This document shows positions 1 through 64,000 of a DNA stretch of 64,000 nt, piece after piece. How positions within the stretch are numbered: the first letter of the stretch is position 1; the number at the start of each line of letters is the position of its first letter. The translations under genes and the position numbers were made by a program. The stretch lies in assembly GCF_048403405.1 (NCBI RefSeq), contig NZ_CP183129.1, one strand, 5' to 3'. This DNA is from Escherichia coli. GTDB taxonomy: Bacteria; Pseudomonadota; Gammaproteobacteria; Enterobacterales; Enterobacteriaceae. Below the pieces are notes generated by a model. That model made no database searches. It was not told the DNA's origin and saw only the letters and a list, made by a program, of their open reading frames with translations.

Positions 1-1
1 G

Positions 2-574
2 TATGAACAGGGCGAAATTGTTATCAACGGCGAGAAAATCACGCGCCCCGATTACGGCGACATGCTGAAACGCGGCATTGGCTATACGCCAGAAAACCGC
101 AAAGAAGCGGGGATCATTCCCTGGCTGGGCGTTGACGAAAATACAGTGCTGACCAATCGGCAAAAAATCAGCGCCAACGGTGTGCTGCAATGGTCCACCA
201 TCCGCCGCCTGACCGAAGAGGTGATGCAGCGGATGACGGTCAAGGCCGCCAGTAGCGAAACGCCCATCGGCACGCTTTCTGGCGGCAATCAGCAAAAAGT
301 GGTGATCGGTCGTTGGGTCTATGCCGCCAGCCAGATTTTGTTGCTCGACGAGCCAACGCGTGGCGTCGATATCGAAGCCAAACAGCAGATTTACCGTATT
401 GTCCGCGAGCTGGCTGCCGAAGGAAAAAGTGTGGTGTTTATCTCCAGTGAAGTGGAGGAGTTGCCGCTGGTGTGTGACCGCATCCTGTTATTACAGCACG
501 GTACGTTCTCGCAGGAGTTTCACTCGCCGGTCAATGTGGATGAGCTGATGTCCGCCATTCTGTCTGTGCACTGA
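2..574 (+). CDS. yphE: ABC transporter ATP-binding protein, C-terminal part (5' end outside window)
   Basis: Open frame runs from window edge to TGA at 572-574; ABC signature region (LSGGNQQKV) and Walker B (LLLDEPTRGVD); followed by permease as in K-12 yph cluster. Confidence 0.85.
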   Translation, partial: YEQGEIVINGEKITRPDYGDMLKRGIGYTPENRKEAGIIPWLGVDENTVLTNRQKISANGVLQWSTIRRLTEEVMQRMTVKAASSETPIGTLSGGNQQKVVIGRWVYAASQILLLDEPTRGVDIEAKQQIYRIVRELAAEGKSVVFISSEVEELPLVCDRILLLQHGTFSQEFHSPVNVDELMSAILSVH

Positions 575-598
575 TGAATTTTACCGAGGAACCTGAAG

Positions 599-1597
599 AT
601 GTCTGCTTCGTCATTACCATTGCCGCAGGGCAAGAGCGTCTCGCTCAAACAATTTGTCAGTCGCCATATTAATGAGATCGGTTTGCTGGTGGTGATCGCC
701 ATTCTTTATCTGGTCTTCTCTCTGAACGCGCCGGGTTTTATCTCATTGAATAACCAGATGAACGTGCTGCGCGATGCCGCCACCATTGGGATTGCCGCCT
801 GGGCGATGACGCTGATTATTATCTCCGGAGAAATTGATGTCAGCGTTGGGCCGATGGTGGCTTTTGTCTCGGTGTGCCTGGCATTTTTGCTGCAATTTGA
901 AGTTCCGCTGGCGATAGCTTGTCTGCTGGTGTTGCTGTTAGGCGCGCTGATGGGAACGCTGGCCGGGGTGCTGCGCGGCGTGTTTAACGTGCCAAGTTTT
1001 GTTGCCACGCTGGGTTTATGGAGCGCCCTGCGCGGAATGGGGCTGTTTATGACGAACGCCTTGCCAGTGCCGATTGACGAAAACGAAGTGCTGGACTGGC
1101 TGGGGGGACAATTTCTCGGTGTGCCGGTATCCGCGCTGATCATGATGGTGTTGTTTGCGCTGTTTGTGTTCATCAGCCGCAAAACCGCCTTCGGGCGCTC
1201 GGTTTTTGCTGTTGGCGGTAATGCCACTGCAGCACAGTTGTGCGGTATTAACGTTCGTCGGGTACGCATTCTTATTTTTACCCTTTCGGGATTATTAGCG
1301 GCGGTGACCGGCATTTTGTTGGCGGCGCGCCTCGGTTCCGGTAACGCAGGTGCCGCAAACGGTCTGGAGTTTGACGTCATCGCCGCGGTCGTGGTTGGCG
1401 GTACGGCGCTTTCCGGTGGTCGCGGCTCGTTGTTCGGTACGCTGCTTGGCGTACTGGTGATTACGCTAATCGGTAACGGTCTGGTGCTGCTCGGGATTAA
1501 CTCCTTTTTCCAGCAGGTGGTGCGCGGCGTCATCATCGTGGTGGCGGTGCTGGCGAATATCTTGCTGACTCAGCGAAGCAGTAAAGCGAAACGCTAA
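599..1597 (+). CDS. yphD: ABC transporter permease (sugar-type, multi-pass membrane)
   Basis: 332-aa hydrophobic ORF directly downstream of ATPase; matches YphD length and context. Confidence 0.9.
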   Translation: MSASSLPLPQGKSVSLKQFVSRHINEIGLLVVIAILYLVFSLNAPGFISLNNQMNVLRDAATIGIAAWAMTLIIISGEIDVSVGPMVAFVSVCLAFLLQFEVPLAIACLLVLLLGALMGTLAGVLRGVFNVPSFVATLGLWSALRGMGLFMTNALPVPIDENEVLDWLGGQFLGVPVSALIMMVLFALFVFISRKTAFGRSVFAVGGNATAAQLCGINVRRVRILIFTLSGLLAAVTGILLAARLGSGNAGAANGLEFDVIAAVVVGGTALSGGRGSLFGTLLGVLVITLIGNGLVLLGINSFFQQVVRGVIIVVAVLANILLTQRSSKAKR

Positions 1598-1662
1598 ACC
1601 TTAACGCCCCTGGCGCGGGTGCGGCAGGGATGAAAATTAATCGTATTGTTAATGAGGGATTT

Positions 1663-2724
1663 ATGAAAACGATGCTGGCAGCTTATTTACCAGGAAATTC
1701 GACCGTCGATCTGCGGGAAGTTGCGGTGCCGACGCCGGGGATTAACCAGGTACTGATCAAAATGAAATCCTCCGGGATTTGCGGAAGTGATGTCCACTAT
1801 ATCTATCATCAACACCGTGCCACGGCAGCGGCACCCGATAAACCGTTATACCAGGGATTTATCAACGGTCATGAACCGTGCGGGCAAATTGTGGAGATGG
1901 GGCAAGGCTGCCGCCATTTTAAAGAGGGCGACCGCGTGCTGGTGTATCACATTTCTGGCTGTGGTTTTTGCCCGAACTGCCGCCGCGGCTTTCCTATCTC
2001 TTGTACTGGCAAAGGAAAAGCGGCTTACGGCTGGCAGCGTGACGGCGGCCATGCTGAATACCTGCTGGCGGAAGAAAAAGATCTGATCCTGCTCCCGGAC
2101 GCGCTGAGCTATGAAGATGGTGCGTTTATCAGTTGCGGCGTTGGTACAGCGTATGAAGGGATTTTGCGCGGCGAAGTTTCCGGCAGTGATAACGTGCTGG
2201 TGGTCGGTCTGGGGCCGGTCGGCATGATGGCGATGATGCTGGCGAAAGGTCGCGGTGCAAAACGGATCATCGGCGTTGATATGCTGCCGGAACGTCTGGC
2301 GATGGCGAAACAGTTAGGGGTGATGGATCACGGCTATTTAGCAACCACCGAAGGTCTGCCGCAGATTATCGCCGAACTCACCCACGGTGGCGCGGATGTT
2401 GCGCTCGATTGTTCCGGTAATGCCGCAGGTCGCTTACTGGCGTTGCAATCCACTGCTGACTGGGGACGGGTGGTTTACATCGGAGAAACCGGAAAAGTGG
2501 AGTTCGAGGTTAGCGCCGATCTGATGCATCATCAACGGCGGATTATTGGCTCCTGGGTAACCAGTTTGTTCCATATGGAAAAATGTGCCCACGATTTGAC
2601 TGACTGGAAACTGTGGCCGCGTAATGCCATTACCCATCGCTTCACGCTGGAACAGGCAGGAGATGCCTATGCGCTGATGGCGAGCGGTAAATGCGGGAAA
2701 GTTGTGATTAACTTCCCGGATTAA
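1663..2724 (+). CDS. yphC: Zn-dependent alcohol dehydrogenase family oxidoreductase
   Basis: GHEPCG zinc-ADH motif, GLGPVG Rossmann motif; start chosen at ATG 1663 (GAGGG RBS upstream) giving 353 aa; ORF-track start 1630 probably too long. Confidence 0.88.
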   Translation: MKTMLAAYLPGNSTVDLREVAVPTPGINQVLIKMKSSGICGSDVHYIYHQHRATAAAPDKPLYQGFINGHEPCGQIVEMGQGCRHFKEGDRVLVYHISGCGFCPNCRRGFPISCTGKGKAAYGWQRDGGHAEYLLAEEKDLILLPDALSYEDGAFISCGVGTAYEGILRGEVSGSDNVLVVGLGPVGMMAMMLAKGRGAKRIIGVDMLPERLAMAKQLGVMDHGYLATTEGLPQIIAELTHGGADVALDCSGNAAGRLLALQSTADWGRVVYIGETGKVEFEVSADLMHHQRRIIGSWVTSLFHMEKCAHDLTDWKLWPRNAITHRFTLEQAGDAYALMASGKCGKVVINFPD

Positions 2725-2735
2725 GGAGTCAGCGG

Positions 2736-3608
2736 ATGACCATCTATACGTTATCTCACGGGCCGCTAGAGCTGGACGTTTCTGACCGGGGCGGCGTCAT
2801 CGAAGGCTTCTGGCGTGACGCGACGCCGCTCTTACGTCCCGGTAAAAAAAGCGGTGTGGCAACCGATGCCTCTTGTTTTCCGCTGGTGCCGTTTGCAAAC
2901 CGGGTGAGCGGCAATCGTTTTGTCTGGCAGGGGCGTGAGTATCAACTGCAACCGAATGTTGAGTGGGATGCGCACTATCTGCACGGCGACGGCTGGCTGG
3001 GGCAGTGGCAATGTGTCTCGCGCAGCGAAGATAGCTTGTGTCTGGTGTATGAACATCGCAGCGGTGTTTATCACTATCGGGTAAGTCAGGCGTTTCATTT
3101 AACGGCAGATACGCTGACGGTGACGCTCTCTGTCACCAATCAAGGGGCAGAGACGCTGCCATTTGGTACCGGCTGGCATCCTTATTTTCCGTTGTCACCA
3201 CAAACGCGGATTCAGGCGCAGGCGAGCGGTTACTGGCTGGAGCGGGAGCAGTGGCTGGCGGGTGAGTTTTGCGAGCAGCTACCGCAGGAACTGGATTTCA
3301 ACCAGCTCGCGCCGTTGCCGCGCCAGTGGGTGAACAATGGTTTTGCCGGATGGAATGGTCAGGCTCGCATCGAGCAGCCGCAGGAGGGTTATGCCATCAT
3401 CATGGAAACGACGCCACCTGCACCATGTTATTTCATCTTTGTTTCCGACCCGGCGTTTGATAAAGGATATGCGTTTGATTTCTTCTGTCTGGAACCGATG
3501 AGCCATGCGCCGGATGACCATCATCGCCCGGAAGGTGGTGATCTCATTGCGCTTGCACCAGGGGAATCAACAACTTCAGAGATGTCGTTGCGGGTTGCGT
3601 TACTGTAA
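2736..3608 (+). CDS. yphB: Aldose 1-epimerase family protein
   Basis: 290-aa ORF, length and synteny equal to YphB. Confidence 0.88.
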   Translation: MTIYTLSHGPLELDVSDRGGVIEGFWRDATPLLRPGKKSGVATDASCFPLVPFANRVSGNRFVWQGREYQLQPNVEWDAHYLHGDGWLGQWQCVSRSEDSLCLVYEHRSGVYHYRVSQAFHLTADTLTVTLSVTNQGAETLPFGTGWHPYFPLSPQTRIQAQASGYWLEREQWLAGEFCEQLPQELDFNQLAPLPRQWVNNGFAGWNGQARIEQPQEGYAIIMETTPPAPCYFIFVSDPAFDKGYAFDFFCLEPMSHAPDDHHRPEGGDLIALAPGESTTSEMSLRVALL

Positions 3609-3618
3609 TTTATAAAAT

Positions 3619-3649
3619 GCCGGATAAGGCGTTCACGCCGCATCCGGCA
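3619..3649. repeat. REP (repetitive extragenic palindromic) element
   Basis: gccggataaggcgttcacgccgcatccggc, canonical E. coli REP palindrome between convergent yphB and yphA. Confidence 0.8.
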
Positions 3650-3655
3650 TCTTTC

Positions 3656-4078
3656 CTAACGCCGATCGAGAGAAATCGCCCCCGGCCCGGTAATTGCCAA
3701 CAGCAGGAATGCGCCAGCGATACTGACATTCTTCCAGAAATTAATCATATTTGGCCCAACCGCATCGCCGGTCATATCCCAGTAATGGTGACCAATCACC
3801 GCCGTACCCAGCGTGTAGAAAATAAACAGCACCGCCAGCGGACGGGTGAAAAAGCCAAGCACGATTAATATCGCGGCGGGCACTTCCATAACTACCGCAA
3901 TAATCGCTGCCAGCATCGGCATTGGCGCGCCCAGCGAGGCCATATATTGGACCGTACCGTCAAAACCCATCATTTTGGGAAAACCAAAAATAATGAAAAT
4001 TAAGACCACGGCGATACGGGCAATTAATAACAAAACGGGGCGTGCAGCACCAAAATCAAAATAACGTAGTGAGTTCAT
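3656..4078 (-). CDS. yphA: DoxX-family inner membrane protein
   Basis: Hydrophobic 140-aa product from ATG at 4078 (MNSLRYFDF...); ORF-track start 4150 likely upstream extension. Confidence 0.85.
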
Positions 4079-4174
4079 AACCAATCCCTTTGCAAGATAA
4101 TGTGATTTAAACGTAATACACACTCTTGCACCTCGCCACGCCCCAGGCATTGAGATATTCGCTAATTATCCTGG

Positions 4175-5386
<1,212 letters not shown>

Positions 5387-6199
5387 TTAAAGATCCAGCC
5401 CAGCCGCTACGTGGCGAATGCCGCGAATCGCTAAACCCGCATCAGCGTTGATCATCACACCGCTTAATGCGCGATTATTGCGCCGCGATGCCAACATCAC
5501 ATACGGACCCGTAAAATCCGCCGGTTGCGGGAAAAATTGCAGCGGTAAAATGGCGGCAATTTTCTCCGGCGTCAGAGACTGCATTATCGAGGTTTCACTT
5601 TGCCCGAGCGCCTGTGGGCCGCGCAGGTCGCTGGCCATACCACACGGGCCGACGCCATTCACCCGCACTTTCGGTGCCAGTTCATAAGCCAGTTGGCGAA
5701 TAAGTCCGGTTGCGGCATGTTTACTGGCGGTGTACAGCGGGCCACCGCCGCCGGGATACCAGGCGGCATTTGACAGTGTGAAAATCATGCTGCCTTCACT
5801 GGCGATTAACGCCGGAGCGCAGGCTTTTGCGCCCAGCAGGTAACCGAGTACGTTGACGTTAAACAGCTCGTGGAAGCCAGTTTCGAGCGTCTCTGCGGGA
5901 GTATTAACCAGTGAGGCATTGTGATCCCAGATGCCCGCATTGCCGATAAAACAATCCAGCTTGCCAGAACGAGTCAGGATCTGATCGACCGCGCGTTGAT
6001 AATCGGCATAGCAGGTCACGTTACCTTCCACCGCCAGAATATGTTCGCCAAATCGCTGACGCAGACTGGCGACTTTTGCCGCCGACAGTTCCAGCGTGGC
6101 AACCTGCGCGCCTTCTTCGATAAATCGCTCGACCAGCGCCAGGCCTAATCCCGATCCGCCGCCGGTAATAAAGATGGACTCGTTATGCAGATCGCTCAT
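5387..6199 (-). CDS. hcaB: 2,3-dihydroxy-2,3-dihydrophenylpropionate dehydrogenase (SDR family)
   Basis: 270 aa, SDR glycine motif TGGGSGLG near N-terminus; hca synteny. Confidence 0.92.
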
Positions 6200-6515
6200 G
6201 GCTGCGCCTCCGGTAAGTCGATGAAGATGTCACCACCTTCAACGTGTACTGGATAAGTGGTTAGCGGATCGGTGGCGGGCAGGCATAACGCTTTCCCCGT
6301 TTTCAGGCAAAAACTGGCGGCGTGCAGCGGGCACTCCACCGTGGCGTCATCTTCCAGATACCCTTCTGACATCGACGCATTACCATGGCTGCAACGATCG
6401 TTAATGGCATAAAACTCGCCGCCTACGTTGAACAGGGCGATGACGGGCGAGGTATCGATCCGGAGAGCCTCACCCTCCGGCACATCCGCAACGGGACACG
6501 CATAAATTCGATTCA

Positions 6516-6516
<1 letters not shown>
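6196..6516 (-). CDS. hcaC: Rieske-type ferredoxin subunit of 3-phenylpropionate dioxygenase
   Basis: 106 aa with CSH...CPLH Rieske ligands; 4-bp overlap with hcaB start. Confidence 0.92.
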
Positions 6517-8527
<2,011 letters not shown>

Positions 8528-9418
8528 ATGGAACTACGGCATTTACGCTATTTCGTCGCAGTGGCGCAGGCACTGAACTTTACCCGTGCGGCGGAAAAAC
8601 TGCATACCTCACAGCCTTCGTTAAGCAGCCAGATCCGCGATCTTGAAAACTGTGTCGGTGTTCCGTTGCTGGTGAGGGATAAGCGCAAAGTCGCGTTGAC
8701 GGCGGCGGGAGAATGTTTTCTCCAGGACGCGCTGGCAATCCTCGAACAAGCGGAAAATGCCAAATTACGGGCGCGGAAAATTGTTCAGGAAGACAGACAA
8801 TTAACCATTGGCTTTGTGCCATCGGCGGAAGTGAATTTACTGCCAAAAGTATTACCGATGTTTCGTCTCAGACAGCCAGACACCTTAATTGAGCTGGTGA
8901 GTTTAATCACCACGGAACAGGAAGAAAAAATTCGCCGTGGTGAACTCGACGTCGGCTTAATGCGCCATCCTGTTTATAGCCCGGAGATTGATTATCTGGA
9001 GCTTTTTGACGAACCATTAGTGGTGGTGTTACCGGTTGATCACCCTTTAGCACATGAAAAAGAGATCACCGCCGCGCAACTGGATGGCGTGAATTTCGTC
9101 AGTACTGATCCTGCGTATTCCGGTTCGCTTGCGCCGATCGTTAAAGCGTGGTTTGCGCAAGAAAACAGCCAGCCAAATATCGTCCAGGTAGCAACGAATA
9201 TTCTGGTGACCATGAATCTGGTGGGGATGGGGCTGGGCGTCACTTTGATACCCGGTTATATGAATAATTTTAATACCGGCCAGGTGGTATTTCGACCCAT
9301 TGCCGGAAATGTGCCTTCCATTGCTTTACTGATGGCGTGGAAGAAAGGGGAGATGAAGCCGGCATTACGCGATTTCATCGCCATTGTGCAGGAACGTTTG
9401 GCAAGCGTAACGGCATAA
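8528..9418 (+). CDS. hcaR: LysR-family transcriptional activator of hca operon
   Basis: MELRHLRYFVAVAQ... LysR HTH N-terminus; 296 aa from ATG 8528; ORF-track start 8435 is an upstream in-frame extension. Confidence 0.92.
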   Translation: MELRHLRYFVAVAQALNFTRAAEKLHTSQPSLSSQIRDLENCVGVPLLVRDKRKVALTAAGECFLQDALAILEQAENAKLRARKIVQEDRQLTIGFVPSAEVNLLPKVLPMFRLRQPDTLIELVSLITTEQEEKIRRGELDVGLMRHPVYSPEIDYLELFDEPLVVVLPVDHPLAHEKEITAAQLDGVNFVSTDPAYSGSLAPIVKAWFAQENSQPNIVQVATNILVTMNLVGMGLGVTLIPGYMNNFNTGQVVFRPIAGNVPSIALLMAWKKGEMKPALRDFIAIVQERLASVTA

Positions 9419-9577
9419 TTACGCATTATTTTTGCAACATGCGTCGCGGATCGCAGTTTTTTAGTGCTTGTGAACTGGTGTTACAGACATCGGGAAGCAG
9501 GCTCGAATATTCTTATTTTTCAACTTGCACCAACATTCGATTAACCCCAGACTAACGCCTCCTGATGGGAGGGACTC

Positions 9578-10717
9578 ATGGTTTTGCAATCCACGCGCTG
9601 GTTGGCGCTCGGCTATTTCACATACTTTTTTAGTTACGGCATTTTTCTACCTTTCTGGAGCGTCTGGCTTAAAGGGATTGGTTTAACGCCAGAAACCATC
9701 GGCCTGTTATTGGGGGCAGGTCTGGTTGCCCGTTTTCTCGGGAGTTTGCTCATCGCGCCCCGCGTCAGCGATCCTTCTCGCCTGATTTCCGCCTTGCGCG
9801 TGCTGGCACTGCTGACACTTCTCTTTGCTGTCGCCTTCTGGGCGGGGGCGCACGTAGCGTGGCTGATGCTGGTGATGATTGGCTTTAACCTCTTTTTCTC
9901 ACCGCTGGTACCGTTGACCGATGCACTGGCGAATACGTGGCAAAAGCAGTTCCCGCTTGATTACGGCAAAGTGCGACTGTGGGGCTCGGTGGCGTTTGTC
10001 ATTGGCTCGGCGCTGACGGGCAAACTGGTCACTATGTTTGATTATCGGGTGATCCTCGCGCTGTTGACGTTGGGCGTGGCATCCATGCTGCTCGGCTTTC
10101 TCATCCGTCCGACGATTCAGCCACAAGGGGCAAGCCGCCAGCAGGAGAGCACCGGTTGGTCAGCGTGGTTGGCGCTGGTTCGCCAGAACTGGCGCTTTCT
10201 GGCCTGCGTTTGTTTATTGCAGGGGGCGCATGCGGCCTATTACGGTTTTAGCGCCATTTACTGGCAGGCCGCTGGCTACTCGGCCTCGGCGGTGGGCTAT
10301 TTGTGGTCGCTGGGCGTGGTGGCGGAAGTCATTATCTTTGCGCTGAGTAATAAACTTTTCCGCCGTTGTAGTGCACGCGATATGCTGTTGATCTCAGCGA
10401 TTTGCGGCGTAGTGCGCTGGGGCATTATGGGAGCAACTACGGCGTTGCCGTGGTTGATAGTGGTGCAAATTCTGCATTGTGGCACCTTCACGGTCTGCCA
10501 CCTGGCCGCCATGCGCTATATTGCCGCTCGCCAGGGTAGCGAAGTCATCCGTTTACAGGCGGTTTACTCTGCCGTCGCGATGGGCGGCAGTATCGCGATC
10601 ATGACCGTTTTCGCCGGTTTCCTGTATCAATATCTGGGCCACGGCGTGTTCTGGGTGATGGCGCTGGTGGCGCTTCCGGCAATGTTTTTGCGCCCGAAAG
10701 TTGTTCCCTCATGCTGA
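9578..10717 (+). CDS. hcaT: MFS transporter (3-phenylpropionate transporter family)
   Basis: 379-aa polytopic membrane protein adjacent to hcaR. Confidence 0.9.
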   Translation: MVLQSTRWLALGYFTYFFSYGIFLPFWSVWLKGIGLTPETIGLLLGAGLVARFLGSLLIAPRVSDPSRLISALRVLALLTLLFAVAFWAGAHVAWLMLVMIGFNLFFSPLVPLTDALANTWQKQFPLDYGKVRLWGSVAFVIGSALTGKLVTMFDYRVILALLTLGVASMLLGFLIRPTIQPQGASRQQESTGWSAWLALVRQNWRFLACVCLLQGAHAAYYGFSAIYWQAAGYSASAVGYLWSLGVVAEVIIFALSNKLFRRCSARDMLLISAICGVVRWGIMGATTALPWLIVVQILHCGTFTVCHLAAMRYIAARQGSEVIRLQAVYSAVAMGGSIAIMTVFAGFLYQYLGHGVFWVMALVALPAMFLRPKVVPSC

Positions 10718-11989
10718 TTCGAGCATTTTGCGGATCTGCTCCTGTTGATGTGTTGTCAACGTCAGGTCCGTATAGATCAGCGGTGGTGAAAAGAGCGGTA
10801 ACGGCATAGTATAAGGAGCAATAATCAGTGCCGCGCTGCGCGGAGCGCCTGTCTGCAAAAATGCCTTTACCGACATATGTTTAATATTGAGCGGCAGTAA
10901 CGTTAGTTCGCGTAGCTGCTGCTCAATCTGCGCTTCTCGCTCGCTATCATTCCCGGTCAGTAGAATAATCTGTTTCTCATGCAGGTCGTTTTCCTGCATT
11001 AGCCAGGCACCGAAAATCACCGCGACCAGACCGCTTTCCTCATCAGAAAGATGGACGCCGTATTCACTTTCAAATCCGGCCAGCGCCGCGCGGGTGGTGC
11101 GCACCAGGCGTGGATACAGGCGGGCGAACTCTTCCGGCAGGGTGTTATCAATACCGATGGCAAACAAACTGCGATTTAACGCCTGGGCGAGGTGGGTATA
11201 AAGCTGATCGCATAACCCCTGTTCATCATAAAAACGAACATTTCCCAGCTCACGAAAATGGTTTACCAGACGTTTGATAGACTTACGCAGTTGTCTGTCC
11301 CGCTGATGCGCATCCCGCAGTGGATCGGGAACCCGCAACATGGAAAAAAGTAATGCCATAAACAGTGGCTCATCAGGCGGTACAGGCTGGAGCGCCCGAC
11401 GCTGCCAGTGGCGTCCAATTTCCTGCGCTACCTGAAATTCAAGGCAGGATTCCGCCCAGCGACGTTGGAGCGGATTAAACTGAGGCGTAATTCCAGCGTG
11501 GTGTTGCAGCAAACAATATTGCAGATACAGACACAGGAAATGAATATCGCGCGTTTCAAAGCGTTTTTGCAGCCGTCGGGAGCAGAGATTCACTAACGCT
11601 TGTAGATTGGTATCGTCGTAAAAGTTACGCGCAATTCCGCGCCGCTTCAGTTCACTCTTCAGGGCGGGGGTGAAATGGCTGGTAATAAATGACGGACATA
11701 GACGGAAACCACGTCGTAGCCAGTGAAATAAACACAAACGTTGGTTAAGCACTGTACCTTCAACCCGGTAGCTACCGTCATAACCAGTAGTCAGTGTGAG
11801 TTGATGATAGCGCAGGATCTCACGTCCTGTTTCGCTGATATCAAGACTGGCAATATCATCATCCACACCATTAAGCTCGCTGAAAGTTGCCGTGGTGGCG
11901 GTCAACCCCGGCTGAAAGAGTGTCAGCAAGATCTGGCAGCGGCGCTGGGGAGCCGAAAGGACAGATGGTGGAGCAAGCGTAGGCATCAT
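10709..11989 (-). CDS. csiE: Stationary-phase inducible protein CsiE
   Basis: 426 aa from ATG 11989 (MMPTLAPP...); synteny between hcaT and yfhR. Confidence 0.88.
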   Translation of the reverse strand: MMPTLAPPSVLSAPQRRCQILLTLFQPGLTATTATFSELNGVDDDIASLDISETGREILRYHQLTLTTGYDGSYRVEGTVLNQRLCLFHWLRRGFRLCPSFITSHFTPALKSELKRRGIARNFYDDTNLQALVNLCSRRLQKRFETRDIHFLCLYLQYCLLQHHAGITPQFNPLQRRWAESCLEFQVAQEIGRHWQRRALQPVPPDEPLFMALLFSMLRVPDPLRDAHQRDRQLRKSIKRLVNHFRELGNVRFYDEQGLCDQLYTHLAQALNRSLFAIGIDNTLPEEFARLYPRLVRTTRAALAGFESEYGVHLSDEESGLVAVIFGAWLMQENDLHEKQIILLTGNDSEREAQIEQQLRELTLLPLNIKHMSVKAFLQTGAPRSAALIIAPYTMPLPLFSPPLIYTDLTLTTHQQEQIRKMLESA

Positions 11990-12179
11990 CTGTAGATCTC
12001 CCATAAGCATAATTGATAAGAATAGCTAAAGTTTGCTCATGGAAATGGCGAAGGGAATGCTAATCATCAGAAATGTTGGCAAGCGTCACAGAATTTTTCT
12101 CATCTTAAACTGTTCTGACCAGTGGATTAGCATGTCTTAAGGTGGTTTTGTGAATGATTATCGTGCTAGCGATCATGGG

Positions 12180-13034
12180 TTAGTTCTGCGGATTCAACGC
12201 GCTAAGGATAAAATCCACCATCTGTTCGCGATAAACATCGCCGTGACGATCGGAAAAAGCATCAATGTGTTCGCCATCCGGGATTAGGATCAACCGTTTT
12301 GGCTCTTTTGCCAGGCTATACAACTTTTCGCTGTGCTGCCATGGGATAACGTGATCAGCTTTACCGTGAATCAGTAAAAGCGGGATCGGGCTGACGCTGG
12401 CGATGTAATTTTCGCCGCTGTAACTCTCATCAAGTAAGTAGCCACTGCCGGGGATCATCTGGTTGGCGATGGTCGCATAAGAGGCAAATGTGGAGTCGAG
12501 GATCACCGCACGTATGCCTTCACGATCACCCTGACCAATAACATCCAGAATATTCGCCCCGCCAATACTCTGCCCGAACAGCACCAGCCGTTGTGGGTTT
12601 ACATCACTGCGATGGCGCACCACATTGATGGCACTTTGCGTATCGTCCAGCAATCCGGCCTGGGACGGCGTGCCTTTTGATTTACCAAACCCGCGATAAT
12701 CAAACATAAAAACGTTGAAATTACGCTCGGGTAACCAACTGACCAGCGGCCAGTGGGCGGACATATTTCCGGCATTGCCGTGAGCATGAATAATGGTGGC
12801 AATGGCATTTTCAGCGGGGCCAGTTGCAGAAGGGATAAACCAACCATGTAGGCGAGTGCCATCTTTAGCGGTGAATTCTACTGATTCGGCTGACCAGGGA
12901 TCGGGGCCGTAGATTTTGTCGTCAGGGTAATAGAAAAAATTGATGGCGATGCGCGGTATTAAATAAATGCAGAAGGCAACAACAAAGAGAATAAACAGAA
13001 TTTTGAGAACGCGTTTGTTCACTGGCAGCGCCAT
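12180..13034 (-). CDS. yfhR: Alpha/beta-hydrolase fold protein with N-terminal membrane anchor
   Basis: 284 aa from ATG 13034; GQSIGG nucleophile-elbow motif. Confidence 0.85.
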   Translation of the reverse strand: MALPVNKRVLKILFILFVVAFCIYLIPRIAINFFYYPDDKIYGPDPWSAESVEFTAKDGTRLHGWFIPSATGPAENAIATIIHAHGNAGNMSAHWPLVSWLPERNFNVFMFDYRGFGKSKGTPSQAGLLDDTQSAINVVRHRSDVNPQRLVLFGQSIGGANILDVIGQGDREGIRAVILDSTFASYATIANQMIPGSGYLLDESYSGENYIASVSPIPLLLIHGKADHVIPWQHSEKLYSLAKEPKRLILIPDGEHIDAFSDRHGDVYREQMVDFILSALNPQN

Positions 13035-13178
13035 AACCTTTCCTTGCGACTTCTTTATCATCCATTAATCGGGGAAAGATGGTGGGAGAGTGGCGAAAGA
13101 AAGTAAAGCGGTGAGGAAGTATTTCGGAATAGCGCCTGAAAGGCGAGGGCGGGTGAGTGACATCACCCGCCAGAGTCA

Positions 13179-13982
13179 TTAACGCTTCAGGGCGTCGCTT
13201 AACTCGTCACGCATGTTCGCCAGCATGGCTTTAACAACGCGCGGGTTACCAGCAACGATGTTACCGGTCAGCATGTAGTTATGACCACCGGTGAAGTCGC
13301 TGACGATGCCGCCCGCTTCACGAACCAGCAGCTCGCCTGCCGCGAAATCCCACGGACGCAGACCGATTTCAAAGAAACCGTCAACGCGACCCGCAGCAAC
13401 GTAAGCCAGATCCAGCGCCGCAGAACCGGTACGACGGAAGTCTGCACATTCGTTGAACAGTTTGCCGACGATGTTGATGTAGGTGGTGGCGTACTGTTTT
13501 GCTTTGAACGGGAAGCCGGTCGCCAGAATAGTACCGTCGAGATCGCGAGCGGTGCTGCCGCGCAGACGGTAGCCGTTCAGCTGTGCGCCCTGACCGCGAG
13601 TGGCGGTGAACAGTTCGTTACGCATAGGATCGTAAACCACAGCAACTTCAGTGCGGCCTTTGATACGAACGGCGATAGATACCGCGAAGTGCGGCAGACG
13701 TTTGATAAAGTTGGTAGTGCCATCCAGTGGATCGATAACCCATTGAACATCCTGATCAGTACCTTCAAGTTCACCGCTTTCTTCGGTGATGATGGTGTGC
13801 TGTGGGTAAGATTTACGAATCGTGTCGATAATCACCGCTTCGGCAGCTTTATCTACGTTGGTCACGAAGTCGTTACTGCCTTTCTGGCTCGCTTCTACAG
13901 CGTCCGGGGTTTCATAGTTTTTGGCAATTAAATTACCCGCCTTGCGCGCTGCGCGCACGGCGATGTTCAGCATCGGATGCAT
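13179..13982 (-). CDS. suhB: Inositol-1-monophosphatase
   Basis: 267 aa, IMPase motifs (DPLDGT, WDFAAG). Confidence 0.93.
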   Translation of the reverse strand: MHPMLNIAVRAARKAGNLIAKNYETPDAVEASQKGSNDFVTNVDKAAEAVIIDTIRKSYPQHTIITEESGELEGTDQDVQWVIDPLDGTTNFIKRLPHFAVSIAVRIKGRTEVAVVYDPMRNELFTATRGQGAQLNGYRLRGSTARDLDGTILATGFPFKAKQYATTYINIVGKLFNECADFRRTGSAALDLAYVAAGRVDGFFEIGLRPWDFAAGELLVREAGGIVSDFTGGHNYMLTGNIVAGNPRVVKAMLANMRDELSDALKR

Positions 13983-14100
13983 CGGTCTCTCTCACTGGAT
14001 GTTAAAGAACGGGAAAACGGCGCAGAGTATAGCAGCGAGATCGGCATCTGTCTTCGTTTTATGATAAGATGCGCGAATAATCTTTAGACGAAGAAAGACA

Positions 14101-14841
14101 ATGCTGCAAAATATTCGAATTGTGCTGGTGGAGACGTCACACACCGGCAATATGGGTTCTGTTGCCCGTGCCATGAAAACAATGGGATTAACCAATCTGT
14201 GGCTGGTTAATCCACTGGTGAAACCTGACTCCCAGGCGATTGCCCTGGCTGCAGGGGCCAGCGATGTGATTGGTAATGCTCATATCGTCGATACGCTCGA
14301 CGAAGCGTTAGCCGGTTGTAGCCTGGTGGTGGGCACCAGCGCACGCTCCCGCACGCTGCCGTGGCCGATGCTCGACCCGCGCGAATGCGGTCTGAAAAGC
14401 GTCGCTGAAGCGGCAAATACCCCGGTGGCGCTGGTTTTTGGTCGCGAGCGCGTCGGCTTGACCAATGAAGAGTTGCAGAAATGCCATTATCATGTCGCGA
14501 TTGCCGCTAACCCGGAATACAGTTCGCTGAACCTGGCGATGGCGGTTCAGGTTATTGCCTATGAAGTGCGCATGGCCTGGCTGGCAACTCAGGAAAATGG
14601 CGAACAAGTCGAGCATGAAGAGACGCCGTATCCGCTGGTCGATGATCTGGAGCGTTTTTATGGTCATCTGGAACAAACGCTGCTGGCAACCGGTTTTATT
14701 CGTGAAAACCATCCGGGGCAGGTGATGAATAAATTGCGCCGTCTGTTTACCCGTGCGCGCCCGGAAAGCCAGGAATTGAATATCCTGCGCGGCATTCTGG
14801 CTTCTATAGAGCAGCAGAATAAAGGTAATAAGGCCGAATAA
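14101..14841 (+). CDS. trmJ: tRNA (cytidine/uridine-2'-O)-methyltransferase, SPOUT family
   Basis: 246 aa, divergent from suhB as in K-12. Confidence 0.92.
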
Positions 14842-14852
14842 CAGTGGTTGTC

Positions 14853-14935
<83 letters not shown>

Positions 14936-14984
14936 CAGGTACAAACGCCACGATAAAAAAATGGCACTGAAGGTTAAATACCCG

Positions 14985-15075
14985 ACTAAATCAGTCAAGT
15001 AAATAGTTGACCAATTTACTCGGGAATGTCAGACTTGACCCTGCTATGCAATACCCCCACTTTTACAATAAAAAA
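14985..15075 (+). promoter_or_regulatory. isc operon promoter region with IscR autoregulatory sites
   Basis: Sequence ...aaatagttgaccaatttactcgggaatgtcagacttgaccc... upstream of iscR matches the region known to carry IscR binding sites; exact site boundaries not resolved by eye. Confidence 0.55.
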
Positions 15076-15110
15076 CCCCGGGCAGGGGCGAGTTTGAGGT
15101 GAAGTAAGAC

Positions 15111-15599
15111 ATGAGACTGACATCTAAAGGGCGCTATGCCGTGACCGCAATGCTTGACGTTGCGCTCAACTCTGAAGCGGGCCCGGTACCGTTGGCTGAT
15201 ATTTCCGAACGTCAGGGAATTTCCCTTTCTTATCTGGAACAACTGTTTTCCCGTCTGCGTAAAAATGGTCTGGTTTCCAGCGTACGTGGACCAGGCGGTG
15301 GTTATCTGTTAGGCAAAGATGCCAGCAGCATCGCCGTTGGCGAAGTGATTAGCGCCGTTGACGAATCTGTAGATGCCACCCGTTGTCAGGGTAAAGGCGG
15401 CTGCCAGGGCGGCGATAAATGCCTGACCCACGCGCTGTGGCGTGATTTGAGCGACCGTCTCACCGGTTTTCTCAACAACATTACTTTAGGCGAACTGGTT
15501 AATAACCAGGAAGTGCTGGATGTGTCTGGTCGTCAGCATACTCACGACGCGCCACGCACCCGCACACAAGACGCGATCGACGTTAAGTTACGCGCTTAA
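15111..15599 (+). CDS. iscR: Fe-S cluster assembly transcriptional regulator (Rrf2 family)
   Basis: 162 aa, [19 protein letters not shown] Rrf2 N-terminus. Confidence 0.95.
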
Positions 15600-15710
15600 T
15601 AAAAAGTATTCAGAATCAGGCCGGAGTGTTTAACACTCCGTAAACACGGTCGTACATCCAGCCGGTAGCCTGGTTCCTTGCATTGAGTGATGTACGGAGT
15701 TTATAGAGCA

Positions 15711-16925
15711 ATGAAATTACCGATTTATCTCGACTACTCCGCAACCACGCCGGTGGACCCGCGTGTTGCCGAGAAAATGATGCAGTTTATGACGATGGAC
15801 GGAACCTTTGGTAACCCGGCCTCCCGTTCTCACCGTTTCGGCTGGCAGGCTGAAGAAGCGGTAGATATCGCCCGTAATCAGATTGCCGAACTGGTCGGCG
15901 CTGACCCGCGTGAAATCGTCTTTACCTCTGGTGCAACCGAATCTGACAACCTGGCGATCAAAGGTGCAGCCAACTTTTATCAGAAAAAAGGCAAGCACAT
16001 CATCACCAGTAAAACCGAACACAAAGCGGTACTGGATACCTGCCGTCAGCTGGAGCGCGAAGGTTTCGAAGTCACCTACCTGGCACCGCAGCGTAATGGC
16101 ATTATCGACCTGAAAGAACTGGAAGCAGCGATGCGTGACGACACCATCCTCGTTTCCATCATGCACGTAAATAACGAAATCGGCGTGGTGCAGGATATCG
16201 CGGCTATCGGCGAAATGTGCCGTGCTCGCGGCATTATCTATCACGTTGATGCAACCCAGAGCGTGGGCAAACTGCCTATCGACCTGAGCCAGTTGAAAGT
16301 TGACCTGATGTCATTCTCCGGTCACAAAATCTATGGCCCGAAAGGGATCGGTGCGCTGTATGTGCGTCGTAAACCGCGCGTACGCATCGAAGCGCAAATG
16401 CACGGCGGCGGTCACGAGCGCGGTATGCGTTCCGGCACTCTGCCTGTTCACCAGATCGTTGGTATGGGCGAAGCCTATCGCATCGCAAAAGAAGAGATGG
16501 CGACCGAGATGGAACGTCTGCGCGGCCTGCGTAACCGTCTGTGGAACGGCATCAAAGATATCGAAGAAGTTTACCTGAACGGTGACCTGGAACACGGCGC
16601 GCCGAACATTCTCAACGTCAGCTTCAACTACGTTGAAGGTGAGTCGCTGATTATGGCGCTGAAAGACCTCGCGGTTTCTTCAGGTTCCGCCTGTACGTCA
16701 GCAAGCCTCGAACCGTCCTACGTGCTGCGCGCGCTGGGGCTGAACGACGAGCTGGCACATAGCTCTATCCGTTTCTCTTTAGGTCGTTTTACTACTGAAG
16801 AAGAGATCGACTACACCATCGAGTTAGTTCGTAAATCCATCGGTCGTCTGCGTGACCTTTCTCCGCTGTGGGAAATGTACAAGCAGGGCGTGGATCTGAA
16901 CAGCATCGAATGGGCACATCATTAA
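15711..16925 (+). CDS. iscS: Cysteine desulfurase
   Basis: 404 aa from ATG 15711 ([14 protein letters not shown]...), PLP lysine region [12 protein letters not shown], active-site SSGSACTS. Confidence 0.95.
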
Positions 16926-16952
16926 TCGGTATCGGAATCAGGAGAATTTATA

Positions 16953-17339
16953 ATGGCTTACAGCGAAAAAGTTATCGACCATTACGAGAATCCGCGTAAC
17001 GTGGGTTCTTTTGACAACAACGACGAGAACGTCGGCAGCGGCATGGTGGGTGCACCGGCCTGTGGCGACGTGATGAAGTTGCAGATTAAAGTCAACGATG
17101 AAGGTATCATTGAAGACGCGCGTTTTAAAACTTACGGCTGCGGTTCTGCTATCGCTTCCAGCTCCCTGGTCACCGAATGGGTGAAAGGGAAGTCTCTCGA
17201 CGAAGCGCAGGCGATCAAAAACACCGATATTGCTGAAGAACTTGAACTGCCGCCGGTGAAAATTCACTGTTCTATTCTGGCAGAAGACGCGATCAAAGCC
17301 GCCATTGCGGACTATAAAAGCAAACGTGAAGCAAAATAA
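16953..17339 (+). CDS. iscU: Fe-S cluster scaffold protein
   Basis: 128 aa; conserved Cys (GAPACGD, YGCGSA) and LPPVK motif. Confidence 0.95.
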   Translation: MAYSEKVIDHYENPRNVGSFDNNDENVGSGMVGAPACGDVMKLQIKVNDEGIIEDARFKTYGCGSAIASSSLVTEWVKGKSLDEAQAIKNTDIAEELELPPVKIHCSILAEDAIKAAIADYKSKREAK

Positions 17340-17355
17340 GAGTTGAGGTTTGGTT

Positions 17356-17679
17356 ATGTCGATTACACTGAGCGACAGTGCAGCAGCGCGAGTAAATACC
17401 TTTCTGGCTAACCGTGGCAAAGGGTTTGGCCTGCGTCTGGGCGTGAGAACCTCCGGATGTTCAGGTATGGCTTATGTACTGGAATTTGTTGACGAACCGA
17501 CGCCGGAAGACATCGTGTTTGAAGACAAAGGCGTGAAAGTCGTGGTCGATGGCAAAAGCCTGCAATTTCTGGACGGTACGCAGCTGGACTTCGTAAAAGA
17601 AGGCCTGAACGAAGGGTTTAAATTCACCAACCCGAACGTTAAAGATGAGTGTGGTTGCGGCGAAAGCTTCCACGTTTGA
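17356..17679 (+). CDS. iscA: Fe-S cluster insertion protein (A-type carrier)
   Basis: 107 aa from ATG 17356; C-terminal CGCGESF. Confidence 0.93.
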
Positions 17680-17774
17680 TGCGCATACCGATAACCCCAC
17701 CGTGGTCGCCTGCGCGTGGGGTTTGTTTTACCTGATTCGCCGTTATCGCGGCGGATCGCAGCCCTGAGAATGTT

Positions 17775-18290
17775 ATGGATTACTTCACCCTCTTTGGCTT
17801 GCCTGCCCGTTATCAACTCGATACCCAGGCGCTGAGCCTGCGTTTTCAGGATCTACAACGTCAGTATCATCCTGATAAATTCGCCAGCGGAAGCCAGGCG
17901 GAACAACTCGCCGCCGTACAGCAATCTGCAACCATTAACCAGGCCTGGCAAACGCTGCGTCATCCGTTAATGCGCGCGGAATATTTGCTTTCTTTGCACG
18001 GTTTTGATCTCGCCAGCGAGCAGCATACTGTGCGCGATACCGCGTTCCTGATGGAACAGCTGGAGCTGCGCGAAGAACTGGACGAGATCGAACAAGCGAA
18101 AGATGAAGCGCGGCTGGAAAGCTTTATCAAACGTGTGAAAAAGATGTTTGATACCCGCCATCAGTTGATGGTTGAACAGTTAGACAACGAGACGTGGGAC
18201 GCGGCGGCGGATACCGTGCGTAAGCTGCGTTTTCTCGATAAACTGCGAAGCAGTGCCGAACAACTCGAAGAAAAACTGCTCGATTTTTAA
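17775..18290 (+). CDS. hscB: J-domain co-chaperone
   Basis: 171 aa with J-domain HPD (YHPDKF). Confidence 0.93.
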
Positions 18291-18306
18291 TTTCTGGAAG
18301 CTAAAC

Positions 18307-20157
18307 ATGGCCTTATTACAAATTAGTGAACCTGGTTTGAGTGCTGCGCCGCATCAGCGTCGTCTGGCGGCCGGTATTGACCTGGGCACAACCAACTCGC
18401 TGGTGGCGACAGTGCGCAGCGGTCAGGCCGAAACGTTAGCCGACCATGAAGGCCGTCACCTGCTGCCGTCTGTTGTTCACTATCAACAGCAAGGGCATTC
18501 GGTGGGTTATGACGCGCGTACTAACGCCGCGCTCGACACCGCCAACACCATTAGTTCTGTTAAACGCCTGATGGGGCGCTCGCTGGCTGATATCCAGCAA
18601 CGCTATCCGCATCTGCCTTATCAATTCCAGGCCAGCGAAAACGGCCTGCCGATGATTGAAACGGCGGCGGGGCTGCTGAACCCGGTGCGCGTTTCTGCGG
18701 ACATCCTCAAAGCACTGGCGGCGCGGGCAACTGAAGCCCTGGCAGGCGAGCTGGATGGTGTCGTTATCACCGTTCCGGCGTACTTTGACGATGCCCAGCG
18801 TCAGGGCACCAAAGACGCGGCGCGTCTGGCGGGGTTGCATGTTCTGCGCTTACTTAACGAACCGACTGCTGCGGCTATCGCCTACGGGCTGGATTCCGGT
18901 CAGGAAGGCGTGATCGCCGTTTATGACCTCGGTGGCGGGACGTTTGATATTTCCATTCTGCGCTTAAGTCGCGGCGTGTTTGAAGTGCTGGCAACCGGCG
19001 GTGATTCCGCGCTCGGCGGCGATGATTTCGACCATCTGCTGGCGGATTACATTCGCGAGCAGGCGGGCATTCCTGATCGTAGCGATAACCGCGTTCAGCG
19101 TGAACTGCTGGATGCCGCCATTGCAGCCAAAATCGCGCTGAGCGATGCGGACTCCGTGACTGTGAATGTTGCGGGCTGGCAGGGCGAAATCAGCCGTGAA
19201 CAATTCAACGAACTGATCGCGCCACTGGTAAAACGAACCTTGCTGGCTTGTCGTCGCGCGCTGAAAGACGCTGGCGTAGAAGCTGATGAAGTGCTGGAAG
19301 TGGTGATGGTTGGCGGTTCTACTCGCGTGCCGCTGGTGCGTGAACGAGTAGGCGAATTTTTCGGTCGTCCACCGCTGACTTCTATCGACCCGGATAAAGT
19401 CGTCGCTATTGGCGCGGCGATTCAGGCGGATATTCTGGTGGGTAACAAGCCGGACAGCGAAATGCTGTTGCTGGATGTGATCCCGCTGTCGCTGGGCCTC
19501 GAAACGATGGGCGGCCTGGTGGAGAAAGTGATTCCGCGTAATACCACTATTCCGGTGGCGCGCGCTCAGGATTTCACCACCTTTAAAGATGGTCAGACGG
19601 CGATGTCTATCCATGTAATGCAGGGTGAGCGCGAACTGGTGCAGGACTGCCGCTCGTTGGCGCGTTTTGCGCTTCGTGGTATTCCGGCGCTACCGGCTGG
19701 CGGCGCGCATATTCGCGTGACGTTCCAGGTCGATGCCGACGGTCTTTTGAGCGTGACGGCGATGGAGAAATCCACCGGCGTTGAGGCGTCTATTCAGGTC
19801 AAACCTTCTTATGGCCTGACCGACAGCGAAATCGCTTCGATGATCAAAGACTCAATGAGCTATGCCGAGCAGGACGTAAAAGCCCGTATGCTGGCAGAAC
19901 AAAAAGTAGAAGCGGCGCGTGTGCTGGAAAGTCTGCACGGCGCGCTGGCTGCTGATGCCGCGCTGTTAAGCACCGCAGAGCGTCAGGTCATTGACGATGC
20001 TGCCGCTCACCTGAGTGAAGTGGCGCAGGGCGATGATGTTGACGCTATCGAACAAGCGATTAAAAACGTAGACAAACAAACCCAGGATTTCGCCGCTCGC
20101 CGCATGGACCAGTCGGTTCGTCGTGCGCTGAAAGGCCATTCCGTGGACGAGGTTTAA
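18307..20157 (+). CDS. hscA: Hsp70-type chaperone for Fe-S cluster biogenesis
   Basis: 616 aa from ATG 18307 ([10 protein letters not shown]...); Hsp70 ATPase motifs ([16 protein letters not shown]). Confidence 0.94.
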
Positions 20158-20158
20158 T

Positions 20159-20494
20159 ATGCCAAAGATTGTTATTTTGCCTCATCAGGATCTCTGCCCT
20201 GATGGCGCTGTTCTGGAAGCGAATAGTGGTGAAACCATTCTCGACGTTGCGCTGCGTAACGGTATCGAGATTGAACACGCCTGTGAAAAATCCTGTGCTT
20301 GCACCACCTGCCACTGCATCGTTCGCGAAGGTTTTGACTCGCTGCCGGAAAGCTCAGAGCAGGAAGACGACATGCTGGACAAAGCCTGGGGACTGGAGCC
20401 GGAAAGCCGTTTAAGCTGCCAGGCGCGCGTTACCGACGAAGATTTAGTGGTCGAAATCCCGCGTTACACTATCAACCATGCGCGTGAGCATTAA
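20159..20494 (+). CDS. fdx: [2Fe-2S] ferredoxin
   Basis: 111 aa with CxxxxxCxxC...C pattern. Confidence 0.93.
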
Positions 20495-20505
20495 CAGAGG
20501 TTAGT

Positions 20506-20706
20506 ATGGGACTTAAGTGGACCGATAGCCGCGAAATTGGCGAAGCACTGTACGATGCGTATCCCGATCTTGATCCGAAAACGGTTCGATTCACCGATAT
20601 GCATCAGTGGATTTGCGATCTGGAAGATTTCGACGACGACCCGCAGGCATCTAACGAAAAAATCCTCGAAGCGATTTTGTTAGTCTGGCTTGACGAAGCC
20701 GAGTGA
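20506..20706 (+). CDS. iscX: Fe-S assembly protein IscX
   Basis: 66-aa acidic protein, last gene of isc operon. Confidence 0.9.
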
Positions 20707-20719
20707 TTTCCCCGTCATG

Positions 20720-20880
20720 CTTCACGCCGCAGATGCGTTGGCTGCGCTCGTTCACCCCAGTCACATAGTTATCTATGCTCCTGGGGCTTCACTCACTTGC
20801 CGCGTGATTCGGCCTTTTGGCCTCACCCCTCCGGGGCCAGCGCAAGCGCTGTTCAAAACGCAATGCGTTTTGTCCTGCAA
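20720..20880. repeat. ERIC/IRU-like intergenic repeat
   Basis: cgctcgttcaccccagtcacatagttatctatgctcctggggcttcac resembles the ERIC core (CCCCAGTCAC...GCTCCTGGGG inverted repeat); boundaries approximate. Confidence 0.55.
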
Positions 20881-20950
20881 CGCGAATCATTTAGCGGAAA
20901 AATCCTGGGGCTGCCAACTGGCGGCCCTTTTACAAAGAAGGATAACTAAA

Positions 20951-22234
20951 ATGACAGAAGCGATGAAGATTACCCTCTCTACCCAACCTGCCGACGCGCG
21001 CTGGGGAGAAAAAGCGACTTACAGCATTAATAATGATGGCATTACCCTGCATTTGAACGGGGCAGACGATCTGGGGCTGATCCAGCGTGCGGCGCGCAAG
21101 ATTGACGGTCTGGGCATCAAGCATGTTCAGTTAAGCGGTGAAGGCTGGGATGCGGATCGCTGCTGGGCATTCTGGCAAGGTTACAAAGCCCCGAAAGGCA
21201 CGCGTAAAGTGGAGTGGCCGGATCTGGACGATGCCCAGCGCCAGGAACTGGATAACCGCCTGATGATCATCGACTGGGTGCGTGACACCATCAACGCACC
21301 GGCGGAAGAACTGGGGCCATCGCAACTGGCACAGCGTGCTGTTGATCTGATCAGCAATGTCGCGGGCGATCGTGTGACTTACCGGATCACCAAAGGCGAA
21401 GATCTGCGTGATCAAGGTTATATGGGGCTGCACACGGTCGGACGCGGTTCAGAACGTTCTCCGGTATTGCTGGCGCTGGATTACAACCCAACTGGCGATA
21501 AAGAAGCGCCAGTGTACGCGTGCCTGGTTGGTAAAGGCATCACCTTTGATTCCGGCGGCTACAGCATCAAACAGACCGCATTTATGGACTCGATGAAGTC
21601 GGACATGGGCGGCGCGGCAACGGTTACCGGGGCGCTGGCATTTGCCATTACGCGCGGACTGAACAAGCGCGTGAAGCTGTTCCTCTGCTGTGCGGATAGC
21701 CTGATTAGCGGCAATGCGTTCAAGCTGGGCGATATCATCACCTATCGCAACGGTAAAAAAGTTGAAGTGATGAACACTGATGCCGAAGGGCGTCTGGTGC
21801 TGGCCGATGGCCTGATTGATGCCAGTGCGCAGAAACCGGAACTGATCATTGATGCGGCGACCCTCACCGGGGCGGCGAAAACTGCGCTGGGTAATGATTA
21901 TCACGCGCTGTTCAGTTTTGACGATGCGCTTGCCGGTCGCTTGCTGGCGAGTGCCGCGCAGGAGAATGAACCGTTCTGGCGTCTGCCGCTGGCGGAGTTC
22001 CACCGCAGCCAGCTGCCGTCTAACTTTGCGGAACTGAACAATACCGGAAGCGCGGCGTATCCGGCAGGCGCGAGCACGGCGGCGGGCTTCCTGTCGCATT
22101 TTGTTGAGAACTATCAGCAAGGCTGGCTGCATATCGACTGCTCGGCGACTTACCGTAAAGCGCCGGTTGAACAGTGGTCTGCGGGCGCGACCGGGCTAGG
22201 TGTGCGCACGATTGCTAATCTGTTAACGGCGTAA
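20951..22234 (+). CDS. pepB: Aminopeptidase B (M17 leucyl aminopeptidase family)
   Basis: 427 aa from ATG 20951 (MTEAMKITL...); M17 motif NTDAEGRL; ORF-track start 20690 reads through the ERIC element and is rejected. Confidence 0.93.
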
Positions 22235-22243
22235 ACGTCTTAT

Positions 22244-22318
22244 TTGGCCTACAAAATTGCGAAAATCCAATAGATTGCGAATCCCTTGTAGGCCTGATAA
22301 GCGTAGCGCATCAGGCAC
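22244..22318. repeat. BIME/REP elements
   Basis: tggcctacaaaattgcg ... gtaggcctgataagcgtagcgcatcaggca REP-type palindromes. Confidence 0.7.
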
Positions 22319-22352
22319 TTGTGCCCCGAACGTTGAATGAATTGTGGTTCTT

Positions 22353-23129
22353 ATGTCCGAAACAAAAAACGAACTTGAAGATCTGCTGGAAAAAGCAGCA
22401 ACCGAACCGGCGCACCGCCCGGCCTTTTTCCGTACGCTACTGGAATCCACCGTCTGGGTGCCGGGTACGGCGGCGCAGGGCGAGGCTGTGGTTGAAGATA
22501 GCGCGCTTGATTTACAGCACTGGGAAAAAGAAGACGGCACCAGCGTCATTCCTTTTTTTACCTCGTTAGAAGCACTTCAACAGGCGGTTGAAGACGAACA
22601 GGCATTTGTCGTAATGCCCGTTCGCACATTGTTTGAGATGACCCTTGGCGAAACGCTCTTCCTTAATGCCAAACTGCCGACCGGTAAAGAATTTATGCCG
22701 CGTGAAATCAGTTTGTTGATTGGTGAAGAAGGAAATCCGCTGAGCAGCCAGGAAGTACTGGAGGGCGGTGAATCGCTGATATTATCGGAAGTCGCAGAGC
22801 CACCAGCACAAATGATTGATTCACTCACCACCTTATTTAAAACTATTAAGCCGGTGAAGCGTGCTTTTATTTGTTCAATTAAAGAGAACGAAGAGACACA
22901 GCCTAATTTACTTATTGGCATTGAAGCCGATGGTGATATCGAAGAAATTATTCAGGCGGCGGGAAGTGTAGCGACCGATACATTACCTGGCGATGAACCC
23001 ATCGATATTTGTCAGGTGAAAAAAGGGGAAAAAGGAATTAGCCACTTTATTACCGAACATATTGCGCCATTCTATGAACGTCGCTGGGGTGGCTTTTTGC
23101 GTGACTTTAAACAGAACCGGATAATCTAA
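22353..23129 (+). CDS. sseB: SseB family protein (enhancer of serine sensitivity)
   Basis: 258 aa from ATG 22353; synteny pepB-sseB. Confidence 0.88.
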   Translation: MSETKNELEDLLEKAATEPAHRPAFFRTLLESTVWVPGTAAQGEAVVEDSALDLQHWEKEDGTSVIPFFTSLEALQQAVEDEQAFVVMPVRTLFEMTLGETLFLNAKLPTGKEFMPREISLLIGEEGNPLSSQEVLEGGESLILSEVAEPPAQMIDSLTTLFKTIKPVKRAFICSIKENEETQPNLLIGIEADGDIEEIIQAAGSVATDTLPGDEPIDICQVKKGEKGISHFITEHIAPFYERRWGGFLRDFKQNRII

Positions 23130-23132
23130 AAT

Positions 23133-23160
23133 ATGCCGCCCCAAAGGGCGGCATTCGGGC
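23133..23160 (-). terminator. Rho-independent terminator (minus-strand U-tract; hairpin may also serve sseB)
   Basis: atgccgccc-caaa-gggcggcat hairpin; on minus strand followed by ATTTT. Confidence 0.6.
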
Positions 23161-23298
23161 TTACTTGCTGCTCTGAAGTTTGTTAACCACCAGTAAATTG
23201 TTACCGGAGAGACTCCGGTTATTATTTACCTCGGTTAACAGCGCACCAGAAACAATAAGTACGATACAAAAGCACCGTATCTTCATTGTGCGGTCCAT
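23161..23298 (-). CDS. Small hydrophobic protein (45 aa from ATG 23298, or 41 aa from ATG 23286), putative membrane toxin
   Basis: MDRTMKIRCFCIVLIVSGALLTEVNNNRSLSGNNLLVVNKLQSSK; first ATG sits in loop of hairpin tgcggtc/gaccgca (23289-23310); stop abuts terminator. Confidence 0.45.
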   Translation of the reverse strand: MDRTMKIRCFCIVLIVSGALLTEVNNNRSLSGNNLLVVNKLQSSK

Positions 23299-23507
23299 GC
23301 GAAGACCGCATCACGACAGCACCACTGGCGATATTGCCGCGATAGCAAGCGCTGAGACGCGCTTGCCCTAACGGTCGCGGAACATCCTTTCCTTGAGCCA
23401 GCGCCCGCTTGCGAGACGGCGGAAAGGGCCGGTGTCGATAATACGCTAAATAAACAATGATTACTCTCTTTCGCTTGACAAAAAGAGAGTTACTGGCGAG
23501 TATTGTG

Positions 23508-23608
23508 TCCGCTGAGACGCGCTTGCATTACTACGGTAATACAATCTGCTGGAAAGGCCGCGAACCAAACCAGCAACAAATAACCGCCTGATTTTGGCGG
23601 TTTTTTGT
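23508..23608 (+). ncRNA. sRNA candidate (TimR-like antitoxin sRNA), copy 1
   Basis: TTGACA at 23475-23480 with conserved gcgagtattg downstream; strong terminator aaccgcc...ggcggtt + TTTTTT at 23582-23606; 5' region gctgagacgcgcttgc is the complement of 23351-23366 in the minus-strand transcript. Confidence 0.5.
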
Positions 23609-23784
23609 TGCTTAAAGAAAGTGAATTTACATGTTTAAGTAATATCTTTTACCGGTTAGTATTTTTAATATTGAGCGGGATTTGTTTATATTTGTCTGAA
23701 TTCGGACTGATAAGCCAAATGAATTCAAAATCTATCCTTTTTTATCTACTTGACATCGTTGATGCATAAAGCGAGTATTGAGTA

Positions 23785-23873
23785 GACGAGATACACTTGC
23801 AGTAATACAACCTGCTGGAAAGGCCGCGAACCAGACCAGCAATAAAAAACCGCCAAATTCGGCGGTTTTTTAT
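23785..23873 (+). ncRNA. sRNA candidate, tandem paralog copy 2 (also bidirectional terminator with sseA)
   Basis: Second TTGACA (23750-23755) with same gcgagtattg box; ~75-nt 3' module near-identical to copy 1 and ending in ggcgg-TTTTTT; 5' seed differs from copy 1. Confidence 0.4.
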
Positions 23874-23887
23874 TGCCTGTAAAAAGC

Positions 23888-24733
23888 TTATTTCAATGGC
23901 TCAACCGGTAAATCTGCCCGTGCGCCCCATTCACTCCATGCGCCGTCGTACAGTTTCACGTTTGGCACATCAAGTGTCGCGAGTGCCAACAAAACCACGG
24001 CTGCCGTTACACCAGAGCCGCAGCTGACGATAATCGGTTTGTCATAGCTGACGCCGCGACCAAAAAATATCGCATCCAGTTCATCGGTCGTTTTTAGTTC
24101 GCCTTCGCGCACCAGTTCCGTCCACGGAACGTTCAATGCACCGGGAATATGTCCGCGACGTAAACCTGGGCGAGGTTCATCAACTTCTGCGTTAAAACGT
24201 GCAGCCGGGCGGGCATCAATAATTTGCGCCGTATTTTCATGGCTTGCCAATAACACATCGGTGACTTTCACCACGGCTTCAGGATTAAACGTGGCGTTAA
24301 ACTCTCCTTCCGGCAGCTCTACTGCACCTTCTTCTAACAGCAGATCATCGCGCTGCCAGCCTGCAAGTCCACCCCCCAGAATCGACACTTTCTCTACACC
24401 AAAGGTGCGCAGCATCCACCATGCTCGTGGGGCTGAGAAAAGATTACCTTCGTCATAGACAATCAGGTGCTTATCCTGGTTAACGCCTAATTCACGCATC
24501 GCCACGGCGAACGTTTCCGGGCGCGGCAGCATGTGCGGAAGCGGGGAAGTGTGATCAGAAAGCGCTTCGATATCAAAAAACACTGCGCCGGGAATATGTC
24601 CATTCAGATACTCCTGAGCAACGTTACGATCTTCCTGTCCAGGCGACGCCATGCGGGCATCAATAATCTGAATTTCCGGGTCATCAATATGTTCGGCGAG
24701 CCAGTCGGCTCCTACAAACCATGTCGTGGACAT
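23888..24733 (-). CDS. sseA: 3-mercaptopyruvate sulfurtransferase (two rhodanese domains)
   Basis: 281 aa from ATG 24733 (MSTTWFVGADWL...); active-site CGSGVTA. Confidence 0.92.
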   Translation of the reverse strand: MSTTWFVGADWLAEHIDDPEIQIIDARMASPGQEDRNVAQEYLNGHIPGAVFFDIEALSDHTSPLPHMLPRPETFAVAMRELGVNQDKHLIVYDEGNLFSAPRAWWMLRTFGVEKVSILGGGLAGWQRDDLLLEEGAVELPEGEFNATFNPEAVVKVTDVLLASHENTAQIIDARPAARFNAEVDEPRPGLRRGHIPGALNVPWTELVREGELKTTDELDAIFFGRGVSYDKPIIVSCGSGVTAAVVLLALATLDVPNVKLYDGAWSEWGARADLPVEPLK

Positions 24734-24939
24734 AGGCATCTCCATTTTTGCCGGGGTTAGGCTAAATTGTCGGATGTTTAGTGAAAGGCGACAAGCAAAA
24801 GAGGCTGATTTGGCTGTCTGAGCCACAATTCTCACTAAAATTCGGATTGTATGGGCGTGATACTGAATTACATAACGTAAATTCTCACGCATAATAATTA
24901 TTCGACGTTGCTAACGGGCCATTGTGGCAGGGATGAAAA

Positions 24940-27900
24940 ATGAAAAAGTTACGCGTAGCCGCCTGCATGCTAATGCTGGCGCTGGCAGGGTGCGACAACA
25001 ACGATAACGCGCCAACAGCGGTGAAAAAAGATGCGCCTTCTGAAGTTACTAAAGCGGCTTCTTCAGAAAACGTGAGTTCAGCAAAACTTTCCGCGCCGGA
25101 GCGACAAAAACTGGCCCAACAGAGTGCCGGTAAGGCGCTGACATTGCTGGATCTCTCTGAAGTTCAACTTGATGGCGCAGCCACGCTGGTGCTGACGTTC
25201 TCCATTCCTCTCGACCCGGATCAGGATTTCTCACGCGTTATCCATGTCGTCGATAAGAAAAGCGGCAAAGTGGATGGTGCCTGGGAGCTGTCAGATAATC
25301 TTAAAGAGTTGCGTTTACGCCACCTCGAACCGAAACGTGATTTGATCGTCACTATTGGCAAGGAGGTCAAAGCACTCAACAACGCAACCTTCAGTAAAGA
25401 TTACGAAAAAACTATAACTACCCGCGATATCCAACCCAGCGTCGGTTTTGCCAGCCGTGGTTCGTTGTTACCTGGTAAAGTTATTGAAGGGCTGCCGGTA
25501 ATGGCGCTCAACGTTAACAATGTTGATGTTAACTTCTTCCGTGTGAAGCCCGAATCTCTGCCTGCATTCATTAGCCAATGGGAATACCGCAATTCGCTGG
25601 CGAACTGGCAGTCTGAAAAACTGCTGCAGATGGCGGATCTGGTTTATACCGGACGGTTTGATCTCAATCCTGCGCGTAACACCCGTGAAAAATTATTGCT
25701 GCCGCTGGGCGATATCAAACCGCTTCAGCAGGCAGGCGTGTATCTGGCTGTGATGAATCAGGCTGGGCGTTACGATTACAGTAATCCCGCGACGCTGTTT
25801 ACGTTAAGTGATATCGGCGTTTCAGCTCACCGTTATCACAATCGTCTGGATATCTTTACCCAAAGTCTGGAAAACGGCGCGGCCCAGCAAGGAATAGAAG
25901 TCTCTTTATTAAATGAGAAAGGGCAGACTCTGACTCAGGCAACCAGTGATGCTCAGGGGCATGTGCAGCTGGAAAATGATAAAAACGCGGCATTACTGCT
26001 GGCGCGTAAAGACGGTCAGACAACGCTACTCGATTTAAAACTTCCGGCGCTGGACTTAGCAGAATTTAACATTGCTGGCGCGCCAGGCTATAGCAAACAG
26101 TTTTTCATGTTTGGCCCGCGCGATCTTTATCGCCCTGGTGAAACAGTCATCCTCAATGGTTTATTGCGTGATGCAGATGGAAAAGCATTGCCCGATCAAC
26201 CCATCAAGTTAGACGTGATTAAACCCGACGGGCAGATACTCAGGAGCGTCGTTAGTCAGCCGGAGAATGGCCTCTACCACTTTACCTGGCCACTCGATAG
26301 CAATGCGGCAACCGGTATGTGGCATATTCGTGCTAACACGGGCGATAACCAGTACCGGATGTGGGATTTCCACGTCGAAGATTTTATGCCAGAGCGCATG
26401 GCGCTGAATCTGACTGGTGAGAAAACCCCGCTAACGCCGAAAGATGAAGTGAGATTTTCCGTGGTGGGGTACTACCTGTATGGTGCGCCTGCTAATGGTA
26501 ATACTTTGCAAGGGCAACTTTTCCTGCGCCCACTGCGTGAAGCTGTGTCAGCCTTACCTGGTTTCGAATTCGGCGATATAGCTGCCGAAAATCTTTCCCG
26601 CACGCTGGATGAAGTTCAGTTGACGCTGGATGATAAAGGGCGTGGCGAAGTTTCTACAGAAAGCCAGTGGAAGGAAACGCATTCCCCATTACAGGTTATT
26701 TTCCAGGGTAGTTTGTTGGAATCGGGCGGTCGCCCGGTGACGCGCCGCGCTGAGCAGGCTATCTGGCCTGCCGATGCATTGCCGGGGATCCGTCCGCAGT
26801 TCGCCTCGAAATCGGTTTACGATTATCGCACTGACAGCACGGTGAAACAGCCCATTGTTGATGAAGGCAGTAACGCCGCTTTTGACATCGTTTATAGCGA
26901 TGCGCAAGGCGTGAAAAAAGCCGTGTCGGGCTTGCAGGTGCGCCTGATTCGCGAACGCCGCGATTACTACTGGAACTGGTCAGAAGATGAAGGCTGGCAA
27001 TCACAGTTTGATCAAAAAGATCTGATTGAAAATGAACAAACTCTGGATCTGAAAGCGGACGAAACCGGCAAGGTCAGTTTCCCGGTAGAGTGGGGCGCTT
27101 ATCGTCTGGAAGTCAAAGCGCCGAATGAAGCGGTCAGTAGTGTGCGTTTCTGGGCTGGCTATAGCTGGCAGGACAACAGCGACGGTAGCGGCGCAGTGCG
27201 TCCGGACCGTGTCACGCTGAAACTGGATAAAGCCAGTTATCGCCCGGGCGACACCATTAAGTTGCATATCGCCGCGCCAACGGCGGGTAAAGGTTATGCG
27301 ATGGTCGAGTCCAGTGAAGGGCCGCTGTGGTGGCAAGAGATTGATGTTCCGGCTCAAGGGCTGGATCTGACGATTCCGGTCGATAAAACCTGGAATCGTC
27401 ATGATTTGTATTTAAGTACGCTGGTGGTACGTCCTGGCGATAAATCTCGCTCTGCGACGCCAAAACGCGCAGTTGGGGTGTTGCATCTGCCGCTTGGCGA
27501 TGAAAACCGTCGTCTCGATCTGGCGCTGGAAACCCCCACCAAAATGCGCCCCAATCAGCCATTAACCGTGAAAATTAAAGCCAGCAATAAAAATGGTGAG
27601 ATGCCAAAACAGGTGAATGTGCTGGTGTCTGCCGTTGATAGCGGTGTGCTGAATATTACTGATTACGTTACCCCCGATCCGTGGCAGGCGTTCTTTGGTC
27701 AGAAACGCTATGGTGCAGACATTTACGATATTTACGGTCAGGTCATTGAAGGTCAGGGGCGTCTGGCAGCTCTGCGTTTTGGTGGCGATGGTGATGAGCT
27801 GAAACGTGGTGGTAAACCGCCGGTCAATCACGTCAATATTGTCGCGCAGCAGGCGCTGCCGGTAACGCTCAACGAACAGGGCGAAGGCTCGGTTACACTG

Positions 27901-29901
27901 CCGATTGGCGATTTTAACGGTGAATTGCGCGTCATGGCGCAAGCCTGGACGGCAGATGACTTCGGTAGCAACGAAAGCAAAGTGATAGTTGCCGCACCGG
28001 TGATTGCTGAACTGAACATGCCGCGCTTTATGGCGAGTGGCGATACCTCGCGTCTGACGCTGGATATCACTAATCTTACCGATAAACCGCAAAAACTGAA
28101 CGTTGCCCTGACCGCCAGTGGTTTGCTTGAACTGGTCAGCGTTTCACCCGCAGCCGTTGAATTAGCGCCAGGTGTGCGTACTACGCTGTTTATCCCGGTG
28201 CGAGCATTGCCGGGTTATGGCGATGGAGAAATTCAGGCCACCATTAGCGGGTTAGCGTTACCGGGTGAAACCGTTGCCGATCAGCATAAGCAGTGGAAAA
28301 TCGGCGTCCGTCCGGCGTTCCCGGCACAAACGGTTAATTACGGTACGGCGTTACAGCCTGGTGAGACATGGGCGATTCCGGCGGATGGATTGCAAAACTT
28401 CTCGCCTGTTACGCTGGAAGGGCAATTGTTGTTGAGCGGCAAACCACCGCTGAACATCGCACATTATATCAAAGAGTTAAAAGCGTATCCGTACGGGTGT
28501 CTTGAGCAAACCGCCAGCGGCCTGTTCCCGTCACTTTATACCAACGCAGCCCAACTGCAGGCGTTGGGCATCAAAGGCGACAGTGATGAGAAACGCCGTG
28601 CATCGGTCGATATCGGCGTTTCCCGTTTGCTGCAAATGCAACGTGATAACGGCGGCTTTGCGCTGTGGGATAAAAACGGTGACGAAGAGTACTGGCTGAC
28701 GGCTTACGTGATGGATTTCCTGGTCCGCGCAGGTGAGCAGGGGTACAGCGTGCCGACAGACGTCATTAACCGGGGAAATGAGCGTCTGCTGCGCTATTTA
28801 CAAGATCCGGGCATGATGTCGATCCCGTACGCGGATAATCTCAAAGCCAGTAAATTCGCCGTACAGTCTTACGCTGCGCTGGTGCTGGCCCGTCAGCAAA
28901 AAGCTCCACTGGGTGCGCTGCGTGAAATCTGGGAGCATCGTGCAGATGCCGCTTCTGGTTTACCGCTGCTGCAACTTGGCGTTGCGCTGAAAACCATGGG
29001 TGATGCGACGCGTGGTGAAGAAGCAATTGCGTTGGCGCTGAAAACGCCGCGTAATAGTGATGAGCGGATATGGCTGGGTGATTACGGTAGTCCACTGCGC
29101 GACAACGCGTTGATGCTCTCCTTGCTGGAAGAAAATAAACTGCTACCCGATGAGCAGAACACTTTGCTGAACACGCTTTCGCAGCAGGCATTTGGTGAAC
29201 GCTGGCTATCGACCCAGGAAAGCAACGCGTTGTTCCTGGCTGCCCGTACGATTCAGGATTTACCGGGTAAATGGCAGGCGCAAACCTCTTTCTCAGCTGA
29301 GCCGCTGACAGGCGAGAAAACGCTAAACAGCAATCTGAATAGCGATCAACTTGCCACCTTGCAGGTGACCAACAGTGGCGATCAGCCGTTATGGCTGCGT
29401 GTGGATGCCAGCGGTTATCCGCAATCCGCACCTTTACCGGCGAACAATGTGCTGCAAATCGAGCGTCATATTCTTGGTACTGATGGTAAGAGTAAATCGC
29501 TGGACTCGTTACGTAGCGGCGATCTGGTGCTGGTCTGGTTGCAGGTAAAAGCCAGTAACAGCGTGCCGGATGCGTTAGTCGTGGATCTGCTGCCTGCGGG
29601 TCTGGAACTGGAAAACCAGAATCTGGCGAACGGTAGCGCCAGCCTGGAGCAAAGTGGTGGCGAAGTGCAAAACTTACTGAACCAGATGCAGCAGGCGAGC
29701 ATTAAGCACATTGAGTTCCGTGATGATCGCTTTGTGGCGGCGGTTGCCGTTGATGAATACCAACCGGTAACGCTGGTGTATCTGGCGCGGGCGGTGACGC
29801 CGGGAACGTATCAGGTACCGCAACCGATGGTGGAATCAATGTATGTTCCCCAATGGCGGGCGACCGGCGCGGCTGAAGATTTGCTGATTGTCAGACCGTA
29901 A
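24940..29901 (+). CDS. yfhM: Alpha-2-macroglobulin family lipoprotein
   Basis: 1653 aa, lipobox LAGC after signal peptide; thioester-type CLEQ motif (YPYGCLEQTASG). Confidence 0.93.
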   Translation: MKKLRVAACMLMLALAGCDNNDNAPTAVKKDAPSEVTKAASSENVSSAKLSAPERQKLAQQSAGKALTLLDLSEVQLDGAATLVLTFSIPLDPDQDFSRVIHVVDKKSGKVDGAWELSDNLKELRLRHLEPKRDLIVTIGKEVKALNNATFSKDYEKTITTRDIQPSVGFASRGSLLPGKVIEGLPVMALNVNNVDVNFFRVKPESLPAFISQWEYRNSLANWQSEKLLQMADLVYTGRFDLNPARNTREKLLLPLGDIKPLQQAGVYLAVMNQAGRYDYSNPATLFTLSDIGVSAHRYHNRLDIFTQSLENGAAQQGIEVSLLNEKGQTLTQATSDAQGHVQLENDKNAALLLARKDGQTTLLDLKLPALDLAEFNIAGAPGYSKQFFMFGPRDLYRPGETVILNGLLRDADGKALPDQPIKLDVIKPDGQILRSVVSQPENGLYHFTWPLDSNAATGMWHIRANTGDNQYRMWDFHVEDFMPERMALNLTGEKTPLTPKDEVRFSVVGYYLYGAPANGNTLQGQLFLRPLREAVSALPGFEFGDIAAENLSRTLDEVQLTLDDKGRGEVSTESQWKETHSPLQVIFQGSLLESGGRPVTRRAEQAIWPADALPGIRPQFASKSVYDYRTDSTVKQPIVDEGSNAAFDIVYSDAQGVKKAVSGLQVRLIRERRDYYWNWSEDEGWQSQFDQKDLIENEQTLDLKADETGKVSFPVEWGAYRLEVKAPNEAVSSVRFWAGYSWQDNSDGSGAVRPDRVTLKLDKASYRPGDTIKLHIAAPTAGKGYAMVESSEGPLWWQEIDVPAQGLDLTIPVDKTWNRHDLYLSTLVVRPGDKSRSATPKRAVGVLHLPLGDENRRLDLALETPTKMRPNQPLTVKIKASNKNGEMPKQVNVLVSAVDSGVLNITDYVTPDPWQAFFGQKRYGADIYDIYGQVIEGQGRLAALRFGGDGDELKRGGKPPVNHVNIVAQQALPVTLNEQGEGSVTLPIGDFNGELRVMAQAWTADDFGSNESKVIVAAPVIAELNMPRFMASGDTSRLTLDITNLTDKPQKLNVALTASGLLELVSVSPAAVELAPGVRTTLFIPVRALPGYGDGEIQATISGLALPGETVADQHKQWKIGVRPAFPAQTVNYGTALQPGETWAIPADGLQNFSPVTLEGQLLLSGKPPLNIAHYIKELKAYPYGCLEQTASGLFPSLYTNAAQLQALGIKGDSDEKRRASVDIGVSRLLQMQRDNGGFALWDKNGDEEYWLTAYVMDFLVRAGEQGYSVPTDVINRGNERLLRYLQDPGMMSIPYADNLKASKFAVQSYAALVLARQQKAPLGALREIWEHRADAASGLPLLQLGVALKTMGDATRGEEAIALALKTPRNSDERIWLGDYGSPLRDNALMLSLLEENKLLPDEQNTLLNTLSQQAFGERWLSTQESNALFLAARTIQDLPGKWQAQTSFSAEPLTGEKTLNSNLNSDQLATLQVTNSGDQPLWLRVDASGYPQSAPLPANNVLQIERHILGTDGKSKSLDSLRSGDLVLVWLQVKASNSVPDALVVDLLPAGLELENQNLANGSASLEQSGGEVQNLLNQMQQASIKHIEFRDDRFVAAVAVDEYQPVTLVYLARAVTPGTYQVPQPMVESMYVPQWRATGAAEDLLIVRP

Positions 29902-32214
29902 ATGCCTCGCTTGTTAACCAAACGCGGCTGCTGGATAACGCTGGCAGCTGCGCCATTTCTCCTTTTTCTTGCAGCGTGGGGAGCAGATAAACTCTGGCCT
30001 CTACCGCTGCATGAAGTCAATCCCGCACGAGTGGTTGTGGCGCAGGATGGGACGCCGCTCTGGCGCTTTGCCGATGCGGAAGGCATCTGGCGTTATCCGG
30101 TAACAATCGAAGATGTTTCTCCACGTTACCTTGAAGCGCTGATCAATTATGAAGATCGCTGGTTCTGGAAGCATCCGGGGGTGAATCCATTCTCGGTGGC
30201 GCGCGCAGCATGGCAAGATCTCACTTCGGGAAGGGTTATTTCCGGTGGCAGCACGCTCACTATGCAGGTTGCTCGTCTGCTTGATCCTCACCCCAAAACA
30301 TTTGGCGGCAAAATTCGCCAGCTCTGGCGCGCGTTGCAACTGGAGTGGCATCTGTCTAAGCGTGAAATTCTTATCTTGTATCTTAACCGCGCTCCGTTTG
30401 GCGGTACGTTGCAGGGGATCGGTGCGGCAAGTTGGGCTTATCTCGGAAAATCGCCTGCGAATTTAAGCTATTCCGAGGCGGCAATGCTGGCGGTGTTACC
30501 GCAAGCGCCCAGCCGTCTTCGCCCGGATCGTTGGCCGGAGCGTGCCGAAGCCGCGCGTAATAAAGTGCTCGAACGGATGGCTGCGCAAGGTGTGTGGTCC
30601 CGTGAGCAGGTAAAAGAGTCAAGGGAAGAACCCATCTGGCTGGCACCCCGACAAATGCCGCAACTGGCACCGCTGTTTTCGCGCATGATGCTCGGTAAAA
30701 GCAAAAGCGACAAAATCGTTACTACGCTGGATGCCGGTCTTCAACGACGTCTGGAAGAACTGGCGCAAAACTGGAAAGGACGATTGCCGGCGCGCAGCTC
30801 ACTGGCGATGATCGTGGTTGATCATACCGATATGTGTGTTCGCGGCTGGGTGGGATCGGTAGATCTCAACGATGATTCACGCTTTGGTCATGTTGATATG
30901 GTCAATGCGATCCGATCGCCAGGATCGGTGCTCAAACCGTTTGTTTATGGTCTGGCGCTGGATGAAGGCTTGATCCACCCGGCATCACTGCTGCAAGACG
31001 TCCCCCGGCGCACCGGTGATTATCGACCAGGTAACTTTGATAGCGGTTTTCATGGCCCGATCAGCATGAGCGAGGCGCTGGTGCGCTCGCTGAATTTACC
31101 AGCTGTGCAGGTGCTGGAAGCCTATGGACCGAAACGGTTTGCAGCAAAATTACGCAATGTTGGATTGCCGTTGTATCTGCCCAACGGCGCTGCGCCGAAT
31201 CTTTCGCTCATTCTCGGCGGCGCTGGTGCAAAACTGGGGGATATGGCGGCGGCCTATACCGCGTTTGCTCGCCACGGCAAGGCAGGTAAATTGCGCTTAC
31301 AGCCTGACGATCCGCTGCTTGAACGGCCTTTAATGTCGTCGGGGGCGGCGTGGATCATTCGCCGGATTATGGCTGATGAAGCGCAACCCTTACCGGATAG
31401 TGCCTTGCCGCGCGTCGCCCCACTGGCATGGAAAACGGGCACCAGCTATGGCTATCGTGATGCCTGGGCGATTGGGGTTAACGCTCGCTATGTTATTGGG
31501 ATCTGGACTGGCAGACCGGACGGCACGCCCGTTGTTGGTCAGTTTGGCTTTGCCAGTGCCGTACCATTGTTGAATCAGGTCAATAATATCTTACTGTCGC
31601 GCAGTGCGAATCTGCCGGAAGACCCGCGCCCGAACTCAGTCACTCGTGGCGTTATCTGCTGGCCAGGCGGACAGTCTTTGCCGGAAGGTGACGGTAACTG
31701 TCGCCGCCGCCTGGCAACCTGGCTGCTGGACGGGAGTCAGCCGCCAACTCTATTACTGCCGGAGCAGGAAGGCATTAATGGCATTCGTTTCCCCATCTGG
31801 CTGGATGAAAACGGCAAACGTGTTGCCGCTGATTGCCCTCAGGCGCGACAAGAAATGATAAATGTCTGGCCGCTACCGCTGGAACCCTGGTTGCCCGCAT
31901 CAGAACGCCGCGCTGTGCGCTTACCACCGGCCTCGACAATTTGCCCGCCATACGGTCACGATGCACAACTCCCACTGCAGCTGACAGGTGTTCGCGATGG
32001 CGCGATTATTAAACGTTTACCGGGGGCAGCGGAAGCGACTTTGCCGTTGCAATCAAGTGGAGGGGCAGGTGAACGCTGGTGGTTTCTGAATGGCGAACCG
32101 CTAACTGAACGCGGGCGCAACGTGACCCTGCATTTGACGGACAAAGGCGATTATCAATTGCTGGTGATGGATGAGGTGGGGCAAATAGCAGCAGTGAAAT
32201 TTGTCATGCAATAG
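29902..32214 (+). CDS. pbpC: Penicillin-binding protein 1C (glycosyltransferase/transpeptidase)
   Basis: 770 aa, starts immediately after yfhM stop; PBP module. Confidence 0.92.
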   Translation: MPRLLTKRGCWITLAAAPFLLFLAAWGADKLWPLPLHEVNPARVVVAQDGTPLWRFADAEGIWRYPVTIEDVSPRYLEALINYEDRWFWKHPGVNPFSVARAAWQDLTSGRVISGGSTLTMQVARLLDPHPKTFGGKIRQLWRALQLEWHLSKREILILYLNRAPFGGTLQGIGAASWAYLGKSPANLSYSEAAMLAVLPQAPSRLRPDRWPERAEAARNKVLERMAAQGVWSREQVKESREEPIWLAPRQMPQLAPLFSRMMLGKSKSDKIVTTLDAGLQRRLEELAQNWKGRLPARSSLAMIVVDHTDMCVRGWVGSVDLNDDSRFGHVDMVNAIRSPGSVLKPFVYGLALDEGLIHPASLLQDVPRRTGDYRPGNFDSGFHGPISMSEALVRSLNLPAVQVLEAYGPKRFAAKLRNVGLPLYLPNGAAPNLSLILGGAGAKLGDMAAAYTAFARHGKAGKLRLQPDDPLLERPLMSSGAAWIIRRIMADEAQPLPDSALPRVAPLAWKTGTSYGYRDAWAIGVNARYVIGIWTGRPDGTPVVGQFGFASAVPLLNQVNNILLSRSANLPEDPRPNSVTRGVICWPGGQSLPEGDGNCRRRLATWLLDGSQPPTLLLPEQEGINGIRFPIWLDENGKRVAADCPQARQEMINVWPLPLEPWLPASERRAVRLPPASTICPPYGHDAQLPLQLTGVRDGAIIKRLPGAAEATLPLQSSGGAGERWWFLNGEPLTERGRNVTLHLTDKGDYQLLVMDEVGQIAAVKFVMQ

Positions 32215-32362
32215 TCTGTTTTGTCCCTGATTGTTGCTTAAACTAGGTTTATTTTAAAAAAATGTTACCTTCATCAATAGTCAACGGCCCTGTTGCTCAT
32301 TATAATCCGCGCCATCTCGTACGCTGGTACAGACAACAACAGAACAATTTACAGAGGTAAAA

Positions 32363-32794
32363 ATGGCTATTGAACGTACTTTTTCCATCATCAAACCGAA
32401 CGCGGTAGCAAAAAACGTCATAGGTAATATCTTTGCGCGCTTTGAAGCTGCAGGGTTCAAAATTGTCGGCACCAAAATGCTGCACCTGACCGTTGAACAG
32501 GCTCGTGGCTTTTATGCTGAACACGATGGAAAACCGTTCTTTGATGGTCTGGTTGAATTCATGACCTCTGGCCCGATCGTGGTTTCCGTGCTGGAGGGTG
32601 AAAACGCCGTTCAGCGTCACCGCGATCTGCTGGGCGCGACCAATCCGGCAAACGCACTGGCCGGTACTCTGCGTGCTGATTACGCTGACAGCCTGACCGA
32701 AAATGGTACCCACGGTTCTGATTCCGTCGAATCTGCCGCTCGCGAAATCGCTTATTTCTTCGGCGAAGGCGAAGTGTGCTCGCGCACCCGTTAA
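32363..32794 (+). CDS. ndk: Nucleoside diphosphate kinase
   Basis: 143 aa, active-site NGTHGSDS. Confidence 0.96.
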
Positions 32795-32943
32795 TAATTT
32801 CGTAAATGCCGCGTGCAAACGTGGCATCCGTGCGCCAGAATTTGTACAATGCAGCGCCCCCGGACGAGCAGCCGCTCACCGGGGCGTTTCTTTTTTCAAC
32901 CCTCCAGGGGCCATAACGTGTAATAACGAGGCCGGAATAGCAT

Positions 32944-34098
32944 ATGTCTGAACAATTAGTCACACCTGAAAACGTCACCACGAAAGATGGAAAAATCAAC
33001 CTGCTGGATCTCAACCGTCAGCAGATGCGGGAGTTTTTTAAAGATTTAGGTGAAAAACCCTTCCGCGCCGATCAGGTGATGAAGTGGATGTATCACTATT
33101 GCTGCGACAACTTTGATGAGATGACCGACATCAACAAAGTGTTGCGCGGCAAACTGAAAGAGGTGGCGGAGATCCGCGCACCGGAAGTGGTTGAAGAACA
33201 GCGTTCATCTGACGGCACCATTAAATGGGCAATTGCCGTTGGCGATCAGCGCGTCGAAACGGTGTATATCCCGGAAGACGACCGTGCCACGCTCTGCGTC
33301 TCTTCGCAGGTGGGGTGTGCGCTGGAGTGTAAATTCTGTTCCACCGCCCAGCAGGGCTTTAACCGCAACCTGCGGGTATCGGAAATTATCGGCCAGGTGT
33401 GGCGTGCAGCGAAAATCGTCGGCGCAGCAAAAGTCACCGGTCAGCGTCCAATCACTAACGTAGTGATGATGGGCATGGGCGAGCCGCTGCTCAACCTGAA
33501 CAATGTCGTTCCGGCGATGGAAATCATGCTTGATGATTTCGGTTTTGGCCTGTCTAAACGTCGCGTGACGCTTTCCACTTCCGGTGTAGTTCCGGCGCTG
33601 GATAAACTGGGCGATATGATCGACGTTGCACTGGCAATTTCCCTGCACGCGCCGAACGACGAAATTCGTGACGAAATTGTGCCGATCAACAAAAAGTACA
33701 ATATCGAAACGTTCCTTGCTGCGGTACGCCGTTATCTGGAGAAATCCAACGCCAATCAGGGCCGAGTCACTATTGAATACGTGATGCTTGACCACGTTAA
33801 CGACGGCACTGAACACGCGCACCAACTGGCGGAGCTACTGAAAGATACGCCGTGTAAGATCAACCTGATCCCGTGGAACCCGTTCCCTGGCGCGCCGTAT
33901 GGACGCAGTTCGAACAGCCGTATCGACCGTTTCTCAAAAGTGCTGATGAGCTACGGTTTCACCACTATTGTGCGTAAAACTCGTGGTGATGATATCGATG
34001 CTGCCTGTGGTCAGTTGGCGGGCGATGTTATCGACCGTACGAAACGTACCCTGCGTAAACGGATGCAGGGTGAAGCCATCGATATTAAAGCGGTCTGA
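32944..34098 (+). CDS. rlmN: 23S rRNA/tRNA adenine-C2 methyltransferase, radical SAM
   Basis: 384 aa, radical-SAM CxxxCxxC ([10 protein letters not shown]). Confidence 0.95.
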
Positions 34099-34101
34099 TA
34101 G

Positions 34102-34147
34102 CCATTACGCCACGGTTACTTTATGTACCGTGGCGTAATCTTTTATG
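34102..34147 (+). terminator. Rho-independent terminator after rlmN
   Basis: attacgccacgg...ccgtggcgtaat hairpin followed by CTTTT. Confidence 0.6.
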
Positions 34148-34382
34148 AATGAAGTATTAAGTTGCAATTGTCTGGTCAATATTAACGGTGCGTTTTTGCT
34201 GACTTTAAGGCAGTATGTAACGATGCAACAGTAAGTTAGCCTTAGTGAATGTGGGCTTTGTCACGAGCACACAGACGGTCTTATACTGTATGATAACGGT
34301 TAACTTAACGGATGTTTCGCGGTGTGGGTGAGCATGATGGTTCACCGGCATCTCAATTCTCATTTAAACGTACCTGCAGCGA

Positions 34383-35396
34383 ATGAATACTGAAGCCACG
34401 CACGACCAAAATGAAGCACTTACTACCGGCGCTCGCCTGCGTAATGCTCGCGAACAACTAGGACTTAGTCAGCAGGCCGTTGCCGAGCGACTTTGCCTGA
34501 AGGTTTCCACGGTACGCGACATTGAAGAAGATAAGGCACCCGCCGATCTTGCTTCAACATTCCTGCGCGGATATATCCGCTCTTATGCGCGTCTGGTACA
34601 TATTCCAGAAGAAGAACTGCTGCCAGGGCTGGAAAAGCAGGCTCCACTTCGGGCTGCAAAAGTTGCGCCGATGCAGAGTTTTTCCCTCGGTAAACGCCGC
34701 AAAAAACGCGACGGCTGGCTGATGACCTTCACCTGGCTGGTGTTGTTTGTGGTTATCGGCCTGAGCGGTGCCTGGTGGTGGCAAGACCACAAAGCTCAGC
34801 AGGAAGAGATCACCACTATGGCCGATCAATCTTCGGCGGAATTGAGCAGTAATAGCGAGCAGGGGCAGAGTGTTCCGTTAAATACGTCGACAACTACAGA
34901 CCCGGCTACAACGTCCACGCCGCCAGCGTCTGTGGATACTACCGCAACCAACACGCAAACACCTGCCGTAACTGCGCCAGCACCAGCTGTTGATCCGCAA
35001 CAGAATGCGGTTGTTTCGCCTTCGCAGGCAAATGTTGATACCGCCGCGACCCCGGCACCAACGGCAACAACAACGCCAGATGGTGCTGCGCCGTTGCCAA
35101 CCGATCAGGCTGGCGTGACCACGCCGGCGGCTGATCCGAATGCGCTGGTGATGAACTTTACTGCCGATTGCTGGCTGGAGGTCACTGATGCTACCGGTAA
35201 AAAACTGTTTAGCGGGATGCAGCGTAAAGACGGTAATTTGAATTTAACCGGCCAGGCACCGTATAAACTGAAAATTGGTGCGCCAGCCGCAGTACAGATC
35301 CAGTATCAAGGGAAACCTGTCGATCTGAGTCGTTTTATCAGAACTAACCAGGTTGCGCGTCTGACCCTCAATGCCGAACAATCACCGGCGCAGTAA
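34383..35396 (+). CDS. rodZ: Cytoskeleton protein RodZ
   Basis: 337 aa, N-terminal HTH, single TM, Pro/Thr-rich linker. Confidence 0.93.
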
Positions 35397-35422
35397 CAGA
35401 CGGGTAACGCGGGAGATTTTTC

Positions 35423-36541
35423 ATGCATAACCAGGCTCCAATTCAACGTAGAAAATCAACACGTATTTACGTTGGGAATGTGCCGATTGGCGATGGTGCT
35501 CCCATCGCCGTACAGTCCATGACCAATACGCGTACGACAGACGTCGAAGCAACGGTCAATCAAATCAAGGCGTTGGAACGTGTTGGCGCTGATATCGTCC
35601 GTGTCTCAGTACCGACGATGGACGCGGCAGAAGCGTTCAAACTCATCAAACAGCAGGTTAACGTGCCGCTGGTGGCTGACATCCACTTCGACTATCGCAT
35701 TGCGCTGAAAGTAGCGGAATACGGCGTCGATTGTCTGCGTATTAACCCTGGCAATATCGGTAATGAAGAGCGTATTCGCATGGTGGTTGACTGTGCGCGC
35801 GATAAAAACATTCCGATCCGTATTGGCGTTAACGCCGGATCGCTGGAAAAAGATCTGCAAGAAAAGTATGGCGAACCGACGCCGCAGGCGTTGCTGGAAT
35901 CCGCCATGCGTCATGTTGATCATCTCGATCGCTTGAACTTCGATCAGTTCAAAGTCAGCGTGAAAGCGTCAGACGTCTTCCTCGCTGTTGAGTCTTATCG
36001 TTTGCTGGCAAAACAGATCGATCAGCCGCTGCATCTGGGTATCACAGAAGCCGGTGGTGCGCGCAGCGGGGCGGTTAAATCCGCCATTGGTTTAGGTCTG
36101 CTGCTGTCTGAAGGCATTGGCGACACGCTGCGCGTATCGCTGGCGGCCGATCCGGTTGAAGAGATCAAAGTCGGTTTCGATATTTTGAAATCGCTACGTA
36201 TCCGTTCGCGCGGGATCAACTTCATTGCCTGCCCGACCTGTTCGCGTCAGGAGTTTGATGTTATCGGTACGGTTAACGCGTTGGAGCAACGCCTGGAAGA
36301 TATCATCACTCCAATGGACGTTTCGATTATCGGCTGCGTGGTGAATGGCCCAGGTGAGGCGCTGGTTTCTACACTCGGCGTCACCGGCGGTAACAAGAAA
36401 AGCGGCCTCTATGAAGATGGCGTGCGCAAAGACCGTCTGGACAACAACGATATGATCGACCAGTTGGAAGCACGCATTCGTGCGAAAGCCAGTCAGCTGG
36501 ACGAAGCGCGTCGAATTGACGTTCAGCAGGTTGAAAAATAA
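35423..36541 (+). CDS. ispG: 4-hydroxy-3-methylbut-2-en-1-yl diphosphate synthase
   Basis: 372 aa; C-terminal Cys cluster CPTCSR...GCVVNGPGE. Confidence 0.95.
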
Positions 36542-36651
36542 TAACGTGATGGGAAGCGCCTCGCTTCCCGTGTATGATTGACCCCGCATGGCTCCCGAAA
36601 CATTGAGGGAAGCATTGAGGGTTCATTTTTATATTCAGAAAGAGAATAAAC

Positions 36652-37926
36652 GTGGCAAAAAACATTCAAGCCATTCGCGGCATGAACGATTACCTGCCTG
36701 GCGAAACGGCCATCTGGCAGCGCATTGAAGGCACACTGAAAAACGTGCTCGGCAGCTACGGTTACAGTGAAATCCGCTTGCCGATTGTAGAGCAGACCCC
36801 GCTATTCAAACGTGCGATTGGTGAAGTCACCGACGTGGTTGAAAAAGAGATGTACACCTTTGAGGATCGCAATGGCGACAGCCTGACTCTGCGCCCTGAA
36901 GGGACGGCGGGCTGTGTACGCGCCGGCATCGAGCATGGTCTTCTGTACAATCAGGAACAGCGTCTGTGGTATATCGGGCCGATGTTCCGTCACGAGCGTC
37001 CGCAGAAAGGGCGTTATCGTCAGTTCCATCAGTTGGGCTGCGAAGTTTTCGGTCTGCAAGGCCCGGATATCGACGCTGAACTGATTATGCTCACCGCCCG
37101 CTGGTGGCGCGCGCTGGGTATCTCCGAGCACGTAACTCTTGAGCTGAACTCTATCGGTTCGCTGGAAGCACGAGCCAATTACCGCGATGCGCTGGTGGCA
37201 TTCCTTGAGCAGCATAAAGAAAAGCTGGACGAAGACTGCAAACGCCGCATGTACACTAACCCGCTGCGCGTGCTGGATTCAAAAAATCCGGAAGTGCAGG
37301 CGCTTCTCAACGACGCTCCGGCATTAGGCGATTATCTGGACGAGGAATCTCGTGAGCATTTTGCCGGTCTGTGCAAACTGCTGGAGAGCGCGGGGATCGC
37401 TTACACCGTAAACCAGCGTCTGGTGCGTGGTCTGGATTACTATAACCGTACCGTTTTCGAGTGGGTGACTAACAGTCTCGGCTCCCAGGGCACCGTGTGT
37501 GCAGGCGGTCGTTATGACGGTCTGGTGGAACAACTGGGCGGTCGTGCAACACCGGCTGTCGGTTTTGCGATGGGCCTCGAACGTCTTGTATTGTTAGTAC
37601 AGGCCGTTAATCCGGAATTTAAGGCCGATCCTGTTGTCGATATATACCTGGTGGCTTCAGGTGCTGATACACAATCTGCGGCTATGGCATTAGCTGAGCG
37701 TCTGCGTGATGAATTACCGGGCGTGAAATTGATGACCAACCACGGCGGCGGCAACTTTAAGAAACAGTTTGCCCGTGCTGATAAATGGGGGGCCCGCGTT
37801 GCTGTGGTGCTGGGTGAGTCTGAAGTGGCTAACGGCACAGCAGTAGTGAAGGATTTGCGCTCTGGTGAGCAAACGGCAGTTGCGCAGGATAGCGTAGCCG
37901 CGCATTTGCGCACGTTACTGGGTTAA
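36652..37926 (+). CDS. hisS: Histidine--tRNA ligase
   Basis: 424 aa class II aaRS. Confidence 0.95.
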
Positions 37927-37943
37927 GGAAGGAGAAGGACAGC

Positions 37944-38564
37944 GTGGAAATTTACGAGAACGAAAACGACCAGGTTGAAGCGGTTAAACGCTTTTTTGCT
38001 GAAAATGGCAAAGCCTTGGCTGTTGGGGTGATTTTGGGCGTTGGTGCACTGATTGGCTGGCGCTACTGGAACAGCCATCAGGTTGATTCTGCACGCTCCG
38101 CTTCTCTTGCCTATCAAAATGCGGTTACCGCAGTGAGCGAAGGCAAACCGGATAGCATTCCGGCGGCGGAAAAATTTGCTGCTGAAAATAAAAATACTTA
38201 TGGTGCGCTGGCTTCTTTGGAACTTGCGCAGCAATTTGTTGACAAAAATGAACTAGAGAAAGCTGCCGCCCAGTTACAACAGGGGCTGGCAGACACGAGC
38301 GATGAAAATCTCAAAGCCGTGATAAATCTGCGTCTTGCTCGCGTTCAGGTACAGCTCAAGCAGGCTGATGCCGCGCTGAAAACCCTTGATACCATCAAAG
38401 GTGAAGGGTGGGCTGCCATTGTTGCCGACCTGCGTGGTGAAGCATTGCTGAGCAAAGGTGATAAGCAAGGTGCGCGTAGTGCATGGGAAGCAGGCGTGAA
38501 AAGCGATGTTACTCCGGCACTGAGCGAAATGATGCAGATGAAAATTAATAATTTGTCCATCTGA
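37944..38564 (+). CDS. yfgM: YfgM, membrane-anchored periplasmic TPR-like protein
   Basis: 206 aa, GTG start at 37944, single N-terminal TM. Confidence 0.88.
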   Translation: MEIYENENDQVEAVKRFFAENGKALAVGVILGVGALIGWRYWNSHQVDSARSASLAYQNAVTAVSEGKPDSIPAAEKFAAENKNTYGALASLELAQQFVDKNELEKAAAQLQQGLADTSDENLKAVINLRLARVQVQLKQADAALKTLDTIKGEGWAAIVADLRGEALLSKGDKQGARSAWEAGVKSDVTPALSEMMQMKINNLSI

Positions 38565-38574
38565 GAGGGACCCG

Positions 38575-39753
38575 ATGCAATTGCGTAAATTACTGCTGCC
38601 AGGACTGCTTTCCGTTACCCTTTTAAGCGGCTGTTCGCTGTTTAACAGCGAAGAAGATGTGGTAAAGATGTCCCCATTGCCAACCGTTGAAAACCAGTTT
38701 ACGCCGACCACGGCGTGGAGCACTTCCGTTGGTAGCGGCATTGGCAACTTCTATTCCAATCTTCATCCGGCACTGGCGGACAACGTTGTCTATGCAGCGG
38801 ACCGCGCTGGTTTAGTAAAAGCGCTGAATGCGGATGATGGCAAAGAAATCTGGTCTGTCAGCCTGGCCGAGAAAGATGGCTGGTTCTCTAAAGAGCCTGC
38901 ATTACTTTCTGGCGGTGTGACCGTGTCTGGTGGGCATGTCTACATTGGCAGCGAAAAGGCGCAGGTTTACGCGCTGAATACCAGCGATGGTACTGTGGCA
39001 TGGCAAACTAAAGTCGCGGGTGAAGCACTTTCGCGTCCGGTGGTCAGCGACGGTCTGGTGTTAATCCACACCAGTAACGGTCAGTTACAAGCGCTGAACG
39101 AAGCTGACGGCGCTGTCAAATGGACAGTTAACCTCGATATGCCTTCGCTCTCTTTGCGTGGCGAGTCTGCGCCGGCAACGGCTTTTGGTGCGGCCGTCGT
39201 GGGTGGCGATAATGGTCGCGTCAGCGCAGTGCTGATGGAACAGGGCCAGATGATTTGGCAGCAGCGTATTTCCCAGGCGACCGGTTCAACCGAAATTGAC
39301 CGTCTGAGCGATGTTGACACGACTCCCGTCGTTGTTAACGGCGTTGTTTTCGCGCTGGCCTATAATGGTAACCTGACGGCGCTTGATCTGCGCAGCGGTC
39401 AGATTATGTGGAAACGCGAACTGGGTTCGGTGAATGATTTCATCGTCGACGGCAACCGCATCTATCTGGTCGATCAAAATGACCGGGTGATGGCGTTGAC
39501 CATTGATGGCGGCGTTACGCTGTGGACACAAAGCGATCTGCTGCATCGCCTGCTGACTTCTCCGGTGCTGTATAATGGCAACCTGGTGGTAGGTGACAGC
39601 GAAGGTTATCTGCACTGGATTAACGTCGAAGATGGTCGTTTCGTTGCCCAGCAAAAAGTTGATAGTTCCGGTTTCCAGACTGAACCGGTTGCCGCTGACG
39701 GCAAACTGCTGATCCAGGCAAAAGACGGAACTGTGTACTCTATTACACGTTAA
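38575..39753 (+). CDS. bamB: Outer membrane protein assembly factor BamB (lipoprotein, PQQ beta-propeller)
   Basis: 392 aa, lipobox LSGC. Confidence 0.94.
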   Translation: MQLRKLLLPGLLSVTLLSGCSLFNSEEDVVKMSPLPTVENQFTPTTAWSTSVGSGIGNFYSNLHPALADNVVYAADRAGLVKALNADDGKEIWSVSLAEKDGWFSKEPALLSGGVTVSGGHVYIGSEKAQVYALNTSDGTVAWQTKVAGEALSRPVVSDGLVLIHTSNGQLQALNEADGAVKWTVNLDMPSLSLRGESAPATAFGAAVVGGDNGRVSAVLMEQGQMIWQQRISQATGSTEIDRLSDVDTTPVVVNGVVFALAYNGNLTALDLRSGQIMWKRELGSVNDFIVDGNRIYLVDQNDRVMALTIDGGVTLWTQSDLLHRLLTSPVLYNGNLVVGDSEGYLHWINVEDGRFVAQQKVDSSGFQTEPVAADGKLLIQAKDGTVYSITR

Positions 39754-39773
39754 TCGTCTCTGTCGTTCACTTT

Positions 39774-39811
39774 GAAAACGGCTCCTGGACAGGGGCCGTT
39801 TTCCTGTTTTT
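39774..39811 (+). terminator. Rho-independent terminator after bamB
   Basis: aaaacggc...ggccgtttt hairpin followed by CCTGTTTTT. Confidence 0.6.
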
Positions 39812-39870
39812 AACAACGACACGAATATAGCGTGCGTTGTCTGATGATTTATAAAAATGAGGCTTTAAAC

Positions 39871-41343
39871 ATGGTACCTGTGGTCGCGCTTGTCGGGCGC
39901 CCTAACGTAGGAAAATCCACGTTATTTAACCGTCTAACTCGCACCCGAGATGCGCTGGTTGCGGATTTCCCGGGTCTGACTCGTGACCGTAAGTACGGTC
40001 GTGCAGAAATTGAAGGCCGTGAGTTTATCTGCATTGATACCGGCGGGATTGATGGCACAGAAGACGGTGTAGAAACTCGCATGGCGGAACAGTCGCTGCT
40101 GGCGATTGAAGAAGCGGACGTCGTACTGTTTATGGTGGATGCGCGCGCGGGCCTGATGCCGGCGGATGAAGCGATTGCTAAACATCTGCGCTCCCGTGAA
40201 AAACCGACCTTCCTGGTGGCAAACAAAACTGACGGTCTGGATCCCGATCAGGCAGTGGTTGATTTCTACTCGCTTGGTTTAGGGGAAATCTACCCGATCG
40301 CCGCGTCTCACGGTCGTGGCGTATTAAGTCTGCTGGAGCACGTGCTGCTGCCGTGGATGGAAGATCTCGCACCGCAAGAAGAAGTCGACGAAGACGCCGA
40401 ATACTGGGCGCAATTTGAAGCAGAAGAAAACGGCGAAGAAGAAGAGGAAGATGACTTCGACCCGCAAAGTCTGCCAATCAAACTGGCGATTGTGGGGCGT
40501 CCGAACGTAGGTAAGTCTACACTCACTAACCGTATTCTTGGTGAAGAGCGCGTTGTTGTTTACGACATGCCTGGCACGACGCGTGACAGCATCTACATTC
40601 CAATGGAGCGCGATGGACGTGAGTATGTACTCATTGACACCGCTGGCGTACGTAAACGCGGCAAAATCACCGATGCTGTAGAGAAATTCTCGGTAATCAA
40701 AACGTTGCAGGCCATTGAAGATGCCAACGTGGTGATGTTGGTGATTGACGCCCGCGAAGGTATTTCCGATCAGGATCTCTCGCTGCTGGGCTTTATTCTC
40801 AATAGTGGGCGCTCACTTGTCATTGTGGTGAATAAGTGGGATGGCCTGAGCCAGGATGTGAAAGAGCAGGTGAAAGAAACGCTGGACTTCCGTCTGGGCT
40901 TTATCGATTTTGCTCGTGTGCACTTTATCTCTGCCTTGCACGGCAGTGGTGTTGGTAACTTGTTTGAATCAGTGCGTGAAGCGTATGACAGCTCCACCCG
41001 TCGTGTGGGGACCTCTATGCTGACGCGCATCATGACGATGGCTGTTGAAGATCACCAACCGCCGCTGGTACGCGGTCGTCGTGTGAAGCTGAAATATGCC
41101 CACGCCGGTGGTTATAACCCGCCGATTGTGGTGATTCATGGTAACCAGGTGAAAGACCTGCCTGATTCCTACAAGCGTTACCTGATGAACTACTTCCGCA
41201 AATCGCTGGACGTAATGGGATCGCCGATTCGTATTCAGTTCAAAGAAGGGGAAAACCCGTATGCGAACAAGCGTAATACCCTGACGCCAACCCAGATGCG
41301 CAAGCGTAAGCGCCTGATGAAGCATATCAAGAAAAGTAAGTAA
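39871..41343 (+). CDS. der: Ribosome-associated GTPase Der/EngA (tandem GTPase domains)
   Basis: 490 aa from ATG 39871; two G1 motifs GRPNVGKST. Confidence 0.95.
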
Positions 41344-41405
41344 TCACTTATCTGGTTTCCCTTTCCACACGGAGAGGGAAACCGAATAACACGCGAGGAG
41401 TATTT

Positions 41406-41621
41406 ATGGCACTCAACTGTCCAACCTGCAAAACCCCTCTCGAACGCAATGGCGAGACTGCCCACTGTGCAACTTGCGACAAAGACTTTACCGTCCAGGC
41501 ACTTTGCCCTGAGTGTCATCAGCCGTTACAAGTGTTAAAAGCTTGTGGTGCTGTGGACTATTTTTGCCAACATGGGCACGGTTTAATATCTAAAAAACGC
41601 GTTGAATTTGTTATTGCTTAA
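41406..41621 (+). CDS. yfgJ: Zinc-ribbon protein YfgJ
   Basis: 71 aa with CPTC...CATC...CPEC...CQHGH. Confidence 0.88.
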   Translation: MALNCPTCKTPLERNGETAHCATCDKDFTVQALCPECHQPLQVLKACGAVDYFCQHGHGLISKKRVEFVIA

Positions 41622-41830
41622 TATCATGTGAATATATTGTTTTATCATTTATATTTAATATGTGAATGGTAAAACAATCTGTTATTAGTGGAATAACTAA
41701 TGTAATTGAGTGAAATCACTAATTTAAATAATTAAGAATATATTTATTCTTTATGACATGCCTTTCTGAATAATCAGGGATACAATATTAAAGCTTATTT
41801 TTGACTGTATCATTGTCACAGGGAAAGTGC
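41622..41830 (+). promoter_or_regulatory. AT-rich upstream region of sinH-like gene (candidate promoter / nucleoid-protein silencing region)
   Basis: About 200 bp with very high A+T, at the island's left junction. Confidence 0.45.
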
Positions 41831-44008
41831 ATGCTGCGATGGAAACGCTGTATTATTCTAACATTTATCTCTGGTGCTGCTTTCGCGGCACCAGAGATAA
41901 ATGTTAAGCAAAACGAATCGTTACCTGATTTAGGTAGCCAGGCAGCACAGCAGGATGAACAAACCAACAAGGGTAAATCGCTGAAAGAGCGCGGAGCCGA
42001 TTACGTCATCAACTCCGCCACGCAAGGGTTTGAAAACTTGACCCCTGAGGCGCTGGAATCTCAGGCCAGAAGCTATCTGCAAAGTCAAATCACCTCAACC
42101 GCACAATCTTATATTGAAGACACACTCTCTCCCTACGGTAAGGTCCGTTCGAACCTCTCCATTGGCCAGGGCGGCGATCTGGATGGCAGTTCCATCGATT
42201 ATTTTGTTCCCTGGTACGATAATCAAACCACTGTTTATTTCAGTCAATTTTCTGCGCAGCGAAAAGAAGATCGTACAATCGGGAATATTGGTCTTGGGGT
42301 AAGACATAATTTTAATGAATGGTTATTGGGTGGAAATATATTTTATGATTATGATTTTACCCGAGGACATCGCCGTTTAGGTTTAGGCGGCGAAGCGTGG
42401 ACTGATTATTTAAAATTCTCTGGCAACTATTATCATCCGCTTTCTGACTGGAAAGACTCTGAAGATTTCGACTTTTATGAAGAACGCCCTGCGCGCGGCT
42501 GGGATATTCGTGCCGAAGCCTGGTTACCTTCTTATCCGCAACTGGGAGGCAAAGTTGTCTTCGAGCAATATTACGGCGATGAAGTCGCCCTTTTTGGTAC
42601 GGATAATTTGGAGAAAGATCCCTACGCGGTAACACTTGGACTGAATTATCAACCGGTGCCATTACTAACCGTTGGGGCGGACTATAAAGCGGGGACCGGA
42701 GATAACAGCGATGTCAGCATTAATGCCACTCTTAATTATCAGTTCGGCGTTCCGCTAAAAGATCAATTGGATAGCGATAAAGTGAAAGCGGCTCACTCGT
42801 TGATGGGCAGTCGTCATGATTTTGTTGAGCGTAATAACTTTATTGTTCTGGAATACAAAGAAAAAGATCCGCTTGATGTCACCCTGTGGTTAAAAGCGGA
42901 TGCCACCAACGAGCACCCTGAGTGCGTCATTAAGGACACTCCCGAAGCGGCCGTCGGGCTGGAAAAATGTAAATGGACCATTAACGCGCTTATCAACCAC
43001 CACTACAAAATTGTCGCTGCGTCATGGCAGGCGAAAAACAATGCTGCCCGCACGCTGGTTATGCCGGTTATCAAAGAGAATACCCTGACAGAGGGTAACA
43101 ATAACCACTGGAACCTGGTGCTGCCCGCCTGGCAGTACAGCTCTGACAAAGCCGAACAAGAAAAACTCAATACCTGGCGAGTACGTCTGGCACTGGAAGA
43201 TGAAAAGGGTAACCGACAGAACTCTGGCGTGGTGGAAATCACCGTTCAGCAGGACCGTAAAATAGAGTTGATTGTTAATAACATCGCGAACGTGCCGGAA
43301 GAGAACAACCACAGCCACGAAGCCAGCGCTCAGGCAGATGGCGTTGATGGTGTGGTGATGGATCTCGATGTAACCGACAGCTTTGGCGATAACACCGACC
43401 GCAATGGCGATGCGCTGCCGGAAGATAACCTCACGCCGCAGCTTTACGACGCGCAGGACAAACGAGTGACGTTAACCAACAAGCCTTGCTCGACCGACAA
43501 CCCCTGCGTTTTTATCGCTAAACAAGATAAAGAAAAGGGCACTGTCACCCTCTCCAGTACCTTACCCGGCACCTATCGCTGGAAAGCAAAAGCTGCGCCC
43601 TACGACGACAGTAACTATGTGGATGTCACTTTCCTCGGGGCAGAAATTGGTGGGCTAAATGCATTTATCTATCGTGTGGGGGCAGCTAAACCCAGCAACC
43701 TGATAGGTAAAGATAAAGAACCGCTGCCGCTCAACAACACTTATCGATTTGTTTTGTGGCGTGACAGCAATAAAGACGGTGTCTTCCAGCAGGTCGAAAA
43801 ACTGACTGACGAAGAGATGGCGCAGTACGACTACAAGTGGGAATTTACCGGCAAGAGCATCAATGGTGAAGTGGGTGCACAGGCGAACACTTCCAATGAG
43901 GACATTGTGATTCCGGCCACTAACCGCGAAGCAGCGCAAACCTATGGCGCACAAGCGGGAGATGGCTTGCAGGGATACGGTTTACGCGTGCTGTATACCA
44001 AAAAATAA
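41831..44008 (+). CDS. sinH: Inverse autotransporter (intimin/invasin family) adhesin, SinH-like
   Basis: Signal peptide MLRWKRCIILTFISGAAFA; inverse-autotransporter beta-barrel-like segment (GNIGLGVRHNF...NIFYDYDFTRGHRRLGLGGEAW); C-terminal passenger; start 41831 preferred over ORF-track 41801. Confidence 0.8.
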   Translation: MLRWKRCIILTFISGAAFAAPEINVKQNESLPDLGSQAAQQDEQTNKGKSLKERGADYVINSATQGFENLTPEALESQARSYLQSQITSTAQSYIEDTLSPYGKVRSNLSIGQGGDLDGSSIDYFVPWYDNQTTVYFSQFSAQRKEDRTIGNIGLGVRHNFNEWLLGGNIFYDYDFTRGHRRLGLGGEAWTDYLKFSGNYYHPLSDWKDSEDFDFYEERPARGWDIRAEAWLPSYPQLGGKVVFEQYYGDEVALFGTDNLEKDPYAVTLGLNYQPVPLLTVGADYKAGTGDNSDVSINATLNYQFGVPLKDQLDSDKVKAAHSLMGSRHDFVERNNFIVLEYKEKDPLDVTLWLKADATNEHPECVIKDTPEAAVGLEKCKWTINALINHHYKIVAASWQAKNNAARTLVMPVIKENTLTEGNNNHWNLVLPAWQYSSDKAEQEKLNTWRVRLALEDEKGNRQNSGVVEITVQQDRKIELIVNNIANVPEENNHSHEASAQADGVDGVVMDLDVTDSFGDNTDRNGDALPEDNLTPQLYDAQDKRVTLTNKPCSTDNPCVFIAKQDKEKGTVTLSSTLPGTYRWKAKAAPYDDSNYVDVTFLGAEIGGLNAFIYRVGAAKPSNLIGKDKEPLPLNNTYRFVLWRDSNKDGVFQQVEKLTDEEMAQYDYKWEFTGKSINGEVGAQANTSNEDIVIPATNREAAQTYGAQAGDGLQGYGLRVLYTKK

Positions 44009-44062
44009 GATTGGCGTAAGGCCAGTCGGCCAGTCGCTGAAGGTTCATTAAGGAGAGCATCA

Positions 44063-45040
44063 ATGAAGCAGGATAAAAGACGCGGTCTGACCCGGATCGC
44101 ATTGGCGCTGGCACTGGCAGGTTATTGTGTGGCACCTGTGGCGCTGGCGGAAGAAAGCGCCTGGGTCGACAGCGGCGAAACCAATATTTTCCAGGGAACC
44201 ATTCCGTGGCTCTATTCGGAAGGGGGAAGCGCTACGACAGATGCCGACCATGTAACGTTGACTTCAGATCTAAAAGGCGCTCGCCCGACAGGTAGTGAAA
44301 CGGACAAGCGTCTTTACTCGGGTGATAAATTAACCGTAAGTTGGGAAATTGGTGATACCGAAGGCGACGTGGATCTTGGGGGATTGGGCGATAACGCAAA
44401 GACTATCGATACTATCCGCTGGATGAGCTACAAGGACGCTCAGGGTAACGATCCAAAAGAGCTGGTAACGAAGGTGACCAGTTACACCCTTACCGATGCC
44501 GACCGTGGTCGTTATATCGGTATTGAAATTACGCCAACCACGCAGACCGGTACGCCAAACGTCGGGAATGCGCTGCATCTTTATGACATTTCCACTGCCA
44601 GCGGCGGCGGAAGCGACAGCGACAACGTTGCGCCAGGGCCGGTGGTTAACCAGAACCTGAAAGTCGCCATCTTTGTTGATGGTACCAGTATCAACCTTAT
44701 CAACGGCAGCACGCCAATCGAACTTGGCAAAACCTACGTGGCCAAACTGTACTCGGATGAGAACAAAAACGGCAAGTTTGATGCGGGTACCGATGCTGAC
44801 GTTACCGCCAATTATGACTTCCGTTGGGTACTTTCTGGCAGCAGCCAGCAGCTCGGCACCTCGGGTGGTATCGTTAACTCAAGCTTCGATAATAACAATC
44901 TGGTCATCCCTGCGACCAACGAAGACGCCAGAACCAACCTTAACGGCCCTGCGCGCGATGGTAAAGAAGCTCTTACCATCCCGACCAACGGCGACGGGGT
45001 ACAGGGGTACAAACTTCACATTATTTACAAACACAAATAA
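44063..45040 (+). CDS. sinI: Secreted protein SinI-like (signal peptide; shares C-terminal domain with SinH-like passenger)
   Basis: 325 aa, signal peptide ending VALA; C-terminal ~95 aa align with SinH-like C-terminus (VIPATN...DG.QGY.L...Y.K). Confidence 0.65.
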   Translation: MKQDKRRGLTRIALALALAGYCVAPVALAEESAWVDSGETNIFQGTIPWLYSEGGSATTDADHVTLTSDLKGARPTGSETDKRLYSGDKLTVSWEIGDTEGDVDLGGLGDNAKTIDTIRWMSYKDAQGNDPKELVTKVTSYTLTDADRGRYIGIEITPTTQTGTPNVGNALHLYDISTASGGGSDSDNVAPGPVVNQNLKVAIFVDGTSINLINGSTPIELGKTYVAKLYSDENKNGKFDAGTDADVTANYDFRWVLSGSSQQLGTSGGIVNSSFDNNNLVIPATNEDARTNLNGPARDGKEALTIPTNGDGVQGYKLHIIYKHK

Positions 45041-45048
45041 CGCGTACT

Positions 45049-45085
45049 CAGCAGCATTCCCGCAAGGGAATGCTGTTTCCGCATA
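45049..45085 (+). terminator. Hairpin/terminator after sinI-like gene
   Basis: cagcattccc-gcaa-gggaatgctg followed by TTTCCGCATATTTT. Confidence 0.5.
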
Positions 45086-45116
45086 TTTTGCTTAATCCCG
45101 GATTAAGCAAAATATG
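45082..45116. promoter_or_regulatory. 35-bp perfect palindrome upstream of giant gene
   Basis: catattttgcttaatcc-c-ggattaagcaaaatatg, 17-bp arms around a single central base, ~45 bp upstream of start codon. Confidence 0.45.
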
Positions 45117-45160
45117 TTGATGCGACAAGCGTCCGTTTAACAACCGGTGGAGTTTCTGTC

Positions 45161-48100
45161 ATGTCCCTGACCCTGAATAAAATCCTTGTGTTATGCGCAT
45201 TGCTGATAAGCGCAATGCTGCCTGGGTGGTCATGGGCAGAATCTGCATGGCAAGACTCTTCAGATACGGTCGGCGAATTTAACGGTACCGTGCCCACCGC
45301 CGACAGTGCCAGCATACCCGTCTACCAGGGCAGTGTCTTTCTGGATCCTGCAAAGACGCATGAGGTAGCGTTTACCGCTAAACCGAGTGAATTCAGCGCG
45401 GATATTAGCGTCTCTAAATTGCTCGTCACCAATCCGCAAGACAGAGAAGGCGATATCATTTCCACCCCACGTTGGGAAAACCAAACGCCACCGACAGTAT
45501 CTTTAGTTTGGGCGGATGCCGCGACGCCGGACACCTTACTGGACCCACAGCCAGTCGCAGATCGCTCGTTTTGCGCTCAGGGACTTGCCGGGCGTTCGCT
45601 GGTCGCCTGGGCGCAGCCTGATCCCCAACAGACCATGCCGCTGTTATATTTACTCACCTCGACGGGCTATCCCTATGAAAGTGTTCTGACGCTCGCCGAT
45701 CAGAAAGTGACGCTGAAGATTGCGCCCGCGCAGGGTGACCTTATTTCCGTCAGCGCCGCGGGCTATGACGAATCCTCCGGTGCGGCGAAAACGACGGTTG
45801 GCGGCAGTATCACGTTAACGGTCACCACCAAAGATTGCGTCGGTAATGTTGTGGGGAATATTCCTTTTGTTATCAAACGCAAAGATGCTGAAAACCGCCA
45901 GGGTGTGGTGAACAATACTGCGCCGGTAAAACTGGGCACGACCGAATTAACCACCACCGCGACGGAATATCGTGGTACTACCGATGCGAATGGTGTTGCC
46001 ACGGTTACGGTCACCCAGGCCAACGGCCCTGGTGTAAAAACGCCGTTGGTCGCGAGCCTTGCGGGTATTGCTCAGGCCAGTGAAACGGCAGTGATCTTTA
46101 CCGTCCTCACCAGCCCGGATGTCCCGCAGGCTACAATGTGGGGTCATATGCCCGATACGCTGAAGGCCCGTGATTACACTTTTAGTCGACCAAAACTGGC
46201 GGCGGAAGTCGATAATGAAGACGGTACGGTTAACGATCACAATGAAACCTGGTCCACCTTTACCTGGAGCGGCGCGGATAAACATTGCGACATTTTGCCC
46301 GGAATGCGTCAGTTCGGTGCGCTGGCGACGGTGGTGCCAACGTCAGTGCAGGATGTGGCTGGTTGGCCGATGCAGGGTAATTTCTACTGGTCATCACTGG
46401 CGGGGATGAGTGGCCAGCACCATGCGGCGGATGTTTCGAACCGCAGCGAAGCGCAAAAACCGGACGATACGACGTTTATTGTGAGCTGTGTCGATAAAGA
46501 AGCGCCCGATGTTGAACCGAAGCTGGTACTGACGCCGGGCAGTTATGATTCGACGATAAAAGCGATGAAAGTAAAGGTGGGGGAAGAGGCTTCTTTACGC
46601 CTGACGATTACCGATAGCAAGAACAACGATCAGCCGCTGGCGTACTACTACTTTTCGCTGCATCTGGATGACGGCGTTAACCGTAAGAATCAAACTGACA
46701 CCGCGTGGCAGGCGAATCCGGTACAAATAGCGGGCGGCAGTAATGTCCATCAGGTTGACGCGCATACCTATGAAGGGATCACTGATGCTAACGGAGAGGC
46801 CTCTCTGACGCTGACCCAGCCAGGCGGTGTGGGGGTGAAAACTCACATCACCGCGAGAATGCGCAGCGATTTTACCGCCTCGGATGAGAAAGACGTTATT
46901 TTTACGGTGATCACCAGCCCTGATTCCGACAAAGCGCGGATGTGGGGACATATGTTGGGCATTATTGAAGCGAATAATATCTTTAAACGCCCACGGCTGG
47001 CGGATGAAACCGACAACGAACTGGGAGCAGTGCGGGAAAATAACGAAGACTGGGCGCTGTTTGATCAGAATAGCAGTATGCAGGCTGAGTGTGGTTTAGG
47101 TCATATTCCGAGCCAAAGCTCATTGCACAGTTTGTTTGCCGCACATCCAGCCAATGTCATCGGCACCGAATATGGCTGGCCAACGTTGCAAAAAGCGTAT
47201 CTTAGTGCGGTGGAAGAGACGTCGCACGCGTCGGTGAACCTGGCCACGGGCAACATCGACACCTATTCCGGCTTTAAGCAAAACTACCTTTCTTGTTCGG
47301 GCAATGAGATGGTCGCCCAGATTGCTGCGACCACCGATCATGATGTTTCCACAAGCAGCAGAGCGCAGGCTAAAGTGGGTGAAACGATTACCATGACGGT
47401 ACGCACCTTTAATGCCTTGAATAATGCGCCCGTGCCGTATACCGCGTTCACCATCACTAAAGATATGGGGAAAAATCGTCAGGGGCAGAGCACGGGTTTC
47501 GATGATCCAACCCGCGGCGCAATCGAGATGAATGGCACGCTCTACGGAACATCGCAACCGTCTTTAGTCTATGCAGGTACTACGGATGCGCAGGGTTTTG
47601 CTACTGTGGAAATTAAGCAACCGCAAGGTGTGGGCTTAGCGACGCCGCTGAATATTGCGCCTGTAAACTCCTATATTCCCAATACTGTTAATTACAATGT
47701 GATTTTCACTACGCTCACCAGTCCGGATGCGGTTGGCGCGCAGATGTGGGGGCATATGGATGAGACGATTACCGTCGATGCATTAACCTTTGCCCGACCC
47801 CGGCTGGCTGCGGAAGTGTCCAGCCCGGACGGCACATTAACGGAAAATAACGAAGTGTGGTCGCGCGTTAGCCAGGCCAACACTTCCAGCACCAGTAAAG
47901 GTGGCTGTGGTGCCAATATGCTCCCACGCCGTTCCCAGCTTAACGCGCTCTATGATGCTAACAGCGGTAACGCCGTTCAAACGGTACACGGTTGGCCAAC
48001 GCAGCGTCAGCCCTACTGGAGCAGTTCGCCCGCGGATCAGGTGCCGCATTACTACACCATAGCCCTCAACGATGGCGCGCGGACCGTTGGCGGTAGCACG

Positions 48101-51100
48101 GCGGTTTATGTCAGTTGCCTGACGACGGCTAACAATCCTGCCAGCAGCATTACGCTGGAAGTGGTGGACCCGGCGCAGTGGAACGCGGCAGCAAATGCGG
48201 CGAAGCTGAAAAAAGGCGAAACGCTACAGGTGAAGGTGACGGTAAAAGATGCTCAGGGCAATCCATTGGGTGATATGCCTTTTACGCTGAAGCGTGGCGA
48301 TGGTTATACCCGATCAAACGAAAAACACATTGCCGGTAGCGGTGATGCGCTGGTTGCGCCGGTTGTGATCAATAGTGGCCTGGCGGATGAAACTTCGCTC
48401 AATGATACCGCCGCAGCATACAGCGCGATGACCGGTAGCGATGGCACTAAAATTCTCACTATTACCCGCCCGGATACCCATGGCACAAAAACGTCGCTGA
48501 CCGCCGCGCTCTATTCAGACACAACGAAAAAAGCGACCCTCGATACCATTTTTACCGTTGTCACCAGCCCAGACAGCAATAAAGCGAAAATGTGGGGGCA
48601 TATGCCGGAAACGGTGACGGCTGCGGATGGAACGGTCTTTAAACGCCCATTATTGTTGAAAGAGTTATCCAGTACGTCGGGTCGAACAGCGATTGCAGAA
48701 GATAATGAGGACTGGGCGCAATTTACCCAAACTCAGGCGACAAGCACATCCTCTAATGGTTGTGGTAGTGAATATGTTCCCTCTCAGGCCGGGCTGGAGT
48801 CATTGTATGAAGCCAACCGCGGCAATGCGATGAAAACGGTTCAGGGCTGGCCCGTCGCCTCAAGTTACCTTACCAGCACGACAGGCAGCAGTAGTCTGGA
48901 ACAGCGTGACTTAAAGGCCGTCAATCTCAGTTCAGGCACCAGTTCGATAATTCCATCGGCCACAAAAGAACTGCTTACCTGCCAGACGACGCCGATCGTC
49001 AAGGCTAGCCAAATCGTTCTTGAGGCTGCGGACCCCACAAAATTTGACAGTACGAATAATGTTGTCAAAGCGAAAAAAGGGGAAGAAGTCGTGGTTCGCG
49101 TGACCACTAAAGATTCGCAGGGTAACCCGGTGGGAAATACCGCGTTTACGCTTAAACGTAACCTTAGCGTCAATCGGGCAAATGCGTCTACAACGGTGAC
49201 AGCAGGCGCGCTCATCGTGACGGATGCCTGGGGTAACACGCAGAGTAATTTTTCCTCAACAACAGCACTGATTTATGGCGTTACCGGCGCAGATGGTACG
49301 ACAACACTTGCACTGAAACAGGACAATACCACGGGTTTAAAAACCGAACTGACCGCCATGCTGGATACAGATAATAACGTAAAATCAATGCTTCCGGTGG
49401 TCTTTACGGTGATAACCAGCCCCGATACCCCTAAAGCAAAATTCTGGGGGCATATGGCCGAAACGATGACCGGTGCTGGCGGGCTTATTTATAAAAGACC
49501 GTTATTGCAAGATGAGCTTTCCGTTACAACCAGTCGAAGCTCTTTTCAGGAAGATGGAGAGAGCTGGTCACTGTTCTCGCCGGACCAGTCGAACAACACA
49601 TCTGTAAATGGTTGCGGTGCAGGATATGTCCCGGTTGAAAGTGAGCTGGAGTCACTGTATGCCGATGAAGGTTACGTGCCAATACATGACGTTACGGGAT
49701 GGCCTGTATCACGCGCCTATATCTCCAGTACGGTTGTTGCCTATTACACTCAAACATTTAATTTTAAAGCGGTTTCGTTAAAAACGGGTGATGGAACGGA
49801 GGTCATGTCAAGCAGTATAGGACTGCTAAGTTGTCGGGCTACCCCAGTGGCGGTGACCAGCCACATTATTGTTGAAGCGAACGATGCGACACAATTTGTC
49901 AAAGTTGACGAAACCCTCAGCGCACTAAAACGGAAAAAAGGTGACGACGCGGTGATTCGCGTGGTGACAAAAGATGCGCAGGGAAATGTCGTACCAAATG
50001 TTCCGTTTATTCTCAAACGTGAAGGATCGACAAATCGCCAGAATGTACAGTTGTCGAACAGAACTATCACTGTAATCAACGCTGCGGGAACGTCGGCAAG
50101 AGTGGATACTCCATCAATCTCCCTTTATGCGGTGACAGGTGCAGACGGGACAGCCACGTTTACGGTAAAGCAGGATGATTCTATAGGCCTGGTAACCAAT
50201 GTGTACGCTCAGGCCTATCAGTCGAGCCTGGAATCCAACAAATTACCCGTGATGTTTACCGTGATAACCAGCCCGGATACCCCCCTGGCAAGTTACTGGG
50301 GGCATATGGCGGAAACGTTCACTACGCGTTCTGGTACTGCCTTCAAACGCCCCTTACTCTCTGCTGAAAGATCGTCGGGCCAGTCGTTTATAGAAGACAA
50401 TGAAGAGTGGGCCGTGTTGAGATCGGCAACAAAGGGGGATATCGATAAAAGCGGGTGCGATGTACATTATCAACCACTGTTAAGCGAACTACAGGCATTG
50501 TACGACGAACACCCAAGTCGTGCGATAAAGACCGATCTGGGTATTCCGGTAAATAGCTACTGGTGGGCTTACGACATGGTGGCATATGCGGGTAACTGGT
50601 ACGATCAATATATTTATCTGTTAAATGGATCAAGTGGAAGAGCGTCTTCAACCACCTCGGCATTAATGCTGTGCCTGGTAAACCCTCATCCAGAGGCGGC
50701 TTCTATTGAAATGACCTCAACGGCGGAGGATGCAACGAAAACGGCCAGCAATGATGGCAGGCCCAGCGCAACAGCGAAGAAGGGAGAGGTTATCCCGATG
50801 ACTGTTACGGTGCGAGATAGCGCAGGCAATCCACTGCCAGGTGCCAGCTTTAACCTTAAACGAGGAACTGCGCTGAACCGCGCTAAAGCTGCGTACGATG
50901 CCTCTGCAGATGATCTTACCATCATACCTGTGGAACCTACTGGGGTAACGTCAATCTTGTATGGGGATGGGACGCAGGCTCTTCTGAAGACAGGGAGCGA
51001 TGGTAAAGCTACGTTTGAGGTCAGCCAGAATAGCAGTTATGGGCTGTCAACGCCGCTCAGCGCAGAACTCATGCGCGATACCTCGAAAAGCGTCACGCTG

Positions 51101-53203
51101 GATGTCATTTTCACGGTGATAACCAGCCCGGATTCGCCAAAAGCGAAATACTGGGGCCATATGCCGGAAACGTTTACCAGTTCGGCAGGCGTGACCTTCA
51201 AGCGCCCATTACTGGCAGCGGAAGCGACTACGGGGAGCTCGGTAAACGGTAATAATGAGACATGGTCATATATATATAGTACTCAAAAAGCGACGGCAGA
51301 TTGTTCGCTGGAATATCAACCGCGCCTCAGCGAATTGCAGGGGTTATATGACGATCACCCAAACGGGGCGTTAACGAAAGATCTGGGGTTGCCGATAGCG
51401 TCAGGAAACTGGTGGATTTATGAATTGCTTAACTCCAATGGTAGCTCCTGGTATTACCAGGTCTTTAACCTAAGTACGGGACGAGCATCATCCGCACTCT
51501 CTCCGGTTGCTCTAATGCTCTGCCTGGCACAGCCTCACTCTAAGCCGTCAAGCGTTACCCTGACTTCAATAGCATTTGATGAGACGAGAACCGCAAGTAA
51601 CGGCGGTACACCTTCGGCATCGGCGAAAAAGGGCGAGACAATCCCGTTAGTCGTGACAGTAAAAGACCAAAATGGCAACCTGCTGAGTGGCGAGAGCGTG
51701 ACGCTTCAGCGGGCACAGGCGAAAAGTCGTTCAGGAATTAGGCCCTCATCGTCGGCAGATGATCTTATTGTAGATGTCATCACACCGACAGCGGTCAGCA
51801 TTCCCTTTACTCAGGATACGGCAAAATGGCTTGGCTTTACCGGCAGTGATGGCACAGTGACGTTCAATGTTACGCAAAACGCCACCACCGGCCTGGCAAC
51901 GCCGTTTACGGTCTCGCTTGCACAAGATCCGCAGATCACGTCAAACCTGGACCTGATATTTACCGTGGTCACCAGCCCTGACTCCCTGGATGCCAACTAC
52001 TGGGGCCATATGCCAGAAACGGTGACAGCGGCAAATGGAACCGTCTTTGAACGACCGAAATTGTGGAAGGAACTGCCATCGACCTCCGGGGTAAATAAAA
52101 CCAATAACAATAATGAGGACTGGCCCTATTTTTCGTCAACCACTAAAGCAAATTCCAGCCTCAGCCCTTGTGAGGAAGCCCGGCAACCGTTGCTCAGCGA
52201 TATGAAGTCACTGTATCAACGTTATCCCAATAACACCCTTACGACGGAAACTGGCTGGTCAGTTTATTATTACTGGTGGGCGCAGGATAAGACTACAGAT
52301 GGTAAAAATCAGTCGCTCAATATGAAAGATGGCACAACGACATTGAATGGTAATGCCGCTTATCAGGCGTGTCTGGTGTCTGCGCGCGCGACGGTTTCCA
52401 GCGTCACACTGACCTCAACAGCGTTTGATGCTGACAGCCAGGCGGCGAAAGTGAAAAAAGGCGAAGCCATGCCCGTTACCGTGACGGTGAAAGACAGCGC
52501 CGGGAATACGGTACCGAATGTGGAATTTACTTTGAAACGTGGCGATGCATCGCCGCGTAACGCTGGGGCGACGTTGTATGGTGATGTGGTGGCGATGGAC
52601 GATCTCATCGTTCAGCCGTTATCTGGTTCGGCTGTTACGCTGAGTGAAAGCGGTAATACCATTAGTGGCATGACAGGCGCGGATGGGACGGCAAGTTTTA
52701 CGCTCCGCCAGGATAATACCCCTGGTTATAAAACGCCACTGACGGTTACTCTGGCTAATTACGCTTCCGCGACAGACACGCTGGACGCTATTTTTACGGT
52801 ACCAACCAGCCCGAATGTTTCCTCGGCGCACTTTTGGGGACATATGGCAGACACTGTAGTGGTGAATGGTAAATCGCTACATCGACCGTTGTTAACGACA
52901 GAATTGCCGTCCGGGGCTAATCCCGTATCCTCACCGATTATTAACTACGAAAACTGGGCTTCTGCACATATCATTGATGCCAGTAAATGGGATATTGCAA
53001 GGCAGTGTGGCAGCATAGAAAATGCACCGACATACAATGAATTAGAGTTGTTGCACACTGTTTTTAATTCACTGGGATGGCCGTCTTCACCAAGTTTTCC
53101 TTATTTGTCCTCTCAACAGTGTGGGATGGACGAAGGCACTGGAGCACAGGATTGTAGTATCACGCTAATGAATAAACCGGGTCTGGTGACCTGCTTCCAG
53201 TAA
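45161..53203 (+). CDS. Giant secreted repetitive protein, RatA/RatB-like (Ig-like/adhesin-type tandem modules)
   Basis: 2680-aa uninterrupted ORF, signal peptide ...LPGWSWA; about nine ~270-aa tandem units each with (I/V)FTV(I/V)TSPD...WGHM, a Cys-containing segment and a KKGE...V.V.VKD..GN motif. Confidence 0.8.
45760..53203 (+). repeat. Intragenic tandem repeat array (~9 units of ~805-853 bp) within giant gene
   Basis: TSPD...WGHM motif recurs near 46092, 46897, 47701, 48548, 49400, 50251, 51104, 51956, 52790 (manual count). Confidence 0.75.
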
Positions 53204-53262
53204 CCAGCATGGCGCATCTGGCGTGGCCTGGGAGCCAGTGCCGGATGCGATGCTGGCGCATC

Positions 53263-54800
<1,538 letters not shown>

Positions 54801-56267
54801 ATGCTACGTATCGCTAAAGAAGCTCTGACGTTTGACGACGTTCTCCTCGTTCCTGCTCATTCTACCGTTCTGCCGAATACTGCTGACCTCAGCACCCAGC
54901 TGACGAAAACTATTCGTCTGAATATCCCTATGCTTTCCGCAGCAATGGATACCGTAACGGAAGCGCGCCTGGCTATTGCTCTGGCTCAGGAAGGCGGTAT
55001 CGGCTTTATCCACAAAAATATGTCCATTGAACGCCAGGCGGAAGAAGTTCGCCGTGTGAAAAAACACGAATCTGGCGTGGTGACTGACCCGCAGACTGTT
55101 CTGCCAACCACGACGCTGCGCGAAGTGAAAGAACTGACCGAGCGTAACGGCTTTGCGGGCTACCCGGTCGTTACCGAAGAAAACGAACTGGTGGGTATTA
55201 TCACCGGTCGTGACGTACGTTTTGTTACCGACCTGAGCCAGCCGGTTAGCGTTTACATGACGCCGAAAGAACGTCTGGTCACCGTGCGTGAAGGTGAAGC
55301 CCGTGAAGTTGTGCTGGCAAAAATGCACGAAAAACGCGTTGAAAAAGCGCTGGTGGTTGATGACGAATTCCACCTGATCGGCATGATCACCGTGAAAGAT
55401 TTCCAGAAAGCAGAACGTAAACCGAACGCCTGTAAAGACGAGCAAGGCCGTCTGCGTGTTGGTGCAGCGGTTGGCGCGGGTGCGGGTAACGAAGAGCGTG
55501 TTGACGCGCTGGTTGCCGCAGGCGTTGACGTTCTGCTGATCGACTCCTCTCACGGTCACTCTGAAGGCGTTCTGCAGCGTATCCGTGAAACTCGTGCTAA
55601 ATATCCGGATCTGCAAATCATCGGCGGCAACGTGGCAACAGCTGCGGGGGCACGCGCTCTGGCAGAAGCTGGTTGCAGCGCGGTTAAAGTCGGCATTGGC
55701 CCTGGCTCTATCTGTACGACTCGTATCGTGACTGGCGTAGGTGTTCCGCAGATCACCGCCGTTGCTGACGCCGTAGAAGCCCTGGAAGGCACCGGTATTC
55801 CGGTTATCGCTGACGGTGGTATCCGTTTCTCAGGCGATATCGCCAAAGCTATCGCCGCAGGTGCAAGCGCGGTAATGGTGGGTTCCATGCTGGCGGGTAC
55901 TGAAGAATCTCCGGGTGAAATCGAACTCTACCAGGGCCGTTCTTACAAATCTTACCGTGGGATGGGCTCTCTGGGTGCGATGTCCAAAGGTTCTTCTGAC
56001 CGTTACTTCCAGAGCGACAACGCTGCCGACAAACTGGTGCCGGAAGGTATCGAAGGTCGCGTGGCCTATAAAGGTCGCCTGAAAGAGATCATTCACCAGC
56101 AGATGGGCGGCCTGCGCTCCTGTATGGGCCTGACCGGCTGTGGTACTATCGACGAACTGCGTACTAAAGCGGAGTTTGTACGTATCAGCGGTGCGGGCAT
56201 TCAGGAAAGCCACGTTCACGACGTGACCATTACTAAAGAGTCCCCGAACTACCGTCTGGGCTCCTGA
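54801..56267 (+). CDS. guaB: IMP dehydrogenase
   Basis: 488 aa from ATG 54801 ([21 protein letters not shown]...); CBS pair and catalytic loop [11 protein letters not shown]. Confidence 0.96.
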
Positions 56268-56335
56268 TTCTCTTCGCCCGACTTCATGTCGGGCGATTTA
56301 TATTATCTGTTTCACTTGCCTCGGAATAAGCGTCA

Positions 56336-57913
56336 ATGACGGAAAACATTCATAAGCATCGCATCCTCATTCTGGACTTCGGTTCTCAGTACACTCAACT
56401 GGTTGCGCGCCGCGTGCGTGAACTGGGTGTTTACTGCGTACTGTGGGCGTGGGATGTGACAGAAGCACAAATTCGTGACTTCAACCCAAGCGGCATTATT
56501 CTTTCCGGCGGCCCGGAAAGCACCACCGAAGAAAACAGCCCGCGTGCGCCGCAGTATGTCTTTGAAGCAGGCGTACCGGTATTCGGCGTTTGCTATGGCA
56601 TGCAGACCATGGCAATGCAGTTGGGCGGTCACGTTGAAGCCTCTAACGAACGTGAATTTGGCTACGCGCAGGTTGAAGTCGTAAACGACAGCGCACTGGT
56701 TCGCGGTATCGAAGATGCGCTGACTGCAGACGGTAAACCGCTGCTCGATGTCTGGATGAGCCACGGCGATAAAGTTACCGCTATCCCGTCCGACTTCGTC
56801 ACCGTAGCCAGCACCGAAAGCTGCCCGTTTGCCATTATGGCCAACGAAGAAAAACGCTTCTACGGCGTACAGTTCCACCCGGAAGTGACTCACACCCGCC
56901 AGGGTATGCGCATGCTGGAGCGCTTTGTGCGTGATATCTGCCAGTGTGAAGCCCTGTGGACGCCGGCGAAAATTATCGACGACGCTGTAGCTCGCATCCG
57001 CGAGCAGGTGGGCGACGATAAAGTCATCCTCGGCCTTTCTGGTGGCGTGGATTCCTCCGTAACCGCAATGCTGCTGCACCGCGCTATCGGTAAAAACCTG
57101 ACTTGCGTATTCGTCGACAACGGCCTGCTGCGTCTCAACGAAGCAGAGCAGGTTCTGGATATGTTTGGCGATCACTTTGGTCTCAATATTGTTCACGTTC
57201 CGGCAGAAGATCGCTTCCTGTCAGCGCTGGCTGGCGAAAACGATCCGGAAGCAAAACGTAAAATCATCGGGCGCGTTTTCGTTGAAGTATTCGATGAAGA
57301 AGCGCTGAAACTGGAAGACGTGAAGTGGCTGGCGCAGGGTACTATCTACCCTGACGTTATCGAATCTGCGGCGTCTGCAACCGGTAAAGCACACGTCATC
57401 AAATCTCACCACAACGTGGGCGGCCTGCCGAAAGAGATGAAGATGGGCCTGGTTGAACCGCTGAAAGAGCTGTTCAAAGACGAAGTGCGTAAGATTGGTC
57501 TGGAGCTGGGCCTGCCGTACGACATGCTGTACCGTCATCCGTTCCCGGGACCAGGCCTTGGCGTTCGTGTTCTGGGTGAAGTGAAGAAAGAGTACTGTGA
57601 CCTGCTGCGCCGCGCTGACGCCATCTTCATTGAAGAACTGCGTAAAGCGGGCCTGTACGACAAAGTCAGCCAGGCGTTCACCGTCTTCCTGCCAGTACGT
57701 TCCGTTGGCGTAATGGGCGATGGTCGTAAGTATGACTGGGTTGTCTCTCTGCGTGCTGTCGAAACCATCGACTTTATGACCGCACACTGGGCGCATCTGC
57801 CGTACGATTTCCTCGGTCGCGTTTCCAACCGCATTATCAATGAAGTGAACGGTATTTCCCGCGTGGTGTATGACATCAGCGGCAAGCCGCCAGCTACCAT
57901 TGAGTGGGAATGA
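56336..57913 (+). CDS. guaA: GMP synthase (glutamine-hydrolysing)
   Basis: 525 aa; GATase domain plus ATP-PPase motif SGGVDSSV. Confidence 0.96.
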
Positions 57914-57959
57914 TTAACAGCTAACTCATAGCAAATCATTCCTATTCAGATGCCAACTC

Positions 57960-57992
57960 AACCCTCTGTTTTTGCAGAGGGTTTTTGTTTTT
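57960..57992 (+). terminator. Rho-independent terminator of guaBA
   Basis: ccctctg-tttttg-cagaggg hairpin followed by TTTTTGTTTTT. Confidence 0.75.
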
Positions 57993-58105
57993 ATGTATTC
58001 ATTTCTATTCACTCTACACCATATTTTTCGGCGGTACAGGTGACGGTATTACCTTAAAGGTATACTCTCATACCGTCATGAAAATGGTTTCTATACGGGT
58101 GAATT

Positions 58106-59356
58106 GTGCTTACCGATACAAAATTAAAAAACCTCAAGCCGCAGGACAAACTGTACAAGGTCTCCGATCGTGACGGGCTGTATGTAGCTGTGCTTACGTC
58201 AGGCACGGTCTCGTTTCGCTATGACTACCGTATCAACGGTCGCCGCGAAACACTGGTAATCGGGCAGTATGGGCGTGACGGTATCAGCCTGGCAGAAGCG
58301 CGAGAAGAACTGATTGCTGCAAAGAAGCTGCTTAAAGCAGGCCAGTCACCGGCTGCGGCTAAACGTGACGGTATCAAAAAGATTCGTGGTGCCGAGACGT
58401 TTGCGGTACATACCGACAGTTATATGAAACATGTCATCCTGGCTGACAGTACCCGCGCAATGAAGCAGGCGGTGATCGACCGTGACATACTTCCGGTTCT
58501 TGGCAACAAAATGATGACTGAAATTACCACATCGATGGTTCGTGATTTGTGTGACCGGATTGTCGAACGCGGTGGTCGGGCAACAGCAGTGCAGGCCAGG
58601 GAGATCATCAGCAGCGTATACCGTCACGCCAATGACCGTGGTCATGGTTTGTTTAATCCTGCGGCTGACATTAAACCTTCGTCTATCGCCATATTTAAAC
58701 CACGAGAGCGAACACTGACGCCAGAAGAAATTGGCCTGTTCTTCCGCACGCTGGATGCCATTGGTGCTATGGGCACTATGAAAATGGCTTTAAAGCTGGT
58801 GCTTATCACTATGGTTCGTAAAGGCGAATTCACCAATGCAACGTGGGACGAAATAGATTTTAAAAAATGGACATGGACAATTCCTTCAGACCGCATGAAG
58901 GGAAGCCGGGCGCATGTTATTTACCTGCCTAAACAGGCACAGGATATATTGGTCGGGTTGCAGATGTGCGCTGGTGGAAGTGAATATCTGGTTCCTGGTC
59001 GTTACAACTTCCGGAAGCCATTATCTAATGCCGCGCTGAACTCTCTGATCGACAGAACGGTGAAAATAATAAATGAAGATGGTGAGCATATTCAGGACTT
59101 CACCGTACATGATATGCGCCGTACAGCCAGTACGTTGTTGCATGAGGCTGGTTATCCTTCAGACTGGATTGAAAAGGCTCTGGCACATGAGCAGAAAGGT
59201 GTGCGCGCCGTATATAACAAAGCGGAATACGCCAGACAGCGCGCCTACATGTTGCAGCAGTGGGCCGATATGATTGATTCCTGGATTGACGGGGAGCATA
59301 CGGATCTGATTCCGTTCTCCCCGTCGAAGTTTGAGAAGTGGATGGCGGGAGAATAA
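58106..59356 (+). CDS. Tyrosine recombinase, P4-type phage integrase
   Basis: GTG start; N-terminus LTDTKLKNLKPQDKLYKVSDRDGLYVAV...FRYDYRINGRRE typical of P4-family integrase arm-binding domain; C-terminal catalytic region with HDMRRT and Y near end. Confidence 0.9.
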   Translation: MLTDTKLKNLKPQDKLYKVSDRDGLYVAVLTSGTVSFRYDYRINGRRETLVIGQYGRDGISLAEAREELIAAKKLLKAGQSPAAAKRDGIKKIRGAETFAVHTDSYMKHVILADSTRAMKQAVIDRDILPVLGNKMMTEITTSMVRDLCDRIVERGGRATAVQAREIISSVYRHANDRGHGLFNPAADIKPSSIAIFKPRERTLTPEEIGLFFRTLDAIGAMGTMKMALKLVLITMVRKGEFTNATWDEIDFKKWTWTIPSDRMKGSRAHVIYLPKQAQDILVGLQMCAGGSEYLVPGRYNFRKPLSNAALNSLIDRTVKIINEDGEHIQDFTVHDMRRTASTLLHEAGYPSDWIEKALAHEQKGVRAVYNKAEYARQRAYMLQQWADMIDSWIDGEHTDLIPFSPSKFEKWMAGE

Positions 59357-59359
59357 CGT

Positions 59360-59554
59360 TTAATAGTTCTGCTGATTTTCTTCCATCTCGGCTTCTGCTG
59401 CCAGTGATTCAATTTTGTCTGCGAATATTGCTGACAGCGTTGCAAATTCAGCATCAGTGACAGCGGGAATTGGAACAAACCTGATCCCGCTGTGTGCAAG
59501 CATGTTTGCAGTTTCAAGGCATTTCCTTAAATCTGCTGGTGATGCCCTGTTCAT
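59360..59554 (-). CDS. Hypothetical small phage protein (64 aa)
   Basis: ATG 59554 overlaps methyltransferase stop (ATGA coupling); acidic C-terminus; no recognised family. Confidence 0.4.
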   Translation of the reverse strand: MNRASPADLRKCLETANMLAHSGIRFVPIPAVTDAEFATLSAIFADKIESLAAEAEMEENQQNY

Positions 59555-60201
59555 GCTGCACGCTCCCGCCCCTGGTTGTCTGTTGGTGACAGCGGAGCAT
59601 TGCTGAATGCATTTGTTAATTCGGCAATATCCAACGCGTATCCAGGGTGTAGTTGCACTGCCGGGTCTTCGCACTGATTACCCCAAACATCGAAGCCATG
59701 AGACGTCTGGCGGGCGAACAGTTCAATGCGAGAAACATCGCCTAACAATTGCACAAGTTTTTCACGAACAATATCTGGTTTTCTTGAATGCTCAAGCCGC
59801 GGTGCGGTAAATGACTGAACGATCCCTGCATTAATGCGCGTAGGTAGTTTTCCCTTTACTGCAAACAGGCAATCTTCACTATTGGCGCGAGTCATGTGTC
59901 CCATACCCATAACCAGTTTATCTGGTTGTCGACTACCACATTTTATCCACGTGAAGCCCTTCATGGTCATCAGACGGAATCCCCAGACTTCAACAACTTT
60001 TAGTGCTTCGAGTGGTTGTGTTGGCACCCACCACATGGCCAACAGACAGTTTTCATCGGCCAAATCCCACACAGGAAGGCGGCAGATATCCAGCACACTC
60101 ATAACCGGGTATTTAAAACCGGCACCGCGATTACCATCTGCGGCTTTGTCCCGGTATACCCAGGGTGGATCTGCATAGATTAGTGTGTATTTCTTAGTCA
60201 T
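59551..60201 (-). CDS. MT-A70 family DNA N6-adenine methyltransferase (phage-type)
   Basis: MTKKYTLIYADPPWVY... with catalytic DPPW motif; start at ATG 60201 preferred (GGGGTGG RBS), ORF-track GTG 60213 possible. Confidence 0.8.
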   Translation of the reverse strand: MTKKYTLIYADPPWVYRDKAADGNRGAGFKYPVMSVLDICRLPVWDLADENCLLAMWWVPTQPLEALKVVEVWGFRLMTMKGFTWIKCGSRQPDKLVMGMGHMTRANSEDCLFAVKGKLPTRINAGIVQSFTAPRLEHSRKPDIVREKLVQLLGDVSRIELFARQTSHGFDVWGNQCEDPAVQLHPGYALDIAELTNAFSNAPLSPTDNQGRERAA

Positions 60202-60493
60202 AAACCACCCCACAACATCCTATGCCGCTATAGTCGCCACGGCGAAGGCCGTTACCTTTTGTGATACATTGGTCCCTGCGAACCGCGATCCTTGCACGCT
60301 CAACATCACCAGAAGCAACATCCATACACTGAAGCCAAAGGTGGGCGGCAATGCGGAACTGCCCTTTTTTCTCTCTTTCAATCGCGCGTTTTTCGATCTC
60401 TATCGCCGCAGGAGTAACGGCAACAACCTTTGAAGGGCTGCGCATTGAAACCTTGTTCATGTGATATTTTTCAAGTCGGCTTAACTTTCTCAC
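60194..60493 (-). CDS. Hypothetical phage protein (start uncertain)
   Basis: ORF overlapping methylase start by 8 bp; basic/charged; no recognised motif. Confidence 0.35.
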   Translation of the reverse strand: MRKLSRLEKYHMNKVSMRSPSKVVAVTPAAIEIEKRAIEREKKGQFRIAAHLWLQCMDVASGDVERARIAVRRDQCITKGNGLRRGDYSGIGCCGVVYD

Positions 60494-60602
60494 TTAATCC
60501 AACCCTCTCTGAAAATTAATGCCAGCAGATAAAGCCATGCTGAAACAGAGGCCAGGAATAAGTACCATCCTGACCATTTGCTCCAGTGCCTTAGCAGCAC
60601 AC

Positions 60603-60851
60603 TCATTCCGCGTTGCTCACGGGACGATATACACGTTGCTGAACAGGAGGTTTTTTACCCTGGAACTCTGCCGGGCTTGCTGCATGACGTTCATCAAGCC
60701 AACGCTCAACTTCATCACGGTTCCATGCGCAGCGTTTATCGGTGATATACCAGCGTTTAGGAAATTCCCCTGCGCGCTCCATACGGTCGATAGTGCTCCA
60801 TGACAGTGGAACCACCGCCAGGAGTTCCTTCTTACCTAATGCACCTTTCAT
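60603..60851 (-). CDS. AlpA-family DNA-binding protein (putative excisionase / phage transcriptional regulator)
   Basis: 82 aa; LSWSTIDRMERAGEFPKRWYITDKRCAWNRDEVERWL fits the AlpA/Vis winged-helix pattern. Confidence 0.65.
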   Translation of the reverse strand: MKGALGKKELLAVVPLSWSTIDRMERAGEFPKRWYITDKRCAWNRDEVERWLDERHAASPAEFQGKKPPVQQRVYRPVSNAE

Positions 60852-60900
60852 AAATACCTCTCTTGGTTGCAGTGCGGCGCGCGTGGCGCCGCGGTGGTGG

Positions 60901-61782
60901 TTACATAGATGTTTCGTTTAATTCTTCCCGACGAACGCTGTAAACGTCGGTGGCTTTTGCCAGCAGTTCGTCATCATCTGAAAGTTTTTGTGCAATGTAT
61001 TTGTAAGCCTTATCCAGTTCGGAGACAGTGCTGTAATTCATCGCTGCGCTGGTAAAGGCCATCAGCATTTCTTCTGGATCACGGCTATCCGCTTTACGCG
61101 TTTGCTCATCAGGCTTTTTCACTGGTTTAGCGTTGATCAGACTGTTCATTCCCGCAGCAGTAGTTGTTTGCGGAGTAATGTCTCGCTCAACGCGCGGTGC
61201 CGTTTCCTGTAATTCGTCAGGGGTGTAAACACCGAGAAGTACATCAGGAGCGTGCAGGCGAGCCCATCGTTTCGTGCAAAGATAGGCAAGTTGCTGGCGC
61301 GGATCCTGTTCCCACAATGGAGAGTTACGCACTCCGGCTTGCGCCATACTGATGGTAAGCTCACGGGGTTCTGCTTCTCCTTTAAGAACTGCTGACACAG
61401 TTACCGTCAGATTCGGTGATTTATCTGTTTTGCCGTTAACATTCGACCAGTCACCGCTCCAGCGATAATTCAGGCGTGTCGCTAGCAGGCTGGAAGAGGA
61501 TACGACCGCGTTTACCAACTGTGCTTCGTAGCCTAACGTTCCGTTTACCACATGCGTTTTCTGCGCCACGGCGAAAGGGTTCATTCCCCACTGTGCCGCC
61601 TGCATGGTCACCGCCAGGCAATCGGCAGGTTTGCCTTCAAGATGTTTCGGCACAGTCGCTTTGCTTTGTGACATCAACTCCGCGAAACGCACCAGTTGAT
61701 TCATGCCCTCGGGGCTGAAGATTGCCGCAGCAGTGCCTACAGTTGCGCCTGGTTGTGATGTGATTGCGATATCATTGCTCAT
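60901..61782 (-). CDS. Putative RecT/Bet-like single-strand annealing protein
   Basis: 293 aa immediately downstream of and overlapping an exonuclease gene; region ...AAQWGMNPFAVAQKTHVVNGTLGYE... resembles RecT-family core; assignment by context and weak motif. Confidence 0.5.
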   Translation of the reverse strand: MSNDIAITSQPGATVGTAAAIFSPEGMNQLVRFAELMSQSKATVPKHLEGKPADCLAVTMQAAQWGMNPFAVAQKTHVVNGTLGYEAQLVNAVVSSSSLLATRLNYRWSGDWSNVNGKTDKSPNLTVTVSAVLKGEAEPRELTISMAQAGVRNSPLWEQDPRQQLAYLCTKRWARLHAPDVLLGVYTPDELQETAPRVERDITPQTTTAAGMNSLINAKPVKKPDEQTRKADSRDPEEMLMAFTSAAMNYSTVSELDKAYKYIAQKLSDDDELLAKATDVYSVRREELNETSM

Positions 61783-62600
61783 ACGTACATATCCTGTTTA
61801 CGTGCCCAGTCAGGGCGTTTAATAATTTCCACTCCGCCCCATTCATCGTTGATGCGGCATTCGTGATAGGTATTCAGATCCCGGCGGAACAGAGCGTGCC
61901 CGGCATCGACATCTGGCGCATCCAGCTCGAACACGCGTACCGGATACCGACCACAATCAATGCTTTCGCTCACGGCAAGAAAGAAAAAACCATGCGGCTG
62001 ACCAGTAACCCTCATTGCGCCTTCGCGGTACATTGCGTCCTGCACGTGGTAGCGGAATTCCTCGATGTGGCGTGCAAAACGGTCCATATCTGCAACCTTT
62101 TTCACGTCGACGATCACGTTGTGCTCGTTCAGCCATTTGTCTGGACGAATTCGGCACAACTCACCCGTCTCTTCATCATTCCAGTACATTGATGCTTCGC
62201 AGTAACCAGGTGCTTCCAGCATCCAGCGTGCCGCCGGGTGAGCCATTGCGCTATCACGCATCAGCTCCAGTTTCCGCCACTGCTCGGCATCAAGTACCGT
62301 AATCCCCATATCCGCCACATCACGAAGAAATGCCTCTTCGTCAGCTTTACCTTGTTTCGTCCGACGATCGAATTTCGGTGAAACAATGAAGCGTTTGTCG
62401 AACTCTCCAGGCTCCAGAAGCAGACAGTGCAATGCGGTTCCCATATCCAGTGCAGACTTTTTCTCTTCGTCTTCTGGTGCTGCCTGAACCCATTTAAGAA
62501 GCGCCGGATTCTTGGCAACCATGTCTAGTTGCGACTTACTCACTCCGTCACCGGCGTGGTAGTCTTCGTTGCTGATGTCGAAATAAATTCCCGGTTTCAT
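61779..62600 (-). CDS. PD-(D/E)XK-type exonuclease (exodeoxyribonuclease VIII / RecE-like C-terminal domain)
   Basis: 273 aa; N-terminal GIYFDISNEDYHAGDGVSKSQL and IVDVKK block fit this nuclease fold; paired with annealing protein. Confidence 0.65.
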   Translation of the reverse strand: MKPGIYFDISNEDYHAGDGVSKSQLDMVAKNPALLKWVQAAPEDEEKKSALDMGTALHCLLLEPGEFDKRFIVSPKFDRRTKQGKADEEAFLRDVADMGITVLDAEQWRKLELMRDSAMAHPAARWMLEAPGYCEASMYWNDEETGELCRIRPDKWLNEHNVIVDVKKVADMDRFARHIEEFRYHVQDAMYREGAMRVTGQPHGFFFLAVSESIDCGRYPVRVFELDAPDVDAGHALFRRDLNTYHECRINDEWGGVEIIKRPDWARKQDMYV

Positions 62601-62895
62601 GCCGCGTCCCTCTGTCCATCAAGCTGATCCGCCAGATCCCAGCGGGCGATAATTGCCATTGCCTCTCGCCGGTAGGCATCCATCAGTTCTTCGAACTCAG
62701 GGCTGTCTTTAGCAGCCTCCAGTACTTCCTGACGAACGCCTTTGCCTGTTACAACGTCGAAAGTTGAGGACAGTTGATGAAGTCGGATGCTCTCAATCAG
62801 TTCAACTTGTCGGTCATATAGCTGTTCTGACAGGCGGTAGTCCTTGTCGAATGCCAGCATGATTTTTTGAAGATTTTTCTGCTGATTAACGTTCA
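62597..62895 (-). CDS. Hypothetical phage early protein
   Basis: ~99 aa from ATG 62895 (MNVNQQKNL...); stop overlaps exonuclease start; unknown function. Confidence 0.4.
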
Positions 62896-62897
62896 TT

Positions 62898-63051
62898 ATC
62901 AGCCCTCCCATATCTCGTTATCGTTGGCCACATCGCGAGCTTCTTTGCTGACGAAAGCCCACTTAATGCCTTCCTGTAAGGTGCGGAACTTCCAGCTCAT
63001 GAATCCGCATGCAGTAACGCAGTACCAACCGTTGATGATTTTCCACTGCAT
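62898..63051 (-). CDS. Small ORF (50 aa), first gene of leftward early operon (tentative)
   Basis: MQWKIINGWYCVTACGFMSWKFRTLQEGIKWAFVSKEARDVANDNEIWEG; not in the supplied ORF track (<60 aa), found by manual translation. Confidence 0.3.
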
Positions 63052-63057
63052 AACTTG

Positions 63058-63147
63058 TTACCTCGGTCTGTTACCGTTGAGGTAATGATTATGCGTATCT
63101 GGTTTGATGTCAATAGATATGAGTTAAAAAAATTACCCAACAGGTAA
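63058..63147. promoter_or_regulatory. Early-operon promoter/operator region with inverted repeats
   Basis: TTACCTC-N14-GAGGTAA (63058-63085) and palindrome TTACCCAACAGGTAA (63133-63147), which recurs at 63845-63859. Confidence 0.5.
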
Positions 63148-63156
63148 TCTAACAGG

Positions 63157-63184
63157 CAATAAAAAAGCCGCCATGAGGCGGCTT
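63157..63184 (-). terminator. Rho-independent terminator downstream of repressor gene
   Basis: aagccgcc-atga-ggcggctt hairpin with U-tract on minus strand. Confidence 0.65.
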
Positions 63185-63204
63185 ACTTGCTGAAAACTAT
63201 AGTT

Positions 63205-63789
63205 TTATTGTTTGTTTTTTTCGTTCTGGTTGATGACAAATTCAATGTAACTTTCGATCTTTGCTTTCTCGGTTTCGGGTAACAATGCGTAGCGCGAGCG
63301 GTCATAGTTGATAGTCGCAGGGTCGTGCGGGTGAATCAGTAATTCATAGCCATGACGCCCGAATGCGGATGCAACATTCTCCAGGGTGGAAATGGAAACG
63401 CTGACCTCATTGTTTAACAGGCGGCTGATTGTCACCTGGGCGACGCCGGATGCGCGGTGTAGTTTTCCCTGCGTTGAAAGGTCGCGGCTTTCGCTCATCC
63501 AGCGTTCCAGGTTGTGAGCAGCCAGCTGACCTATATCACTCGGGCCGACAGGCTGAAAACCTTCCTGAGAAAGCGAGCGATCGATATCAAGCCAGTTACG
63601 GGGTTTATTGGCGGCAGCTTCAATTTTTCGCGCAACCTGGTCGCCGATAACCTTCTTGCCAAGAGCCCAGCGGTTTACCAGATTTGCCTGAGTTCCAAGT
63701 TTTTCTGCCATCCGCGTCTGAACACCATTGAATTCACGGTCGATCAAGTCGTTGAGATTTTGCCTGCGGACGTCCTGGATACTTTTCAT
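63205..63789 (-). CDS. Phage repressor-like protein with two HTH (XRE/CI-type) domains
   Basis: 194 aa; two helix-turn-helix-like segments (QTRMAEKLGTQANLVNRWALG and LHRASGVAQVTISRLLNNEVSVSISTL); flanked by operator-like palindromes. Confidence 0.6.
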   Translation of the reverse strand: MKSIQDVRRQNLNDLIDREFNGVQTRMAEKLGTQANLVNRWALGKKVIGDQVARKIEAAANKPRNWLDIDRSLSQEGFQPVGPSDIGQLAAHNLERWMSESRDLSTQGKLHRASGVAQVTISRLLNNEVSVSISTLENVASAFGRHGYELLIHPHDPATINYDRSRYALLPETEKAKIESYIEFVINQNEKNKQ

Positions 63790-63943
63790 TTTCTGGAAAA
63801 TCGCCTCATATATGAATCAGTAGATGATTCAATTTAAAGCAATATTACCCAACAGGTAAATGCACCTCATAGGTAACTATCCTTGATTTTTGTTACCTTA
63901 TGGGTGAATATTTATTATCTGAAATAAATATCAGGCAATAGCT
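63790..63943. promoter_or_regulatory. Divergent promoter/operator region (repressor vs rightward gene)
   Basis: Contains TTACCCAACAGGTAA (63845-63859) and GGTAAC...GTTACC inverted repeats. Confidence 0.5.
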
Positions 63944-64000
63944 ATGAGCGATAACGGACATTTCGATTTCAAAAAGCACTGGCTTGCACTTACTCCGGAC
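63944..64000 (+). CDS. Rightward phage gene, 5' fragment only (truncated by window end)
   Basis: ATG 63944 (MSDNGHFDFKKHWLALTPD...) open to window edge; divergent from repressor. Confidence 0.35.
   Translation, partial: MSDNGHFDFKKHWLALTPD

Follow-up and report, generated by a model that had tools for sequence, protein, structure and literature searches.

The genes sinH, sinI and ratA stand side by side in Escherichia coli and encode an inverse autotransporter (IAT), a small protein without a barrel and a giant adhesin. This raises the question of what, if anything, ties the three products into one system. We evaluated this in the window, meaning the whole stretch of 64,000 nucleotides analysed here. 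A preliminary description had proposed that the three proteins belong to one secreted system rather than being independent adhesins, as SinI appeared to share a C-terminal domain with SinH and a motif behind its signal peptide with the giant protein.

The sinH–sinI–ratA locus

Positions 41500-45300 of the window are 100% identical to complete E. coli chromosomes, and RefSeq calls in identical E. coli genomes are sinH, 'SinI family autotransporter-associated protein' and 'adhesion domain-containing protein'. Together with a 2680-aa RatA-like gene, sinH and sinI sit between der and xseA. This adhesin operon, sinH–sinI–ratA, is already known from E. coli, where it also goes by the names IatB/SinH locus and 'ila' locus. 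The three genes are adjacent on one strand, with gaps of 54 nt (sinH/sinI) and 120 nt (sinI/ratA) in which no terminator-like site was found, and sinH and sinI are co-transcribed according to a review (PMC12525524). Between der and xseA the annotation holds neither a second outer-membrane component, the IAT being the sole such gene, nor an usher or periplasmic chaperone gene. The features of the locus are as follows.

41831..44008, + strand: sinH, intimin-like inverse autotransporter, 725 aa (NCBIfam inverse_SinH, Pfam IAT_beta, RefSeq)
42017..42838, + strand: SinH beta-barrel translocation domain, aa 63-336 (Pfam PF11924; solved invasin/intimin barrels)
43634..44005, + strand: SinH C-terminal Ig-like domain 'X', aa ~602-725 (BLASTP to the SinI C-terminus, SinI profile)
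44063..45040, + strand: sinI, SinI family autotransporter-associated protein, 325 aa (NCBIfam partner_SinI, RefSeq)
44063..44149, + strand: SinI signal peptide, aa 1-29, predicted cleavage between ALA and EE (-3/-1 rule by eye)
44150..44212, + strand: SinI N-terminal partner motif, aa 30-50, EESAWVDSGETNIFQGTIPWL (invariant residues, 23 homologues)
44255..44587, + strand: SinI Ig-like domain 1, aa ~65-175 (predicted strands, ZirU_fam match)
44645..45037, + strand: SinI C-terminal Ig-like domain 'X', aa ~195-325
45161..53203, + strand: ratA-like giant adhesin gene, 2680 aa (NCBIfam RatA-like)
45161..45238, + strand: RatA signal peptide, aa 1-26, predicted cleavage between SWA and ES (-3/-1 rule by eye)
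45239..45298, + strand: RatA N-terminal partner motif, aa 27-46 (HMM of SinI N-peptides)
45239..45799, + strand: RatA N-module, aa 27-213, no Pfam domain (BLAST chain to SinI)

SinH is an equivalog-level match to NCBIfam inverse_SinH (NF033423; 1489 bits, cut-off 999). Its residues 63-336 form a Pfam IAT_beta domain (PF11924, 2e-108), and this barrel matches those of invasin (4E1T, 1.7e-73) and intimin (4E1S, 7e-65). For the start of the protein we used the RefSeq ATG at 41831 (725 aa); the list of open reading frames extends the gene to a TTG at 41801. RatA is likewise an equivalog-level match, scoring 5382 bits against NCBIfam RatA-like (NF011844; cut-off 3870). From aa 214 onwards its BIg21 (PF05688) and InvE_AD (PF05689) domains alternate, four of each in the first 1200 aa, which were the part scanned; upstream of aa 214 no Pfam domain was found.

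SinI scores 336.6 bits over aa 7-322 against NCBIfam partner_SinI (NF040711; cut-off 165). It starts 54 nt after sinH, and so lies directly downstream of a SinH-type inverse autotransporter, as is required of members of that family. Residues A19-G20-Y21-C22 in the h-region of its signal peptide are invariant or near-invariant in the family. A comparison of SinI with Pfam gave nothing significant, only a weak IG_AIR9 match in domain 1, and the SinI profile found no match among PDB sequences even at E = 10. Domain 1 is predicted to contain seven strands, and the unit recurs up to 27 times in giant proteins. Residues 69-210 match NCBIfam ZirU_fam (5e-7) at 30.1 bits, under the cut-off of 100, which is a likeness at the level of domains; SinI is not a member of the ZirU/ZirS family. 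Both domain 1 and X look like ordinary Ig-like sandwiches.

A synteny scan with one genome per species yielded 20 loci with a relative of SinI. The order IAT, SinI, Rat-like or mini-Rat protein was kept in all 20 of these genomes of other species, which fall in the genera Escherichia, Citrobacter, Pseudocitrobacter, Superficieibacter, Leminorella, Lelliottia and Buttiauxella. Leminorella has tandem Rat paralogues, both with the N-terminal motif described below, and its motif-bearing proteins outnumber its X domains. At more distant loci each IAT ends in an X-like domain and each downstream partner begins with the motif. Two of these loci have three parts: in L024 an IAT ending in the X-like domain is followed by a protein with the motif at its start and X at its end (N..X) and by a Big_1/Invasin_D3 protein with the motif at its start, and L022 likewise has an IAT, an N..X protein and an N-only third protein. 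L029 combines an IAT with two N..X partners, and L028 and L030 have one such partner each.

Of 5426 complete E. coli genomes, 1740 have sinH (coverage 80% or more), 1690 have sinI and 1689-1739 have the 5' end of ratA, so that about one third carry the operon; in carriers the three genes are single copy and always chromosomal. Two allele classes co-segregate, the window-type allele of all three genes occurring in 927 genomes. Between the classes, nucleotide identity is 60-80% for sinI and ratA and 80-90% for sinH, and the proteins of the window sinI–ratA allele are ~45-50% identical to those of the other common Escherichia allele and of Salmonella. The orthologous genes of the Salmonella CS54 island, sinH (sivH), sinI (sivI), ratA and ratB, keep the E. 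coli order beside xseA, whereas the E. coli locus has one Rat gene. Salmonella has ratA, ratB and shdA, and there as well, with RatA and RatB, motif-bearing proteins would outnumber X domains. Together these data show that the three genes behave as a unit, adjacent, in the same order in 20/20 loci and in nearly equal numbers in E. coli, as expected if their products belong to one system.

A C-terminal domain common to SinH and SinI

The C-terminal similarity proposed for SinH and SinI is clear. BLASTP aligns SinH 633-735 (numbered from the TTG start) with SinI 211-325 at 36% identity (E = 4e-13, single comparison), the homologous stretch comprising the last ~105 residues of SinH and the last ~115 of SinI. 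The family profiles also cross over, the NCBIfam SinI profile matching SinH 619-722 at 4.3e-21 and the NCBIfam SinH profile matching SinI 208-325 at 2.7e-11. All peptides quoted in the preliminary description were found where it had placed them. Its conserved positions TY, N..G.F, VIPATN and DG.QGY hold across 23 SinI homologues, in which T224, Y225, V281, P283, T285, N286 and D311-G315 of SinI are invariant or nearly so.

This domain, X, ends in DG.QG[YF].L.[IV].Y and was seen only on IATs and SinI-like proteins. Within SinH, no other part varies as much between Escherichia lineages (71-81% identity for X), and co-variation between the X domains of SinI and SinH is weak (p = 0.02). In AlphaFold predictions SinI X forms a complete sandwich by itself, with pLDDT above 90. 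A role of X in surface anchoring or homotypic interaction, as suggested in the preliminary description, would be hypothetical.

The similarity is real but already published. The part of Heinz et al. 2016 (PMC4943183) that cites Kingsley 2003 describes SinI as lacking a barrel and resembling the Ig domains of SinH. The same paper draws the parallel with ZirS and ZirU, which resemble ZirT in this way, and proposes SinH-type proteins as translocators for partners that include Rat-like proteins, whose N-terminal region it calls "highly divergent". Goh et al. 2019 (PMC6714894) give both the SinI/SinH similarity and the partner or substrate hypothesis for E. coli IatB (SinH). Neither the C-terminal finding nor its interpretation as one system is therefore new. 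The additions made here to the known system are a conserved N-terminal partner tag and the recognition of SinI as a hybrid of head and tail.

X also bears on vaccine development, in which SinH is a candidate antigen for protection from extraintestinal pathogenic E. coli. Xing et al. 2023 (PMC9937491) used SinH-3, which comprises SinH aa 602-724, as a protective antigen. Given that these limits match X, SinH-3 is the domain that is duplicated in SinI. A secreted or surface-exposed SinI copy could be a decoy or a second target, and should be considered in vaccine work.

A motif at the mature N-terminus of the partner proteins

The second similarity, ESAW.DS..T in both SinI and the giant protein, is marginal in a pairwise BLASTP of the two N-termini (E = 0.023, with the signal peptides in the alignment), and we evaluated it across the families. 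W34, T40, G45, P48 and W49 of SinI are invariant among 23 homologues. Rat-like N-termini of other genera, from the Rat-like proteins of 16 other loci, carry the SinI-type pattern; the search for homologues of the RatA N-terminus yielded nothing longer than 333 aa, and from these fragments N-termini could be read. Distant SinI-like proteins with 20-35% identity retain the core, [ST]-x-x-[ILVF]-x-G-x-x-P. This core opens every barrel-less partner seen and is absent from IATs, and a strict form of the pattern has 3 occurrences, including that in SinI, among the 128,000 residues of the six-frame translation of the window.

An HMM built from SinI-family N-peptides only was run against 947 six-frame ORFs from the window and the retrieved loci. 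It ranked all SinI proteins first and the Rat and mini-Rat N-termini directly after them, at the correct position. The best Rat-type score was 2.5e-7, residues 28-45 of the window RatA scored 8.7e-4, and the first unrelated ORF scored 0.05. Family conservation and this ranking confirm the presence of the motif, which extends further than had been described: it spans ~20 residues, ESAW.DS..T...F.GT[IV]P, with a one-residue indel between SinI and RatA. It lies at the mature N-terminus, directly after the predicted signal-peptide cleavage site.

The motif is better conserved than the sequence after it, and its invariant residues outlast any detectable similarity downstream. AlphaFold models the SinI motif at a pLDDT of ~75-80 whether domain 1 is present or removed, and residues 48-63, after the motif, form a variable linker of low confidence. 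A limited search of the literature on these systems found no mention of a shared N-terminal motif. As a conserved tag marking the partners of X-domain inverse autotransporters, the motif is a modest addition to a known system. It offers a simple rule for finding partner proteins of SinH-type systems in genomes.

Similarity between SinI and Rat appears to reach beyond the motif. Direct profile-profile comparison of the two N-modules without it was not significant (probability 7%, only T.TG.P aligned), so that homology of the whole module rests on a BLAST chain through intermediates. The chain runs from RatA-N to the third protein of a Buttiauxella locus (L020; 6e-13), from there to the third protein of L021 (1e-17), and from that protein to SinI (1e-11 to 3e-18). 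The bridge between SinI and Rat is formed by the small mini-Rat proteins of Buttiauxella and Lelliottia, in which the motif is followed by an Ig-like domain, a Big_2-like region and an end resembling a C-type lectin. The whole N-module of ~170 residues is thus probably homologous between SinI and Rat, with the motif as its conserved tip. Given that the motif is on all partners and X only on IATs and SinI-like proteins, SinI is, as judged from its sequence, a hybrid of a Rat-type N-module head and a SinH-type X tail.

Possible roles of the motif

These data allow us to suggest that sinH, sinI and ratA probably encode one multi-protein surface adhesin system around a type Ve inverse autotransporter. 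SinH would lie in the outer membrane with a 12-strand-type beta-barrel and a passenger of three Ig-like domains, X being at the tip of this passenger and duplicated at the C-terminus of SinI. SinI and RatA, with predicted Sec signal peptides and no barrel, would be SinH-dependent partners, as ZirS depends on ZirT in Salmonella; it is from this analogy that we infer their dependence on SinH. Their N-terminal peptide, presumably the first part out of the Sec channel, like the TPS domain in two-partner secretion, would be the element recognised for SinH-dependent export and/or attachment. RatA would supply repeated lectin-like adhesion domains, which intimin and invasin carry on the barrel polypeptide.

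Given that the motif is on all partners and no IAT, stands at the start of the mature protein, is more conserved than its surroundings and has no other exporter in the locus, its most likely role is to mark partners for SinH-dependent export or attachment. A sharper proposal is that it serves either as the substrate signal of IAT partner secretion, read by the SinH barrel or by its passenger for export of SinI and RatA, or as an X-docking tag for a head-to-tail SinH–SinI–RatA fibre. This we offer tentatively, as a possibility that is more doubtful than probable; if true, other proteins would use a type Ve protein as their platform by means of a portable and well-defined tag. A short, invariant and easily mutated N-terminal tag would in any case provide a handle on partner recognition in SinH-type systems.

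Docking alone could account for much of the distribution of domains. Each partner would use its N-peptide to bind the X domain of the protein before it, perhaps by contributing a beta-strand, as chaperone-usher pilins do with their N-terminal extension; SinH-X would hold SinI, and SinI-X would hold RatA. In this arrangement SinI would act as an adapter, lengthening the SinH stalk and carrying the lectin-rich RatA at its end. Consistent with this, X is confined to IATs and SinI-like proteins, the motif is on all partners, and gene order would equal assembly order; the motif without X is found on the terminal proteins (Rat, mini-Rat and the Big_1/Invasin_D3 protein of L024), and L029 shows that an N..X unit may occur more than once. 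The motif also alternates hydrophobic residues around an invariant Gly (I-x-G-x-V-x-W). We modelled a construct of the SinI motif, a 21-residue GS linker and X with AlphaFold, using 42 sequences. The first 10 motif residues reached a pLDDT of 80, against ~41 for the GS linker, and the G-T-x-P core ~50-60, in agreement with the full-length model. The model shows only two-residue bridges, which a free hairpin would also give. No long inserted strand was modelled, confidence within the motif is lowest at the G-T-x-P core, and X by itself already makes a full, confidently predicted sandwich. Moreover, in Leminorella there are fewer X domains than motif-bearing proteins, and docking leaves the crossing of the outer membrane by a 2680-aa protein without explanation. 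We regard docking by itself as distinctly unlikely.

Another alternative is common descent, in which duplication and domain shuffling gave rise to independent adhesins and the N-peptide is simply the first element of a homologous Ig-like N-domain. A common first segment is indeed expected if the SinI and Rat N-modules are homologous overall, as they seem to be, both domains are ordinary Ig-like sandwiches, and SinH works in biofilm assays without SinI. Against this, the motif is far more conserved than the sequence that follows, its invariant residues span families without downstream similarity, and in SinI it is followed by the variable, low-confidence linker. Strict synteny across distant taxa and the lack of another exporter also argue against independence, and shared ancestry alone is thus an unlikely account. 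Alternatively, the 5' ends of sinI and ratA could have undergone a recent gene conversion that produced the ESAW.DS..T identity within the lineage of this strain. Motif variants do pair by lineage: both proteins have SAW.DS..T...F.GT in the window-type clade and G.WQ.....T..I.GT in most other genera, and SinI/Rat pairs from the same locus score 50.6 compared with 39.7 across loci, a value reached in 0/20,000 permutations. Inside the large clade, however, the co-variation fades (p = 0.09), so that it reflects only about two or three events and is suggestive, not proof, of co-evolution. Both shared serines are encoded by AGC in sinI and TCT in ratA, and the DNA gives no convincing alignment. Serines from different codon families indicate that the motif is kept by selection on the protein and not by recent copying, and on this ground we rejected conversion, which also could not explain a core kept across orders of bacteria. 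We consider it extremely improbable.

Some observations run against the reading of the motif as a mark for SinH-dependent export or attachment. The downstream gene is not needed for the biofilm formation that IatB (SinH) mediates (Goh et al. 2019, PMC6714894), and hence IatB has an activity of its own. The pore should also be blocked once the SinH linker occupies the barrel: Heinz et al. 2016 (PMC4943183) left export through a barrel already filled by this linker as an unresolved problem, and the outer-membrane crossing of barrel-less IAT partners remains open in their account.

Among known systems, the window locus has the ZirTSU-type architecture of an IAT followed by barrel-less Ig-like proteins (signal peptides judged from sequence only). 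In ZirT/ZirS/ZirU, too, the proteins encoded after the IAT are Sec-dependent, have no barrel and consist of Ig-like domains similar to those at the C-terminus of the IAT; a giant protein with lectin repeats is found only in the SinH system. Secretion of ZirS is strictly ZirT-dependent, also in E. coli, and ZirS lacks a TPS-like conserved N-terminal module (Gal-Mor et al. 2008, PMC2270342). Position 18 of the ZirU profile aligns to SinI residue 69, which leaves no room for the motif; going by these profile coordinates, ZirU may be without it, and the motif may be limited to a subset of IAT partners.

Intimin and invasin have the same barrel and an Ig-like stalk, and the alternation of lectin-like InvE_AD with Big-type domains in RatA is a trait shared with them. 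In the SinH system, by contrast, stalk and lectin-like domains are on separate polypeptides, and SinH ends in X rather than in a C-type lectin-like domain. A separate transporter and exoprotein are also found in two-partner secretion (type Vb, FhaC/FHA), whose exoproteins, like SinI and RatA, have a conserved element at the extreme N-terminus after the signal peptide. SinH, however, is not an Omp85/TpsB protein and is without POTRA domains, and the motif has ~20 residues where the TPS domain is a beta-helix domain of ~250. SinI and RatA were rejected as TpsA proteins, as neither SinI nor RatA 1-1200 has a Haemagg_act Pfam match and the transporter of the locus is an IAT.

Chaperone-usher pilins, too, carry a short N-terminal peptide, their donor-strand extension, ahead of an Ig-like domain. 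A chaperone-usher pilin was rejected on the grounds that the locus has no usher or chaperone gene, the domains are predicted as complete sandwiches and no strand insertion is predicted. The alternating hydrophobic residues around a conserved Gly in the motif resemble the donor strands of FimF and FimG. Within the Zir system, and in line with docking, ZirS and ZirU were reported by Prehna and colleagues in 2012 to bind each other and the ZirT passenger.

Allele classes and conservation in the sinH, sinI and ratA genes

Across E. coli genomes, sinI and the 5′ end of ratA fall into two sharply distinct allele classes (window 44063-53203). The window type was found, at no less than 95% nucleotide identity, in 927 E. 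coli genomes, and the other class, with 60-80% nucleotide identity to the window, in about 750-810, with intermediates almost absent. Between the same two classes sinH is 80-90% identical. The partner genes sinI and ratA evolve, or are exchanged, as a cassette that diverges fast.

The inner two Ig-like passenger domains of SinH (aa 341-600, window 42851-43633) are the best conserved part of the protein among Escherichia lineages, with 93-95% identity; the barrel stands at 84-91%, and the tip, which is the C-terminal X domain that SinH has in common with SinI, at 71-81%. Conservation this high is unusual in the stalk of a surface-exposed adhesin, and could be the mark of a conserved interaction surface.

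Signal peptide, X domain and possible short variant of SinI

The signal peptide of SinI contains an invariant A-G-Y-C (aa 19-22, window 44117-44128), and L-A-G-[YF] is kept in several SinI-like proteins with only about 20-35% identity. The A-G-Y-C is not a lipobox, because Y stands between G and C. Conservation of this kind is unusual in a signal-peptide core.

The X domain carries a conserved acidic loop with the consensus D-x-[ND]-x-[ND]-G-x-[FYW]-D, present in both proteins as follows.

Acidic loop of the X domain
SinI, aa ~230-243 (window 44750-44791): SDENKNGKFDAGTD
SinH, aa ~643-656 (ATG numbering): RDSNKDGVFQ

Judged by its residues, this loop looks like a putative calcium-binding loop of the DxDxDG type.

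A Foldseek search was made with an artificial construct in which the N-terminal motif of SinI is joined by a linker to its X domain. The top match was Aec3 of E. coli (AFDB Q7X2C0, 188 aa), which is 76% identical and aligned over its whole length. Aec3 may be a SinI variant without domain 1, either naturally short or truncated.

Related loci in other assemblies

In E. coli E69 (locus L018, 7358-10315), sinH lies in two ORFs about 800 bp apart; sinI and the Rat-like gene are both intact there. The split may be due to an insertion in sinH, and the locus would offer a natural case for the question of continued partner export. A further locus, L002, is a 3.1-kb contig in a metagenome-assembled Collinsella sp. 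bin, with SinI and RatA each 98% identical to those of the window; this contig almost certainly comes from E. coli and was wrongly placed in an actinobacterial bin.

Genes flanking the locus

A small ORF lies upstream of sinH, and three further features lie downstream of guaA.

Flanking features in the window
41406-41621: zinc-ribbon ORF (71 aa; RefSeq: zinc ribbon domain protein) in the der-sinH interval
58106-59356, +: integrase, 3′ of guaA
61779-62600, -: match to the C-terminal part of exodeoxyribonuclease VIII/RecE
63205-63789, -: weak repressor-like ORF

The zinc-ribbon ORF matched the 'dual CXXC motif small (seleno)protein' model weakly, at 24 bits, under the cut-off of 40. At the site of the integrase stretch, strain MS 69-1, whose sinH locus is identical to that of the window, instead has yfgI-yfgH-pdeF-ppx. 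On these grounds, an integrated prophage-like element starts near 58.1 kb, in the stretch 58106-64000 of the window.

Follow-up and report, generated by a model that had tools for sequence, protein, structure and literature searches.

It is well established that hairpins between cistrons can tune the polarity of an operon. Between rplL and rpoB of E. coli, a partial terminator (attenuator) is followed by an RNase III processing hairpin, and expression of the downstream genes depends on read-through. At the sib element of phage λ, the tI terminator becomes an RNase III site only in transcripts that have read through it. In these systems, as in fimbrial operons, a partial terminator combined with a processing or stability hairpin sets the ratio of the proximal to the distal product. 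Here we analyze a stem-loop between a SinI-family gene and a giant adhesin gene of E. coli. Like rplL-rpoB, the locus has a probable weak terminator and then a long stem-loop at a junction within one operon, where the gene that follows is very long, but the two share no sequence similarity, the present helix is the shorter one (17 bp perfect, about 20–22 bp with an extension), and a role for RNase III would be assigned by analogy. The stem-loops of fimbrial and adhesin operons, such as the papB-papA processing site and those that follow major-subunit genes, are likewise cis RNA structures between adhesin-operon genes, where they could give differential stability and stoichiometry, and ompA-type 5′ stem-loops offer a further likeness in that a 5′ end left by processing would be shielded by a hairpin whose base is paired. 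The primary sequence of the fimbrial and ompA-type structures is not conserved, whereas the element described here has an invariant 8-bp core.

The window (the whole stretch of DNA analyzed, 64,000 nucleotides) is E. coli chromosome and is 100% identical to several swine and human isolates. Its gene order runs der, yfgJ (a zinc-ribbon gene), sinH, the SinI-family gene and the gene for a 2680-aa adhesin, followed by xseA on the opposite strand. The sinH product is an inverse autotransporter (PF11924). The SinI-family gene (44063–45040, + strand; stop codon 45038–45040) encodes a 325-aa autotransporter-associated protein, an assignment based on its open reading frame, on the RefSeq annotation of the 100%-identical region of E. 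coli CFSAN018748 and on homologues named as SinI family. The giant gene (45161–53203, + strand) encodes a RatA/RatB-like protein with nine BIg21 and nine InvE_AD repeats (Pfam PF05688 and PF05689), which RefSeq calls an adhesion domain-containing protein. The locus corresponds in E. coli to the sinH-sinI-ratA-ratB island of Salmonella, in which SinH, SinI and RatA/RatB are part of a CS54-type colonization island. The window allele is present in about 940 of 5426 complete E. coli genomes, including 536, CFT073 and ATCC 25922, whose copies of the palindromic element are identical to that of the window, and a divergent allele, whose spacer is only about 75% identical, in about 750 further genomes. 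The locus is horizontally acquired, and is probably silenced and counter-silenced. SinH is an ExPEC vaccine antigen (PMC9937491), and IatB, the E. coli SinH orthologue, mediates biofilm formation and is activated at the gene level by LeuO (PMC6714894), the one regulatory input for which we found evidence.

The spacer between sinI and the giant gene had been described beforehand as holding a perfect 35-bp palindrome, with 17-bp arms around a single central base, about 45 bp upstream of the giant gene start and downstream of a hairpin that follows sinI. Direct reading and an inverted-repeat search bear this out. The palindrome occupies 45082–45116 (+ strand), and its arms, CATATTTTGCTTAATCC (45082–45098) and GGATTAAGCAAAATATG (45100–45116), are exact reverse complements (100% complementary) on either side of C45099. 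It starts 6 nt after a G+C-rich hairpin (hairpin 1, 45050–45077) that itself lies downstream of the sinI stop codon, and 44 nt separate its end from the ATG at 45161. We refer to the palindrome as hairpin 2; its covariance-model match spans 45076–45125 at 67.1 bits. Its length is far beyond chance: in 30 dinucleotide-preserving shuffles of the window (loop ≤10 nt), the longest perfect inverted repeat had arms of 8–12 nt, against 17 nt here. A loop of one nucleotide is ruled out on steric grounds, so the hairpin that actually forms comprises 16 bp under a 3-nt loop. RNAfold assigns −21.1 kcal/mol to 45076–45121, and the whole spacer (45030–45175) folds into two hairpins at −52.1 kcal/mol (z = −5.1). 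Directly 3′ of the palindrome lies UUGAUG in place of a U-tract, and a terminator scan calls nothing at this position, in agreement with the initial view that the palindrome is not a simple terminator. The Shine-Dalgarno-like GGUGGAG of the giant gene (45146–45152, + strand, by sequence reading) begins 29 nt beyond hairpin 2 and is not paired with it in the minimum-free-energy fold, and the distance from hairpin to ATG differs among homologues. We rejected an RNA thermometer or translational operator because hairpin 2 sequesters neither the Shine-Dalgarno sequence nor the start codon.

Only one perfect inverted repeat in the window exceeds the palindrome in length. It spans 41859–41906 at the 5′ end of sinH (start 41831), 28 nt downstream of the start codon and within sequence that encodes the signal peptide; its arms measure 19 nt when perfect and 22 nt at 95%. 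The first 120 nt of the gene fold at −54.6 kcal/mol. This repeat is kept in Escherichia alleles with compensatory coding changes, for example ACATTT/AAATGT to ACGCTT/AAGCGT in E. albertii; shorter hairpins occupy the equivalent position in Pseudocitrobacter and one Citrobacter, whereas Salmonella has none there. The repeat may serve sinH as a structure that acts in translation initiation or mRNA stability. Upstream of sinH, the interval after the zinc-ribbon gene is very A+T-rich and holds an imperfect inverted repeat (41631–41683, 24-nt arms, 79% complementary), and this region is presumably an H-NS/LeuO-controlled promoter region. At the protein level, tblastn aligns the C-terminal ~115 residues of SinI (about 210–325) with the C-terminal end of SinH at 27–35% identity in many loci, among them L007–L010, L013, L020–L022, L027 and L031 (e.g. 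L007 3001–3309), matches that point to a domain apparently common to SinI and the tip of the SinH passenger.

Hairpin 1 (45050–45078 with its U residues, + strand, predicted from the minimum-free-energy fold) is terminator-like: a G+C-rich core stem pairs 45052–45061 with 45066–45075 around a GCAA loop and is followed by UUU at 45076–45078. Nearly all homologues carry it with covarying stems, at −17 to −25 kcal/mol. Most homologues have 3–5 U in this tract, whereas L017 and L031 have no tract at all, so the stem-loop and U-rich tract of an intrinsic terminator are present in part, and a consensus terminator scan, which requires 5 T of 8, does not call it. On this prediction, hairpin 1 is probably a weak or partial terminator. 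Two conserved flanks border hairpin 2 on the + strand. Upstream, UUCCGC (45077–45082) occupies nearly invariant columns; downstream, GUUGA (45116–45120) has an invariant UUG, and its first G and last A reach at least 90% conservation. UUCCGC can pair with GUUGA(A) to extend the base of the stem (U-A, C-G, a C·U mismatch, G·U, C-G), and both RNAfold and RNAalifold predict this extension in most sequences, which lengthens the helix to about 20–22 bp with one C·U and one G·U. Because UUCCGC is the tail of the hairpin 1 U-tract, the full helix of hairpin 2 would form only in transcripts that read through hairpin 1. This recalls λ sib, with the difference that sib extends the terminator hairpin itself, whereas here the structure is a separate second hairpin.

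Two insertions show how the flank is arranged. In Escherichia sp. MOD1-EC7003 (L028 4344–4440), an insertion parts hairpins 1 and 2, and UUCCGC remains on the hairpin 2 side. In Escherichia sp. E1V33 (L011 4336–4560), an insertion of ~200 bp lies between the sinI terminator hairpin and hairpin 2; it contains REP-like GCCTGATGCG/GCATCCGGC palindromes, and after it comes a partial second copy of hairpin 1, with UUCCGC again still on hairpin 2.

To follow the element across enterobacteria, we used an alignment of 20 SinI proteins to collect orthologous loci from one-genome-per-species contigs, with the Salmonella enterica, S. bongori and Kluyvera loci obtained by exact-protein look-ups. Wherever the element occurs, it lies between the sinI stop codon and the start of the RatA-like gene. 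Carriers within Escherichia comprise at least four E. coli allele classes (including EPEC O127:H6), E. albertii, E. whittamii and other Escherichia species; the remaining carriers are Salmonella enterica, S. bongori, five Citrobacter species, three Pseudocitrobacter, Superficieibacter and Kluyvera. The consensus reads UUUUCCGC-N4-UUUGCUUAR-N5-7-YUAAGCAAA-N4-GUUGAA, with a longer loop in some sequences. The 5′-arm core UUUGCUUA (45087–45094, + strand) is invariant in 20/20 protein-anchored sequences, its sole departure being a compensated G to A in E. albertii (L020); the 3′-arm core UAAGCAAA (45104–45111, + strand) has single mismatches only in L015 and L021, together with the compensating C to U in L020. 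Most homologues have a stem of 13–16 bp and a loop of 5–7 nt, and the apical AAUCC/GGAUU extension that completes the perfect palindrome occurs only in the Escherichia lineage of the window. Even within E. coli, 170 of 946 carriers (about 18%) differ by one base in the 42-nt query (45079–45120), one such variant being the ST95-type G45116A, which breaks the outermost pair. The lineage-specific apical extension and the one-base variants indicate that the perfection of the palindrome is incidental. By sequence comparison, the conserved object is the stem-loop plus its flanks.

A few loci mark the edges of this distribution. In Citrobacter sp. R56 (L016 4365–4450), the RatA-like gene is kept and the stem-loop is missing; flanks TTTTTGC...GTTGAG surround a short remnant, and the palindrome looks deleted. 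The element is also missing from Leminorella, which carries a different UUUGAAAA/UUUUCAAA hairpin at this place. Its loss in the Citrobacter locus and the different hairpin of Leminorella indicate that the element is dispensable in some lineages. It is missing as well from Lelliottia and Buttiauxella, in which SinI is about 31–34% identical and the downstream gene is mostly not RatA-like: in L024 and L027, from these genera, the gene after sinI is a second SinI-like paralogue in place of the giant gene, and only a simple terminator-like hairpin lies between the two. One 3.1-kb contig labeled as a Collinsella sp. metagenome-assembled genome (L006, JAIJJM010000381.1) matches the sinI, spacer and giant-gene region of E. 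coli at 98% identity; it almost certainly comes from E. coli and was binned wrongly into this actinobacterial assembly.

The divergent E. coli allele (L002, L003) carries the element CCTGTTTTGCTTAGCGACGCGTTAAGCAAAACGGG, which differs from the window by four double compensatory changes (A-U to C-G, A-U to G-C, U-A to C-G and C-G to G-C) and by two further pairs that become U·G and G·U, pairing only in + strand RNA. Across 20 distinct sequences, 91.8% of the cells of the 20-pair helix hold standard pairs, and the proportion is 92.9% in 29 sequences once nine metagenome variants are added; sliding the 3′ partner by 1–3 columns reduces it to 32–51% across both sets (35–50% in the 20-sequence set). 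Double changes fall at seven pairs and fill 33 cells among the 20 sequences and 47 among the 29, counts that overstate the number of independent events because the sequences are related by descent. In either set, 0/500 column shuffles reached the observed covariation score. The nine metagenome variants were fetched by an exact-core pattern and therefore carry no information on core invariance. SinI itself is only 41–46% identical across the depth at which the compensatory changes are seen.

The same comparison indicates which strand folds. Among the cells of the main helix that depart from Watson-Crick pairing, G·U outnumbers A·C by 32 to 3; such an asymmetry is meaningless for duplex DNA, would not arise from a structure on the − strand, and points to folding of the sense (+) strand. 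Consistent with this, the covariance model scores the + strand 20–40 bits above the − strand, and RNAalifold independently gives the same helix, including the basal extension. In E. albertii NBRC 107761 (L020 4417–4483), a core G-C pair has become A-U through changes on both arms, the loop has gained a 24-nt insertion, and the element still folds at −21.4 kcal/mol; over all homologues, hairpin 2 folds at −10.5 to −26.3 kcal/mol. The generic hallmarks of a cis-regulatory RNA, namely compensatory pairing, orthologous positions and a transcribed strand, are all present. Taken together, these sequence comparisons show hairpin 2 to be under selection for base pairing on the + strand. The preliminary description had weighed a dimeric-regulator operator against an RNA stem controlling read-through; the covariation, the G·U bias and the RNAalifold helix favor the RNA stem, as a sense-strand structure, and control of read-through by it is plausible.

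How might such a stem-loop act? The spacer has no visible promoter, and hairpin 1 is followed by only 3–5 U, or by none in two lineages, which together suggest that the giant gene is probably transcribed by read-through from sinH-sinI. In the model we propose, transcripts would pass the weak terminator-like hairpin 1 to reach the 8-kb gene, and hairpin 2 would then form in the read-through RNA, its base pairing with the tail of the hairpin 1 U-tract to give about 20–22 bp with one C·U mismatch. The tandem hairpins would uncouple the operon post-transcriptionally. They would do so as a processing site, cut by RNase III in the long helix or by RNase E in the U-rich linker, and also as a stability barrier, serving as a 3′ hairpin for the sinH-sinI RNA and as a 5′ stem-loop for the giant-gene RNA; either would set the expression ratio of SinH/SinI to the giant adhesin. 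RNase III sites call for about two helical turns (roughly 20 bp) of largely unbroken double-stranded RNA; the helix measures 16–17 bp perfect in the window, about 20–22 bp with the extension and its C·U and G·U, and 13–16 bp plus the extension in homologues. For Salmonella, late-stationary-phase dRNA-seq lists no transcription start site in the locus, the TIER-seq supplements contain no entry on that locus, and we found no cleavage or transcript-end data in the literature. A conserved, functional cis RNA stem-loop of the sinH-sinI-ratA-like transcript with a role in processing or stability proposed by analogy, taken as one joint claim, is the interpretation we lean towards, with modest confidence.

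One feature sits uneasily with a purely structural role. The core and both flanks are nearly invariant to a degree that structure alone does not explain, which suggests a factor that reads the sequence of the helix as well as its shape. Strong core conservation is unneeded for RNase III or for an exonuclease barrier, and a different, sequence-specific mechanism may therefore be at work. Hairpin 2 and its flanks could, for instance, be a protein-binding site or a trans-RNA pairing site that modulates termination, Rho or RNA polymerase processivity in the manner of nut/boxB, put or RAT elements. The near invariance of core and flanks beside stem pairs that covary freely suggests such sequence-specific recognition, the element directly follows the terminator-like hairpin 1 with the U-tract in common, and long genes are, as a rule, sensitive to premature termination. 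Against this, hairpin 2 stands downstream of the terminator and not upstream of it or overlapping it, as in RAT or attenuator switches; we found no mutually exclusive alternative pairing; and no regulator gene, RNA-binding candidates included, was found in the conserved locus. Nor is there a conserved ops or boxA-like element: RfaH ops matches were limited to one-mismatch sites at chance frequency (7 against 3.8 expected in the window), none in the spacer, and TTTAACAA (45136–45143), boxA-like in its likeness to the 3′ portion of rrn boxA, is not conserved beyond this allele and does not occur in the other genera. A factor-dependent read-through switch is a possible but doubtful explanation. 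We regard as rather unlikely, too, the more specific proposal that the hairpin, its core and UUCCGC/GUUGA form the recognition site of a dedicated, putative RNA-binding factor or nuclease that would license the giant RatA-type adhesins of Escherichia, Salmonella and Citrobacter.

Several further motifs were inspected and set aside. A GGA in the loop, as in CsrA sites, occurs only in some Escherichia alleles. Cores of the integron attC type (GTTRRRY/RYYYAAC) fail because the upstream inverse core is absent. Long-range pairing with the copy of TAAGCAAA at 41905–41912 in sinH was rejected, as 8-mer counts do not depart from chance, and the sinH copy belongs to coding sequence and is limited to Escherichia. 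Within the giant gene, GGCGGTAGCACG at 48089–48100 is a one-mismatch ops-like site.

A third possibility places recognition at the level of duplex DNA: a dimeric transcription factor would bind the inverted repeat TTTGCTTAA...TTAAGCAAA and control a promoter of the giant gene. Like dimeric helix-turn-helix operators, the element has two conserved, inverted half-sites of 8–9 bp (TTTGCTTA/TAAGCAAA across the 20 sequences, with single 3′-core mismatches only in L015 and L021), and the locus, gained by horizontal transfer, is probably subject to silencing and counter-silencing, with iatB activated by LeuO (PMC6714894). The spacing between the half-sites, measured between the 9-nt UUUGCUUAR and YUAAGCAAA, is however not fixed: it takes values of 6, 7 and 10 nt, and 24 nt in E. 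albertii L020, a variation that a dimeric operator would not tolerate. Positions outside the core do not drift independently, as they might outside protein contacts; seven outer or inner pairs carry double changes, and complementarity of this kind is not required by an operator. The strong excess of G·U over A·C, and the tolerance of G·U that it reflects, likewise run counter to recognition as a duplex. A promoter scan of 45040–45155 returned no promoter-like site, and −10/−35 candidates inspected by eye in homologues are not conserved; a promoter across the palindrome itself (TTGCTT-17-AATATG, or TTGAnn as −35) was rejected on the same two grounds.

An operator would also lead one to expect further sites, and the preliminary description had suggested that the same palindrome elsewhere in the genome might reveal a regulon. 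The 17-mer at ≤3 mismatches has one site in the 64-kb window. The 42-nt query against 5426 E. coli genomes (E ≤10) finds one locus per genome in 946 of them, where matches in "two places" are the two strands of the same site, and covariance model R1 finds one site per locus over about 290 kb of related loci. The Salmonella ratA-ratB spacer holds no such element. A metagenome-wide pattern scan for the core plus RTTG listed 80 loci; 41 encode SinI and/or RatA relatives beside the match, and in every one of these 41 the outer stem is paired and a UUCCGC-type flank is present. Of the remaining 39 listed loci, none has such a flank and most have no outer pairing, consistent with chance or unrelated hairpins. 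No regulon emerges from these searches: no second site appears in the window, in the 946 E. coli genomes, in the ~290 kb of loci or, among the metagenome matches listed, outside a sinI/RatA setting. With its covarying stem, G·U bias, variable spacing and single copy, and with neither an adjacent promoter nor a regulator gene in the locus, the element is improbable as a dimeric-regulator operator.

A very stable stem only 6 nt after a terminator-like hairpin could also be the second half of a tandem, compound terminator for sinI, but the stem is A+U-rich, UUGAUG or UUGAAn replaces a U-tract in every homologue, the terminator scan does not call it, and efficient termination would silence a giant gene that has no visible promoter of its own, so that we consider this very unlikely. 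REP and BIME elements resemble hairpin 2 as intergenic palindromes able to stabilize upstream mRNA, but a REP is an imperfect, G+C-rich sequence that recurs hundreds of times, whereas this element is A+U-rich, single-copy and locus-specific; the single copy in all searches also answers the concern, raised at the outset, that the palindrome might prove to be a common repeat-family element. A DNA-level hairpin or relic of a mobile or repeated palindrome (REP/BIME-like, a MITE end or a recombination site) with no role in expression, to which the typical perfection of such palindromes and the REP-containing insertion beside the element in Escherichia sp. E1V33 might point, is scarcely credible for a sequence found at one locus per genome in 946 E. 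coli genomes and once per related locus, syntenic across genera with compensatory evolution, and whose out-of-context matches have no flanks and mostly no outer pairing.

The conserved intercistronic stem-loop is therefore an undescribed element of a conventional kind. Rfam 15 contains no family for it; the three matches returned are spurious microRNA precursors (17 bits against gathering thresholds of 49–95, E 2–6). The finding overturns no concept; what it brings to the enterobacterial catalogue is a structured RNA that had no annotation and for which a covariance model is now at hand. If a dedicated factor does recognize the hairpin, the element would represent a locus-specific post-transcriptional or antitermination switch for an H-NS-silenced colonization island, and a new RNA family. 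At the junction of sinI and the giant gene, hairpin 2 and its flanks offer a mutable handle on the co-transcription of the giant gene with sinH-sinI, and on the level of an adhesin whose rat genes run to 6–8 kb.

Follow-up and report, generated by a model that had tools for sequence, protein, structure and literature searches.

The final 6.1 kb of the window (the whole 64,000-nucleotide stretch of Escherichia coli DNA analysed here), from 57899 to 64000, is almost certainly the left end of a prophage of the Uetakevirus (epsilon15/phiV10) group inserted at the 3' end of guaA, as judged by its sequence match to isolated phages. The remainder of the element is cut off by the window end. A phage of the phiV10/epsilon15 type in the last codons of guaA is an ordinary finding at a published and already known site, and the value of the analysis lies mainly in correct annotation: a strain-variable prophage of the 38-kb class at a published hotspot, with the true boundary between chromosome and phage placed at 57899-57915.

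An earlier note on this DNA had proposed a prophage directly downstream of guaA, and this is borne out by 96-98% DNA identity to isolated phages. Phage vB_EcoP_ZX5 matches at 98.4% across all 6,086 nt of the visible part, TL-2011b at 97.9% and phiV10 at 96.4% (97-100% of the visible 6.1 kb covered), and phiv142-3 also falls within 96-98%. Isolated phages align to the 6.1 kb as one or two pieces, and a match of this identity in so few pieces means that the pattern is not due to chance. All 11 complete open reading frames are full length and 97-100% identical to ZX5 in amino acid sequence (tblastn), and together with the fragment at the cro position they pair one-to-one with ZX5, phiV10 and a prophage of E. 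coli F138. The gene order, in which the integrase is followed by a leftward early operon, a repressor and a divergent rightward gene, is that of Uetakevirus members (temperate podoviruses), membership being compared on the visible part; in a complete copy, the podovirus structural genes, the lysis cassette and attR would come after the window end. Among complete E. coli genomes, the best match across 57700-64000 is 98.7% identical.

The junction itself can be read from two comparisons. One E. coli strain has an empty site and matches the window at 100% over a 17.9 kb flank; its identity to the window stops exactly at 57915, and identity to the phages starts at 57899. The stretch common to both is the 17-mer ATTGAGTGGGAATGATT, which encodes the I-E-W-E-stop end of guaA and runs 2 nt further; for ZX5, phiV10 and epsilon15 it has been published as the attP/attB core (PMC9782041). 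These alignments place the exchange between phage and chromosome within the common core. The site was shown experimentally for ZX5 and, according to the same paper, has been proved for phiV10 and epsilon15 too (PMC9782041), and TL-2011b is also reported to be inserted in guaA (PMC3293862). Since the core restores the final four codons of guaA together with its stop codon, GuaA is unchanged by the insertion. The earlier proposal that attL overlaps the guaA 3' end was right, but its location within 57914-58105 was not, because the core begins 15 nt earlier; ~190 bp separate it from the int start at 58106.

The DNA just after guaA is phage DNA, and it carries its own terminator hairpin where the guaA terminator would be. 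This P' arm differs from ZX5 by 7 substitutions, with scattered ones elsewhere in the element, and only at the hairpin can it be aligned with the spacer between guaA and yfgI of K-12. The hairpin, which folds at -16.5 kcal/mol (z = -4.3), is found in free-phage attP, and the records of phiV10 and epsilon15 annotate it as a terminator; it had previously been taken for the guaBA terminator, a reading that has to be given up. A native look-alike is found at attR and in K-12, where it folds at -20.1 kcal/mol. Besides the terminator, the P' arm contains predicted arm-type sites for Int, and the int promoter presumably lies there too.

The origin of the arm was sought by looking for the 17-mer in a single genome of each species, with at least 120 loci examined, and a native source in another genus for its spacer and terminator look-alike was not found among the matches listed. 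The only phage-type spacer among these, in Superficieibacter, belongs to another prophage, as its Int is 86.5% identical. A replacement terminator as a general property of guaA-targeting elements was rejected: by a strict hairpin criterion, a hairpin is present at 12 of 31 loci with an Int homologue nearby and at 16 of 69 without one, among the loci listed.

Table. Features of the guaA junction and of the visible part of the element, in window coordinates.
Feature	Coordinates	Strand	Basis or remark
guaA (GMP synthase), target gene	56336..57913	+	ORF; annotated guaA in matching genomes
attL core ATTGAGTGGGAATGATT, 17-bp identity of attB and attP	57899..57915	+	five-way attL/attR/attB/attP alignment
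P' arm of attL (phage DNA), core to int	57916..58105	+	7 positions differ from ZX5 attP
Phage-borne rho-independent terminator, stem AACCCTCTG/CAGAGGGTT then T-run	57960..57983	+	terminator scan
Int arm-type site GTGACGGTAT, predicted	58040..58049	+	exact copies cluster only here in 64 kb window
Inverted arm-type motif copy, TGACGGTAT on minus strand	58070..58078	-	motif search
Arm-type motif copies within int 5' part	58275-58284, 58365-58374, 58618-58626	+, +, -	
Tyrosine integrase, 416 aa, GTG start	58106..59356	+	Pfam Arm-DNA-bind_3 + Phage_int_M + Phage_integrase
DUF1382 small protein, 64 aa	59360..59554	-	annotation of relatives; mechanical ORF list gives 104 aa
MT-A70 family DNA adenine methyltransferase	59551..60201	-	PHROG 359, E 2e-119; relatives' annotation
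PerC-family transcriptional activator	60194..60493	-	PHROG 868; relatives' annotation
38-aa ORF (phiV10 p35 / epsilon15 gp32, annotated membrane protein)	60490..60606	-	tblastn 97%: ZX5, phiV10, F138
AlpA/Vis-like protein, candidate excisionase	60603..60851	-	PHROG 66 'excisionase and transcriptional regulator'
RecT-like single-strand annealing protein	60901..61782	-	PHROG 561, E 2e-145
PD-(D/E)XK exonuclease, RecE C-terminal domain-like	61779..62600	-	PHROG 412; NCBIfam exoVIII model positions 606-873
Small early-left ORF, 104 aa by ORF list, 99 aa annotated in relatives	62597-62911	-	PHROGs 856 and 898 (ORF pair)
Small early-left ORF, 50 aa	62899-63051	-	PHROGs 856 and 898 (ORF pair)
Left operator/promoter region, predicted	63071..63147	.	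palindromes TTACC-N5-GGTAA at 63071-63085, 63133-63147
Terminator-like hairpin downstream of repressor gene	63165..63184	-	terminator scan; phiV10 terminator at equivalent place
Repressor, two helix-turn-helix motifs, 194 aa	63205..63789	-	PHROG 8
Right operator/promoter region, predicted	63845..63918	.	TTACCCAACAGGTAA at 63845-63859; one-mismatch copy 63893-63907
Divergent rightward early gene 5' end, cro position	63944..64000	+	MSDNGHFDF...; cut by window end

The integrase reads from attL into the element, and its earlier description as a P4-type enzyme facing inwards from a GTG start holds good. Beyond the preceding stop, GTG is the earliest start codon available, and it is also the annotated start in phiV10, epsilon15 and ZX5. 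The Pfam domains (PF13356, 8e-20; PF22022, 3e-11; PF00589, 2.5e-19) point to a P4-type (INT_P4) architecture, with arm-binding N-terminal, central and catalytic domains as in P4 Int. The predicted catalytic residues R238, H335-x-x-R338, H361 and Y370 align with those of P4 Int, although amino acid identity to this enzyme is only 28% (over 409 aa, E 3e-41). Among the Uetakevirus integrases, amino acid identity is 99.5% to that of ZX5, 98.8% to that of phiV10 and 87% to that of epsilon15. P4 is also similar in its attP, which lies upstream of int and has its core flanked on either side by arm repeats, these extending into the int ORF, and in possessing a small protein of the Vis/AlpA type. The target of P4 is a tRNA-Leu gene, and a tRNA gene is typical of INT_P4 integrases without strictly defining them, whereas the target of the window Int is the coding 3' end of guaA.

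The putative arm-type decamer GTGACGGTAT occurs in the P arm of ZX5 attP as well as in the P' arm and the 5' region of int. It is annotated as 'protein_bind integrase' at the equivalent position in the epsilon15 record, an annotation that is itself a prediction. IHF sites are also predicted in that record.

The leftward operon occupies 59360 to 63051 on the minus strand and contains everything that had been listed for it (small ORFs, exonuclease, annealing protein, AlpA-like protein and methylase), and the repressor and divergent rightward gene are present too. The AlpA/Vis-like protein is 38% identical to P4 Vis (ORF88) over 50 aa, and the annotation of epsilon15 gp33 agrees with its assignment. 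The RecT-like protein is 100% identical to that of ZX5 and only 74% identical to the RecT part of phiV10, where a single fused gene is annotated for exonuclease and RecT; the window has two overlapping genes, like ZX5. Both small early-left ORFs (62597..63051) are 100% identical in amino acid sequence to those of ZX5 and phiV10. The NCBIfam search gave nothing further beyond sub-threshold matches.

The repressor is 100% identical to ZX5 ORF21 and phiV10 p40 and 42% identical to that of epsilon15. The palindrome TTACC-N5-GGTAA near its gene is the motif of the 'protein_bind repressor' sites of the epsilon15 record, again annotated by prediction. A search with this pattern gave 10 matches against 1 expected, the exact ones being confined to the repressor region, and with a 6-nt spacer (TTACC-N6-GGTAA) none was found in the region; the palindrome spacer is 5 nt. 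A promoter scan placed a promoter-like site reading leftward (63113 to 63085) between the two left palindromes, and a rightward promoter-like site lies at 63890-63918, in the right operator region. The gene at the cro position is 231 nt long in relatives and matches an ORF annotated in F138, ZX5 and phiV10.

ZX5 (Uetakevirus; MW722083; PMC9782041) has the gene order in common with the window element, together with the same 17-bp att core ~190 bp upstream of int and the same integration at the guaA 3' end. In the Uetakevirus type members, Escherichia phage phiV10 and Salmonella phage epsilon15, the att core and its distance to int are the same, the Int arm decamer is at equivalent positions, the operator motif is shared and a terminator lies between core and int; epsilon15 is the more distant, by both Int and repressor. 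Tail spike, anti-repressor and accessory genes vary amongst Uetakevirus members.

The chromosomal target is shared with islands of the GIsul2 family. A GIsul2-like mobilizable island occupies the guaA 3' end in E. coli SCPM-O-B-9504; over 393 residues, the island Int and the window Int are 54% identical. GIsul2 recombines at GAGTGGGA (PMC9376610), a motif that falls inside the 17-mer core. With 54% identity here against 28% to P4 Int, the window Int fits a clade that targets the guaA 3' end and includes GIsul2 Int and its relatives. It is nevertheless scarcely conceivable that the element is a non-phage integrative island of this type, with only the integrase family in common with phages, since the genes after int are the early-left operon and repressor of phiV10/ZX5, at 96-100% amino acid identity, and are not the RepA/RepC, Trb and MobA relaxase genes that form the cargo of GIsul2-like islands. 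This reading is refuted by the gene content within the window. Int homologues of 45-58% identity are found ~310 nt after the 17-mer in many Proteobacteria, among the matches listed, and a sample of 120 species genomes gave at least 34 loci with Int homologues above 40% identity, again among the matches listed.

What the Uetakevirus prophage may look like when complete is seen in E. coli F138, where a full prophage with the same left end lies between guaA and yfgI, its core copies 37,721 bp apart. After attR come directly yfgI-yfgH-yfgG-pdeF. The K-12 neighbours of guaA, which the earlier note considered to be replaced, are instead displaced by the insertion, from yfgI onward, and lie 37.7 kb further on in F138. 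That note had also named two findings that would speak against a prophage. One was the presence of these genes as core genes in K-12-like genomes, and they are absent downstream of guaA both in K-12 and in the strain with the 100% identical flank. The other was a lack of any att repeat or phage structural genes further downstream, and F138 has a second att core as well as structural and lysis genes there.

The window copy could still be a degraded remnant that has kept the int-to-repressor end and has lost, or suffered disruption of, the structural and lysis part beyond the window. The view of the element stops after 6.1 kb, the phage collection includes truncated records of such phages (13-19 kb), and even the F138 copy has two pseudogenes in its accessory region. 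Such a remnant is a minority prospect, however, given that none of the 11 visible ORFs is disrupted and that each is 97-100% identical to its counterpart in phages isolated as virions. The left end is found in 464 complete E. coli genomes (~8.6%), and 476 E. coli genomes contain the right junction (lysis-attR-yfgI); this near-equality suggests that most copies have both ends.

By analogy with the family, Int would bind both the core and the arm-type repeats (GTGACGGTAT) and, with IHF, integrate the phage, and excision would need Int together with the AlpA/Vis-like protein. The double-HTH repressor may hold lysogeny through the TTACC-N5-GGTAA operators that flank its own gene, and would shut off the leftward operon (RecET-like recombination, methylase, PerC and excisionase) as well as the replication and late genes that are read rightward. 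That Int, IHF and the repressor bind these motifs is predicted by analogy, the database annotations being predictions too. A complete copy would continue for ~37.7 kb to lysis genes and attR, where a second ATTGAGTGGGAATGATT is expected to be followed by TGACCCTGCACTATGAATGAACAAAACCCTCTGTTACTACAGAGGG, with the native guaA terminator, and then by yfgI.

An unseen remainder with unusual cargo, or a swap of the guaA terminator that alters guaBA expression, is very unlikely, and no pointers to either were found within the window. Such cargo might be, for example, a new gene for O-antigen modification or defence in the variable tail-spike/acyltransferase position. ZX5 lysogeny is reported to have no significant effect on growth or stress response (PMC9782041). 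The phage group includes members capable of O-antigen modification, the phiV10 record listing an O-acetyltransferase, and by this means the unseen part could affect serotype and phage susceptibility.

Over 57914-64000 the sequence aligns with phage ZX5 (vB_EcoP_ZX5) in a single piece covering 100% of the query at 98.4% DNA identity, and with phiv142-3, TL-2011b and phiV10 at 98.2, 97.9 and 96.4% identity, respectively, which supports the prophage interpretation made earlier from the sequence; identity to Enterobacter and Salmonella relatives is about 79%. According to database records, ZX5 and phiV10 are members of Uetakevirus; the other type member of this genus is Salmonella phage epsilon15. 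The 11 complete ORFs of the visible element are all full length and share 97-100% protein identity with those of ZX5 and, RecT (74%) excepted, with those of phiV10. The element is a Uetakevirus prophage: every visible feature agrees with this assignment, the structural module and attR lying past the window end. Publications or database annotations already exist for the element itself as well as for its att core, integration site and regulatory motifs.

The genes listed in the earlier note (integrase, leftward operon, repressor and divergent rightward gene) were all recovered by ORF and profile searches. Products of the leftward run include a DUF1382 protein, an MT-A70 DNA methyltransferase, a PerC-type activator, an AlpA/excisionase-like protein, a RecT-like annealing protein, a PD-(D/E)XK exonuclease resembling the RecE C-terminal domain, and two small proteins to which the profile searches assigned no function. 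The exonuclease and RecT genes (60901-62600, minus strand) overlap by 4 nt, as in ZX5 and E. coli F138, whereas phiV10 (29722-31482 of its locus) has one annotated fused RecE-RecT gene, the RecT part of which, at 74% identity, is a mosaic replacement.

Genes at the guaA end of the prophage (window coordinates)
Feature	Position	Strand	Basis
guaA	56336..57913	+	ORF list
Tyrosine integrase (Int), 416 aa, GTG start	58106..59356	+	Pfam Arm-DNA-bind_3, Phage_int_M, Phage_integrase
Early-left ORF run	59360 to 63051	-	ORF list
38-aa ORF	60490..60606	-	Matches ORF annotated in relatives
HTH repressor, 194 aa	63205..63789	-	ORF list and profile searches
Rightward ORF	63944, continuing past window end	+	ORF list

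Integration at the guaA 3' end is confirmed by an alignment of five att sequences, attL from the window and from F138, attR from F138, attB from K-12 and attP from ZX5, and by an empty site. The only block common to all five is a 17-mer, to the left of which attL tracks attB and to the right of which it tracks attP. A scripted comparison placed this core at 57899-57915. E. coli strain 4621, which is 100% identical to the window across 17.9 kb upstream and has yfgI directly after guaA, ceases to match at 57915, and ZX5 identity starts at 57899. The suggestion that attL might overlap the guaA 3' end was thus right, but its placement within 57914-58105 was not, since the core lies inside guaA. 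The core, ATT GAG TGG GAA TGA TT, carries guaA's final four codons and stop plus 2 nt, and GuaA is therefore unchanged by integration. The 17-mer occurs once each in ZX5, phiV10 and epsilon15, at equal distance from int. For ZX5 the same core at the guaA 3' end has been described 190 bp upstream of int, with attB, attL and attR demonstrated by PCR and sequencing, and the site is said there to have been proved earlier for phiV10 and epsilon15 (PMC9782041). Insertion in guaA has also been reported for TL-2011b (PMC3293862).

The same left end is present in F138 (98.7% identity), where the whole element is annotated: int, the early-left operon, the repressor, replication genes, terminase, portal, capsid and tail proteins, then an acyltransferase, holins, endolysin and an Rz-like protein. 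Immediately after the last of these come yfgI, yfgH, yfgG and pdeF. A repeat search found two direct repeats bracketing the element: ATTGAGTGGGAATGATT, in copies 37,721 bp apart, and a 27-nt hairpin sequence (93% identity). As the same four genes adjoin guaA in K-12, these neighbours were pushed away by the insertion and not, as first supposed, replaced.

Nor is the hairpin that follows guaA the native guaBA terminator. At 57960-57983, AACCCTCTG-loop-CAGAGGGTT followed by a T-run (-16.5 kcal/mol, z = -4.3, by terminator scan and folding) is on the right-hand side of the core, and therefore in phage DNA; it is also present in free-phage attP, and the phiV10 and epsilon15 records annotate it as a terminator. 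The native guaA terminator shares this stem, differs in its loop (-20.1 kcal/mol) and remains at attR beside yfgI. By geometry, integration swaps the hairpins, placing the phage one behind guaA and the native one behind the phage lysis operon; either would presumably terminate transcription at its new location.

Among 5,426 complete E. coli genomes, 4,569 (84%) have an uninterrupted guaA-yfgI junction, 464 (8.6%) contain at least 80% of window 57700-64000 and 476 (8.8%) have the lysis-attR-yfgI right junction; other interrupted guaA sites hold different elements, such as a GIsul2-like island. Because the visible ORFs are intact and the left and right ends are nearly equal in frequency, this prophage copy is quite likely to be complete.

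Int has the three domains of arm-binding tyrosine integrases and aligns end to end with P4 Int (E 3e-41), with catalytic R238, H335-x-x-R338, H361 and Y370 conserved. Its designation as P4-type thus stands for architecture and catalytic residues, but not for closeness, the identity being 28%. Judged by sequence, Int is much closer to the integrase of an island at the same guaA site in E. coli SCPM-O-B-9504 (54% over 393 aa). The RepA/RepC (IncQ type), TrbJ/TrbL and MobA/TraI relaxase cargo of this ~13-kb element (34350-47860 of its locus, NZ_CP144930.1) identifies it as a GIsul2-like mobilizable island. GIsul2 recombines at GAGTGGGA (PMC9376610), which falls within the 17-mer core.

Scanning one genome per species gave at least 120 loci with the 17-mer. 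At 104 of the 120 matches listed, from Proteobacteria, Firmicutes, Bacteroidota and other phyla, the 17-mer forms the 3' end of guaA and encodes ...IEWE-stop. An Int homologue of >40% identity is present at 34 of the 120, usually starting 208-347 nt past the core, with about 310 nt as the common distance. Thus a near-universal coding motif is the target of a broad integrase clade. In a Nanopelagicales MAG (L036, 1698-1745), a degenerate second core copy directly follows the guaA core (GAGTGGGAATGATT then GAATGGGAAAGATT) and may be a scar of past integration or excision.

The motif TGACGGTAT has five exact copies in the 64-kb window against ~0.5 expected for the two strands together, and all five fall within 58041-58626; tolerating one mismatch gives 30 matches against 10.5 expected. 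The P arm of attP contains another copy, and in the epsilon15 record integrase-binding sites with the sequence GTGACGGTAT are annotated at equivalent positions, two of them within the int ORF; P4 arm repeats likewise extend into int. The copies are predicted arm-type sites for Int. The candidate directionality factor for excision is the AlpA-like protein, which shares 38% identity with P4 Vis across 50 residues and was assigned by profile search to the PHROG 'excisionase and transcriptional regulator'.

The palindrome TTACC-N5-GGTAA, annotated as repressor sites in the epsilon15 record, is exact at 63071, 63133 and 63845, its only exact copies among 10 window-wide matches (1 expected), and has one mismatch at 63893. 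These sites lie on either side of the repressor gene, overlapping leftward (63113 to 63085) and rightward (63890 to 63918) promoter-like sites. In this arrangement, which resembles that of lambda, the repressor would switch off both the leftward recombination/excision operon and the rightward replication/late pathway. The repressor is 100% identical to those of ZX5 and phiV10, from which the same immunity may be read; in epsilon15 Int is 87% and the repressor 42% identical to the window proteins. The motif is common to the epsilon15 and phiV10 group despite repressors of 42% identity, with 8-11 copies per genome in epsilon15, phiV10 and ZX5 (the ZX5 locus being partial), some also preceding terminase, portal and tail-fibre genes.

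Elsewhere in the window, an island at 41831-53203 (plus strand) between yfgJ and xseA, absent from K-12, comprises sinH (an intimin-like inverse autotransporter), sinI and an 8-kb 'adhesion domain' gene; at least 80% of 40000-57898 is covered in 934 of the 5,426 genomes. Rfam matches at gathering score (iscRS stability element, AaHKsRNA22, ryfA, IS128 and sroE; at 15600-15709, 20808-20880, 23128-23741 and 36541-36632) are ordinary E. coli chromosomal RNAs.

Follow-up and report, generated by a model that had tools for sequence, protein, structure and literature searches.

An orphan MT-A70 adenine methylase gene among the early genes of a phiV10-type Escherichia coli prophage

An Escherichia coli prophage of the phiV10 type carries a trio of early genes in which an MT-A70 adenine methyltransferase is flanked by a PerC-family protein and a 64-residue DUF1382 protein. 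We consider it probable (about 0.72) that the methylase is an orphan N6-adenine DNA methylase and that the two small genes are independent of it. Public annotation already covers the phage as well as the genes and the families to which they belong, and the finding is ordinary, because the trio corresponds to annotated early genes of the well-known phiV10/epsilon15-type prophage. The target of the methylase is relevant to the methylomes of induced lysogens and to restriction evasion by phiV10-type phages. The prokaryotic MT-A70 clade is very large (11,933 clusters at 50% identity match it at E <= 1e-3), and its characterised members are two GATC-specific enzymes.

The prophage and its early-left operon

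The whole stretch of DNA analysed, hereafter called the window, is 64,000 nucleotides long and covers just the first ~6 kb of the prophage. The segment 57900–64000 is 98.4% identical to phage vB_EcoP_ZX5 (MW722083) over 100% of the segment length, and its DNA identity to phiV10 and TL-2011b is 96–98%. The left boundary is marked by the core ATTGAGTGGGAATGATT at the 3′ end of guaA, identical to the att core with which vB_EcoP_ZX5 integrates at guaA (PMC9782041). Judged by this near-identity to an isolated member together with the att core, the element is a temperate podophage of the phiV10/epsilon15 type (genus Uetakevirus) residing at the guaA 3′ end. The trio corresponds to phiV10 (NC_007804) genes p34 (PerC), p33 (methylase), and p32 (DUF1382); the E. 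coli O157 typing phages 9 and 10 are members of the same group. RefSeq gives names to all three genes in ~10% of the complete E. coli genomes (544 of 5426).

Table 1. Features of the prophage segment, numbered from the first nucleotide of the window
Feature	Position	Strand	Evidence and remarks
attL core ATTGAGTGGGAATGATT	57899-57915	+	guaA 3′ end; left prophage boundary; exact single match, 0 expected by chance
P4-type tyrosine integrase	58106-59356	+	Pfam Arm-DNA-bind_3, Phage_int_M, Phage_integrase; PhiV10p31
64-aa acidic DUF1382 protein, lambda Orf63 homologue	59360-59554	-	ATG 59554 to TAA 59360; pI 4.53; PF07131, phrog_292, 8DSB; PhiV10p32; last operon gene
216-aa MT-A70 (beta-class, DPPW) N6-adenine methyltransferase	59551-60201	-	ATG 60201 to TGA 59551; PF05063, phrog_359; PhiV10p33
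99-aa PerC-family small regulator-like protein	60194-60493	-	GTG 60493 to TAA 60194; PF06069, phrog_868; PhiV10p34
38-aa predicted membrane peptide	60490-60606	-	phrog_17484 E=4.7e-27; PhiV10p35 'membrane protein'
AlpA-family excisionase/regulator	60603-60851	-	PF05930 E=3e-5, phrog_66; PhiV10p36
RecT-type single-strand annealing protein	60901-61782	-	PF03837 E=1e-31
RecE-like PD-(D/E)XK exonuclease	61779-62600	-	PF12684 E=4e-22; annotated exodeoxyribonuclease VIII/RecE-like in ZX5
104-aa early protein, no assigned function	62597-62911	-	phrog_856 E=2e-55; PhiV10p38
50-aa ORF, first of early-left operon	62899-63051	-	ORF list; hypothetical in MS8345 and phiV10 (p39)
Candidate early-left (pL-like) promoter TTGACA-17-AATCAT	63085-63113	-	consensus scan, 10/12 matches; pattern match only
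Terminator-like hairpin	63165-63184		after repressor; terminator scan, consensus match only
Double-HTH repressor	63205-63789	-	phrog_8 plus several phrogs of repressors; annotated as such in ZX5 and phiV10

The repressor is followed by the terminator-like hairpin, the promoter-like site, and nine chained ORFs, the order from which the trio is placed at the distal end of the early-left operon. The layout described in the sequence-only reading is borne out. The three minus-strand ORFs overlap as listed in Table 1: the ATGA shared by the methylase and the 64-aa ORF is exactly 4 nt long (59551–59554), and the upstream ORF overlaps the methylase start by 8 nt (ATGACTAA, 60194–60201). The trio also adjoins the integrase, which is convergent, with 3 nt between the stop codons. 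The mechanical methylase ORF extends to a GTG at 60213, and the RefSeq and phage annotations start at the ATG in Table 1. Across the whole minus-strand operon (63051 to 59360), seven of the eight junctions overlap, and the overlaps thus do not distinguish the trio; they would instead reflect a compact, translationally chained layout of the entire operon.

Over 80 related viral loci and one E. coli chromosomal locus, the pN/pS values are 0.17 for DUF1382, 0.21 for the methylase, and 0.09 for PerC, and no disrupted copies of the trio genes were found in this sample. Because of these low ratios and the lack of disrupted copies, the trio ORFs are, on evolutionary evidence, real genes and not chance ORFs. 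The gene for the neighbouring 38-aa peptide has a pN/pS of 0.70, and this peptide carries no PGAP annotation in strain MS8345.

The methylase, its probable target, and its role

The proposal from sequence that the central gene encodes a phage MT-A70 adenine methyltransferase is confirmed by Pfam, by a sequence search of the PDB, and by the predicted fold. Residues 5–176 match PF05063 over its full length (profile positions 1–172 of 172; E=4.4e-22, 79.3 bits against a cut-off of 23.9). The protein also matches phrog_359 (E=2e-119) and, in PADLOC, the generic type II methylase model MTase_II (E=8e-77); PADLOC returned no match for the two small ORFs, and NCBIfam contains no model matching the methylase or DUF1382. 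The sequence YADPPW occupies residues 9–14, and its DPPW (residues 11–14), an intact catalytic motif IV near the N-terminus, is aligned with the DPPW of the ciliate enzyme MTA1, which is the best match among solved structures in the sequence search (E=6e-13, as compared to 3e-6 for human METTL3). The AlphaFold (AF2) model has a pLDDT of 90.8 and a pTM of 0.83. Foldseek comparisons of this model with the PDB gave E-values of about 1e-13 to 1e-14 overall, with METTL3 at 2e-14, and superposed the model on MTA1 with an rmsd of 2.2–2.8 Å over ~179 columns at a probability of 1.00. Among 63 diverse homologues, Asp11, Pro12, and Trp14 (at least 90% conserved) are invariant or nearly so, as are His138, Ser139, Lys141, Pro142, Glu160, Phe162, and Arg164. 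The enzyme amounts to approximately the 172-residue catalytic domain, with no recognisable target-recognition domain.

The methylase appears to be an orphan, as had been supposed: the annotation of the ZX5 genome (98% identical, 52 features) lists no restriction enzyme, although some of its hypothetical proteins may still hide one, and the neighbours in the window are all otherwise assigned.

Which site does the enzyme methylate? Our literature search found only two characterised prokaryotic MT-A70 enzymes, PhiBZS1_p32 of Serratia phage vB_SspM_BZS1, shown to be GATC-specific by MboI and DpnI assays, and M.EfaBMDam of Tn1549, which is likewise GATC-specific and is 41% identical to BZS1 p32 (PMC7556043). 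Since both methylate GATC, this site is our leading guess for the window enzyme by analogy. The identity of the window enzyme to these relatives is gauged as ~45% from a proxy, HK639_35, a 75% homologue of BZS1 p32 that aligns with the window enzyme over its full length at 45% identity. A 23-aa insertion present in the GATC-specific relatives is missing from the window enzyme (after residue ~97), which also differs from them in its variable mid-segment. The residues around the insertion site (86–132) come in two allelic forms even where the enzymes are otherwise >80% identical; the specificity may therefore differ from GATC. According to a weaker reading of this variation, the two forms might be swappable specificity cassettes. 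The tetranucleotide palindromes of the ZX5 genome (observed/expected 0.71 for GATC and 0.27 for CTAG) give no clue to the target. We found no literature report of activity, target motif, or expression for the methylase or for relatives >50% identical to it, and the ST131 and O104:H4 methylome papers contain nothing on an MT-A70 prophage enzyme.

We propose the following course of events. Being downstream of the presumably repressor-controlled early-left promoter, the methylase would be silent in the lysogen and, as its operon position suggests, would be expressed early after infection or induction, and only then. It would modify the replicating phage DNA, and host DNA incidentally. The modification might guard the newly made genomes against the restriction systems of the next host, or it might maintain full methylation of the phage DNA at a Dam-like site. 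It speaks against a GATC target that such an enzyme would largely duplicate Dam in a Dam+ E. coli host. An anti-restriction or epigenetic role, as suggested in the sequence-only reading from the habits of orphan phage methylases, is plausible.

The same minimal catalytic domain, devoid of a recognisable target-recognition domain, could alternatively belong to an enzyme with relaxed or no specificity, similar to M.EcoGII or the non-specific Aeromonas and Serratia phage methylases. Such an enzyme would place m6A all over the phage DNA, giving wide protection against restriction, and its expression in the lysogen would be toxic. Non-specific adenine methylases do exist in E. coli prophages, where they are silent in lysogens (PMC5778455, PMC7556043), and a repressed early operon would suit the need to stay off. 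However, the known examples lie in other families: M.EcoGII, with 349 aa and a DPPY motif, is of the beta class, and the promiscuous enzymes that Drozdz et al. described fall in the alpha class (PMC5778455), with which the PhiOS31_p25/ARM81ld type can probably be grouped. Given, in addition, the GATC specificity of both characterised prokaryotic MT-A70 enzymes (PMC7556043), we regard this alternative as unlikely.

The flanking genes and the question of a functional unit

The two small proteins had been described as lacking recognisable motifs, which turned out to be wrong for both. The upstream ORF belongs to the PerC family: residues 35–80 match PF06069 (profile positions 5–50 of 90) with 30.1 bits, above the cut-off of 22.6, a modest match that covers half of the profile. 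The protein also matches phrog_868, 'transcriptional activator' (E=6.5e-62), while its score against the ANR family (NCBIfam NF033650) is 23.6 bits, below the cut-off of 32. Among the phage records searched, phrog_868 is confined to guaA-integrating Uetakevirus-type phages. By these profile matches, the upstream ORF is a regulator-like PerC-family protein conserved across the genus.

The 64-aa ORF encodes a member of the DUF1382 family that is homologous to lambda Orf63. PF07131 matches it over the full profile (positions 1–60 of 60; E=1.3e-30, 105.7 bits against a cut-off of 27), phrog_292 matches as well, and residues 2–62 match lambda Orf63 in PDB entry 8DSB (E=6e-13). No other DUF1382 gene was found in the portion of the prophage that the window covers. 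Orf63 of lambda and Phi24B exerts a pro-lytic effect on phage development (PMC8614690), and the protein is an obligate intertwined dimer in which a cleft binds an amphipathic helix; no partner of Orf63 is known (PMC10869804). The lambdoid exo-xis literature, the source of the Orf63 identification, never mentions an adjacent methylase. By analogy, we propose that the 64-aa ORF is an exchangeable, Orf63-like pro-lytic developmental protein.

Are the two flanking proteins partners of the methylase? One explanation takes the trio as a functional module, in which the PerC-like protein, the DUF1382 protein, or both target, activate, or inhibit the methylase, after the model of METTL14 for METTL3, the p1/p2 DNA-binding subunits of ciliate MTA1, or the controller proteins of restriction-modification systems. 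The coupling by overlaps and the bare catalytic domain would fit such a module, and the solved MT-A70 enzymes act in hetero-complexes (PDB matches; PMC7544214). In each of the five Uetakevirus-type phage records of which we read the annotation (phiV10, ZX5, epsilon15, Tyrion, and Klebsiella ST512 phi13.3), PerC precedes the methylase, and the same holds for a Salmonella prophage locus (L103) and for 80 of 80 IMG/VR loci. DUF1382 follows a 79% methylase homologue in Stx2 phages, and the helix-binding cleft of Orf63 could accommodate a partner. Moreover, rare ORFs fuse PerC to the methylase (P0005, P0002).

The exchange of neighbouring genes argues against this module. The IMG/VR viral-contig scan returned solely loci with 97–99% identical methylases, which makes it useless for distant synteny and useful for detecting cassette replacement. 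DUF1382 is absent from 22 of these 80 loci: a 219-aa Ser/Thr phosphatase takes its place in 18 and an 82-aa ORF in 4, and the replacement genes all begin at the same GCATGA junction. DUF1382 is not found beside the epsilon15, Salmonella, Klebsiella, or Tyrion methylases, and the lambda genome contains Orf63 but is not known to have a methylase gene. The association with PerC also loosens outside the E. coli phages, as one or two extra ORFs separate PerC from the methylase in epsilon15, Tyrion, and the Klebsiella relative, and different ORFs follow the methylase there. In all other contexts of 67–83% homologues PerC is missing, and so is DUF1382 where a 67% homologue lies between ninB and ninD, where a 77% homologue is found by itself behind the lysis genes, and where an 83% homologue follows an HTH_ParB gene. 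Among the phage records, the PerC-like protein is present in 36, as compared to 516 for the methylase. Furthermore, BZS1 p32 produced on its own in E. coli shows activity and GATC specificity (PMC7556043).

The fusion ORFs were rejected as Rosetta-stone evidence, since they arise from a 1-nt deletion in a T-run or from an internal deletion and are found in very few assemblies (one to three sequences). A single conserved upstream partner was also considered. The HTH-like regulators upstream of the methylase in HK639 and the Stx phages (142/143 aa) are 54% identical to each other, but PerC matches them with a one-to-one BLAST E-value of just 0.012, which is not significant, and no single upstream partner emerges.

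Because the junctions mostly overlap, DUF1382 is exchanged, and the methylase relatives occur in unrelated contexts in which the partners do not co-occur, the trio is not, as far as gene content can tell, a conserved functional unit, and we judge the module decidedly unlikely. The sequence-only reading had left the choice between modulators and unrelated early proteins; the exchange and context data fit the latter better. The flanking small genes would accordingly be read as independent early genes and not as methylase subunits.

A narrower link, between the PerC-like protein and the minimal methylase, is a long shot. It is suggested by the dependence of the eukaryotic MT-A70 enzymes on partners and by the finding of PerC upstream in each Uetakevirus that we examined. 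The PerC-like protein might act by recruiting or activating the methylase, by setting its timing, or as a methylation-sensitive transcription factor. If true, this would provide the PerC/Pch family with its first native phage function, and the dependence on accessory subunits known from the eukaryotic MT-A70 complexes would have a prokaryotic counterpart.

Finally, a METTL3-like action on host or phage transcripts or rRNA, which could be read from the high rank of METTL3 among the structural matches, from homologues named 'N6-adenosine-specific RNA methylase IME4', and from the ability of the beta-class M.EcoGII to act on RNA (PMC7544214), is most improbable: the name IME4 is assigned automatically from a COG, the DNA-methylating MTA1 is the better match among solved structures, the characterised prokaryotic members methylate DNA (PMC7556043), and the window enzyme has no RNA-binding domain.

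Comparison with known systems

The preferred reading, an orphan DNA methylase among independent early genes, can be set against several known systems. The closest are phiV10, ZX5, and TL-2011b, in which the gene order, the overlaps, and the P4-type integrase neighbour are the same as in the window, with allelic differences only; ZX5 also shares the guaA site and the att core. The phiV10 annotation differs in presenting RecE-RecT as one fused CDS, where the window has two ORFs, and its RefSeq record starts the PerC gene at an internal ATG (60460 here), which gives 88 aa. Epsilon15 and the other Uetakevirus members from outside E. coli differ more, by the intervening and following ORFs described above.

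The PerC-like protein is small, as are the other PF06069 proteins, EPEC PerC and the Pch proteins of EHEC prophages, and it is basic. The Pch proteins are prophage-encoded, as is the protein in the window. PerC and PchABC activate transcription, for example of LEE1/ler; our search returned no experimental report on the phrog_868 subfamily. Lambda Orf63 shares the SGIRFVPIP core with the 64-aa ORF and aligns with it over nearly the whole length. It belongs to an orf60a-orf63-orf61 block and, as in the window, lies between the recombination genes and int under the early-left promoter (PMC8614690). Stx phage Phi24B possesses a second DUF1382 paralogue, gp06, and the paralogue in Stx2 phages follows the MT-A70 methylase, as the DUF1382 gene does here.

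BZS1 p32 and M.EfaBMDam share with the window enzyme the Pfam family, the orphan state, and the origin from a phage or mobile element; they also resemble it in size (~200–220 aa) and in their location in an early region near an integrase (PMC7556043). The E. coli O104:H4 enzymes M.EcoGII and M.EcoGI are likewise orphan adenine methylases of the beta class; they are encoded by prophages and silent in the lysogen, but M.EcoGII has a central recognition domain, and no MT-A70 relationship has been reported for it (PMC5778455). Homology of the window enzyme to M.EcoGII was ruled out on family membership (349 aa, DPPY), and a link to M.EcoGIX was rejected because that enzyme is plasmid-borne and single-strand-specific.

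Ciliate MTA1, which produces DNA m6A within the MTA1c complex, and human METTL3 have the fold and the DPPW motif in common with the window enzyme at 20–26% sequence identity. Both are larger proteins that function solely in the company of a pseudo-enzyme partner and of accessory subunits binding DNA or RNA. The window methylase, in contrast, is a bare domain, the prokaryotic relatives of which are active alone (PMC7556043).

Three genes in a known prophage

The three minus-strand ORFs chained at 59360–60493 are genuine genes (see the table). Their coordinates as read from the sequence alone were reproduced, including the ATGA at 59551–59554 that is shared by the methylase stop and the DUF1382 start. 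The PerC-family ORF overlaps the methylase by 8 nt (ATGACTAA), and the stop codons of the integrase and the DUF1382 ORF lie 3 nt apart. Across 80 related viral loci and one E. coli chromosomal locus, pN/pS is 0.09 (99-aa ORF), 0.21 (methylase) and 0.17 (64-aa ORF), and no disrupted copy of any of the three was found.

Coordinates of the trio, its neighbours and the DUF1382 replacements
Feature	Position	Strand	Remark
Repressor gene	63205–63789	-	precedes operon
PerC-family 99-aa ORF	60493 (GTG) to 60194 (TAA)	-	ORF listing
Methylase 216-aa ORF	60201 (ATG) to 59551 (TGA)	-	YADPPW = residues 9–14
DUF1382 64-aa ORF	59554 (ATG) to 59360 (TAA)	-	pI 4.53
Tyrosine integrase	58106–59356	+	convergent with trio
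DUF1382 replacements (compared loci L012, L016, L040, L042 and others)	~4648–5307		equivalent to window 59554 downward

Over its entire length, the segment 57900–64000 shares 98.4% identity with vB_EcoP_ZX5, an isolated temperate podophage of the genus Uetakevirus, and 96–98% with phiV10 and TL-2011b; guaB and guaA lie upstream of the prophage. ZX5 uses the core ATTGAGTGGGAATGATT for integration at the guaA 3′ end (PMC9782041); this core occurs once in the window, at 57899–57915, overlapping the guaA stop codon. The trio has exact phiV10 counterparts, PhiV10p34 (PerC-type transcriptional activator), p33 (DNA methyltransferase) and p32 (DUF1382), adjoined by integrase p31. In RefSeq, 544 of 5426 complete E. 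coli genomes have these three products annotated. The trio is thus already in public annotation; it is ordinary, and its genes, families and phage are all already known.

The sequence-only reading saw no recognisable motifs in the two small ORFs, but both belong to described families. The 64-aa protein belongs to DUF1382 over its full length (PF07131, E=1.3e-30) and is homologous to lambda Orf63 (NMR structure, PDB 8DSB; E=6e-13), an obligately dimeric protein that has pro-lytic effects and for which no partner is known (PMC10869804; PMC8614690). The 99-aa protein is of the PerC family (PF06069 at 30.1 bits, cut-off 22.6; phrog_868, E=6.5e-62); it falls short of the threshold for ANR, a related family.

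A terminator-like hairpin, a promoter-like site (63113–63085) and nine ORFs lie 3′ of the repressor gene, and the methylase is the penultimate gene of this early-left operon. Seven of its eight junctions overlap, by the coordinates of the ORF list; overlap therefore belongs to the whole operon and is no sign of a trio unit. No terminator-like hairpin was found between the operon and the integrase gene (59356–59360). Given this, the convergent orientation and the 3-nt stop spacing, read-through of the operon would be antisense to int. The epsilon15 annotation places RNase III sites around this junction area.

Two further features of the operon were observed. A 38-aa predicted membrane peptide (60490–60606, minus strand; phrog_17484, PhiV10p35), unannotated by PGAP in E. 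coli MS8345, lies between AlpA and PerC; its pN/pS of 0.70, far above its neighbours, means that it is weakly constrained or else no real gene. The RecE-like and RecT genes (60901–62600) are separate and overlap by 4 nt in the window, ZX5 and epsilon15, while phiV10 RefSeq gives one fused 586-aa CDS (2333–4093 of the phiV10 locus), probably a frameshift or annotation difference.

Identity of the methylase

The middle protein is an MT-A70 methyltransferase, and all tests agree. It matches PF05063 over all 172 profile positions (E=4.4e-22) and phrog_359, “DNA methyltransferase” (E=2e-119). In a PDB sequence search, its DPPW aligned with that of MTA1, a DNA methylase of Tetrahymena (E=6e-13), and with that of human METTL3 (E=3e-6). 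Consistently, the AlphaFold2 model (pLDDT 90.8) matched METTL3 in Foldseek (E=2e-14) and MTA1 (2.2 Å rmsd, 179 columns). Similarity to the MT-A70 fold, on which the sequence-only reading had staked its assignment, was thus found; its observation stood, and its interpretation is partly supported, holding for the methylase but not for the lack of motifs in the small ORFs.

Among 63 diverse homologues, D11, P12 and W14 are (near-)invariant, as is a second block comprising H138, S139, K141, P142, E160, F162 and R164. The catalytic domain is intact and under purifying selection. Non-specific methylation of the M.EcoGII kind is possible for so small an enzyme, although the known non-specific enzymes come from other families.

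The prokaryotic MT-A70 family is very large, with 11,933 matching 50%-identity clusters at E<=1e-3 and 6,219 at E<=1e-10. N-terminal extensions of 150–280 residues are common among its members, whereas those of phages consist of the domain alone.

Gene exchange around the methylase

Is the trio a unit? The evidence from compared gene orders says no. In an exchange survey of 80 IMG/VR loci with methylases 97–99% identical, DUF1382 is absent from 22, replaced in 18 by a 219-aa lambda-PP-like Ser/Thr phosphatase and in four by an 82-aa ORF. Every replacement begins at the identical GCATGA stop/start junction, so this position works as a slot for cargo at the operon's end. Epsilon15 has PerC, a 35-aa ORF, the methylase and a serotype-conversion gene in that order; a guaA-integrated Salmonella prophage has PerC, DUF1317, the methylase and an unrelated 59-aa ORF. 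A Klebsiella prophage and Enterobacter phage Tyrion are arranged similarly, with PerC apart from the methylase and unrelated genes after it.

Elsewhere, a 67% methylase homologue lies between ninB and ninD in P22-like phages, a 77% one is found by itself behind the lysis cassette, and an 83% one comes after an HTH_ParB gene, with a convergent RloB/AAA_21 gene pair opposite it. The PerC subfamily occurs in only 36 phage records, against 516 with a methylase homologue. Lambda has Orf63 and is not known to carry a methylase gene. In the Stx2 phages, a 79% homologue lies between a 118/143-aa HTH-like protein upstream, which is not PerC, and a DUF1382 paralogue downstream. That DUF1382 recurs with the methylase in two phage groups is best ascribed to how often each of them occupies the short stretch separating the recombination genes from int. 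The methylase tails abutting DUF1382 in the two groups (residues 179–216) are 13% identical and thus unrelated, so the two genes did not descend together as one block.

A three-subunit module of methylase, PerC and DUF1382 is disfavoured: the DUF1382 cassette is replaced in related loci, and the methylase p32 of Serratia phage BZS1 is active on its own when produced in E. coli (PMC7556043). A link of the methylase to PerC, which accompanies it throughout the genus, has a low probability.

Three local arrangements were also recorded. In Klebsiella loci L097–L102 (~3156–4915), the convergent pair after the 83% methylase, RloB with AAA_21/AAA_15, may be an ATPase-nuclease defence pair, so that the methylase of this lineage may adjoin a phage defence island. 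A 142/143-aa HTH-like “regulator” lies upstream of an MT-A70 methylase in HK639 (L108, 29972–30400; HK639_37) and in the Stx2 prophage (L105, 1988–2419). The two regulators share 54% identity and accompany methylases of different subtypes, and a 55-aa ORF intervenes in HK639. Rare PerC-methylase fusion ORFs occur in two compared proteins, P0005 (297 aa) and P0002 (263 aa), at the equivalent of 60194–60201. Loss of one T in the TTT run that immediately precedes the methylase ATG explains the former and an internal deletion the latter; with one to three member sequences, mutations or assembly errors are likely.

Proposed role and target

The annotation of ZX5, whose genome is 98% identical, lists no restriction enzyme. 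By the reasoning applied to other lysogen-silent prophage methylases (PMC5778455; PMC4659465), we infer that the methylase would be silent in the lysogen, be expressed early on infection or induction, and methylate phage DNA. Methylation of RNA seems unlikely, because the closest characterised relatives act on DNA.

Residues 86–132 (59806–59946) occur in two allelic forms (IKCGSRQPDKLVMGMGH...INAGIVQSF and HKTNKHKGNSAIGMGH...MDASICQHV) between flanks that are >80% identical. The window, phiV10 and Stx phages share one form, and epsilon15 and the nin-region type share the other. A third form, the HK639/BZS1 type, carries a 23-aa insertion, and the homologue P0074 is a chimera of the mid-segment types. 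This segment may be a swappable specificity element.

Which sequence would be methylated? Palindrome statistics for ZX5 were uninformative on this point. The only characterised prokaryotic MT-A70 enzymes found in the literature are BZS1 p32 and M.EfaBMDam of Tn1549, which are GATC-specific and 41% identical (PMC7556043). HK639_35, a 75% homologue of BZS1 p32, is 45% identical to the window methylase; through this link GATC is the leading, if weak, guess. Two things weaken it: residues 86–132 vary as described above, and the window methylase lacks the 23-aa insertion that these GATC enzymes have after about residue 97.

Follow-up and report, generated by a model that had tools for sequence, protein, structure and literature searches.

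The closest described counterpart of ORF-B, one of the two small early genes considered here, is Gam of phage lambda (Pfam PF06064; PDB 2uuz and 5mbv), a host nuclease inhibitor whose GamS form comprises residues 41–138 and whose N-terminal helix fills the single-strand channel of RecB (PMC5218532). In phage phi80, the database record describes gamL as a "gam-like host nuclease inhibitor, toxic without Mog", and the gene immediately upstream of it, Mog, as "modifier of Gam"; we found that the 93-aa GamL retains the N-terminal helix segment of Gam at 50% identity and little else. P22 Abc2, which binds RecC and modifies RecBCD instead of blocking it (PMC9836394), and T7 gp5.9 are further small early proteins that manipulate RecBCD. 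The only inhibitor types listed in a 2025 survey of recombination modules in lambdoid phages are Gam, GamL, Abc2, and MuGam (PMC12315714). In the Rac prophage, racC, ydaE, and kilR are small genes just upstream of recE–recT in the early operon, with functions that are unknown or host-directed. In lambdoid phages, abundant top-strand Chi sites accompany the absence of a RecBCD inhibitor (PMC12315714 Table 1; PMC3784561), and genomes encoding such an inhibitor are Chi-depleted, a relationship that is a correlate only (PMC3784561, PMC12315714).

The two genes studied here, ORF-A and ORF-B, belong to a prophage at the end of a 64,000-nucleotide stretch of Escherichia coli DNA (hereafter the window), inserted directly past guaA (Table 1). 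A sequence-only reading of this DNA had assumed a lambdoid setting; by its sequence, the prophage is instead an epsilon15/phiV10-type Uetakevirus. The 751 bases around both ORFs show 97–98% identity to phiV10, TL-2011b, vB_EcoP_ZX5, and related phages, and the stretch with both genes is present in 558 of 5426 complete E. coli genomes (about one in ten). ORF-A and ORF-B each occur in 36 phage records of the epsilon15/phiV10 group and its relatives, with an identical breakdown by host genus. An IMG/VR scan with a close alignment returned near-identical loci only, and one with the relative P0101 as the query returned no matches. The minus-strand early operon is directed toward the integrase, and the order along this strand is repressor-like gene, terminator, palindrome, promoter, palindrome, ORF-A, ORF-B, RecE-like exonuclease, and RecT. 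Downstream of RecT follow an AlpA-type gene, a 38-aa ORF (a "membrane protein" in the phiV10 annotation), a PerC-like gene, an MT-A70 methyltransferase, and a DUF1382 gene.

Table 1. Features of the prophage early region and its insertion site, with positions in the window (a dot marks palindromes).
Feature	Position	Strand	Details
guaA	56336–57913		prophage inserted directly past it
Integrase	58106–59356		prophage
RecT single-strand annealing protein, 293 aa	60901–61782	-	Pfam RecT E 1e-31; PHROG E 2e-145
RecE-like PD-(D/E)XK exonuclease, DUF3799, 273 aa	61779–62600	-	Pfam E 4e-22; phrog_412 exonuclease VIII E 1e-126
ORF-B, 99 aa (phiV10 gp38 / epsilon15 gp36, phrog_856, WP_001102257.1)	62597–62896	-	ATG after GGGAGGG
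ORF-A, 50 aa (phiV10 gp39 / epsilon15 gp37, phrog_898, WP_001198620.1)	62899–63051	-	ATG; GAGG 9 nt before ATG
Second operator-like palindrome TTACC-N5-GGTAA, abutting the -10 hexamer and spanning the likely transcription start	63071–63085	.	exact match
Early leftward promoter TTGACA-17 nt-AATCAT	63085–63113	-	10/12 consensus matches
Operator-like palindrome TTACC-N5-GGTAA, just upstream of the -35 hexamer	63133–63147	.	exact match
Intrinsic terminator closing the repressor transcript ahead of the early promoter	63165–63184	-	8-bp stem with 6 GC pairs, then T run
Repressor-like gene, 194 aa, HTH domains, phiV10 gp40 / epsilon15 gp38 type	63205–63789	-	Pfam HTH_3 E 1.2e-9

Judged by their sequences, both ORFs are real genes and not chance ORFs. 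They exist on the minus strand where the sequence-only reading had placed them, with boundaries that it had drawn off by one base, and they are packed as tightly as it had described: 2 bases separate the ORF-A stop from the ORF-B start, the ORF-B stop overlaps the exonuclease start (ATGA), and the RecT start in turn overlaps the exonuclease stop. That one of them was missing from the ORF track is correct only as an artefact of the cutoff, its 50 residues falling below the default 60 aa of the list; RefSeq annotates the gene. The ORF listing also offers a 104-aa version of ORF-B with its start at 62911, and we prefer the 99-aa form, which RefSeq annotates and which is favored by where the ribosome-binding site lies. 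End-to-end PHROG matches were obtained for ORF-A (phrog_898, E 2e-38) and ORF-B (phrog_856, E 1.5e-55). Against its relatives, ORF-A shows pN/pS values of 0.05–0.38 with a synonymous-site difference of up to 0.7, and ORF-B stays at 97–102 aa among full-length relatives with as little as about 30% identity. RefSeq annotates both products as hypothetical proteins, which is also their label in every record checked, and a literature search found no mention of either accession. Searches of Pfam, NCBIfam, PADLOC, and PDB sequences with both window proteins gave no match; the earlier statement that they have no recognizable family thus holds for these databases, and is qualified by the remote similarity of ORF-B to Gam described below.

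The repressor-like gene lies upstream of the early operon on the same strand. Its counterparts in the phiV10 and epsilon15 records are labeled repressor, and the note in the epsilon15 record cites the structure of the SPC32H repressor (5d50). The phiV10 record annotates a terminator, and the epsilon15 record repressor-binding sites, at the places equivalent to the terminator and the palindromes in the window. With at most one mismatch allowed, the window has 10 copies of TTACC-N5-GGTAA where 0.99 would be expected, and a cluster at 63071–63907 accounts for 4 of them. The same promoter and operator arrangement is common to three of the related loci (L004, L014, and L016). With a terminator, a promoter, and two exact palindromes directly upstream, sequence analysis confirms that ORF-A and ORF-B are the first two genes of the leftward early operon, with predicted control by the repressor.

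Wherever the surroundings of ORF-B could be read, the gene directly downstream encodes an exonuclease and/or annealase, and ORF-B usually overlaps it. The usual partners, found in most loci, are DUF3799 and RecT; one locus has a YqaJ-type exonuclease instead (L015), one has RecT directly (L003), and two have divergent RecT types next to ORF-B (L100 and L103). ORF-B is present in Uetakevirus and lambdoid settings alike. Two loci of the latter kind (L005 and L100), with an S24 repressor and KilR, carry ORF-B without ORF-A, which indicates that ORF-B travels with the recombination module and not with the phage type. Moreover, in seven loci (L004, L014, L015, L016, L101, L102, and L103) a homolog of phi80 Mog/Agt with 45–68% identity lies immediately upstream of ORF-B, as Mog does before phi80 gamL, and ORF-B therefore fills the Gam slot of a Mog–Gam–recombinase cassette. 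The phage in the window differs from phi80 in having no Mog gene. In loci whose ORF-B is at 39–41% identity, the adjacent RecE is at 73–79%; ORF-B evolves much faster than its neighbors, as expected for a protein at the host interface.

Profile comparisons of the ORF-B family with Gam gave probabilities of 78–80% and E-values of about 1e-5 overall; hhalign against a GamS-type profile (probability 80%, E 1.4e-5) aligned ORF-B residues 31–86 to GamS residues 33–90. With cleaned alignments, the score was 32.6 against 18.3 for the reversed Gam alignment, and the real score was reached by none of 200 column shuffles (mean 11.7, sd 2.3) and none of 200 shuffles of seven-column blocks (mean 15.5, maximum 29.3). 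For one family member, P0086, which is 44% identical to the window ORF-B, the best Pfam family is Gam (E 0.004; 17.7 bits against a gathering cutoff of 25 bits), with its residues 31–94 on profile positions 33–96; in BLASTP it aligns to GamS with 31% identity over 75 residues (pairwise E 4e-6). When the ORF-B family was used for a PDB profile search, the Gam structures 5mbv and 2uuz were the best non-repeat matches (E 0.08), again in the same register. A Gam HMM run against 4182 six-frame ORF segments from 24 sources ranked lambda Gam first; the 16 segments next in rank belong without exception to ORF-B relatives or to phi80 GamL, and nothing unrelated came up before E 1.2. The window ORF-B itself scored below significance against the Gam HMM (E 0.42) and gave no match to Pfam Gam even at E ≤ 10. 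Thus, four methods share a register in which ORF-B residues ~27–94 correspond to GamS residues ~29–96, with the common pattern G...A..D..EF.E.M....R.....IA. A shallower alignment yielded a different register, which implies that ORF-B contains two copies of a short acidic helical motif, a repetition that could have raised the scores.

In its general properties, ORF-B is also close to Gam. The window protein has a pI of 4.7 and a net charge of -6, and full-length family members of 97–102 aa have pI values of 4.5–5.2, compared with 98 aa and pI 5.0 for GamS; ORF-B is predicted, at low confidence, to be all-helical with a long first helix. Of the checks proposed in the sequence-only reading, profile comparison linked ORF-B to Gam, whereas structure prediction gave poor models for both proteins: that of ORF-B (pLDDT 65, low confidence) has a long N-terminal helix and then shorter helices, and fold searches matched nothing specific. 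ORF-B further resembles lambda Gam in that its gene adjoins those of an exonuclease and an annealase in an early leftward operon under predicted repressor control, and in a weak but collinear similarity over its C-terminal two-thirds. It differs from lambda Gam in that its partners are of the RecE/RecT and not the Exo/Bet type, and in that residues 1–30 show no confident alignment to the helix at the Gam N-terminus, which plugs the RecB channel. The relationship to phi80 GamL is a mixed one. The slot order, the size, and the comparably weak scores of ORF-B relatives and GamL against the lambda Gam HMM agree, whereas no sequence similarity is detectable between ORF-B and GamL, which we rejected as a relative by direct comparison (hhalign probability 0.3%, BLASTP E 5.6); GamL shares the N-terminus of Gam, and ORF-B its C-terminal part. 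Against Abc2 and gp5.9, which we compared by description and Pfam only, ORF-B shares the proposed role and has no Pfam match to any such family. A relationship to RacC or to the N-terminal region of RecE was likewise rejected, as there is no sequence similarity; the position just upstream of recE–recT recalls Rac, whose RecE, however, is a long form of 866 aa, and ORF-A has no similarity to YdaE.

We consider it probable that ORF-B is by ancestry a divergent relative within the Gam superfamily, a link for which we found no database record or paper. We class it as a divergent relative and not as a member of Gam because it falls below the Pfam threshold and is without the conserved N-terminal helix.

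We propose a working scheme for the operon. Upon prophage derepression, transcription would start from the operator-flanked early promoter, and ORF-A, ORF-B, the RecE-like exonuclease, and RecT would be read as a single tightly coupled unit. ORF-B would be the third component of a Gam–Exo–annealase recombination module that is mobile between phage types. We infer for it an acidic, helical, dimeric form that mimics a DNA end. By filling the site where a host nuclease acting on double-strand ends, most likely RecBCD, binds DNA, this dimer would let linear and rolling-circle phage DNA survive and would leave the ends to be processed by RecE/RecT instead of the host enzyme. ORF-A would act separately, presumably through binding to some other protein just as lytic development begins. 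In our estimate, this account as a whole stands an even chance of being right, and the specific proposal that ORF-B blocks RecBCD is just as finely balanced. The suggestion that these genes might include a Gam analog finds support for ORF-B in its neighborhood, its position behind Mog homologs in the place of gamL, and its repeatable weak similarity to Gam, while the Chi content of the phage genomes calls a block of RecBCD into question.

Unlike lambda, which has no Chi site, the phages that carry ORF-B have Chi-rich genomes. There are 8 Chi sites in phiV10, all on one strand, whereas synonymous-codon shuffles that keep the proteins and the codon usage yield 1.95 ± 1.32, with none of 500 reaching 8. 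The same number, likewise confined to one strand, was counted in a related prophage, and the first 28 kb of epsilon15 contain 6. Neither phiV10 nor epsilon15 therefore shows the Chi depletion expected of inhibitor encoders. The chromosomal flank has 12 Chi sites, 11 of which share the direction of the sole prophage Chi site inside the window, and the other phiV10 Chi sites would also point in the main direction of the flank because the integrase orientation is shared. Three ways of reconciling these sites with a RecBCD inhibitor are possible: ORF-B may block RecBCD partly or for part of the cycle, the rule relating inhibitors to Chi may not be transferable to Uetakevirus-type phages, or Chi may be selected in the lysogen.

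The alternative that fares best takes the Chi sites at face value. ORF-B would be derived from Gam but no longer block RecBCD, so that RecBCD and Chi stay active, and, with its N-terminal helix replaced, it would either inhibit another end-processing nuclease, such as SbcCD, or act as an accessory subunit loading or regulating the short RecE/RecT pair. The enrichment of co-oriented Chi in phiV10 and epsilon15, which in phiV10 was assessed with codon usage controlled, fits this proposal, as do the restriction of the Gam alignment to residues ~31–90 of ORF-B without the helix that enters the RecB channel, the translational coupling of ORF-B to the exonuclease through their stop/start overlap, and the reported interaction of lambda Gam with SbcCD as well (PMC5218532). 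Against it stand the lack of similarity to the RecE N-terminal region or RacC, the occupation of the gamL position behind Mog homologs, and the unrelated exonuclease and annealase partners, which argue against a dedicated subunit; further, 24 of 202 inhibitor-encoding lambdoids still have at least four Chi sites (PMC12315714 Table 1). On balance, we regard a non-blocking ORF-B as unlikely, and retain the nuclease-blocking DNA mimic as the preferred reading.

The N-terminal 25 residues of ORF-A (MQWKIINGWYCVTACGLMSWKFRTL) are almost invariant across phages of Escherichia, Salmonella, Klebsiella, and Enterobacter. In the wider set of loci it occurs only where the two-HTH repressor and the operators occur, always just past the promoter; it is kept with or without Mog and is absent from the lambdoid loci carrying ORF-B. 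ORF-A accordingly appears, from its co-occurrence, to belong to the repressor/promoter module. An NG turn at residues 7–8, which becomes DG in divergent relatives, has aromatic or beta-branched flanks, a pattern suggestive of a beta-hairpin at the N-terminus with an amphipathic helix after it. The AlphaFold model is a single long helix (pLDDT 58) and is untrustworthy. A Cys pair in ORF-A is not conserved. A transmembrane nature is unlikely, given that relatives place an Asp within the segment. Weak matches to DUF2985, a mucolipin transmembrane segment, and a phage zinc-binding family were at chance level or came from one frameshifted variant, and a resemblance to the RNase H1 hybrid-binding domain and CIII was dropped, as no search supported it.

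Since ORF-A is linked to the immunity region, the most reasonable guess is that it takes part in the switch or in the early takeover of the host. A more definite form of this idea would make it a growth-arresting takeover microprotein with a Kil-like role, or a latch on the repressor that reinforces derepression. Its place as the first gene past the repressor-controlled promoter, its confinement to loci with the two-HTH repressor, the strong purifying selection on its nearly invariant N-terminus, and the conserved turn suggestive of a folded hairpin all speak for such a function. However, the Kil analogy raised earlier finds no echo in sequence: ORF-A shows no similarity to lambda Kil (hhalign probability 0.1%), lambda CIII (probability 0.5%, no Pfam match), or YdaE, and when every ORF in the early regions of lambda, phi80, and Rac was searched with an ORF-A HMM, none gave a significant match, Rac KilR included. 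With Pfam and PDB matches that are weak and at chance level, a model that is uninformative, and a frameshifted copy in one relative implying that the gene may be dispensable, we view either specific role as rather unlikely.

A combined reading would have ORF-B adopt the Gam fold with the RecB-plugging helix swapped, redirecting it to another nuclease or to a partial modulation of RecBCD, and ORF-A serve as a new promoter-proximal switch protein of the epsilon15-type immunity region. It would explain why a Gam-like gene is combined with positively selected co-oriented Chi, a pairing that is unexpected under the picture of "inhibitor or Chi, not both"; we nevertheless hold it to be doubtful. Least probable of all is that ORF-B, as a short acidic helical protein, resembles Gam only through a chance likeness in composition and is an unrelated accessory of the recombination module, for although each score is sub-threshold (Pfam 17.7 bits, PDB E 0.08, window protein E 0.42), an alternative register exists, and fold searches are nonspecific, four different methods arrive at one identical register, neither composition-preserving shuffles nor the reversed alignment match the real score, all 16 segments after lambda Gam are ORF-B relatives or GamL, and length, charge, and gene position agree with Gam.

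Taken together, the sequence-only reading is partly supported, and the overall gain is a modest improvement in annotation and not a new kind of system. ORF-A adds one more conserved early microprotein, an orphan. If ORF-B is a working relative of Gam, these phages would carry a complete three-part recombination module that has been missed by annotation pipelines and by surveys of RecBCD inhibitors, and a compact RecE/RecT/Gam-like cassette would become available for recombineering. The phage group would then also provide a test case for the trade-off between RecBCD inhibitors and Chi.

ORF-B, the 99-aa acidic Gam-like protein of the early leftward operon (window 62597-62896, minus strand), contains an acidic helical motif that is present twice (see table). 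Both copies resemble the stretch AFDDDVEFQERMAEH of lambda Gam, which hints at an internal repeat in ORF-B. What ORF-B has in common with lambda Gam is only the later part of the latter, whereas the 50% identity between phi80 GamL (L013 7555-7836) and lambda Gam is confined to the first 26 residues. The Gam-type proteins look mosaic.

In many relatives, homologues of Mog/Agt, the phi80 protein annotated as "modifier of Gam", are inserted between ORF-B and ORF-A, the 50-aa first gene after the leftward promoter; these are highly charged proteins of about 310-370 aa with a large share of Glu, Ala, Arg and Lys residues. The window phage has no such homologue. On the other side of ORF-B, Enterobacter phage Tyrion (L009) has a 45-aa CxxC...CxxC gene before the exonuclease. 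An intact ORF-A is also found in Tyrion (L009 2847-2996), unannotated in the record, which instead places the opposite-strand ORF gp39 over this DNA. At L016 3693-4030, an additional 50-aa gene separates ORF-A from the promoter. This copy of ORF-A also bears a one-base frameshift near codon 32, so that it is a pseudogene unless the assembly is in error here. Downstream, RecE and RecT are separate genes with a four-base overlap in the window (60901-62600), while phiV10 gp37 (L001 5651-7411) is annotated as a single 586-aa RecE-RecT fusion; either the two genes are genuinely fused in phiV10, or a frameshift or a difference in sequencing accounts for the annotation.

The operator-like palindrome TTACC-N5-GGTAA occurs four times around the early promoter and repressor gene of the window; the pair upstream of the repressor gene is presumably at the divergent rightward promoter. 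Separately, Chi sites (GCTGGTGG) showed strong enrichment and complete strand bias in these phages (the whole phiV10 genome, L017; loci L018 and L019; window 58970). All eight sites of phiV10 lie on the same strand, leaving the opposite strand without any; the expectation after synonymous-codon shuffling is 1.95. The lone prophage Chi within the window (58970) shares its polarity with 11 of the 12 Chi sites of the chromosomal flank.

Locations of palindromes, ORF-B motif copies and Mog/Agt homologues
Feature	Location	Position or sequence
TTACC-N5-GGTAA palindrome	window 63071-63085	one of two flanking early leftward promoter
TTACC-N5-GGTAA palindrome	window 63133-63147	one of two flanking early leftward promoter
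TTACC-N5-GGTAA palindrome	window 63845-63859	upstream of repressor gene
TTACC-N5-GGTAA palindrome	window 63893-63907	upstream of repressor gene
ORF-B acidic helical motif, copy 1	residues 15-29	AFDKDYRLSEQLYDR
ORF-B acidic helical motif, copy 2	residues 61-75	AAKDSPEFEELMDAY
Mog/Agt homologue	L004 264-1244	
Mog/Agt homologue	L014 3980-4993	
Mog/Agt homologue	L016 4034-4993	
Mog/Agt homologue	L101 1144-2070	
Mog/Agt homologue	L102 3947-4993	
Mog/Agt homologue	L103 3893-4993	

Finally, the E. coli CM2 prophage, otherwise near-identical to that of the window, codes for a DGQHR-domain protein and a Ser/Thr phosphatase near the methyltransferase gene (L002 9146-11513), and the window phage (compared at 59360-60213) has neither gene. 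Thus, the early operon carries variable cargo at its integrase-proximal end.

Follow-up and report, generated by a model that had tools for sequence, protein, structure and literature searches.

The window, as the whole 64,000-nucleotide stretch of Escherichia coli DNA analysed here is called, ends in a region in which a repressor gene is flanked on both sides by copies of a palindrome. This locus raises the question of which protein reads the palindrome, what its functional unit is, and whether the arrangement represents, as a preliminary description of the DNA proposed, the left and right operators of a lambdoid immunity switch bound by a tandem helix-turn-helix (HTH) repressor. These features belong to the immunity region of a prophage of the phiV10 type (epsilon15-like, genus Uetakevirus) inserted at guaA, only the last 6.1 kb of which fall inside the window. 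Its gene order (int, methylase, AlpA-like, RecT/exonuclease, small genes, rep and cro-like, at guaA) matches that of Uetakevirus, and the att core ATTGAGTGGGAATGATT at 57899–57915 is identical to the attP/attB core described for vB_EcoP_ZX5. The phage is a podovirus with a gene content unrelated to that of lambda, and no N or Q homologue is annotated in the genome map of phiV10, an epsilon15-like podovirus. The features of the region are collected in Table 1.

Table 1. Observed and predicted features of the immunity region and of the integrase-upstream site, in window coordinates.
Feature	Position	Strand	Remarks
Possible sixth site TTACCTTAAAGGTAT	58049..58063		One mismatch; 43 bp upstream of integrase start
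Left proximal operator (predicted) TTACCGTTGAGGTAA	63071..63085		Exact TTACC-N5-GGTAA match
Putative leftward early promoter (PL-like)	63085..63113	-	Consensus scan, 10/12 matches
Left distal operator (predicted) TTACCCAACAGGTAA	63133..63147		Exact
Intrinsic terminator of repressor gene	63165..63184	-	8-bp GC-rich stem, then T-run
Rep-type repressor gene, 194 aa	63205..63789	-	100% identical to phiV10 gp40 and vB_EcoP_ZX5 ORF21
Right operator a (predicted) TTACCCAACAGGTAA	63845..63859		Exact; perfect arms, nearest repressor gene
Right operator b (predicted) GCACCTCATAGGTAA	63862..63876		Two mismatches, weak left arm
Putative rightward early promoter (PR-like)	63883..63918	+	Two alternative box pairs
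Right operator c (predicted) TTACCTTATGGGTGA	63893..63907		One mismatch
Cro-like gene start (phiV10 gp41 homologue)	63944..64000	+	Cut by window end

The palindrome TTACCCAACAGGTAA occurs in the two exact copies originally described, one on either side of the repressor gene, and a search of the 64-kb window yielded no third. With a free spacer, TTACC-N5-GGTAA has three exact matches in the window, all within 63071–63859; the search for further copies returned additional sites of this relaxed form and no other exact 15-mer. Within 840 bp around the repressor gene there are three exact and two near sites, that is, five predicted operators, two to the left of the gene and three to its right, inside the divergent gap. 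The accompanying GTTACC/GGTAAC repeats are present and correspond to the arms lengthened by one base. Also present is the inverted pair TTACCTC (63058–63064) and GAGGTAA (63079–63085), which consists of the right arm of the site at 63071 and an additional TTACC; read on the minus strand, the latter, on the 63058 side, corresponds to GAGG, the ribosome-binding site that serves the first leftward gene.

Short repeats in two copies are often due to chance, and both intergenic regions have a G+C content of only 34%, which would fit chance repeats in AT-rich intergenic DNA. However, ten matches with up to one mismatch were observed in the whole window against 0.99 expected, a count reached by no shuffle, and the 6.1-kb prophage part holds five such sites against 0.17 expected from shuffles. 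Since the arms also form invariant islands in variable sequence and the sites are syntenic across genera, a chance origin is barely conceivable. The 57.9-kb host part contains no exact match and five one-mismatch sites (1.74 expected from shuffles); four of 100 shuffles reached five, and these host sites are taken as chance matches.

Comparison of prophages encoding the identical repressor (79 loci, metagenomic and genomic) defines the conserved unit. The sites are present in 77 to 79 of these loci, so absence of the motif from phages with the same repressor, which would have spoken against operators of this protein, is not what is observed. Right operators a and c occur in 79/79, and the arms of the left proximal operator are kept in 77/79. 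Among 54 distinct left-hand sequences of the identical-repressor prophages the arms are unchanged throughout, in contrast to the spacer and flanks; the spacer positions of the left distal site match the window in only 0–80% of these sequences. At this site the 77 other identical-repressor prophages always keep the arms and have at least 15 different spacers, never that of TTACCCAACAGGTAA. The conserved unit is therefore the pair of 5-bp arms TTACC-N5-GGTAA with a free 5-bp spacer. The 15-mer is ruled out as the functional unit, given that spacers vary among prophages with the same repressor while arms are kept; of the 15-bp motif first noticed the arms are conserved, whereas the 15/15 identity of both copies is peculiar to this prophage lineage. 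Phages with repressors of 42–78% identity (Tyrion, BUCT554, Klebsiella BUCT711, epsilon15 and SPN1S) carry the same arms at corresponding places. In a comparison of five diverged phages the arms of right operator a are kept throughout, and those of the left proximal operator are kept in Tyrion, BUCT554, Klebsiella BUCT711 and epsilon15.

On the left side, the PL-like candidate sits between the two operators, the proximal one adjoining its −10 box (−35 TTGACA at 63113–63108, 17-bp spacer, −10 AATCAT at 63090–63085). The left operators are 62 bp apart, start to start, a distance kept in 77/79 loci as well as in phiV10, Tyrion, BUCT554 and epsilon15, and GTCAATAG, which contains the PL-like −35, is invariant in five diverged phages. 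The terminator of the repressor gene stands between that gene and the left operators, and the phiV10 record annotates a terminator at the same place. The leader of the leftward transcript brings in the alternative that the inverted repeats work in RNA, as small hairpins of leaders or terminators, rather than as protein-binding DNA: this leader can adopt a fold (−9.4 kcal/mol, z −2.8) in which UUACCUC is paired with GAGGUAA and the ribosome-binding site for the first leftward gene is occluded. A hairpin of only 5 bp around a 5-nt loop is, however, very weak, the arms are invariant in sequence and do not covary, several sites lie upstream of or between promoter elements and may be untranscribed, and many unrelated promoters, as well as unrelated phages, carry the same arms. 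A role in RNA is thus very unlikely for the sites at large, and the leader hairpin, if real, would be an additional layer at a single site.

On the right side, the gap between the repressor gene and the Cro-like gene measures 155 bp, and its three predicted operators start 17 and 31 bp apart (at 63845, 63862 and 63893). The weak GCACC arm of operator b is conserved in phiV10, Tyrion and BUCT554, and a full TTACC stands at the aligned place in Klebsiella BUCT711 and epsilon15. Operator c covers, or falls between, the candidate −35 and −10 boxes of the putative rightward promoter, which can be read either as −35 TTGATT (63883–63888) with a −10 at 63906–63912 or, as chosen by the scan (9/12 matches), as −35 TTGTTA (63890–63895) with −10 TATTAT (63913–63918); the operator overlaps the core promoter under both readings. 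The adjacent TTGATTTTT is invariant in five diverged phages. Both early promoters are putative, being consensus matches from a scan in which promoter-like sites were no commoner than in shuffles (2 against 1.7). No convincing leftward promoter of the repressor gene was found in 63790–63900; a TAATAT −10 overlapping operator a is accompanied by a poor −35.

The motif extends well beyond the immunity region. The phiV10 genome, in whose record no operators are annotated, has nine exact sites against 0.025 expected, and over the genome of the phage as a whole about seven promoter regions carry the motif. In E. coli CM2, the closest complete prophage, 10 of 12 sites are intergenic although the prophage is 92% coding. 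Inside the window a possible sixth site precedes the integrase gene; sites with the same mismatch and position and a different spacer occur in phiV10 (26870–26884) and epsilon15 (26882–26896). Its assignment as an operator is ambiguous, given that it also falls within an 8-bp inverted repeat and that the epsilon15 record marks integrase and RNase III sites in the integrase-upstream region. Such marks, the IHF and integrase sites placed in that record beside or over some of the palindromes, and the adenine methylase encoded by the phage could suggest that the sites serve the integrase (as arm sites) or IHF, or are targeted by the phage methyltransferases. Yet methylase or restriction targets would not avoid coding DNA in the way these sites do, integrase arm sites cluster at att and not at seven promoters, and the motif follows the DNA-binding domain of the repressor through unrelated phages (see below), all of which makes these functions highly improbable.

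A precedent is provided by predicted repressor-binding sites of Salmonella phage epsilon15, whose record (AY150271.2) marks seven sites as "protein_bind, repressor", 7/7 of which coincide with exact matches to the motif. Both phages share the arms ATTACC-N5-GGTAAT, a site downstream of the repressor gene and before the left operon, the 62-bp pair spacing, the gene order, and sites upstream of terS, gp3, the tailspike gene and the RusA-like gene, even though identity between their repressors is no more than 42%. The left sites number three in epsilon15, compared with two here, and the three right-hand sites are present in epsilon15 though left unannotated in its record. The spacers also differ: in epsilon15 they are A/T-rich, often with A as the first base, whereas in the phiV10 type this base is a pyrimidine in 93% of half-sites. 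Equivalent sites had thus already been annotated, and the find is solid and fairly ordinary; a literature search for the motif returned only unrelated papers containing primers.

Together, the sites, their conservation, their positions relative to the genes and the homologies established here indicate that the palindromes are very probably the operators of the adjacent Rep-type repressor, arranged as left and right sets around its gene. Overexpression of ORF21 of vB_EcoP_ZX5, the identical protein, abolished free phage and lowered holin and endolysin transcripts by >99.9% (PMC9782041). The repressor is homologous over its full length to Rep of Salmonella phage SPC32H (PDB 5D50 and 5D4Z; 5D50_A, E 4e-42, residues 1–190 aligned to 2–197 in a phmmer search of the PDB; 42% identity), in which an N-terminal DNA-binding domain is followed by a dimerisation domain and, at the C-terminus, by a domain for tetramerisation and Ant binding. 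Like that protein it lacks an S24 domain: a Pfam search gave HTH-type matches only and no Peptidase_S24. No NCBIfam family reached the cut-off for the repressor, the Cro-like protein or Ant, and an AlphaFold model of the repressor (6-sequence alignment, mean pLDDT 47) was too poor for use. In two secondary accounts, SPC32H Rep is described as binding DNA as a tetramer in which the DNA-binding pairs come from different dimers, and its antirepressor Ant as breaking this tetramer (PMC9638917, PMC9986798). One of them calls the second HTH-like region of Rep a dimerisation domain (PMC9986798). Aromatic residues of the tetramer interface align between the two proteins (Y181/F184 here, F187/F190 in SPC32H Rep). 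The phiV10-type phages also share with the Rep-Ant system an Ant homologue with a LexA box: phiV10 gp24 is a match to SPC32H Ant (5D50_E, E 3e-46) and is preceded by the perfect LexA box CTGTATAAATACACAG, and CTGTATAAATATACAG adjoins the homologous gene position in the closest complete prophage. Tetrameric operator binding and release by Ant, known for SPC32H through these secondary accounts, would apply to the repressor of this locus by homology.

Sequence recognition most likely lies in the N-terminal domain and not in both HTH-like regions, judging from the alignments: throughout the genus residues 36–41 (NLVNRW) do not change, the candidate recognition helix of the N-terminal domain being invariant and that of the second HTH-like region variable, and a symmetric palindrome is what would be expected for two copies of one domain. 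An exhaustive search of the N-terminal domain against representatives gave 2754 clusters at E≤1e-3. All of 10 distant repressor types with a Rep-like helix have TTACC-N4/5-GGTAA 30–120 bp upstream of the gene, exact except for one mismatch in L096 and L105, and no such upstream sites were found for three family members with a different helix. In four of the ten an S24 peptidase C-terminus replaces that of Rep. These S24-type cI repressors differ from the repressor of this locus in having a self-cleaving peptidase C-terminus, without the dimerisation and tetramerisation domains, in a 4-bp spacer in 2/4 cases (5 bp here), and in phage type and neighbouring genes. For instance, the cI protein of Pseudomonas phage PseuP_224 has a homologous N-terminal domain (39% identity, E 1e-12) and the same arms directly upstream of its gene, as two exact TTACC-N4-GGTAA sites. 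The tandem-HTH reading of the preliminary description is misleading, because the motif goes with the N-terminal domain by itself: repressors without a second HTH-like domain also have the same arms. The site map likewise corrects the circulating assumption, found in the vB_EcoP_ZX5 paper, that the C-terminal HTH is the DNA-binding part. A simple rule linking the half-site to one helix residue was discarded, as P0018 has Gln at the position of Rep Arg40 and keeps TTACC sites.

The other candidate reader is the Cro-like protein, whose translation MSDNGHFDFKKHWLALTPD matches phiV10 gp41 and which matches phrog_35, "transcriptional repressor" (E 5.6e-13). Cro and CI use common operators in lambda-type switches. 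That the sites are read mainly by this protein and not by the repressor is favoured by the gp41 homologues being 58–84% identical across the genus with an invariant HTH segment (AGTTSHYIQ.HLT), which fits the invariance of the arms better than a repressor identity of 42%. On the other hand, the motif accompanies the repressor N-terminal domain even where the divergent gene of the phage bears no relation to gp41 (the Cro-like neighbour in PseuP_224 gave no alignment with it at E≤100), the small neighbour genes differ at other S24-type loci, and a lysogenic repressor is the expected reader of sites at late, lysis and tail-fibre promoters. A switch read mainly by the Cro-like protein is consequently improbable. 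This protein may nevertheless read the same arms, and their use by both proteins is likely and hardly a rival to operators of the repressor.

The mechanism that we infer for these operators, from repressor binding and the exact promoters to cooperativity or looping and autoregulation, would be as follows. Half-sites one helical turn apart would be read by a pair of N-terminal HTH domains. The left pair, 62 bp apart, would bracket the leftward early promoter and, the proximal site adjoining the −10, bound repressor would shut off the recombination/excision operon. On the right, the weakest of the three sites in the 155-bp gap would overlap the rightward promoter, and the two nearer the repressor gene probably assist cooperative loading of that weak site and exert feedback on the promoter of the repressor itself. 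Judged from its homology with SPC32H Rep, the repressor would be a tetramer with two DNA-binding pairs, so that one tetramer may hold two sites simultaneously. Induction would proceed by a LexA-controlled antirepressor, encoded beyond the window, that takes the tetramer apart, with no cleavage of the repressor. Bridging of the 62 bp by a single tetramer, an idea suggested by the conserved spacing, would require strong bending of the DNA.

The comparison with lambda is accordingly mixed. As at OL and OR, the repressor gene is flanked by left and right operator sets, three predicted sites lie in the divergent repressor/cro gap, the putative early promoters are overlapped, and palindromic half-sites are one helical turn apart. 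Unlike in lambda, there is no domain for RecA-stimulated self-cleavage and induction would be by antirepressor (by homology), the left sites, 62 bp apart, enclose the promoter rather than standing next to each other, and the operator motif also occurs at promoters of the late, lysis, tail and replication regions, which would make the repressor's targets phage-wide. Of the right-hand sites the strongest stands at the greatest distance from PR, opposite to the order in OR1–OR3, and lambda logic is for this reason not simply transferable. The proposed layout of left and right operators therefore stands, with two and three sites, but its attribution to a lambdoid switch does not, this being an epsilon15-like podovirus whose repressor has no S24 domain; the site map corrects the circulating assumption that the switch is lambda-like.

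In the lambdoid model, heteroimmune phages differ in the half-site itself. A broader and tentative reading, which we consider possible though somewhat less probable than its negation, is that the TTACC half-site may be a near-invariant element of a large, poorly catalogued family of repressor N-terminal domains, in which immunity specificity would be set by spacer length (N4/N5), the first spacer base and site geometry rather than by the core half-site. Under such a reading the domain family may be joined to one of two modules, an Ant-controlled one for tetramerisation or a LexA-like one for self-cleavage, and promoter-bracketing pairs at 62 or about 74–78 bp may be clamped by a single tetramer. 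If true, partial cross-immunity would be predicted among Uetakeviruses of Escherichia, Salmonella, Klebsiella and Enterobacter, and a half-site common to repressors with different induction modules could aid the prediction of operators and cross-immunity for thousands of uncharacterised prophage repressors. Phages of the phiV10 type serve as O157 reporter and typing phages, and knowledge of the operators offers a direct handle on the immunity, induction and engineering of phiV10-type prophages. Of 5426 complete E. coli genomes, 559 carry this immunity region.

Sequence comparison supports the palindromic sites on both sides of the repressor gene as predicted operators of an epsilon15/SPC32H-type Rep repressor, a known kind. 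The core reading of the preliminary description, that they form left and right operator sets for this adjacent repressor, is borne out, as the arms (TTACC and GGTAA) are kept at aligned places across relatives. These operators were previously unannotated for the phiV10 type; what is modestly new is that the spacer is free, that sites 62 bp apart bracket promoters in pairs, and that one half-site is common to a large family of N-terminal domains coupled to either of two induction modules.

The window ends within the prophage and contains only 6.1 kb of its ~39 kb, with the gene order (after int) methylase, AlpA-like, RecT, exonuclease, two small proteins, repressor and Cro-like protein. The prophage DNA is 97-98% identical to phiV10, vB_EcoP_ZX5 and related Uetakevirus (epsilon15-like podoviruses), and 559 of 5426 complete E. 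coli genomes contain the 1.1-kb immunity region. The nearest complete prophage, that of E. coli CM2 (L090), is 99.9% identical to the window in this region, and its cargo between int and the AlpA-like gene (L090 37824-40191, encoding a DGQHR-domain protein, an MT-A70 methyltransferase and a Ser/Thr phosphatase) differs from that at 59360-60213, a difference that shows mosaic exchange beside a conserved switch.

Features of the prophage end and its immunity region
Feature	Position	Strand	Sequence	Remark
guaA	56336-57913			3' end overlapped by attachment core
Attachment core	57899-57915		ATTGAGTGGGAATGATT	prophage boundary
Possible sixth operator	58049-58063		TTACCTTAAAGGTAT	one mismatch; 43 bp upstream of integrase start
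Integrase gene	58106-59356			next after attachment core
Left proximal site	63071-63085		TTACCGTTGAGGTAA	exact once the 5 central bases are left free
Candidate PL (leftward early promoter)	63113-63085	minus	TTGACA-17-AATCAT	promoter scan
Left distal site	63133-63147		TTACCCAACAGGTAA	exact
Repressor gene	63205-63789	minus		194 aa
Right site a	63845-63859		TTACCCAACAGGTAA	exact
Right site b	63862-63876		GCACCTCATAGGTAA	2 mismatches to TTACC-N5-GGTAA
Right site c	63893-63907		TTACCTTATGGGTGA	1 mismatch to TTACC-N5-GGTAA
LexA-box-like palindrome, CTG-N10-CAG	63919-63934		CTGAAATAAATATCAG	between PR -10 candidates and Cro-like start codon
Cro-like gene	first 19 codons in window			divergent from repressor gene

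The two 15-bp copies reported earlier (left distal and right a) are both exact and are the only two in 64 kb. Matches to TTACC-N5-GGTAA with at most one mismatch number 10 in the whole window against ~1 expected, a count unmatched by any shuffle, and five in the 6.1-kb prophage part against 0.17 expected (separate shuffles); the 57.9 kb of host DNA in the window contains no exact site. The additional inverted repeats described at the outset are likewise present: GTTACC/GGTAAC represents the arms lengthened by one base, and in the pair TTACCTC (63058)...GAGGTAA (63085) an arm of the left proximal site is matched with the first leftward gene's ribosome-binding site (GAGG on the opposite strand). 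In the PL leader RNA (63058-63085, minus strand) a UUACCUC:GAGGUAA hairpin is possible (-9.4 kcal/mol, z -2.8) which would hide the Shine-Dalgarno of that gene; Enterobacter phages Tyrion and BUCT554 retain its extra TTACC, which epsilon15 and Klebsiella phage BUCT711 lack.

Conservation was examined in 80 viral contigs with an identical repressor, in 79 of which the gene start was located. Absence of the motif from such phages had been named as a ground for abandoning the operator reading; right sites a and c occur in 79/79 loci and both left sites in 77/79, at least one of the remaining two (L016) being a contig that ends just past the gene. Among 54 distinct left-hand sequences the distal site has constant arms (ten bases), while the base found in the window's spacer is shared by only 0-80% of them, depending on position, and the right flank is variable too. 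The 15-mer as such was considered as the conserved unit and rejected: at least 15 other spacers were found at the left distal site, and the window's spacer never among them. Full identity of the two copies (15/15) is thus an accident of this lineage, with constraint acting on TTACC-N5-GGTAA as the unit. The arms also occupy aligned positions in Tyrion and BUCT554 (repressor 75-78% identical), BUCT711 (about 45%) and the Salmonella phages epsilon15 and SPN1S (42%).

The left proximal operator starts at the final base of the candidate -10 of PL and the distal one lies ~20 bp upstream of the -35, in a layout where five diverged phages share the -35-bearing segment unchanged and the 62-bp start-to-start spacing recurs in 77/79 loci as well as in phiV10, Tyrion, BUCT554 and epsilon15. 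A second 62-bp pair is located upstream of a DUF1064/RusA-region gene, beyond the window and ~2.3 kb to the right, where a promoter-like TTGATT-17-TTTAAT likewise ends at the proximal operator. More distant relatives have pair spacings of 62 or about 74-78 bp, and most spacings are near whole numbers of helical turns. On the right, the invariant TTGATTTTT (from 63883) is likely the -35 of the rightward early promoter PR, and site c lies either in the candidate PR spacer or over an alternative -35 called by the scan. We infer operator binding, promoter positions, bridging and autoregulation alike: repressor on the left proximal site and right site c would block both early promoters, the strong sites (left distal, right a) would recruit a tetramer so that weaker or promoter-overlapping sites are filled, and the repressor's own promoter, necessarily within the 155-bp gap between the repressor and Cro-like genes, would thereby be autoregulated. 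The LexA-box-like palindrome is unchanged in all 15 distinct sequences of the right-hand side and is shared by Tyrion and BUCT554, not by epsilon15 or BUCT711; it may serve as a weak LexA site or as a site for the Cro-like protein itself.

The GenBank record of epsilon15 labels seven sites 'protein_bind, repressor, lysogeny', three of them between the repressor gene and the left operon (e.g., ATTACCAAAATGGTAAT). All seven are exact motif matches, and the record leaves four more such matches unannotated, two of the three right-hand sites among them. Because only 6.1 kb of prophage lies in the window, the search proposed for the rest of the prophage was run on phiV10 and E. coli CM2, and further copies were found. 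phiV10 has nine exact and five one-mismatch sites, spread beyond the immunity region (upstream of terS, gp06, int and gp45, around the ant operon, in the oac/holin divergent region and past the gp41 terminator), and epsilon15 has sites at the same places; in the CM2 prophage, which is 92% coding, 10 of 12 sites are intergenic. The repressor therefore probably silences most transcription units directly, which fits the effect of overexpressing ORF21 of vB_EcoP_ZX5, where free phage was abolished and holin and endolysin transcripts fell by >99.9% (PMC9782041). In the small terminase gene of phiV10 (L007 41-715) operator-like sites at 87-101 and 105-119 fall inside the annotated start, as they do in the CM2 prophage, and their epsilon15 counterparts precede a terS that is shorter; in the phiV10 type, terS probably starts further downstream than annotated.

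The repressor is 100% identical to ORF21 and to phiV10 gp40; no operators were mapped in the vB_EcoP_ZX5 paper (PMC9782041) or annotated in the phiV10 record. Its homology to SPC32H Rep (PDB 5D50_A, E 4e-42) is full-length. According to secondary sources on that protein, Rep comprises N-terminal DNA-binding, middle dimerisation and C-terminal tetramerisation/antirepressor-binding domains, sits on palindromic DNA as a tetramer with N-terminal domain pairs contributed by different dimers, and is dismantled by the tetrameric antirepressor Ant (PMC9638917; PMC9986798). A close Ant homologue, phiV10 gp24 (5D50_E, E 3e-46), has a perfect LexA box upstream, and no S24 domain was found in the repressor. 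These homologies, with the missing S24 domain, indicate a switch of Rep/Ant type and not lambda type, so that of the 'lambdoid immunity switch' first proposed the left and right operator sets are retained and the type is not. The Ant match (L007 20543-20800; 82 residues, few substitutions) is far stronger than that of its expected partner, only 42% identical to SPC32H Rep, a pairing of a nearly unchanged Ant with strongly diverged repressor C-termini. The 'anti-repressor' tested for vB_EcoP_ZX5 (ORF4; PMC9782041) is a Bro-N-domain protein (L007 19646-20230) with no PDB relative; the counterpart of the Ant of known structure is a different protein, gp24.

Repressor residues 36-41 (NLVNRW) are invariant within the genus; the HTH-like segment 106-147, the better Pfam match, varies. 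A profile search with the N-terminal domain recovered 2754 representative clusters (E<=1e-3, 76 to 331 aa), from which contigs of 13 clusters, together with Pseudomonas phage PseuP_224, provided a small sample of 14 repressors. A Rep-like helix occurs in 10 of them, all with TTACC-N5-GGTAA or TTACC-N4-GGTAA 30-120 bp upstream (exact in eight, one-mismatch only in L096 and L105) and frequently with downstream sites as well. In four of the ten an S24 peptidase C-terminus replaces that of Rep and the neighbouring genes are unrelated; the divergent ORF of PseuP_224 shows no similarity to Cro-like gp41, and the TTACC/GGTAA sites are absent from three sampled members whose helix differs. By this comparison the half-site travels with the N-terminal domain, not with the second HTH-like region or the Cro-like neighbour, and the tandem-HTH reading of the repressor becomes unlikely, since the arms follow this domain even in S24-type proteins without the Rep C-terminus. 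Nor does the comparison support the C-terminal HTH, to which DNA binding has been attributed (PMC9782041). A rule tying one helix residue to the half-site was sought and rejected, as no single residue rule holds. The HTH of the Cro-like protein is invariant across the genus. In lambda, Cro shares operators with the repressor, and by analogy the Cro-like protein may well share sites with the repressor here.

Two S24-type repressors with the shared N-terminal domain have the 4-bp spacer (L089 1922-1974, L097 479-531), and the PseuP_224 cI (L089) carries an insertion following the recognition helix. The first spacer base is a pyrimidine in 93% of phiV10-type half-sites and A in 2% (L007, L090, L009-L088), and A in 46-53% in epsilon15, Klebsiella and more distant types (L008, L006, L004 compared); this base may be where heteroimmunity is encoded. 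At the possible sixth site phiV10 and epsilon15 have the same mismatch at the same place with a different spacer, and an 8-bp inverted repeat, GACGGTAT...ATACCGTC, encloses it; it may control int as an operator, or belong to the att-arm/RNA-processing signals that the epsilon15 record marks.
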